DNA of 24,000 nt from Acaryochloris marina MBIC11017 (GCF_000018105.1 NC_009925.1:5125015-5149014); one strand, 5' to 3'; counted from the stretch's first letter, positions 1 through 24,000 are shown. Translations and numbers: made by a program. Notes: a model not told the origin generated them from the sequence alone.

Positions 1-140
1 AATTAGGATTGTGGGGTGAAAATTATTTGGCTAGTTAAATTAAGCAGAGGTAAACTAATTTAAGTTTTTATTTAAATGTATTGGGCTATACAAAAAAGCT
101 GATTAGCCTATAAGGAAGCGGCTTGTGATGGATTTAGCTC

Positions 141-533
141 ATGAATACTGAAATCTCTAAGAAAAATGGTTTATCGTCGGCATTTGCCCAGCGACAAACC
201 AACATAATGGCAAACTTACAAAATCGTATGGATGTTGCGGCAGCCAAACACGATCAGCATTTGCTTGAACTCCTGACCCATGAACGGTTCCAGCTGGAAT
301 ACCATTGGCGTGATATTTCACCTCCCCCTCATCGACCGCCAAACGCTATCCGGCTTTGGCAACACATAACCCAGACATTCATCTCACGAAGGAAACTCAG
401 CTTAGAGCGCCGAATCACCCCTAAAGGGGAAGAATGGTGGCATGTCGCAGATCCCCGCTCTGGCAAAACTTTCAATGCCGAATCATTAGGTGTTGCAATG
501 CAGTGGATTGAGCAGAACCGGTTAGGACATTAA
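141..533 (+). CDS. hypothetical protein (130 aa), no recognisable domain
   Basis: Complete ATG-to-TAA ORF from the track; the only competitor is a 61-aa antisense ORF. It has a Gln/Leu-rich helical N-half, a PPPHRPP proline run and a Trp-rich C-terminal segment (GEEWWHVADPRSGKTFNAESLGVAMQWIEQN). No catalytic or binding motif recognised. Confidence 0.5.
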   Translation: MNTEISKKNGLSSAFAQRQTNIMANLQNRMDVAAAKHDQHLLELLTHERFQLEYHWRDISPPPHRPPNAIRLWQHITQTFISRRKLSLERRITPKGEEWWHVADPRSGKTFNAESLGVAMQWIEQNRLGH

Positions 534-638
534 TCGCAGCAGAGGAGCGCTTATTGCTAAAAAGTTCAGGTTTACCTTCTGTGTGAACTCAGGGCGAGCC
601 TTCTGTATGATCAGAGGGAACAAGCAGCTGGCATCCCC

Positions 639-1559
639 ATGAAAGTAGTCGTAACAGGAGCAACCGGATTTGTAGGCCAACGCCTCGTTGAACGGTTGCA
701 AGAAGAAGGCCATCAGGTCTTAGCATTAGTTCGAAGTCCCGATAAAGCGGCTAAGCTTTTCCCTTCCCAAAAATTTCCAAATGTCGAAATCCAGGGCTAT
801 GAACCTCAATCTTCAGGGGATTGGCAAACAGCTCTCTCGGGTTGGGATGGGGTGGTCAATCTGGCTGGAGAACCCCTCGTGGGCGATCGCTGGACGACCA
901 GCCGCAAGCAAGAAATCATTAATAGTCGTGCTGTCGGTACCCAGAAGCTGGTTGAGGCCATTGCCGCTGTGGACGAAAAGCCATCGGTGCTTGTGAATGC
1001 ATCCGCCATTGGTTTTTATGGCACTAGTGAAACGGCTACCTTTGATGAATCAAGCAATCCCGGCGATGATTTCTTGGCAGAAGTGTGTCAATCTTGGGAG
1101 AAATCAGCGCAATCGGCCACTGATACTGGCACGCGATTGGTTATTTTTCGGATTGGCATTGTTTTAGGAGATGGTGGAGCCTTAGCCAAAATGTTGCCCC
1201 CGTTTCAGATGTTTGCCGGTGGTCCCATTGGTAGTGGCAAACAGTGGTTCTCTTGGGTGCATTTAGATGACTTGGTGAACTTTATTCTGACAGCACTGAC
1301 GGATAGTAGTAAATCTGGTGTTTATAATGCCACAGCCCCCAATCCGGTAAGGATGAATGGACTGTGTGAATCTCTGGGCAAAGTGCTCAATCGCCCTTCT
1401 TGGCTGCCGGTTCCAGACATTGCTCTAGAGCTGTTGTTAGGGGAAGCGGCTCAGTTAGTTCTAGAAGGACAAAACGTACGACCAGAGAAAACTCAGGCCG
1501 ATGGATTTCAATATAAATATGAGACCATTGACTCGGCCCTTAAACAGATCTTGACCTAA
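639..1559 (+). CDS. NAD(P)-binding epimerase-family protein, YfcH / SDR39U1 (TIGR01777-like) type
   Basis: 306-aa ORF with an N-terminal Rossmann motif ([14 protein letters not shown]). The atypical-SDR body and C-terminal extension ([13 protein letters not shown] ... [18 protein letters not shown]) are typical of the YfcH/DUF1731 group. Its stop overlaps the next start (TAATG at 1557-1561). Confidence 0.85.
883..890. repeat. HIP1 octamer GCGATCGC
   Basis: Exact match read in the sequence. Confidence 0.95.
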
Positions 1560-2770
1560 TGGCACTCCAACGAATTCTGTTCCTTCACCCCAATTTCCCG
1601 GCTCAGTTCCGGCATTTGGCGATGGTGTTGGCGAAGAGTCCCAAGCATCAAGTGGTGTATGGGACGGCTCGGGAGGAGGGACAGATTCAAGGAGTCCAAA
1701 AAATTTTGTACAAACCGTCACGGGACGTCCGCCCCGAAACCCATCATTATGTCCGCCCTCTAGAGAGCGCGGTGTTGGAAGGACAGGCAGTATACCGGAT
1801 TGCTCAGCAGTTGAGCGAGCGGGGATTTGTGCCGGATGTGGTCTATGCCCATTCTGGATGGGGACCGGGATTATTCGTAAAGGATATTTTCCCGAAGGCT
1901 AAGTTCTGCTGCTTTTTTGAGTGGTATTACCATGCCCACGGTACTGATGCTGATTTTGACCCTGCCGATCCCCTTGATGCCGATGCAGAGGCCCGTATTC
2001 GGATTAAAAATGCCCCCATTTTATTGGATTTAGCCAGCTGTGATTATGGCCTGTCTCCGACTCAATGGCAGCGTCATCAATTCCCGCCAGAATTTCACAG
2101 CAAAATCAAGGTATTACATGATGGTATCGACACGGAGTATTTCCAGCCTAAACCGAGAGCCAAGCTAGTATTGCCTGACATCAATCTTGATCTGTCGGCG
2201 GTGGATGAAATTGTCACTTATGTGGCGCGAGGTATGGAACCCTACCGGGGGTTCCCCCAGTTTATGGAAGCCATTGCCTTATTGCAGAAGCAACGACCCA
2301 ATTGCCACGCGGTCGTGGTCGGGGCGGATCGGGTGGCTTATGGCAAAAAACTGCCCAATGGCAAAACTTATAAACAGCATATGTTGGAAACTTTGCCCCT
2401 AGACCGGTCGCGGTTACATTTTACGGGGCGGTTACCCTATAGCCAGTATTTGCAGGTGTTACAAGCTTCTTCCGTGCATGTTTATCTCACTCGGCCCTTT
2501 GTCTTGTCTTGGTCCATGCTGGAATCCATGTCTGCGGGCTGTTTACTGGTGGCTTCCAATACGGCCCCAGTGACAGAGGTGATTAAAGATGGGCAGAATG
2601 GCTTGCTGGTGGACTTTTTCTCACCGCAACAGGTGTGCGATCGCATCCAAGAAGCCCTCGATCACCCAGACGGCATGGCAGAACTTCGAGCCAATGCTCG
2701 TCAGACGATTCAGAAAACCTATGATTTGGCGAAATTATTGCCCCAGCACCTGGACTGGCTAACCCGCTAA
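1559..2770 (+). CDS. GT-B fold glycosyltransferase (GT4-like)
   Basis: 403-aa ORF. The C-terminal half carries the GT4/GT1 nucleotide-sugar binding signature (VHVYLTRPFVLSWSMLESMSAGCLLVASNTAPVTEVIKDGQNGLLVDF). Translationally coupled to the upstream epimerase-family gene. Confidence 0.8.
   Translation: MALQRILFLHPNFPAQFRHLAMVLAKSPKHQVVYGTAREEGQIQGVQKILYKPSRDVRPETHHYVRPLESAVLEGQAVYRIAQQLSERGFVPDVVYAHSGWGPGLFVKDIFPKAKFCCFFEWYYHAHGTDADFDPADPLDADAEARIRIKNAPILLDLASCDYGLSPTQWQRHQFPPEFHSKIKVLHDGIDTEYFQPKPRAKLVLPDINLDLSAVDEIVTYVARGMEPYRGFPQFMEAIALLQKQRPNCHAVVVGADRVAYGKKLPNGKTYKQHMLETLPLDRSRLHFTGRLPYSQYLQVLQASSVHVYLTRPFVLSWSMLESMSAGCLLVASNTAPVTEVIKDGQNGLLVDFFSPQQVCDRIQEALDHPDGMAELRANARQTIQKTYDLAKLLPQHLDWLTR
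2637..2644. repeat. HIP1 octamer GCGATCGC
   Basis: Exact match read in the sequence. Confidence 0.95.
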
Positions 2771-2773
2771 GGG

Positions 2774-3190
2774 CTAACCCACTTTTTTAGACGCCAACAC
2801 CTTAATTTTGGTGACTAGCGTCTTTTTCAGGATTTCGTAATCCGTCGCCGACCCAGAATTGGGTTTAGGAAAAAAGTCTAAGGCCCCCGCCTGCATCAAA
2901 TTAAAAATATTGTCTACATCGGAAGGATGCACACTATTGCTGATGACTAGTATGGGACGGGGAAAGTCCTTCATCACCTTTTCGGTGAATTCTAAACCGT
3001 CCATATTGGGCATCTGCAAATCGGTGCAAATGACATCTGGCATGGTTTGAGCAATAACTCTTAACCCTTCATTCCCGTCCTGGGCAGTGCCCACAACGTT
3101 GACTTCTGGGGCAGAATCCAGCAATCGACTGAGAATCTGGAGGGCAACTGCAGAATCTTCAACTAGGACTACTTTGATCGGATCTGTCAT
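2774..3190 (-). CDS. single-domain response regulator, CheB-type receiver plus linker without a methylesterase domain
   Basis: 138-aa ORF. Receiver residues are present: VEDS (acidic pocket), DLQMPNMDG (phospho-acceptor Asp), VISNS and FFPKP (Lys). From memory, the pattern VLxVDDSA...PDV...D..MP.MDGLEF...M....P.......GA.DF..KP plus the following helix resembles the N-terminal domain and linker of E. coli CheB. The ORF stops before any catalytic domain. Its ATG overlaps the CheA stop (ATGA, 3187-3190). Confidence 0.85.
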   Translation of the reverse strand: MTDPIKVVLVEDSAVALQILSRLLDSAPEVNVVGTAQDGNEGLRVIAQTMPDVICTDLQMPNMDGLEFTEKVMKDFPRPILVISNSVHPSDVDNIFNLMQAGALDFFPKPNSGSATDYEILKKTLVTKIKVLASKKVG

Positions 3191-5520
3191 GACGCAATTA
3201 ACCTCCTTAAGGTCTCGATAAGCAATGTTTGATCAAAATCACCTTTGGTTAGGTAAGCGTTGGCCCCCGCTTCCTGACCGCGACGTTTGTCTTCTTCCTT
3301 CGCTAGGGTTGTGACCAATACAATGGGAAGCTGCTGGTATTCCTGTCTCTGACGAATCTGGGCCGTCATTTCTAGTCCAGTTAAATTGGGCATTTCCACA
3401 TCAGACACCACCGCATCAAAGCGATCAGCCTGCAGCTTCTCCAATCCCTCTTGACCGTCTACTGCAGCAGTGACGTCATACCCAGCCCCTTGTAGAATCC
3501 GTTTCATTTGCGTTCGGATTGGTATGGAATCTTCAACCAACAACACCTTTGATGTCACGGCTTCATGTAAATGTTCGGACAAGGTGAGATCGTCCATGCC
3601 TTGGGTGGCTTGTAGGAAATCTTGGGGATTGAGTACCATACAGATCTCACCATTGCCCAAGATAGTGGCCCCGGTGATATTCCGAATGCGTTTCAGCAAT
3701 TTACTCTGGGGTTTTAGCACAATATCCTGCTGATCTACGAGTTGATCGATAAATAACCCCAAGCGTTCTGAACCAATTTGGAGAATGACACAAGGAATAT
3801 TGGTGCGTTCAGTTTCGTGTCTATCCTGTTCGGTTGGTAATTCAAGAACATCACTTAGCCACATTACAGATAAGGGTTGGTCTTGATCCGTAATAGTAGG
3901 ATGCCCTTCCAACGAAAAGATTTGGTCAGGGGTGACACTGATCATCTTGTCCACATATTCCAAGGGAATCGCGTAAGGATGCTGATTTACCTCAACAATA
4001 AGGACTGCAGTGGTGGTTAAGCTAGAGCTGAGAGTGAGCTGAAAGGTGCAGCCCTGGCTAGGAATCGAACGAACTTGAATGGTGCCTTGTAGTCGCTCCA
4101 CGTTGGCTCGGACCACATCCAAGCCGACCCCTCGCCCCGAAATCTCTGTCACTTGGGTCCGCGTCGAAAAACCGGGTGCAAAGATCAGAGACTGGACTTG
4201 GCTGGTGGTCATGCGGGCTAACTCGGTCTCAGTATGTAGCCCTCGTCTAATGGCCGTCTCTTGGATCTTGGTCAGCTCCAACCCTCGGCCATCGTCCGTG
4301 AGTTCAATGGCAATACTACTGCCCAATTGATACGCCCTTAAGCGGAGGGTAGCTGTTTCCGACTTACCCATCGCCATTCGTTCGGCTGTAGTCTCGATGC
4401 CATGGTCGATGGCATTGCGAACTAAGTGGGTTAAGGGAGCCTGCATCTGTTCCAAGATGTTTTTATCTGCCAGGGTATCTGTGCCTTCTAGAACCAGCTC
4501 AATCTGTTTTTGCTGTTGTTTGGCAAGATCCCGCACCATGCGAGGGAAAAGTTGAAATAGACCGGCCACGGGCAACATGCGCAAATTGCGAATGCCGACT
4601 TCTAATTGGTTAGCCGTAATATCCAAGCGAGTTGAATCTTCTCCCACTTGGGCCTTTAGATTTTCAATCTGAAAACTGAGGGCTGAGAGCCGCTGTTGAT
4701 GAACTTGCAAGACCTGATCCACCAACATGGCATCGGCCGCAGAGAGTTGCTGTTTTAGCGGCGTTAAACTCAACTGTTGGGCCTGTAAATCAGTGGTCCA
4801 TTGCTCCCTAAGGGTGGCTAATTGTTCCACTTCCCCAAGTCTCTGGGCAATTCGAAGTTTCGTAACAGCCAACTCACTCGCCTGAGTCATCAATTGATCC
4901 AGCTTGGCTGCCTCTACCCGCACGGTATCCACCTGATAAGGAGAGGTGGTCGGTGTTTCAGCGGGCTTAGATTGTCCCTGATCGGAGGGAGATTGTTTGA
5001 GAAGTTGATTCAGTTCAGCCGCTAAATCGGGCTCAGTCTCTTCCGCGACTTGTATCAAGGTGGCAGCAGGGTCAATCTCTACAGTTTCATCCCCTTGAAT
5101 GATATCTAGGGTCGCTGCAGGCCCTGAAGGAATGTCCGCATCATCGCCAGCCATCAACTGGGCCATGACGTGGAAAACACTCACATCTGTCTGTTCCCCA
5201 GTCACTGCCGTATGGGCAATTTTACGAACTGCATCCAAACCAGAGTAAAGGAGATCGCATAACCCAGACGATAAAATTCGATCCCCTTGCTCAACCTCAG
5301 ACAAAAGATCCTCCATCTGATGAGTAACGGTCTCGGCATCACCAACCCCCAGCATCCGCGAATCCCCCTTAAGGGAATGGGTTGCTCTTAGGAGTGCTTG
5401 TAACTGCTGTTGATCCTCTGGGTTTTTTTCCAAATGGAGCAAACCTGCTTCTATGGTTTCGATATGTTCGGCACTGGCAGCTTTGTAAAGTCCACGCAGT
5501 TCGTCATCTTCGATGAACAT
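3187..5520 (-). CDS. CheA-type histidine kinase fused to a C-terminal receiver (CheA-CheY hybrid, TaxAY/PixL/HmpE-like)
   Basis: 777-aa ORF. Seen: an Hpt site (ATHSLKGDSRMLG) and a long Pro/Ser/Gln linker plus coiled region. HATPase boxes are N (HLVRNAIDHGIE), G1 (DDGRGL), F (FAPGFST) and G2 (GRGVGLD). A CheW-like P5 segment follows, then a C-terminal REC (VLLVEDS ... VVSDVEMPNLTG ... LTKGDF). Confidence 0.9.
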   Translation of the reverse strand: MFIEDDELRGLYKAASAEHIETIEAGLLHLEKNPEDQQQLQALLRATHSLKGDSRMLGVGDAETVTHQMEDLLSEVEQGDRILSSGLCDLLYSGLDAVRKIAHTAVTGEQTDVSVFHVMAQLMAGDDADIPSGPAATLDIIQGDETVEIDPAATLIQVAEETEPDLAAELNQLLKQSPSDQGQSKPAETPTTSPYQVDTVRVEAAKLDQLMTQASELAVTKLRIAQRLGEVEQLATLREQWTTDLQAQQLSLTPLKQQLSAADAMLVDQVLQVHQQRLSALSFQIENLKAQVGEDSTRLDITANQLEVGIRNLRMLPVAGLFQLFPRMVRDLAKQQQKQIELVLEGTDTLADKNILEQMQAPLTHLVRNAIDHGIETTAERMAMGKSETATLRLRAYQLGSSIAIELTDDGRGLELTKIQETAIRRGLHTETELARMTTSQVQSLIFAPGFSTRTQVTEISGRGVGLDVVRANVERLQGTIQVRSIPSQGCTFQLTLSSSLTTTAVLIVEVNQHPYAIPLEYVDKMISVTPDQIFSLEGHPTITDQDQPLSVMWLSDVLELPTEQDRHETERTNIPCVILQIGSERLGLFIDQLVDQQDIVLKPQSKLLKRIRNITGATILGNGEICMVLNPQDFLQATQGMDDLTLSEHLHEAVTSKVLLVEDSIPIRTQMKRILQGAGYDVTAAVDGQEGLEKLQADRFDAVVSDVEMPNLTGLEMTAQIRQRQEYQQLPIVLVTTLAKEEDKRRGQEAGANAYLTKGDFDQTLLIETLRRLIAS

Positions 5521-5631
5521 GGTTGTTATGCTTGCTTAGATAAAGGGTGGGGAAAAGCAGGAAAGAGCTTTCGCTTTGGAGTCGAAAGATCCCAGACAAT
5601 CAAGGGTTTCTTTCCTAAAAATAAGGCGGTC

Positions 5632-6990
5632 TTAAACCGTAACAGCCAATTGTTGAGCAACGTCAGTCAGCTGTTCTGTAGTGGTATTCACCTCACTCAC
5701 GGCAGAGGCGGTTTCTTGGGCACCCAGGTTAATGGTGTTAATCGCGGAAACCGCTTGCTGAACCACGACCGCCTGCTGTTTAGAACTCTGAGCAATCGTT
5801 TGACTACTTTCAAACACCTCCTGAATGGACTGGGCCATTTTGACAATCACGTCATTGGTGGATTCCGCTAGTTCAATCCCCTTCGTTGCCGTTTTGGTCC
5901 CTTCATCGGTTACCATCACAGTGCTATTAATCGAAGCTTGAATATCCGCAACCAAAGTATTAATCTTGTCAGCCGAACTGCGGCTTTGGTCCGCCAGCTT
6001 TCGAATTTCACCGGCAACCACCGCGAAACCTTTTCCTTCTTCACCAGCTCGGGCTGCTTCCACCGCTGCGTTTAGGGCCAGCATGTTCGTTTGGTCCGCA
6101 ATGCCAGCCACCAGCTGAGACACCGTCGAAATCTGTCCCGTTTGTTCACTCAACTGCATAATTTGTTCAGCAATTTCTCCTACTTTGGTTCGGAGTTCGC
6201 CAATCCCTTCCACCGTCTCAGCCACGGATTGGGCTCCATTCTTAGAGAGTTCTAGGGCTTCCTGGGCCCCTTTGGCTGATAAATCAGCTTGCTGGGCCGC
6301 TTGCATGGAAGACATCCCTAGCCCTTCAATGGTGACCGTTGTATCTTTAACGGATTGGGTTTGTTCGTTGATGATTTGCTCTTGTTTGCCAACGGTTTCC
6401 GCAATGGCGTAAGAGCTGGTGGCCACAGATCCGACGGAATTGGTCAATACTTTTGAAGCTTGTTGAATGGTCCAGAAAATAAATCCTAGAACGATCAAGT
6501 TCAAGGCCAACACAACGTACTGGGTATTGCTTAGCCCTTGAACGTTATTGGTGGCTGCATTTTCAGCGGCAGACACAGCTTCGTTGGTTAACTCAAAAAA
6601 TTTTTCGCTCTCATTAATGACCTGAGCTTTCATACTAGGATTTGACCGATATTGCTCAATCATCTGTCCCAATACTTGCCATTCAGCTTCTACAGCCTGA
6701 ATTTTGTCTAGGAACGCGGCATCTGTGGCCTTGGGCAAACCCAGTTCAGCATCTCCGTTAATCAAGCCGTTGATGAGACCATCAATTTTCTGGCGAAGTT
6801 GATTATCCGGTTTGCCATTCGTTTCCAATTTGACCAAGCGCTGGGTGGCCCCCCGAACAATACCTGCATTGTTCACAACCGTACCGTCGTTTGTGTTGCG
6901 ACCGATGTTGCTAACGGTGTAAGCAGTGGTGCCTAGGGCAAAAACCGTCAAGCCTGCAACGGTCCATCGGAGTTGGTTTGTAATTTTCAT
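5632..6990 (-). CDS. methyl-accepting chemotaxis protein with a PilJ-type periplasmic sensor and no HAMP domain
   Basis: 452-aa ORF with two TM segments ([20 protein letters not shown] and [20 protein letters not shown]). The ~130-aa periplasmic region contains the PilJ/NarX-like motif [15 protein letters not shown]. The MCP hairpin tip is highly conserved ([38 protein letters not shown]). The signalling domain follows TM2 directly. Confidence 0.9.
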
Positions 6991-7093
6991 TGAATTGCTG
7001 GTGTCCTTTGACTAGTAAAGGTTTGATACGAAGTCCGCAAATAGCGGTCATAAAAAGATTGATCGGCCATCCCTGGCCCTAGGTTCAGATCAG

Positions 7094-8377
7094 CTAAGCC
7101 ACACTCAAGACTCCTTGGCTAATCATTTTGGGTAGATCCAGAAGATTGAGGTATTGATTGTCGTAGAGAATCATGCCCTGCAAAAACTCACGGTAAGTAG
7201 CGGAGACAGCGGCTGGAATCGGAGCAATCTGGGCTGATGATAAAGCAGTCACATCGATCACCTCATCAACGGTGAGACCTGCCACCACATCGTCCACCTC
7301 AAAGACGACTGCTTTTTGAGGTGACTCCCTGGAGTCGTCGGACAGATTTAAAGCTTTTTGGATATTCACTAAGGTCATCACTTCCCCTCTTAAATTGATA
7401 TTGCCCACAATATGTTGGGGACAACAGGGAATGGGGGTCACGGACCGAATATTGATAAATTCTCGAACCCAACTTAAGTCCAAACCAAAATACTGATTGC
7501 CTAGTCCCACAACGGCTAAAGACCGCAAATCAGCAGGATCGGTGTCGGTGGGTGCCTCTCTTAAACTGGCCGCCCGTTGCCGAAAAATGTCTTGATCGGC
7601 CTCAGACGCATCGGGGCAGTAACGCTCAAAAAAAGTACCCAGCTTAGGAGGTTGAATGGCAGTGGGTTCAGGCTCAAATGCCTCTTCCAGAGCAGCCTCT
7701 AATGGCTGATCTGAGTCAGACTCAGCCGCTTCTAGATCAGCCGTTAACATTTGTTCTGAATCAGAGCCTGATTCAGAATCATTCAGTAACGCTTCCCACT
7801 GTTGATGCAGGGCTGCGATCTCATCCGGATCTTCAACCTCTTCTAGGGTCTCTGATGATGGTTCTGATTCTAGGTTGAGTGGAATTTCTGGAAAGTCGGG
7901 CTCTGTCCTGTCCAGTTCAGATTCCCAGGCCAGGCTAGCGACCTGATCCGGCTGGCGGATCAGGGTTTCTGGGTTGAGAAACACAATAGGGACCTCTAGT
8001 TCCCGGGTGACGCCTTTGATGTAAGGGGAAGCTTGAGACCTTCCGTATTCAACAGATGTATCAATTGCAGCTGCGCCAAACGTCAGTACATCTTGGACCT
8101 GATTAACGACGATCCCGACTTGAATGCCTTGCCAGTCCATAATGATGACGGCATCCTTGAGCTTACAATTGGGCTGAGATTGGCCCAATCGACAAGCTAA
8201 ATGCATAACGGGGACAATTTTTCCCCGTAGATTTAGCATGCCAATAATATCTGGGGGAGCTTCTGCCAGAGGCGTTAGTTCCGGTAAAGGAAAAACTTCT
8301 TGTACGAGCTCAGCATCAATTCCATACCACAATTCTTGCAGCTGAAAGATCAGATAAGCTTGATTGTCCATAACCAT
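7094..8377 (-). CDS. tandem (double) CheW-domain scaffold protein with a long acidic linker
   Basis: 427-aa ORF. The first CheW-like module is at about residues 5-150 (YLIFQLQELWYGIDAELVQEV ... IIGMLNLRGKIVPVMHL). The second is at about residues 285-427 (LAVVGLGNQYFGLDLSWVREF ... IVGNINLRGEVMTLVNI). Between them is an Asp/Glu/Ser-rich low-complexity segment of about 130 aa. The start could be Met1 (8377) or Met3 (8371). Confidence 0.85.
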   Translation of the reverse strand: MVMDNQAYLIFQLQELWYGIDAELVQEVFPLPELTPLAEAPPDIIGMLNLRGKIVPVMHLACRLGQSQPNCKLKDAVIIMDWQGIQVGIVVNQVQDVLTFGAAAIDTSVEYGRSQASPYIKGVTRELEVPIVFLNPETLIRQPDQVASLAWESELDRTEPDFPEIPLNLESEPSSETLEEVEDPDEIAALHQQWEALLNDSESGSDSEQMLTADLEAAESDSDQPLEAALEEAFEPEPTAIQPPKLGTFFERYCPDASEADQDIFRQRAASLREAPTDTDPADLRSLAVVGLGNQYFGLDLSWVREFINIRSVTPIPCCPQHIVGNINLRGEVMTLVNIQKALNLSDDSRESPQKAVVFEVDDVVAGLTVDEVIDVTALSSAQIAPIPAAVSATYREFLQGMILYDNQYLNLLDLPKMISQGVLSVA

Positions 8378-8404
8378 ATGTCCTTTGGAAAAATATTGAA
8401 CCCA

Positions 8405-9562
8405 TTAGCGACTCATTTGGGGGGAAGGAATGTACTTTTCGATGGCGTTGAGTAATGTCTCTTTTTCAACGGGTTTGGTTAAATAGTGGGTTGATCCCGC
8501 CATTTGTCCCTTTACCTTATTTAAAAGGCCGTCTTTGGCCGTCAGCATAATTACAGGTAGGTTTTGGAACTGTGGGATAGATCTCACCGTGCGACAGAGT
8601 TCAAAACCATCAACATCAGGCATCGTGACGTCTAACAGCAACAGCTCCACTGAATTTGAATTGTTGTTCAGCACCTGTAGGGCATCTATCGCACTATTGG
8701 CGGTCAAGACTTTATAGTGATCTCCGATGGCCCGTTTAATCATGGTTTGGACAACGAGGCTGTCGTCCACACTTAATATTACTGGCAAGCCTTTTTGTTC
8801 TGTTGTCGATGGTTGAGCCGTAATTTTAGGCTGAGCTCCCGTGAAGGTTATCCACCCTAGCTTGTGCCAACGGAGATAAAGCTGTCCCAATGCCAACGGG
8901 TCTTGCTTCATTTCAGATGCAATTTGCAACAAAGATCTCTGACCGTCTATCCATGTCTGTAAATGTTTCTGTGCATGAGCATCATCAACTGCATGATTTT
9001 TGTTGATTTGGATGGGATGGGGAATGGCATCAATGGACGGAATATCCGGTTCAAGGTCAGTCCAGGCCTGTTGACGCTTCACTAATGTTGCTTGCAGTTG
9101 TTGCCAATCTAGTCCATGCCGATCTTCTCCATAACAAAGATCAAACTCTGCTTGAGCATTGGTTACCAGTCGGCCTTCATAAGGTAAAAGCTGGTCTAAC
9201 CTCAAGACCGTTTGGTTAAATATCAATTTCTCGATCTGCTCCCAGGTAAAGAGATTGATGCGAGTATAAATAGATAAATAAGAATGAATGGAGGTTGGAT
9301 CCTTTACCTTTTTCTCTGCCATTTTGATGGCAGCATTGATAATTTTCAGATTCAACAGTTTCCCAATTTCTTGTGAGAAGTCTATGGGATTAGGCAAGTC
9401 ATTACCGATATAAGTAATCGCTCCTTCTTTGAAGAAAGCGACTTGTGAGCGGACTATATTTTGGGTATTGATAGAAACATCAATATAGGCGGCTCCACTA
9501 AAAGCGTCTTGTCGGAGTTCTTCTAAAGATTGCTGTAATTGTCCAGCTTGGAACTGAAGCAT
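8405..9562 (-). CDS. PatA-type response regulator (N-terminal PATAN domain + C-terminal REC), paralog 1
   Basis: 385-aa ORF. The C-terminal REC has SVDDS, LLLLDVTMPDVDG, MLTAK and YLTKP. The ~260-aa N-terminal region has the architecture of PatA/PixG/PilG(Tax)-type regulators. First gene upstream of CheW, as in cyanobacterial Tax/Pix loci. Confidence 0.85.
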   Translation of the reverse strand: MLQFQAGQLQQSLEELRQDAFSGAAYIDVSINTQNIVRSQVAFFKEGAITYIGNDLPNPIDFSQEIGKLLNLKIINAAIKMAEKKVKDPTSIHSYLSIYTRINLFTWEQIEKLIFNQTVLRLDQLLPYEGRLVTNAQAEFDLCYGEDRHGLDWQQLQATLVKRQQAWTDLEPDIPSIDAIPHPIQINKNHAVDDAHAQKHLQTWIDGQRSLLQIASEMKQDPLALGQLYLRWHKLGWITFTGAQPKITAQPSTTEQKGLPVILSVDDSLVVQTMIKRAIGDHYKVLTANSAIDALQVLNNNSNSVELLLLDVTMPDVDGFELCRTVRSIPQFQNLPVIMLTAKDGLLNKVKGQMAGSTHYLTKPVEKETLLNAIEKYIPSPQMSR

Positions 9563-9818
9563 TATTGACCATCCAGATGAAGCATCATTTTTTCTTTTTA
9601 TACAGGAGAAAAAAACAATCCCAGTATTCTAGTGCCGCGATAAAAAAGCTCAGGTATATAGAGTCCTATAGAGCCTTCTTGTTGAGCGACATCAACTTAT
9701 ACTTAACCGTTGATAATCGCAATCATATACCTGGGTTGCTGTCTAATGTCATGCTTGACATCCTTTGGCGCAAAAAGGGATCTATCTCCTTAGCATGCCC
9801 AACAGTTAGGGGATTCTT

Positions 9819-9844
9819 TTAATTTTTCCTTAAGGAAAAATTAA
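9819..9844. repeat. perfect 26-bp AT-rich palindrome TTAATTTTTCCTTAAGGAAAAATTAA (possible operator; function unknown)
   Basis: Checked base by base: positions 9819-9831 are the exact reverse complement of 9832-9844. It lies in the 363-bp gap between the two PATAN-REC genes, 82 bp after the stop of paralog 2 and about 270 bp before the start of paralog 1. The confidence value refers to the palindrome existing, not to a function. Confidence 0.9.
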
Positions 9845-9925
9845 TTTCTTGTTATGAGTGTTTCAATTGGCTGAAATCTCCTTATGGTCAGGCTTTAGGG
9901 CTGGGTGGGGGATCATAACCAGCGG

Positions 9926-11092
9926 TTAATGAAGTCTCCAACTCATCACTTTACTGGACGGCAGGTTCTTTTCTATTACATTGAGTAACTTTTCTTTTCT
10001 GACAGGTTTGGTTAGATAGTGGGTTGATCCAGCCATCTGGCCCTTAACCTTATCAATCAATCCGTCCTTGGCCGTCAGCATAATCACCGGCAAATCTCTG
10101 AACTTAGAAATGCCTCGAACCGTTTTACAGAACTCGATGCCATCGATATCGGGCATTGTCACATCCAATAGCATCAACTCTATGGGATAGCGATTTAGAA
10201 GATTGAGAGCTTCAACAGCGTTACTAGCGGTCAAGAACCGATAGTATTCACATAACGTTCGTTTAAGCATGGTTTGGACAACGACGCTATCATCCACGCT
10301 CAAAATTAAGGGTAAGCTCTGTTGAGCAGTTGTAATGGGGTTTCCGCCTAAATATGGGAGCTGATCACCAGCGAAGATTACCCAATTCATCTTTTGCCAA
10401 TGTAAATAAAGATGGCCCAATTCCAGTGGATCACGCTGTAACCCCTCGGCAATATCCAGTAAGGATCGGTTGCCATCAATCCATATTGTCAGATGCTGTC
10501 TAGCATACTCATCCTCTACCGCTTCATAATTCCCTTGCACAATGGGCTGAGGGATCGCGTCCATAGACGGGATTGCAGGAGTCAGAGAGGCCCATGCTTG
10601 TTGGCGCTGGGTTAAGGACAAACAGAGCTGCTGCCAATCAAAACCGTGGCCATCCTCACCATAGGCCAGATCAAACTCAACGGTCTCTTCCGTTCTCAGG
10701 GTACCGGCATAGGACCAGAGTTGATCGAGATGAAATACCACTTGCGATCGCATCACCTTTTCCAAGGCGTCCCAGCCAAACAGATCGAGGCGAAAGTAAA
10801 TGGCTAAGTAAGCCAGAATTGAAGTGGAATCTTTGGCCCTTTTTTCTGCTAACAGCATGGCCGCCTTCATGACTTTAAGCTTCAGCTTTTCGCCAACCAG
10901 TTGGGAAAACTCAAGAGGCGTAGGTAAGGTTTTACCTGCGTAGGTAATTGCCCCTTTATGAAAGGCAATAACCCGTGATCTGACTTTGTCCTGTTGGCCA
11001 AGGGCTGCATTGATATAGACGACACCTGAGAACTCTTCCTGGTGTAGTTGGCCTAGCGTTTTCTGTAATTTTCCTGCCTCGAACTTAAGCAT
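9926..11092 (-). CDS. PatA-type response regulator (PATAN + REC), paralog 2
   Basis: The track ORF runs 9926..11122. I place the start at the second ATG (11092, MLKFEAGKL...) for two reasons: it is preceded by GGAGG (gggaggaatgaaATG on the minus strand), and it aligns with the N-terminus of paralog 1 (MLQFQAGQL...). REC motifs are SVDDS, MLLDVTMPDIDG, MLTAK and YLTKP. Homologous to paralog 1 over its full length. Confidence 0.85.
   Translation of the reverse strand: MLKFEAGKLQKTLGQLHQEEFSGVVYINAALGQQDKVRSRVIAFHKGAITYAGKTLPTPLEFSQLVGEKLKLKVMKAAMLLAEKRAKDSTSILAYLAIYFRLDLFGWDALEKVMRSQVVFHLDQLWSYAGTLRTEETVEFDLAYGEDGHGFDWQQLCLSLTQRQQAWASLTPAIPSMDAIPQPIVQGNYEAVEDEYARQHLTIWIDGNRSLLDIAEGLQRDPLELGHLYLHWQKMNWVIFAGDQLPYLGGNPITTAQQSLPLILSVDDSVVVQTMLKRTLCEYYRFLTASNAVEALNLLNRYPIELMLLDVTMPDIDGIEFCKTVRGISKFRDLPVIMLTAKDGLIDKVKGQMAGSTHYLTKPVRKEKLLNVIEKNLPSSKVMSWRLH
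10744..10751. repeat. HIP1 octamer GCGATCGC
   Basis: Exact match read in the sequence. Confidence 0.95.
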
Positions 11093-11392
11093 TTCATTCC
11101 TCCCCCAAGAGAAAAGTGCCAACTTTAGAAGTCTGTAAAGGGCGACTTTTGAATACTCAGCTTACTAGTTAAAAATCTAGATAAAGCCCACCCTTAAAAA
11201 GAGTTGAATCTAGAATAGACGGATATTTTTAAATTCGCTGTTGTTAGTGGCACTGTGCACTTTTAAATTAGTTTGCCCATTTGAAAGGCGGATTGTTGCA
11301 GGAGGATTTGGGAAGAAAATAATGCTCAAGAAAATAAATTCAGACACTAAAAAAGTTAAGTTCTGATTGAAAGAAAAATCCTTAAAATCATC

Positions 11393-11435
11393 ATTGATTT
11401 TGTATCGGATGTAACTAAATTATTGAATTTTGTAT
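11393..11435 (+). repeat. two copies of ATTGA(A)TTTTGTAT spaced 29 bp start-to-start in the divergent control region
   Basis: ATTGATTTTGTAT at 11393-11405 and ATTGAATTTTGTAT at 11422-11435. The background is AT-rich, so a chance match is possible. Confidence 0.4.
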
Positions 11436-11445
11436 AAAATAATAC
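11432..11445. promoter_or_regulatory. GTA-N8-TAC motif (NtcA-type consensus) with TAAACT 20 nt downstream
   Basis: GTATAAAATAATAC matches the palindromic NtcA core GTAN8TAC. TAAACT (11466-11471) fits TAN3T at about the class-II spacing toward arsM. It is a single match in roughly 600 bp of AT-rich DNA, so it may well be fortuitous. Confidence 0.2.
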
Positions 11446-11569
11446 GGTTTTTATTCATGGCTTATTAAACTCGGCAGTCTCTTGCAGAAGGCTCAGAATT
11501 TTATCTATAGATTGGGAAACTCTCAGGGAAAACTCATACCGCTTCGTTTTAATGAGTCTGTAAGTTAAG

Positions 11570-11581
11570 GGGGCTAGCCCC
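11570..11581. repeat. GC-rich 12-bp palindrome GGGGCTAGCCCC in the arsM upstream region
   Basis: Perfect palindrome followed by TCAGTCCCTTTGTTT. It could form a 4-5 bp GC stem with a CUAG loop. It is too short to call a terminator or attenuator with confidence. Confidence 0.5.
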
Positions 11582-11686
11582 TCAGTCCCTTTGTTTAATG
11601 AGCAATACGCGCTTTCGACCCATACTCAAATCCTCTCGATTGATGTCTTGAAGCTGCAAAAAATAAACAAACATGGCATAGTGCCC

Positions 11687-11702
11687 ATGAATGACCATTC
11701 AT
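11687..11702. promoter_or_regulatory. 7-2-7 inverted repeat ATGAATG-AC-CATTCAT, candidate ArsR/SmtB-type operator upstream of arsM
   Basis: Exact 7-bp arms, verified position by position. The core TGAA-N6-TTCA matches my recollection of the TGAA..TTCA core of 12-2-12 ArsR/SmtB operators. It sits 23 nt upstream of the arsM ATG (11725) and overlaps a second imperfect repeat, CATGGCA-TAG-TGCCCATG (11672-11689). Confidence 0.35.
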
Positions 11703-11724
11703 TACAAATCCATCGTTGACCAAT

Positions 11725-12693
11725 ATGACGTATTTAGAATCCGCAGCAAAGTTTTACAGTCAAGTCGCTGAAACCCCAGAAGTGGGCTTATGTTGTGTCC
11801 AAAGTACTCCTTTGCAACTGCCGGGCCTGGTGGTGCCTCCGCAAATGCAGGAAATGAACTATGGATGTGGTACAACCGTTCATCCGACAGAATTATCGGG
11901 TAACCCTACGGTGCTGTATGTTGGCGTGGGCGGTGGCTTGGAAGCCCTGCAATTTTCCTACTTCTCCCGTCGCCCCGGCGCTGTGGTTGCAGTAGATCCA
12001 GTGGATGAAATGCGCAAAGCGGCTGCCCGCAACCTGGAAATTGCCGCCAAAGAAAATGAGTGGTTCGATACCAGCTTTGTCACGATTAAAGAAGGCGACG
12101 CCTTTGCCCTACCCGTCCCTGATAACTCCGTGGATGTTGTCGCTCAAAACTGCCTCTTCAATATTTTTGAGCCAGAAGATCTGTCTCGAGCCCTACACGA
12201 AACCTATCGCGTCCTCAAGCCTGGTGGTCGCTTGGTCATGAGTGACCCCATTTCCACTCGCCCCATTCCAGAGCATCTCCAGCAGGATGATCGGTTAAGA
12301 GCCATGTGTTTGTCTGGTGCCTTAACCTACGAACAATATGTTCAGCGCATTATCCATGCTGGCTTTGGACAAGTCGAAATTCGTGCCCGTCGCCCCTATC
12401 GCCTGCTCGATCAGGAAAACTACAAGCTAGATCAGCATTTGCTATTAGAGAGCTTAGACTCCGTTTCCTTTAAGGTAGATATTGCCGATGATGGGGCTTG
12501 TGTGTTTACGGGCAAGATGGCGGTTTATACCGGACCTGAAGAGTATTTTGATGACAAGGCTGGTCACATTTTGAGTTTAGGCATTCCCCTCGCCGTGTGT
12601 GACAAGACGGCAGCCAAACTCGCCAAAGCCCATCCCCAAGCAATTATGATCACCGACTCAACTTGGTACTACGACGGTGGAGGATGTTGCTAA
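11725..12693 (+). CDS. arsM: arsenite S-adenosylmethionine methyltransferase ArsM
   Basis: SAM motif I (VLYVGVGGGLE). The ArsM-type conserved cysteines are in their expected context: GLCCVQ, NYGCGT, VAQNCLFNIF and RAMCLSGAL. Further ArsM-like motifs are PDNSVDVV and RVLKPGGRLVMSD. The track starts at TTG 11716; I prefer ATG 11725. The protein ends in a vicinal Cys pair (GGGCC). Confidence 0.85.
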   Translation: MTYLESAAKFYSQVAETPEVGLCCVQSTPLQLPGLVVPPQMQEMNYGCGTTVHPTELSGNPTVLYVGVGGGLEALQFSYFSRRPGAVVAVDPVDEMRKAAARNLEIAAKENEWFDTSFVTIKEGDAFALPVPDNSVDVVAQNCLFNIFEPEDLSRALHETYRVLKPGGRLVMSDPISTRPIPEHLQQDDRLRAMCLSGALTYEQYVQRIIHAGFGQVEIRARRPYRLLDQENYKLDQHLLLESLDSVSFKVDIADDGACVFTGKMAVYTGPEEYFDDKAGHILSLGIPLAVCDKTAAKLAKAHPQAIMITDSTWYYDGGGCC

Positions 12694-12726
12694 ACGACGC
12701 CGTTTGTTGTTGTGGATCGAGCTGTT

Positions 12727-13722
12727 ATGACTGTATCAACTAACTCAACCCTCACCCCGTTTGCCCAAAAGCTGGTTGCCCCCCTGACGAAGCAGACAAT
12801 TTCAGTGCTGCAAATTAATTTAGGGCGACGGTGCAACTTAGCCTGTAGCCACTGCCATGTCGAGGCTAGCCCTAAGCGGACAGAAGAGCTATCCCCAGAG
12901 ATCTGTGAGCAGTTGGTTGAATTGATTCATCGATTCCCTCAGATTGAAACCGTAGACTTAACGGGGGGTGCCCCGGAGATGAATTACGGCTTTCGTCCCC
13001 TAGTAGAGGCGGCTCGCTCCCACAACAAAGAAGTCATTGTCCGTTCAAATTTAACCATTTACTTTGAGCCGGGTTTTGAAGATTTACCGGACTATTTTGC
13101 TCAGCATCAACTACGAGTGGTGGCTTCCTTGCCCTGTTATCTGGAGCAAAATGTAGACAAAATGCGGGGTGATGGCGTTTTTGACAACTCAATCAAAGCG
13201 CTGCAGCGGTTGAATCAGTTGGGCTATGGCTCCGATTCGAACTTAACGCTGAACCTAGTGTATAACCCTCAGGTGCCGACTACCCTGGACTTTGCCCTAG
13301 CGCCAGATCAGCAGCCCTTAGAACTGGCCTATAAACAACATTTAGGGGAGCAGTTTGGGATTACGTTTAACCATCTGTTTGCGATTACCAATCTCCCCAT
13401 CGGCCGCACCAAGTTTCATCTGGAACACCGTCAGCTTCATCAGCCCTATCTGCAGTTTTTGGAAGGTCACTTTAATGACTCGACCGTTGAGCATTTAATG
13501 TGCCGCAATGAGCTATCCGTGGACTATCTGGGCAATATCTATGACTGCGATTTTAACCAAATGGAAGAGATCCCTGCCACGACCCCTAAGGGGGAACGAT
13601 TAACGGTGAAGAAGCTATTGGATGCTGGCAGTCTCGATGTAATTGAGGACGTGAAAACAGCGCCCTATTGCTATGGCTGCACCGCTGGGAGTGGTTCGAG
13701 CTGCGGCGGTTCTTTGTTATGA
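12727..13722 (+). CDS. arsS: arsenosugar-biosynthesis radical SAM protein ArsS (radical SAM / Cys-rich family)
   Basis: Radical SAM cluster motif CNLACSHC. The C-terminal Cys-rich tail is characteristic of the family (CRNELSVDYLGNIYDCDFN ... APYCYGCTAGSGSSCGG). It lies immediately downstream of arsM, as in Synechocystis. The track starts at GTG 12712; ATG 12727 is preferred. Confidence 0.85.
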   Translation: MTVSTNSTLTPFAQKLVAPLTKQTISVLQINLGRRCNLACSHCHVEASPKRTEELSPEICEQLVELIHRFPQIETVDLTGGAPEMNYGFRPLVEAARSHNKEVIVRSNLTIYFEPGFEDLPDYFAQHQLRVVASLPCYLEQNVDKMRGDGVFDNSIKALQRLNQLGYGSDSNLTLNLVYNPQVPTTLDFALAPDQQPLELAYKQHLGEQFGITFNHLFAITNLPIGRTKFHLEHRQLHQPYLQFLEGHFNDSTVEHLMCRNELSVDYLGNIYDCDFNQMEEIPATTPKGERLTVKKLLDAGSLDVIEDVKTAPYCYGCTAGSGSSCGGSLL

Positions 13723-13750
13723 CATCACACACATTTTTAAAGGTAAATCT

Positions 13751-14503
13751 ATGAATCTTCGTCGCTGGAAAAAAATTCAACCGATATTATTGGCCGCCTT
13801 TGCCTTTTTGGTGATTACGGCTTCACCCGCTTGGGCCGCAGATGGGGGTGGGTTTAACCCCCAACAGCTCTTGAAGGATGCTTTATTGTGGATCGAGAGT
13901 TTAGGTACTGTAGGTGCGATCGCATTTATCGGTATCTATATTGTTGCCACTGTGGCCTTTTTACCCGGCTCCGTTTTGACCTTAGGAGCTGGTGTTGTTT
14001 TCGGGGTGGTTCAAGGCTCTTTTTTGGTCTTTATTGGCGCTACCATCGGTGCGACTCTCGCATTCCTCGTGGGCCGATATGCGGCTCGGGGTTGGATCTC
14101 TAAAAAAATTGAAGGCAACGATAAATTCGCAGCCATTGATCGGGCTGTGGGCAAAGAAGGATTTAAGATTGTTCTGTTAACCCGATTGTCCCCCATCTTC
14201 CCCTTTAACCTCCTCAACTATGGCATGGGCGTTACGGGTGTCTCTCTTAGAGATTACTTCTTCGGCTCCGTGGGCATGATTCCCGGCACCATTATGTACG
14301 TCTATCTGGGATCTCTCGCGGGGAATATTGCTACCCTCGGCACAGGCGATCAACCTTCTAACCCCACCATTACCTGGGCCATCCGCATTATCGGTTTTGT
14401 GGCCACGGTTCTTGTGACCGTCTATGTGACGAAAGTGGCCCGCAAAGCCTTGGCAGAAGCAGTCCCTGAAACTGGTACTGCGGTTGAGCAAGAGCTAAGT
14501 TAA
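13751..14503 (+). CDS. TVP38/TMEM64 family (DedA superfamily) membrane protein, paralog A, with a signal-peptide-like N-terminus
   Basis: The family core is present (VATVAFLPGSVLTLGAGVVFG ... LAFLVGRY ... LLTRLSPIFPFNLLNYGMG) with multiple TM segments. The track start (13673) overlaps arsS by 50 nt. ATG 13751 (MNLRRWKK...) follows AAAGG and gives a hydrophobic leader ending SPAWA/AD. Confidence 0.8.
   Translation: MNLRRWKKIQPILLAAFAFLVITASPAWAADGGGFNPQQLLKDALLWIESLGTVGAIAFIGIYIVATVAFLPGSVLTLGAGVVFGVVQGSFLVFIGATIGATLAFLVGRYAARGWISKKIEGNDKFAAIDRAVGKEGFKIVLLTRLSPIFPFNLLNYGMGVTGVSLRDYFFGSVGMIPGTIMYVYLGSLAGNIATLGTGDQPSNPTITWAIRIIGFVATVLVTVYVTKVARKALAEAVPETGTAVEQELS
13916..13923. repeat. HIP1 octamer GCGATCGC
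   Basis: Exact match read in the sequence. Confidence 0.95.
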
Positions 14504-15183
14504 TGCTGCAAGAAGGACTACGCCATCGGCAAGTGAAAGGTCGCAGACGATTACTAGCAGGATTGGTAGGGGTGTTGTTGCTTCCCTTCGCCATCCGGTA
14601 TGTTCCCTTGCTGTTTGACCAGATGCATTTGGTGGAGTTTGTTCAATCCCATGGTTTATGGGGGGCGATCATCTTTATCCTGCTGCATATTGTCGCCACG
14701 GTGTTGGGGGTCCCTGGAGTCATTTTGACCATCGTGGGAGGTGTCTTGTTTGGCCTGCTGTGGGGGAGCTTTTTATCCCTAGCAGGAGCCACCTTGGGAG
14801 CCATGGGAGCCTTCTGGATGGCCCGTTACCTATTGTTAGATTGGGCCCAGAGACGTGTGCGAGATCGCAAGCTGCTCTGTACGTTTAACCAAGCCGTGCT
14901 CCAGCATCCATTCAGCTTTGTCCTGATTGTTCGCTTTGCGCCTATTTCTCCCTTTAATTTAGTGAATTTCCTGTTTGGCATGACCACCATTCATTGGTTT
15001 CCCTACAGTTTAGGAACGCTGATTGGAATTATTCCTGGGGTGATTGCCTATACCTGGATCGGGGTTGCCGGGAATGATGCCATGCATGGTAAAGGCCCTT
15101 GGCCCTTGGTGATTGCCTGTACCTGCCTAGCGGTGCTGTCGGCAATGCCTTTGTTACTGCGTAAGAAGCGATCGCTGACTTAA
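14503..15183 (+). CDS. TVP38/TMEM64 family (DedA superfamily) membrane protein, paralog B
   Basis: Same family core (VATVLGVPGVILTIVGGVLFG ... GAFWMARY ... IVRFAPISPFNLVNFLFGMT). Its ATG overlaps the stop of paralog A (TAATG at 14501-14505). The N-terminus is basic and probably cytoplasmic (RHRQVKGRRR). Confidence 0.8.
   Translation: MLQEGLRHRQVKGRRRLLAGLVGVLLLPFAIRYVPLLFDQMHLVEFVQSHGLWGAIIFILLHIVATVLGVPGVILTIVGGVLFGLLWGSFLSLAGATLGAMGAFWMARYLLLDWAQRRVRDRKLLCTFNQAVLQHPFSFVLIVRFAPISPFNLVNFLFGMTTIHWFPYSLGTLIGIIPGVIAYTWIGVAGNDAMHGKGPWPLVIACTCLAVLSAMPLLLRKKRSLT
15168..15175. repeat. HIP1 octamer GCGATCGC
   Basis: Exact match read in the sequence. Confidence 0.95.
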
Positions 15184-15205
15184 GCCCTTTTTAGGTTCGC
15201 GGCCC

Positions 15206-15595
15206 CTAAACCAGAAGCTGCCACAGAATCACAAATAGAGACAAGATAGACCCGACAAATCCCAACGACCGCAAAACTGGTACGCCAATAATGTAGGCAA
15301 AGGCATGAAAGACCCTGCAGGCCACCATAACGATTGCGGTCAGATTAATCAGTGGGTTGGCAGTTCCCGACAACTGAACGACGAGCAGGGTCACCACCAA
15401 CATCGGTAAATTTTCATAATGGTTGCGCTGAGCCCGCTCTGCCCGTTGAGCCCAGGGGGGAATCTCTGGCATAGTGTCCCGGTTGCTGGTGGCCCATTCC
15501 ATTCCCCCTTCTGCAAACCGCGCCAGGGTGGGGATGTAATTGAGGGGAAGAGACCACATGGCTAGTGCCAGGGCACAAAATAATACTGTTGTCAT
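15206..15595 (-). CDS. MAPEG family membrane protein (microsomal glutathione S-transferase-like)
   Basis: 129-aa ORF with four hydrophobic segments and the MAPEG signature region RAERAQRNHYENLPMLV. Convergent with the ars/TVP38 operon, with 22 bp between the stops. Confidence 0.75.
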   Translation of the reverse strand: MTTVLFCALALAMWSLPLNYIPTLARFAEGGMEWATSNRDTMPEIPPWAQRAERAQRNHYENLPMLVVTLLVVQLSGTANPLINLTAIVMVACRVFHAFAYIIGVPVLRSLGFVGSILSLFVILWQLLV

Positions 15596-15733
15596 AGCCG
15601 GTTAATCTAAGCAAAATACCAATAGCCCTAATGGTACTGAGCAATGGAATATTTGTGTGCTACAGCAAGGTAAAAGTCCTGAAAATTGCCCTATGCCATA
15701 TATTTAGACTCAGGGGCAAGACTGAAATGGATT

Positions 15734-18001
15734 TTAAGCAGATTGGTACTCGAATCGATCTTGCGATCGCAACAAGGATGTCGCGCCCCTCGCCGTTAGG
15801 GGTGGGGCAAACAAAAAGCCTTGGCCGTGGGTACAGTTGAGAGAATTGAGGTAATTAAGCTGGATTTTATTTTCAACCCCTTCTGCTACTACCTGTAGAT
15901 CCAAATTATTGGCTAATAAGAGAATCGAACGGATAATGGCTTGCCCCTCTGCTCCCATATCGATTCGTTGGACAAAGGTTTGATCGATTTTTAGGGCATT
16001 AATCGGTAGGCTATACAGGTAGCTGAGAGAAGAATAGCCCGCTCCAAAATCATCCAGATAGAGTTCTAGCCCCAGCTCCCGCAATTGTTTCAGTAAACTT
16101 ATCGTCGTCTGATCATTGCGAATAATCGTGCTTTCCGTTAGCTCTAGTTTCAGATGGGTGGGGTCGATGCGAGAGGCAGCTATGATATCCGCCACCTTAG
16201 TGACCAAATCGCTATGAAACAGCTGTTTAGCCGATAAATTAACGCTAATGCGCAGGGTCTCATAATCTGGAAGACGCTGCCATTGACGGAGTTGATTGCA
16301 GGCCTGCTGCAAGACCGATAATCCTAAGTCCTGGATCATGCCGGACTCCTCAGCAATGCCAATCAGATCCGAGGCGGCGATGGGTTGATGGTTGCTGTCG
16401 TACCAGCGGATCAACGCCTCGAAGGCGTCAATGGCTCCAGTTTTTAGACAAACAATAGGCTGGTAGTAAATTTCAAAGGCTTGGCGTTCAATGGCTCGCC
16501 GCATTTCCGTTTCCAACTGAGATCGCGCCATTGTCTGGGACTGCATGCCCGTATTAAAGACCTTATGGCAGCCCTTGCCGGCGGACTTAGCCTGGTACAT
16601 GGCCACATCCGCATCCTGAAGCACCTGTTCAGCATCGTGGTAGCCAAAGTTGCTGAGGGTAATGCCAATGCTGACATCAATGAAAATTTCATGTACCCCT
16701 AAATTAAAGGGTAGGGTCAATTGTTGTCGCAGGCGCTCTGCTGTGGAGGTCGCATCTTCTTGGTTTTGGAGGCCATTGAGCAAAATAACAAATTCATCTC
16801 CACCTAAGCGAGAGGCCGTATCACCGGGACGCAAAGAAGAGAGCAGCCGTTCAGCAATGCCCATCAGCAACTGATCGCCCACTCCATGTCCCATGCTGTC
16901 GTTAATGATTTTGAACCGATCTAAATCCAAGAACAGTACTGCAAACAGATAATCGGGATAGCGCTGCAGCTGTTTGAGGGATTGTTCGAGCCGATTAATA
17001 AATAGGGCGCGATTGGGTAGATCCGTTAGGGGATCGTGGAAGGCATGATGGAGCAGTTCTGTCTCTTTTTGGTGATGCTTTAAGGCTCCACTAAGACTTG
17101 CCACCAAGGTTTGCAATAGGGAAATATCGGGCGTAGACCATTGGCGCTCAATATGACGATTTTCAAAGCTCATAAATCCCCAGAGCTGGTCCTCGATAAT
17201 GATGGGGAGTAGAAACACCGAGCAAATGTCAGCTCGTTTTAGATGCGATCGCTCAATCTCATGAAAATCTCGGGTTAGCTGGGAAAACGGTAGACGACGA
17301 ACCAAGGACTGGTACCACCGTCGTTGACCAATCACATCGGAGGGAACGGTCCAAGGCAAATGTAAACTGGACGCTGACTCGGTCTTTTTTACCCAGGCAT
17401 AGCGCAGCTGGGGGGTAAGCACGCCAGCGGTCGATGTATGGAGTTCACAAACATAGAGGCGATCGATCTGGGCGGCATTGCCGACTACTGCCAGGGCCTT
17501 GGTGACAGCTGTATTGAAATGGGAACCCGTGAGCAGATATTGACTGGCTTCTGCCACGGCGGTCAGTAGGTTATCCCGCTGTTGCTGAGCTAGTCGATGC
17601 TGGAGGTGTTCCGTGCGATCCAGCCAACAACCGATCAGTTCTAGTCCGGGTCCGTTGGGTTTCGACACGAGCTGAAAAATATTCTGAACCCAGCGATACC
17701 CTAACTGTTTATGAAAAAAACGGTACTCACACTCCTGCCAAACATCTAATGTGCCTTGGCTAAGGGTTTCTAAGGCCAGAGACCGATCGTCAGGATGGAT
17801 CAGGGAGAGCCAGCGGGTTGGCTCTGCTAGCAAATCCTGATCTGTATAGCCAAACAGGGAGGTAACGCTCTTAGAAACAGCCGTTAATTCATAGGCACCT
17901 GGACAGCTGCTATACATAACCGCAGGGCAAGCAGCAGACAGATGATCTAATTTGGACTGTTGGTCGCTTTTCACGATTTCGGACAGCGGAGGGAACGTCA
18001 C
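15734..18001 (-). CDS. PAS-GAF-GGDEF-EAL signalling protein (c-di-GMP synthase/phosphodiesterase)
   Basis: 755-aa ORF. The diguanylate cyclase site is intact (RLGGDEFVILL). EAL-domain motifs are intact (FEALIRW, DDFGAGYSSLSYL, QGFLFAPP). The N-terminus has a PAS-like segment (LIHPDDRS ... YRWVQN) and a GAF-like segment. The track start is GTG at 18001, so the true start is uncertain. Confidence 0.9.
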   Translation of the reverse strand: MTFPPLSEIVKSDQQSKLDHLSAACPAVMYSSCPGAYELTAVSKSVTSLFGYTDQDLLAEPTRWLSLIHPDDRSLALETLSQGTLDVWQECEYRFFHKQLGYRWVQNIFQLVSKPNGPGLELIGCWLDRTEHLQHRLAQQQRDNLLTAVAEASQYLLTGSHFNTAVTKALAVVGNAAQIDRLYVCELHTSTAGVLTPQLRYAWVKKTESASSLHLPWTVPSDVIGQRRWYQSLVRRLPFSQLTRDFHEIERSHLKRADICSVFLLPIIIEDQLWGFMSFENRHIERQWSTPDISLLQTLVASLSGALKHHQKETELLHHAFHDPLTDLPNRALFINRLEQSLKQLQRYPDYLFAVLFLDLDRFKIINDSMGHGVGDQLLMGIAERLLSSLRPGDTASRLGGDEFVILLNGLQNQEDATSTAERLRQQLTLPFNLGVHEIFIDVSIGITLSNFGYHDAEQVLQDADVAMYQAKSAGKGCHKVFNTGMQSQTMARSQLETEMRRAIERQAFEIYYQPIVCLKTGAIDAFEALIRWYDSNHQPIAASDLIGIAEESGMIQDLGLSVLQQACNQLRQWQRLPDYETLRISVNLSAKQLFHSDLVTKVADIIAASRIDPTHLKLELTESTIIRNDQTTISLLKQLRELGLELYLDDFGAGYSSLSYLYSLPINALKIDQTFVQRIDMGAEGQAIIRSILLLANNLDLQVVAEGVENKIQLNYLNSLNCTHGQGFLFAPPLTARGATSLLRSQDRFEYQSA
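15763..15770. repeat. HIP1 octamer GCGATCGC
   Basis: Exact match read in the sequence. Confidence 0.95.
17244..17251. repeat. HIP1 octamer GCGATCGC
   Basis: Exact match read in the sequence. Confidence 0.95.
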
Positions 18002-18262
18002 ACCAAAATTACTCCAAGCACAGGTAAAACATGACTTTCACCAATTGAAATGGCGTAAATTCACGTATATTTCTGAATACTGGCTGAATAAACCTGCTTC
18101 CCTCAAAGGGTACGAGGTGATTTAGGCGGTTGTCCTCCGCAAATATACGGACATGTTTAAACAGAATATTTCGTATTATTAAGCTCGATTTCTAGGACTA
18201 GTAATTGGTCCTATTGACGGGCTCTTTTCATGAGAGCTGTAATTCTTCAAAGCCTTGTAGTG

Positions 18263-19267
18263 CTATGGCTTGTCAATCTTTGATCGGAGGATAGGGGTTG
18301 TTGCAGTTTGAGATTGCTTTGTGTCTAACCACGCTAGACCTGCCCCCAAGGCTTCGGCAAGGGTGTTCATCAATCGATACAAAGCGACACTGCCCAACGC
18401 TACCCCGTAGGAAAGGGTGGAGGCCTCGGTCAGGACGCCGGGGCGAATCATCAGCTGACAAACGGTGAGTTCAAACACGCCGACTCCCCCTGGAATCCCA
18501 GGAGTGACAAATCCCAGCAGCCAACCAATACTGAAAATGCTAATCAAACGCGGAATCGCTTCAATCTCTACAGGCGTAAGGGCTTGGACGGTGAGAGCAA
18601 ATCCCAGACCCCTCAGGACAATAATGCTAATTTCACCCAGTAAAGGACGCCAGGGATAGTGCTTGAGCAGGAAGGGTTTAGGTCTTCTTTTCGATTTGGA
18701 TTTAGAAATAACGGCTCCGAGTTGAGACAGCCGTCGAATCAGAAACCGCAAAATTTTAGGATGGACAATAACTAAGGCAGCTAGTAGTCCCAAGCCTGCC
18801 GTCCATAGCCCCCCCTGCGGTACGCTTAATAACCCCAGAATCAACCCTGCTGAAATCATTAGAAGAGTGTCGAGAATGACACTAAGGGAGGCAGCGGTGA
18901 GAGGAATTCCTACGTTTTGGGCAGCAAGGGTTCGACCATAAAGGTGGAGGAGATTGCTGGGTAAGTATTTGGCAATATTAGTGGTTAGGTAAATCTGGGT
19001 TGCCCAAATATTGCTGACGGGATGTCCTAAATCCTCTAAAATCCAGCCCCAAACCCACCCAGTCCAGGTAAAGGCAAATAGGGTGATACCGGTTGCGATC
19101 GCAACGCTAGCCCAAGCCGACAGAGTAATCTGAATGGCTGCAATCGCCTGCCAATGCTCGAATAGGGCTTTCCCTAAAAAGGCCAAAACCGCCATCAGCA
19201 AGCCAGCGAAAAAAACGGACTTATAGCTTGCCCATAGCTGCTTCACCCAGCTCCATCGCTGCTCCAT
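18263..19267 (-). CDS. UPF0104 / lysyl-phosphatidylglycerol-synthase-TM-like (flippase-like) integral membrane protein
   Basis: 334-aa polytopic ORF. It has a basic loop (SKSKSKRRPKP) at mid-length and the TPGIPGGVGVFE motif typical of the MprF-flippase-like UPF0104 family. Confidence 0.7.
   Translation of the reverse strand: MEQRWSWVKQLWASYKSVFFAGLLMAVLAFLGKALFEHWQAIAAIQITLSAWASVAIATGITLFAFTWTGWVWGWILEDLGHPVSNIWATQIYLTTNIAKYLPSNLLHLYGRTLAAQNVGIPLTAASLSVILDTLLMISAGLILGLLSVPQGGLWTAGLGLLAALVIVHPKILRFLIRRLSQLGAVISKSKSKRRPKPFLLKHYPWRPLLGEISIIVLRGLGFALTVQALTPVEIEAIPRLISIFSIGWLLGFVTPGIPGGVGVFELTVCQLMIRPGVLTEASTLSYGVALGSVALYRLMNTLAEALGAGLAWLDTKQSQTATTPILRSKIDKP
19095..19102. repeat. HIP1 octamer GCGATCGC
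   Basis: Exact match read in the sequence. Confidence 0.95.
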
Positions 19268-19307
19268 AAAAATATGCTCTAACTTGGGTATAGACCGCTA
19301 GTCTTTA

Positions 19308-20282
19308 TTAATCAGGACTGAGTCCTTTGGCTTTCAGCCAGTCTGGATTAAACAACTTAGACTGATAGCGAGTGCCGCTATCACAAAGCACCGTGACAAT
19401 GGTATGCCCAGGCCCCATCTCTTTGGCGAGGGCGACCGCTGCGCCCACATTGATGCCGACCGATCCCCCTAAAAACAGGCCATCTTCTCGCAATAGCTGG
19501 TAAATGATCCGTAGCGCTTCGGGGTCATCCACTTGAATGGCATCATCGATGGGAGCCCCTTCCAAATTAGCGGTGACCCGGCTATTGCCAATGCCCTCGG
19601 TAACCGAATTGCCTTCCGGCTTAATTTCTCCGGTTTTGACATAGCTATAGAGACCGCTCCCCATGGGGTCCGCCAAAATCGTTTTGAGATTGGGGTTTTG
19701 CTCTTTGAGATAGAGAGCTACTCCGGCATAGGTGCCGCCGGTCCCCGTGGAGGTGACCCAGGCATCGATCTTGCCATCGGTCTGCTGCCAGATTTCGGGG
19801 CCGGTGCCTTCATAATGGGCGAGACGATTGGCCAAATTGTCGAATTGGTTGGCCCACACAGCATTGTCTAGTTCGTCAGCGATGCGGCCCGACAGTTTGA
19901 CATAGTTGTTGGGATCACGATAGGGCACCGCTGGCACCGCTCGAACTTCAGCCCCCAATAGCCGTAACGCATCCATCTTCTCTTGGGATTGGGTTTCGGG
20001 AATCACGATTAAACATTTGTAGCCCTTAGCATTGCAGATATGGGCCAGGCCAATCCCCGTATTACCTGCCGTCCCTTCTACTACTGTGCCGCCGGGTTTA
20101 AGCACCCCTCTTTTTTCAGCGTCATTGATCATAAACAGAGCAGCCCGATCCTTAACGGACCCCCCCGGATTTAAGAACTCAGCTTTGCCCAAAATTTCGC
20201 AGCCGGTTTGCTCACTGAAACTATTGAGGCGAATGAGGGGAGTGTTGCCAACTGCGCCGACAAAGCCGTGTTTAATGTCCAT
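19308..20282 (-). CDS. PLP-dependent cysteine synthase family enzyme (CysK/CysM/CBS-like)
   Basis: 324-aa ORF. Seen: the PLP-lysine motif NPGGSVKDRAA, the substrate loop GTAGNTGIGLA, QFDNLANRLAHYEGTGPEIW and the phosphate-binding loop TGTGGT. I cannot separate O-acetylserine sulfhydrylase from CBS-like by eye. Confidence 0.85.
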   Translation of the reverse strand: MDIKHGFVGAVGNTPLIRLNSFSEQTGCEILGKAEFLNPGGSVKDRAALFMINDAEKRGVLKPGGTVVEGTAGNTGIGLAHICNAKGYKCLIVIPETQSQEKMDALRLLGAEVRAVPAVPYRDPNNYVKLSGRIADELDNAVWANQFDNLANRLAHYEGTGPEIWQQTDGKIDAWVTSTGTGGTYAGVALYLKEQNPNLKTILADPMGSGLYSYVKTGEIKPEGNSVTEGIGNSRVTANLEGAPIDDAIQVDDPEALRIIYQLLREDGLFLGGSVGINVGAAVALAKEMGPGHTIVTVLCDSGTRYQSKLFNPDWLKAKGLSPD

Positions 20283-20491
20283 GGTCGCGGAAAAGATTTA
20301 CATATTTGCCTATCTTCCCACGACATGTCCGGCTGTGACCAAGGGTTATGGCTCCGCTGTCCCAGTGTTTCCCAAAATTGAGAAATTCCCCAAACCGATG
20401 GTGCAAAGGGTCTGCTGTGTATGTTACGCTAATAAACCGTCGGCGCTTGATGAAAGCTAACGCATCAGCTACTTTCACTAACCGACCAATT

Positions 20492-20564
20492 GGCTCAGTA
20501 GCTCAGTGGTTAGAGCAGGGGACTCATAAGCCCAAGGTCGCAAGTTCAAATCTCGCCTGAGCCA
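20492..20564 (+). tRNA. tRNA with CAT anticodon (elongator Met or lysidine-modified Ile2 type); CCA not encoded
   Basis: Manual fold:
- acceptor GGCTCAG/CTGAGCC, 7 perfect pairs, with discriminator A;
- D arm GCTC-AGTGGTTA-GAGC;
- anticodon arm GGGGA-CTCATAA-GCCCA;
- variable AGGTC;
- T arm GCAAG-TTCAAAT-CTCGC.
The D arm and anticodon loop resemble my recollection of E. coli tRNA-Ile2. Three non-Watson-Crick pairs lower confidence: 27-43 G.A, 31-39 A.G and 51-63 A.C. Confidence 0.75.
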
Positions 20565-20810
20565 TTTATCAAATTTGGAGTATCTGAAGGCTCACAAAGA
20601 AGATGGCCTTCGATATAAGTTAGCTTAAATTGTCGGTTTGTGAGGTTGAGACAGTCTCTCCTTACCCTTTGGCTAGGCAACACAAAGACACCTACTCTGC
20701 ATTTTTCGCCGATTGGGATGTGATCTACTGCTCAAGATTAAGTGAGGGACGTGATCTGTCCGCAACCTGTAAGGGATTGAACTCCTGTTTAATTTCGTAA
20801 TGAATTCAAC

Positions 20811-20957
20811 ATGGCCTCTCGAAAACGTGACTTACCCACTAAGATTTGCCCAGTTTGTGGATTGCCATTTACCTGGCGCAAGAAATGGCGCAATTGTTGG
20901 GACGATGTTATTTACTGTTCTAAGAAATGTCGCAGAAATCGTAAATCATCGTCTTAA
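20811..20957 (+). CDS. DUF2256-type small zinc-ribbon protein (48 aa)
   Basis: Hand translation gives MASRKRDLPTKICPVCGLPFTWRKKWRNCWDDVIYCSKKCRRNRKSSS*. The CPVCG...F.WRKKW...W..V.YCS..CR pattern is the DUF2256 signature as I remember it. It is too short for the ORF track, which instead lists an overlapping 72-aa ORF in another frame. Confidence 0.7.
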   Translation: MASRKRDLPTKICPVCGLPFTWRKKWRNCWDDVIYCSKKCRRNRKSSS

Positions 20958-20985
20958 CGTAAGGTTTTTTCATGTATTGAGAAAG

Positions 20986-21315
20986 TTAGGAGGCGTAACA
21001 TACTCGGCTAAGTCCTAGAATGCTAAAGATCCTGGATTCAATGTCTTGGAGCTGTTCAAAGGTGCTGGCGTAGAGGCTGTTTTGGCTGCGGAGATGCTGG
21101 TGGACTTTGACCAGCAGTTCTAGTTCACTCATCATCCGAGTGGTCTCTGACTCATTTGGGTAGAGACTGGCAATAACTCGATTGATATCGGCGGTGGTAT
21201 TAGCTATCAGCTGAGCACCTTGTGCAACGGCGGATTGGAGTTCCTGACCATGTTGTTTGATCAACTGACGAATGTAATAACCTGTGGTGGCTAAAAGTTG
21301 GTGTTGAGGCATCAT
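20986..21315 (-). CDS. hypothetical protein (109 aa), predicted all-helical
   Basis: Complete ORF with AGGA 13 nt upstream of ATGATG. No recognisable motif. Coding status rests only on ORF length and the absence of a better overlapping ORF. Confidence 0.4.
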   Translation of the reverse strand: MMPQHQLLATTGYYIRQLIKQHGQELQSAVAQGAQLIANTTADINRVIASLYPNESETTRMMSELELLVKVHQHLRSQNSLYASTFEQLQDIESRIFSILGLSRVCYAS

Positions 21316-21595
21316 GCTAATCAGTCCTGTAGAGATGGATGAAGACGAGATGGAGCCTGAGACAGGCTACTGGTGCGTTCTGATCGTGATGGGGACTTTT
21401 GTGATGTTCTGAGTATTGCAGGGTCAGTTTTTTGTTCTTGTCTGATTCTGCGTTTTAGTTGTATAAGTTCGTCTTTCCTTGCTGGTGTTCATATTAAAAG
21501 TCTGCAAAAAATCCTGAATCCGTCGATGCTCTTCGGCAATTTCCTTAAAATATTGACTATAGAACGTCCGTTGCAGGTGATTTTAGTTTGATTCG

Positions 21596-22189
21596 ATGCC
21601 AAAAATGATGCAGATTGATCCTGCCGAGATCATTGCGGGGTACCGTCAAGGCTATTTTCTGATGGATAACGGTGATGGGTTGGGATGGTATTCCAGTCAG
21701 ACCCGAACGATTATGCCTTTGGATGAACGGTTTCGCTACCCAAAATCCCTCCGTCGGAGTCTGAACCAAAACCGATTTACCTCAGCCATCAATCGCGATT
21801 TTTTTGGGGTGGTTGAAGGCTGTGCCAATCGTGACTCGACCTGGATTTCTGATGAACTGAAGATGATCTATTTGCTTTTGTATAAGGCCGGGTGGGCATT
21901 TAGCTTTGAAACTTGGCAAGATGATCAGCTGGCAGGCGGCATCCTCGGATTAGTGATTGGTGGGGTATTTATTGGTGAATCGATGTTTTTCCACATCTCT
22001 GAAGGGTCTAAAGCTGCAATGGTGATGTTGGTCGATCATTTGAGATCGCAACAATTTACCTTGTTCGATGTTCAGATTATCAATCCCCATTTGGAGCGAT
22101 TTGGGGCTTACACTATTTCTGAGCAAGAGTATCAGCAGCAGCTTCAAGCCGCGATTCAGCTGCGGCGGGCTTTTAAGACTGGTTCCTAG
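21596..22189 (+). CDS. aat: leucyl/phenylalanyl-tRNA--protein transferase
   Basis: 197-aa ORF with L/F-transferase motifs: AGYRQGYFLM near the N-terminus, GCANRDSTWI, GGVFIGESMFFHISEGSKAA, and FTLFDVQIINPHLERFGA. Confidence 0.85.
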   Translation: MPKMMQIDPAEIIAGYRQGYFLMDNGDGLGWYSSQTRTIMPLDERFRYPKSLRRSLNQNRFTSAINRDFFGVVEGCANRDSTWISDELKMIYLLLYKAGWAFSFETWQDDQLAGGILGLVIGGVFIGESMFFHISEGSKAAMVMLVDHLRSQQFTLFDVQIINPHLERFGAYTISEQEYQQQLQAAIQLRRAFKTGS

Positions 22190-22244
22190 AAGACAGCAAT
22201 CTTAAATGTGGGGTTTTGTCCTGAATAACACCCAAACTTAGGTG

Positions 22245-23390
22245 TATACTGCGGACGACTTGTGACTTAACATTGTGGTAGAGAGATTTGGCACACTGGG
22301 AGTATCCCCGCACCTATCCTCCACTCCCATGATTAAAATTGATTTCACCGCAGAGGAAATCCAACAACTCAATTACGAACGCTATCATCACCCTCACCCA
22401 CGGGTGCAGCGACGGATGGAAGTGCTCTACTTGAAGAGTCAAGGTCTTTCCCATACCCAGATCTGCCAGCTTTGTCAGATTAGTCGCCCCACTTTAGCCA
22501 AAACTCTTCGTCAGTATCAACAAGGAGGGATTGAAGGGCTGAAGACCCTTGAATATAAAGGTCAACCGAGTCTACTCAACGCTCATAGCGATAGTGTGAG
22601 AGCTTACTTTGAGCAACATCCTCCCCGCACCAGTGCAGAAGCTCAAGCGGTCATTGAGCAATTAACAGGCATCAAACGCAGTCCCACCCAAATCAAAGCC
22701 TTCCTCAAACGCATCGGTTGTCGTTATCGAAAAGTGGGGTATGTGCCGGGAAAGTCGAGTCTGCCCGAGAAAATTGAGGAGCAAGAGCAGTTTCGACACA
22801 CTCGCCTTGAACCCTTATTAGAGGAAGCTCAACGCCAAGAGCGTCTTGTCTTTTTTGTGGATGCTGCTCACTTTGTTCACCGTGCTTATCTAGGGTTTGT
22901 CTGGTGCATCACTCGGATCTTCATCCCTTCTCCTTCTGGTCGCCAACGTTTCAATGTCCTGGGCGCGCTCGACGCTATCACCAAAGACCTAGTCAGCGTT
23001 ACCAACCACACCTATATCAATTCTCACAGTATGTGCCTGTTACTGGCCAAGCTGGCGCTACTTGACCCAGTCATACCCATCAGCGTGATTTTAGACAATG
23101 CGCGATACCAGAAATGTCAGCTTGTAACGGACTTTGCCGAGATCGTCGATATTGAGCTGGTCTATCTGCCCTCCTATTCACCCCATTTGAATTTGATTGA
23201 GCGACTCTGGCGTTTTGTACGCAAGGAATGTCTCTATTCAAAGTATTATGCTGATTTTCCCGCCTTCAAAGGGGCCATTCAACAGTGCATCGACCAGTGT
23301 AATGGAGAGCATAAGGCGAAACTCACCACCTTACTATCACTCAAGTTTCAGTCTTTTAAGAAAGTTAATATCTTAGCCGCCTAGAGTATA
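22245..23390 (+). mobile_element. IS630-family insertion sequence (~1.15 kb), apparently intact
   Basis: Single transposase ORF. Candidate imperfect terminal inverted repeats are TATACT..GCGG...TTAAC on the left (from 22245) and its reverse complement on the right (to 23390). Both ends sit in TATA, consistent with TA target duplication. The transposase stop (23382-23384) lies inside the right end. Boundaries are approximate, within a few bp. Confidence 0.65.
22329..23384 (+). CDS. IS630-family DDE transposase
   Basis: N-terminal HTH (LSHTQICQLCQISRPTLAKTL). The catalytic-region motifs are FFVDAAHF, ILDNARYQK and YSPHLNLIERLW. The track starts at GTG 22275; ATG 22329 (MIKIDFTAEE...) is preferred. 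Confidence 0.85.
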   Translation: MIKIDFTAEEIQQLNYERYHHPHPRVQRRMEVLYLKSQGLSHTQICQLCQISRPTLAKTLRQYQQGGIEGLKTLEYKGQPSLLNAHSDSVRAYFEQHPPRTSAEAQAVIEQLTGIKRSPTQIKAFLKRIGCRYRKVGYVPGKSSLPEKIEEQEQFRHTRLEPLLEEAQRQERLVFFVDAAHFVHRAYLGFVWCITRIFIPSPSGRQRFNVLGALDAITKDLVSVTNHTYINSHSMCLLLAKLALLDPVIPISVILDNARYQKCQLVTDFAEIVDIELVYLPSYSPHLNLIERLWRFVRKECLYSKYYADFPAFKGAIQQCIDQCNGEHKAKLTTLLSLKFQSFKKVNILAA

Positions 23391-23513
23391 GTTTTCACAA
23401 TATTGCAGGAACCCCCTGCATCACCTTTCGTCAAAACGGGAATGGGATTTTATTGACATGGGGAATACACAGTTCAACCTGTTCAATCCAATCCTAAAAA
23501 AGGTGTTAGAAAC

Positions 23514-24000
23514 ATGTTTAGTGCTCCTCAGCATGCAGTGGCTGTCGCTTGTCTAACTTCAGTGATCGCCGTTGCCCCTGTTCCTATGCGCTCTGCCTTT
23601 GCTCAGTCCCAATTTACGGACGTCAGTAGCAATTGGGCTCAACCTTTCATTGATACCCTTGCTCAAAAAAATATAATTAGTGGTTTTCCCGATGGCTCCT
23701 TCCGACCTGACCAACCCGTGACTCGGGCTCAGTTTGCTGCCATTGTCCGCCAAGCTTTTAAGTCTCCAGCTACTCGCCTTTCACGCCCTTTTAAGGATGT
23801 AAGCTATGCTTACTGGGCTTCTCCAGCCATTGACTATGCTTACACCACAGGGTTCTTGTCGGGCTATACCAACGGATCCTTCCAGCCAGATCAAGAGATC
23901 CCTAAGGTACAAGCGTTGGTGGCCATTGCCAGTGGATTAAAGATTCAACCTGTGGGGTCTGTGGATAGCACCTTGCTCCGCTTCTACGATGCAGCTCAAA
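23514..24000 (+). CDS. SLH (S-layer homology) domain protein, 5' part only (runs off the window)
   Basis: Hand translation from ATG 23514 gives MFSAPQHAVAVACLTSVIAVAPVPMRSAFAQSQ, which looks like a signal peptide. Two SLH repeats follow: FTDVSSNWAQPFIDTLAQKNIISGFPDGSFRPDQPVTRAQFAAIV and FKDVSYAYWASPAIDYAYTTGFLSGYTNGSFQPDQEIPKVQALVAIA. The frame is open to the window end. It is not in the ORF track because no stop is reached. Confidence 0.8.
   Translation, partial: MFSAPQHAVAVACLTSVIAVAPVPMRSAFAQSQFTDVSSNWAQPFIDTLAQKNIISGFPDGSFRPDQPVTRAQFAAIVRQAFKSPATRLSRPFKDVSYAYWASPAIDYAYTTGFLSGYTNGSFQPDQEIPKVQALVAIASGLKIQPVGSVDSTLLRFYDAAQ

Follow-up and report, generated by a model that had tools for sequence, protein, structure and literature searches.

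To our knowledge, experimental support in arsenosugar synthesis extends no further than the first two steps, those of ArsM and ArsS; cyanobacteria also make arsenosugar phospholipids. Proteins of the COG0398/TVP38 branch of the DedA superfamily occur widely, and some bacteria cannot live without them; we know of no COG0398 member with an established substrate, nor of any bacterial COG0398 protein shown to scramble lipids. The eukaryotic VTT proteins act as scramblases and certain bacterial DedA proteins as flippases of undecaprenyl phosphate, and the COG0398 proteins, whose commonest reported association is fusion or adjacency to pyridine-nucleotide-disulfide oxidoreductases, have been proposed to be phospholipid scramblases (PMC10127716). 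The characterised ArsS adenosylates DMAs(III) to DDMAA, the trivalent DMAs(III) being its substrate (PMC13598754). Two questions meet at the locus described here: how arsenosugars are turned into glycerol/phosphate derivatives and membrane arsenolipids, with or without a membrane-crossing step, and what the substrate of COG0398 proteins is. In the window (the whole 24,000-nt stretch of the Acaryochloris marina MBIC11017 genome that was analysed) arsM and arsS are followed by two genes for membrane proteins, VTT-A and VTT-B. VTT-B would be a concrete and testable candidate for both fields, as a DedA protein specific to one pathway and not essential; its loss should be measurable as a chemical phenotype in arsenic speciation.

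The TVP38/YdjX subfamily COG0398 (E. coli YdjX and YdjZ, yeast Tvp38, Synechocystis Slr0305) has PF09335 and the re-entrant-loop motifs in common with the window pair; the source names are 'TVP38/TMEM64 family' and 'YdjX', and tandem paralogue pairs occur in the subfamily. Compared with COG0398 at large, VTT-B represents a narrow clade encoded almost always downstream of arsS. The UptA/DedA undecaprenyl-phosphate flippases (COG0586) belong to the same superfamily but to a different subfamily, and offer as mechanistic template the proton-motive-force-driven flipping of a phosphorylated lipid carrier, although the VTT-B clade keeps two conserved arginines only and no conserved acidic residues. 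With the model for UptA-type flippases (NF052604) VTT-A reached 23.3 bits (cut-off 250) and VTT-B gave no match.

Other described systems resemble the locus in layout. ArsQ (in arsQML), ArsP and ArsJ are likewise membrane proteins encoded in operons of organoarsenical enzymes (PMC8552651), but their fold is unrelated and there is no homology, Pfam finding nothing but the VTT domain in our pair, for which a transport function is putative. In mercury resistance (MerT/MerC with the class-I disulfide oxidoreductase MerA) the likeness lies in a membrane protein coupled or fused to a MerA-like oxidoreductase; however, no mer genes are present, the oxidoreductases found beside VTT genes fall below the MerA equivalog cut-off of 454 bits (402 and 372 bits), and the window itself has no such enzyme. 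The non-cyanobacterial ArsS clusters with MTAP, TIGR04282 and TIGR04283 contain an ArsS orthologous to that of the window (45–51% identity), and in 10 of 45 loci a VTT domain embedded in the same-strand cluster. In contrast to the window, where MTAP, TIGR04282 and TIGR04283 are missing, these clusters mostly have the VTT domain as a fusion or a pair with an FAD disulfide oxidoreductase.

The arsM-arsS-VTT-A-VTT-B locus

ArsM (322 aa) matches the NF038099 AsSugarArsM model at 577.9 bits (cut-off 400), as an arsenosugar-type As(III) SAM methyltransferase, and also Pfam Methyltransf_11 and Methyltransf_25; its residues 2–322 align to NF038099 positions 1–321, which supports the start codon at 11725. 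ArsS (331 aa, cysteine form) matches TIGR04167 at 424.4 bits (cut-off 300), PF04055 at 53 bits and PF12345/DUF3641 at 176 bits. In alignment A1 the cysteines of its CxxxCxxC motif (C36, C40, C43) are invariant, as are the C-terminal C315, C318 and C326, and it has more than 8000 homologues, with at least 70% identity across cyanobacteria. By sequence, the two proteins are orthologous to the enzymes that form dimethylarsenite and then attach 5'-deoxyadenosyl to it, and from this orthology the window's ArsS would adenosylate DMAs(III) to DDMAA. As for the statement of the initial annotation that only the ArsM and ArsS steps have assigned genes, its part on the later steps is partly outdated, since NCBIfam names both TIGR04282 and TIGR04283 'arsenosugar biosynthesis glycosyltransferase'; an MTAP-type phosphorylase is also a recurrent ArsS neighbour.

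Table 1. Features of the locus (window coordinates)
Feature	Position	Strand	Basis	Spacing
AT-rich intergenic region, presumed promoter and 5' leader of arsM	11123–11724	+	GC, lineage comparison	
arsM	ATG 11725, stop 12693	+	ORF call and sequence reading	
arsS	ATG 12727, stop 13722	+	ORF call and sequence reading	33 nt 3' of arsM
VTT-A	ATG 13751, stop 14503	+	ORF call and sequence reading	28 nt 3' of arsS
VTT-B	ATG 14503, stop 15183	+		start overlaps VTT-A stop by 1 nt (TAATG)
MAPEG gene, convergent	15206–15595	minus		22 nt past VTT-B

ORF calls and sequence reading confirmed the layout first described, with its four same-strand frames, two short gaps and one overlap, and the convergent gene noted downstream is a MAPEG gene (Table 1). 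AAAGG is found 8 nt 5' of the VTT-A start codon. The earlier view that no hairpin or terminator separates the frames also holds, no convincing terminator having been found in the scan: between 11000 and 15800 two terminator-like sites were observed against 5.3 expected from shuffles, the sole plus-strand site (13698–13712, 6-bp stem) lies within the arsS coding sequence, and both intergenic junctions fold more weakly than their own shuffles (z = +1.56 and +2.29). Gene order and the spacing of 33 nt, 28 nt and 1-nt overlap are the same in Acaryochloris sp. CCMEE 5410 (L081), a Thermosynechococcaceae genome (L174) has the order together with the 1-nt A/B overlap, and the order is seen again in L092 and L088. 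All the sequence features of a single operon (one strand, short or overlapping junctions, no internal terminator, conserved order) are present, and one predicted operon is the best explanation for the arrangement.

The AT-rich control region described upstream, at about 590 bp, measures about 600 nt in our analysis, and GC is 0.356 in 11001–11500 against roughly 0.45–0.54 over most of the window. Two conserved islands in this spacer (11514–11537 and about 11672–11724) do not differ between the window, L081 and L092, which is more diverged, whereas the remaining spacer differs, and they are confined to these loci. Rfam gave no match in the spacer, and its one plus-strand promoter-like match does not exceed what chance would give over the region scanned.

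VTT-A and VTT-B as non-equivalent paralogues

Against PF09335, the VTT domain (cut-off 33.9), VTT-A (250 aa) scores 104.9 bits and VTT-B (226 aa) 78.2 bits, both spanning profile positions 1 to about 122 of 123; the two are paralogues with 42% identity over the core. The DedA/VTT re-entrant-loop motifs (PG; R-x2-P-x2-PF-N) are present in both clades, P72-G73, R145, P148, P151, F152, N153 and N156 (A numbering) being at least 90% conserved in each; the fixed differences between A and B are located in the two re-entrant loops, while both proteins keep the core VTT motifs. An AlphaFold model of moderate confidence (pLDDT 73.5) is helical with breaks at 69–71 and 145–149. The PDB sequence search gave no match and Foldseek none with E ≤ 0.001; the family apparently has no solved structure.

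VTT-A is a TVP38/YdjX-type (COG0398) membrane protein of the DedA superfamily, in a conserved core A clade that mixes arsS-linked, arsM-linked and PNDR-linked members, PNDR being a MerA-like FAD disulfide oxidoreductase which, with thioredoxin and CcdA genes, is the commonest partner in this clade. VTT-B falls in a distinct clade of its own, and its family is narrow (446 matches at E ≤ 1e-10; 35 cluster representatives at E ≤ 1e-30 out of 1.84 billion). We propose as membership rule for the B clade that the protein is encoded directly downstream of arsS, with VTT-A optionally between. arsS is directly upstream of VTT-B relatives in 3 of 4 sampled genomes and 16 of 17 evaluable metagenomic loci, L100 and L090 being the exceptions to this arrangement. 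Of the 21 B-type loci, 15 have VTT-A immediately 5' of VTT-B, and the stop codon of the one often overlaps the start codon of the other; the two are tightly or translationally coupled in many genomes; five arsS-linked B-type loci have no adjacent VTT-A, which indicates that a heteromer is not obligatory. The paralogues are non-equivalent: VTT-B is arsS-specific, and VTT-A is part of a conserved, chiefly oxidoreductase-partnered clade.

Linkage of VTT genes to arsS

A VTT gene lies immediately 3' of arsS in 10 of 33 evaluable cyanobacterial arsS loci (binomial p of about 1e-26 if chance is set to 4e-4 per slot, and 9e-20 if it is set to 2e-3), and adjoins arsS, arsM or arsC in 14 of 35. In the reciprocal survey arsS was upstream of VTT-B relatives far more often than of distant VTT proteins, for which the count is 4/29 (Fisher p = 7e-8). 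The enrichment of TVP38 genes beside arsS, on which the initial annotation had made its proposal depend, was thus found. In the arsM-arsS loci of Nostocales and Microcystis there is no adjacent VTT gene, which indicates that not every such locus needs the module.

Could the VTT genes have a general role in membrane homeostasis or thylakoid biogenesis, as proteins of the Slr0305 type, and share the operon by inherited synteny with no part in arsenic metabolism? The top 120 matches of VTT-A have at least 68% identity and come from several cyanobacterial orders, many of its close relatives lie away from ars genes, and a part in thylakoid membrane processes has been proposed for VTT-A relatives (PMC3836016; bioRxiv 10.1101/2025.11.06.686923). 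In one array study neither arsenite nor arsenate induced arsM of Synechocystis (slr0303; PMC4010505), so that arsenic induction of the operon should not be assumed. We nevertheless consider such a role very improbable. VTT-B relatives at 44–82% identity follow arsS in loci that are otherwise rearranged, with two ArsM types, PiT inserted or not, A present or absent, and classical ars operons such as L002; VTT proteins of at least four clades adjoin arsS, arsM or arsC, as do fused forms in other phyla, where VTT or a VTT::PNDR fusion lies within ArsS-MTAP-TIGR04283-TIGR04282 clusters; and about 0.6 Mb of cyanobacterial arsS flanks contain no VTT gene elsewhere.

Given the neighbourhood linkage and the clade-specific association with arsS, the VTT pair, and VTT-B in particular, is very probably coupled functionally to the ArsS pathway, and VTT-B is a strong candidate, on genomic evidence, for a missing membrane step of arsenosugar synthesis. 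The idea of the pair as an arsenic membrane module therefore stands as regards linkage to arsM-arsS beyond chance, and calls for refinement in that the paralogues are not equivalent. The NCBIfam models and the literature searched contain no link of VTT proteins to arsenic.

Possible cargo and the oxidoreductase association

The reading that we prefer, with somewhat less than even confidence, is that the four genes form one operon from which VTT-A and VTT-B would be made in matched amounts, and that together, as a heteromeric translocator in the membrane, they would move some product made after the ArsS step. As cargo, a lipid carrying an arsenosugar or a lipid-linked arsenosugar intermediate would be most likely, taken from one membrane leaflet to the other by scrambling or flipping, the only activity experimentally shown for the superfamily. 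PiT transporters co-occur with VTT-B in L099 and L102, so arsenate uptake is probably not the task of VTT-B. That VTT-B with VTT-A is a flippase or scramblase dedicated to arsenosugar phospholipids or a lipid-linked arsenosugar intermediate seems to us unlikely; if true, a bacterial COG0398/TVP38 protein would for the first time have a defined natural substrate.

All the linkage statistics would fit equally well if the pair transported a soluble organoarsenical or metalloid, exporting a product or intermediate (arsenosugar, DDMAA or a dimethylarsenical) or importing a substrate, an explanation that we regard as rather unlikely. arsS-VTT is found inside classical ars resistance operons with ArsR, an aquaglyceroporin, ArsH and ArsC (PiT-ArsR-MIP-ArsH-ArsC-ArsS-VTT in L002), and L009 has the arrangement ArsC-VTT-HAD; DedA proteins have been linked to selenite uptake and indium extrusion (PMC8679861), and arsQML is a precedent for a layout of enzymes plus permease (PMC8552651). 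However, PiT and MIP channels already handle arsenate and arsenite in several loci, and conserved cysteines are missing from both clades, which speaks against thiol-bound As(III) as cargo; the lack of conserved acidic residues in VTT-B points the same way as regards soluble substrates. Moreover, no DedA/VTT protein is known to have moved a soluble substrate after reconstitution.

The flipping of a lipid does not account for the strong partnership between VTT-A relatives and the disulfide oxidoreductase, thioredoxins and CcdA. A 515-aa oxidoreductase adjoins core VTT-A relatives in Nodularia, Coleofasciculus, Xenococcus, L172 and L173, often accompanied by Trx, Prx and DsbD_TM genes; a PNDR-arsM-VTT-A operon is present in L022 and L026, and in L022 arsS comes after Trx-like, CcdA, Trx and Prx genes. 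The oxidoreductases are of the MerA-like FAD/NAD(P)H type with a CxxxxC redox motif and fit NF004991 at 855 and 758 bits; this subfamily is fused to VTT, in both domain orders, next to arsS in Proteobacteria, Binatia and others, and an oxidoreductase is adjacent in about 26 of 59 distant VTT loci. These data, and the trivalent state of the ArsS substrate DMAs(III) (PMC13598754), would suit VTT proteins that translocate no arsenical and form the membrane part of a thiol-redox module (MerA-like oxidoreductase, thioredoxins, peroxiredoxin, CcdA) supporting ArsM/ArsS chemistry, for instance by keeping catalytic cysteines or arsenicals reduced. We judge this quite unlikely for the window pair: no oxidoreductase lies near it, nor in L081, L174 or any of the 21 B-type loci, the arsS-specific clade (VTT-B) differs from the oxidoreductase-linked one, and the VTT proteins have no redox-active cysteines, which leaves their role in such a module itself unexplained.

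If the pair is indeed a dedicated flippase or scramblase, the recurrent pairing of VTT and disulfide oxidoreductase could, more broadly, be an unrecognised membrane-plus-redox module of metalloid metabolism across phyla. The clusters of VTT, MerA-like oxidoreductase and ArsS in several phyla suggest an undescribed redox component of organoarsenical metabolism. The redox link of VTT-A was not among the expectations of the initial annotation.

Organization of the predicted arsM-arsS-VTT operon

Our analysis places four plus-strand genes in one compact block (see the table). The first two match NCBIfam models named 'arsenosugar biosynthesis arsenite methyltransferase ArsM' (NF038099) and 'arsenosugar biosynthesis radical SAM (seleno)protein ArsS' (TIGR04167), and each of the other two, VTT-A and VTT-B, carries one VTT domain. 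Reading of the junctions gave the same numbers as the initial annotation: arsS follows arsM after 33 nt, VTT-A follows arsS after 28 nt, and the stop codon of VTT-A overlaps the VTT-B start in a TAATG. The view that no hairpin or terminator separates the genes also held, as the terminator scan returned 2 sites vs 5.3 expected by chance, its sole plus-strand match being a 6-bp stem within the arsS coding sequence, and the folds of the two intergenic junctions are less stable than those of their own shuffles. A convergent MAPEG gene lies 22 nt past VTT-B; it was rejected as a member of the system, since it recurs in Acaryochloris only and has no match in the 80 arsS loci surveyed. In Acaryochloris sp. 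CCMEE 5410 (L081) the neighbours are the same as in the window, the junction spacing is identical, and VTT-B is 97% identical. Searching plasmids for near-identical copies of the operon DNA gave no match.

Features of the window
Feature	Position	Strand	Basis or content
NAD-dependent epimerase/DUF1731 gene	639-1559	+	
Chemotaxis-like cluster	2774-11122	-	CheY, hybrid CheA, PilJ-type MCP, CheW, two response regulators
First upstream island	11514-11537		GGGAAACTCTCAGGGAAAACTCAT
Second upstream island	11672-11733		block of about 60 nt reaching into the arsM ATG
Four-ORF block	11725-15183	+	ORF calling
arsM	first ORF of 11725-15183	+	NF038099, 577.9 bits (cut-off 400)
arsS	second ORF	+	TIGR04167, 424.4 bits (cut-off 300); Pfam Radical_SAM and DUF3641
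VTT-A	third ORF, 13751-14503	+	one VTT domain, PF09335, 104.9 bits (cut-off 33.9)
VTT-B	fourth ORF, 14503-15183	+	one VTT domain, PF09335, 78.2 bits (cut-off 33.9)
LPG_synthase_TM-like membrane protein	18263-19267	-	
tRNA gene	20492-20564	+	
DDE_3/HTH transposase	22275-23384	+	

Linkage of VTT genes to arsS

An ArsS alignment was used to collect arsS loci from species-representative genomes, 80 in total (35 cyanobacterial, 45 from other phyla); we called their ORFs, searched them with the window proteins and clustered all ORFs without bias. Once ArsS itself and antisense shadow ORFs were set aside, three neighbour families recurred most often: methyltransferases of the ArsM or ArsM-like kind, in 28 loci; genes with a VTT domain, counted together with the oxidoreductase to which they fuse, in 26 loci (14 from cyanobacteria, 12 from other phyla); and TIGR04282/TIGR04283, in 25 loci, nearly all non-cyanobacterial. 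A VTT gene lies on the same strand within 400 bp downstream of arsS in 10 of 33 evaluable cyanobacterial loci, and one adjoins arsS, arsM or arsC in 14/35; elsewhere in about 0.6 Mb of cyanobacterial arsS flanks there was none. Cyanobacterial genomes carry about two COG0398 genes each, as read from a copy-number table (PMC10127716). The neighbourhood survey proposed in the initial annotation thus finds TVP38 genes enriched beside arsS, because 10 of 33 loci correspond to a binomial p of about 1e-26 when each neighbouring slot is given a chance rate of 4e-4, and to 9e-20 when that rate is raised five-fold.

The two VTT proteins share 42% identity over the VTT core. A tree built from every VTT sequence gathered to that stage places VTT-B in a separate clade, which also takes in the second VTT gene from each arsS-VTT-VTT locus, and on the A side arsS-linked, arsM-linked and oxidoreductase-linked genes are intermixed. 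VTT-A is highly conserved, with more than 8000 matches, the best 120 at 68% identity or above. VTT-B is narrow: it has 446 matches at E<=1e-10, whose identity drops to about 50% outside Acaryochloridaceae and Thermosynechococcaceae, and at E<=1e-30 just 35 of the 1.84 billion cluster representatives match. Among its distant relatives (49-53% identity), the order is arsM-like, arsS, VTT, VTT in L088; arsM-like, one ORF, arsS, VTT, VTT in L089; and arsS, VTT-B in L091; in Xenococcus (L090) the B-like gene stands by itself.

The reciprocal question was approached by a metagenome scan with an alignment of the B clade, which yielded 21 B-type loci (44-82% identity) and, as control, 59 distant VTT loci (29-42%). 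ArsS is encoded directly upstream, adjacent or with only VTT-A between, in 16/17 evaluable B-type loci, vs arsS nearby in 4/29 evaluable control loci (Fisher p = 7e-8). VTT-A is present in 15 of the 21 B-type loci, a PiT transporter is inserted in some, and the ArsM is of the arsenosugar type in some loci and in others a longer, ArsM-like protein that scores 315-353 bits on an ArsM model, below the cut-off. Because B-type loci vary in VTT-A, PiT and ArsM type, synteny inherited within one lineage fails to explain the arsS link. The linkage to arsM-arsS claimed in the initial annotation therefore stands and, judged from gene neighbourhoods, is strong, above all for VTT-B, which bears out the initial interpretation in part; the mechanism proposed there stays a candidate. 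That the VTT genes are unrelated housekeeping is effectively excluded for VTT-B by these linkage data.

We regard the four genes as an arsenosugar gene cluster that probably has a DedA-family membrane component of its own. NCBIfam release 20 holds no model for VTT-A, VTT-B or their arsS-linked relatives, and the source databases name both proteins only 'TVP38/TMEM64 family protein'. We found no paper combining arsenosugar or ArsS with DedA or TVP38 in the open-access literature and bioRxiv, a search that leaves absence unproven. In Synechocystis sp. PCC 6803, arsM is slr0303 (PMC4010505) and slr0305 is a Tvp38 homologue (PMC3836016); slr0304 is only 'hypothetical' in one paper, and the supplements of a Synechocystis arsenic-array study do not mention the slr0303-slr0305 genes. 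The gene numbering suggests an arsM-arsS-TVP38 layout with slr0304 as candidate arsS; if so, the model organism shares this layout, seemingly unremarked so far.

Other genes recur at arsS loci. An OmpR/PhoB-type response regulator and a histidine kinase lie divergently just upstream of arsS in seven of them (L001, L015, L016, L020, L029, L031 and L032), which have the order arsS-VTT-A'-VTT-B with no adjacent arsM; the pair may be a dedicated two-component regulator. A PiT/PHO4-family transporter of phosphate, and presumably also of arsenate, is found between arsM and arsS in Nostocales (arsM-PiT-arsS in L007, L010, L011 and L014), together with VTT-B in L099 and L102 (PiT-arsS-VTT-B), and in L002 (6258-7373), making it a second membrane component that recurs in arsS clusters. 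A HAD-family hydrolase occurs near arsS-VTT in L002 (14904-16655), L004 (10891-12708), L009 (15764-16480), L088 (2203-2904) and L089 (7733-9405), often accompanied by a methyltransferase of about 300 aa; the hydrolase could be a phosphatase acting on arsenosugar phosphate. A HAD hydrolase and a second methyltransferase are additions at several cyanobacterial loci.

Partners of VTT-A and the putative membrane step

Close relatives of VTT-A (70-73% identity) in Nodularia, Coleofasciculus, Xenococcus and two more genomes have no ars genes nearby and adjoin a gene for a 515-aa FAD pyridine-nucleotide-disulfide oxidoreductase (PNDR), often accompanied by genes of the thioredoxin-like, peroxiredoxin-like and CcdA/DsbD_TM types. 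VTT-A is usually partnered by a disulfide oxidoreductase. On model NF004991 this oxidoreductase subfamily scores 855 bits when stand-alone and 758 bits as a fusion; both forms lie below the MerA equivalog cut-off. Beside arsS, the oxidoreductase is fused to VTT in a deltaproteobacterium, in Binatia and in Burkholderiales, Methylococcales and Rhodospirillales. One further genome, L035, has the domains reversed, with the oxidoreductase N-terminal; the other fusions are in L040, L055, L057, L064, L065, L070 and L076, and split pairs occur in L037 and L045. Such a fusion is on record for COG0398 proteins, in an account where its association with ArsS clusters is unmentioned (PMC10127716). In two cyanobacteria a PNDR-arsM-VTT-A operon is divergent from arsS (L022, 2961-10984; L026, 152-5974), and on the divergent strand of L022 the order is Trx-like, CcdA, Trx, Prx, one ORF, ArsS, so that this locus merges a VTT-A-type thiol-redox cluster with arsenosugar genes. 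One rival reading is that the VTT proteins support a thiol-redox module. In ENA sample ERZ25039505, contig L091 carries arsS-VTT-B without VTT-A, and contig L173 a core VTT-A with the oxidoreductase and a rhodanese gene; if the two share one genome, B pairs with arsS and A with the oxidoreductase.

In several non-cyanobacterial phyla, VTT and the NF004991 oxidoreductase lie in same-strand clusters with ArsS, an MTAP-type phosphorylase, TIGR04283 and TIGR04282, for example MTAP-ArsS-VTT::PNDR-TIGR04283-TIGR04282 in L055 and VTT-PNDR-ArsS-x-MTAP-TIGR04283-TIGR04282 in L045. Genes for an oxidoreductase, a glycosyltransferase or an MTAP are absent from the window. The reaction of ArsS is the adenosylation of DMAs(III), which yields DDMAA (PMC13598754). 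From these recurrent neighbours we propose that the MTAP-type phosphorylase would take adenine off, that activation of the arsenoribose phosphate would fall to TIGR04282, a CofC-like nucleotidyltransferase, and that TIGR04283, a GT2 glycosyltransferase, would hand the activated arsenoribose to an acceptor. The initial statement that the later steps have no assigned genes needs correction, since both families are named 'arsenosugar biosynthesis glycosyltransferase'; we know of no experiment behind that name. TIGR04283 is weakly similar to polyprenyl-phosphate glycosyltransferases, among many GT2 families. The embedding of a VTT protein in the MTAP/TIGR04282/TIGR04283 set would fit a membrane step in the pathway.

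The core VTT motifs are kept in both clades, and the fixed A/B differences sit in both re-entrant loops (FLPG vs GVPG, PIFPF vs PISPF, Y185 vs W185); the only conserved charged residues in VTT-B are two arginines. Thiol-bound As(III) is an unlikely cargo, as neither clade has a conserved cysteine. Membership of UptA was rejected (23 bits vs a cut-off of 250). AlphaFold modelled VTT-B with moderate confidence (pLDDT 73.5); a PDB sequence search and Foldseek with this model found no match, leaving no solved structure for comparison. The frequent stop/start overlap suggests that synthesis of VTT-A and VTT-B may be matched and that the proteins may form a heteromer. The initial annotation had the pair moving an arsenical intermediate or flipping an arsenic-containing lipid. 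A rival to the latter is that the pair exports or imports a soluble organoarsenical; we favour translocation by the VTT pair of an arsenosugar lipid or lipid-linked intermediate, because lipid movement is the sole activity demonstrated in the superfamily.

The upstream spacer

The operon is preceded by a spacer of about 600 nt (36% GC), beyond which lies the unrelated chemotaxis-like cluster, whose two response regulators match only a receiver domain. Two islands in the spacer have the same sequence in the window, in L081 and in L092, a more diverged locus, and the remaining spacer has diverged; the second island contains CATGGCATAGTGCCCATG and ATGAAT-GACC-ATTCAT. Rfam and repeat searches upstream of arsM gave no riboswitch and no notable repeat, and the islands have no Rfam match. 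An operator or 5'-leader element is one possibility for these islands. In L174 (Thermosynechococcaceae), a gene for an NAD-dependent epimerase/DUF1731 protein (1744-2667) immediately precedes arsM; the window has one too, about 10 kb upstream of arsM, which may be a coincidence.
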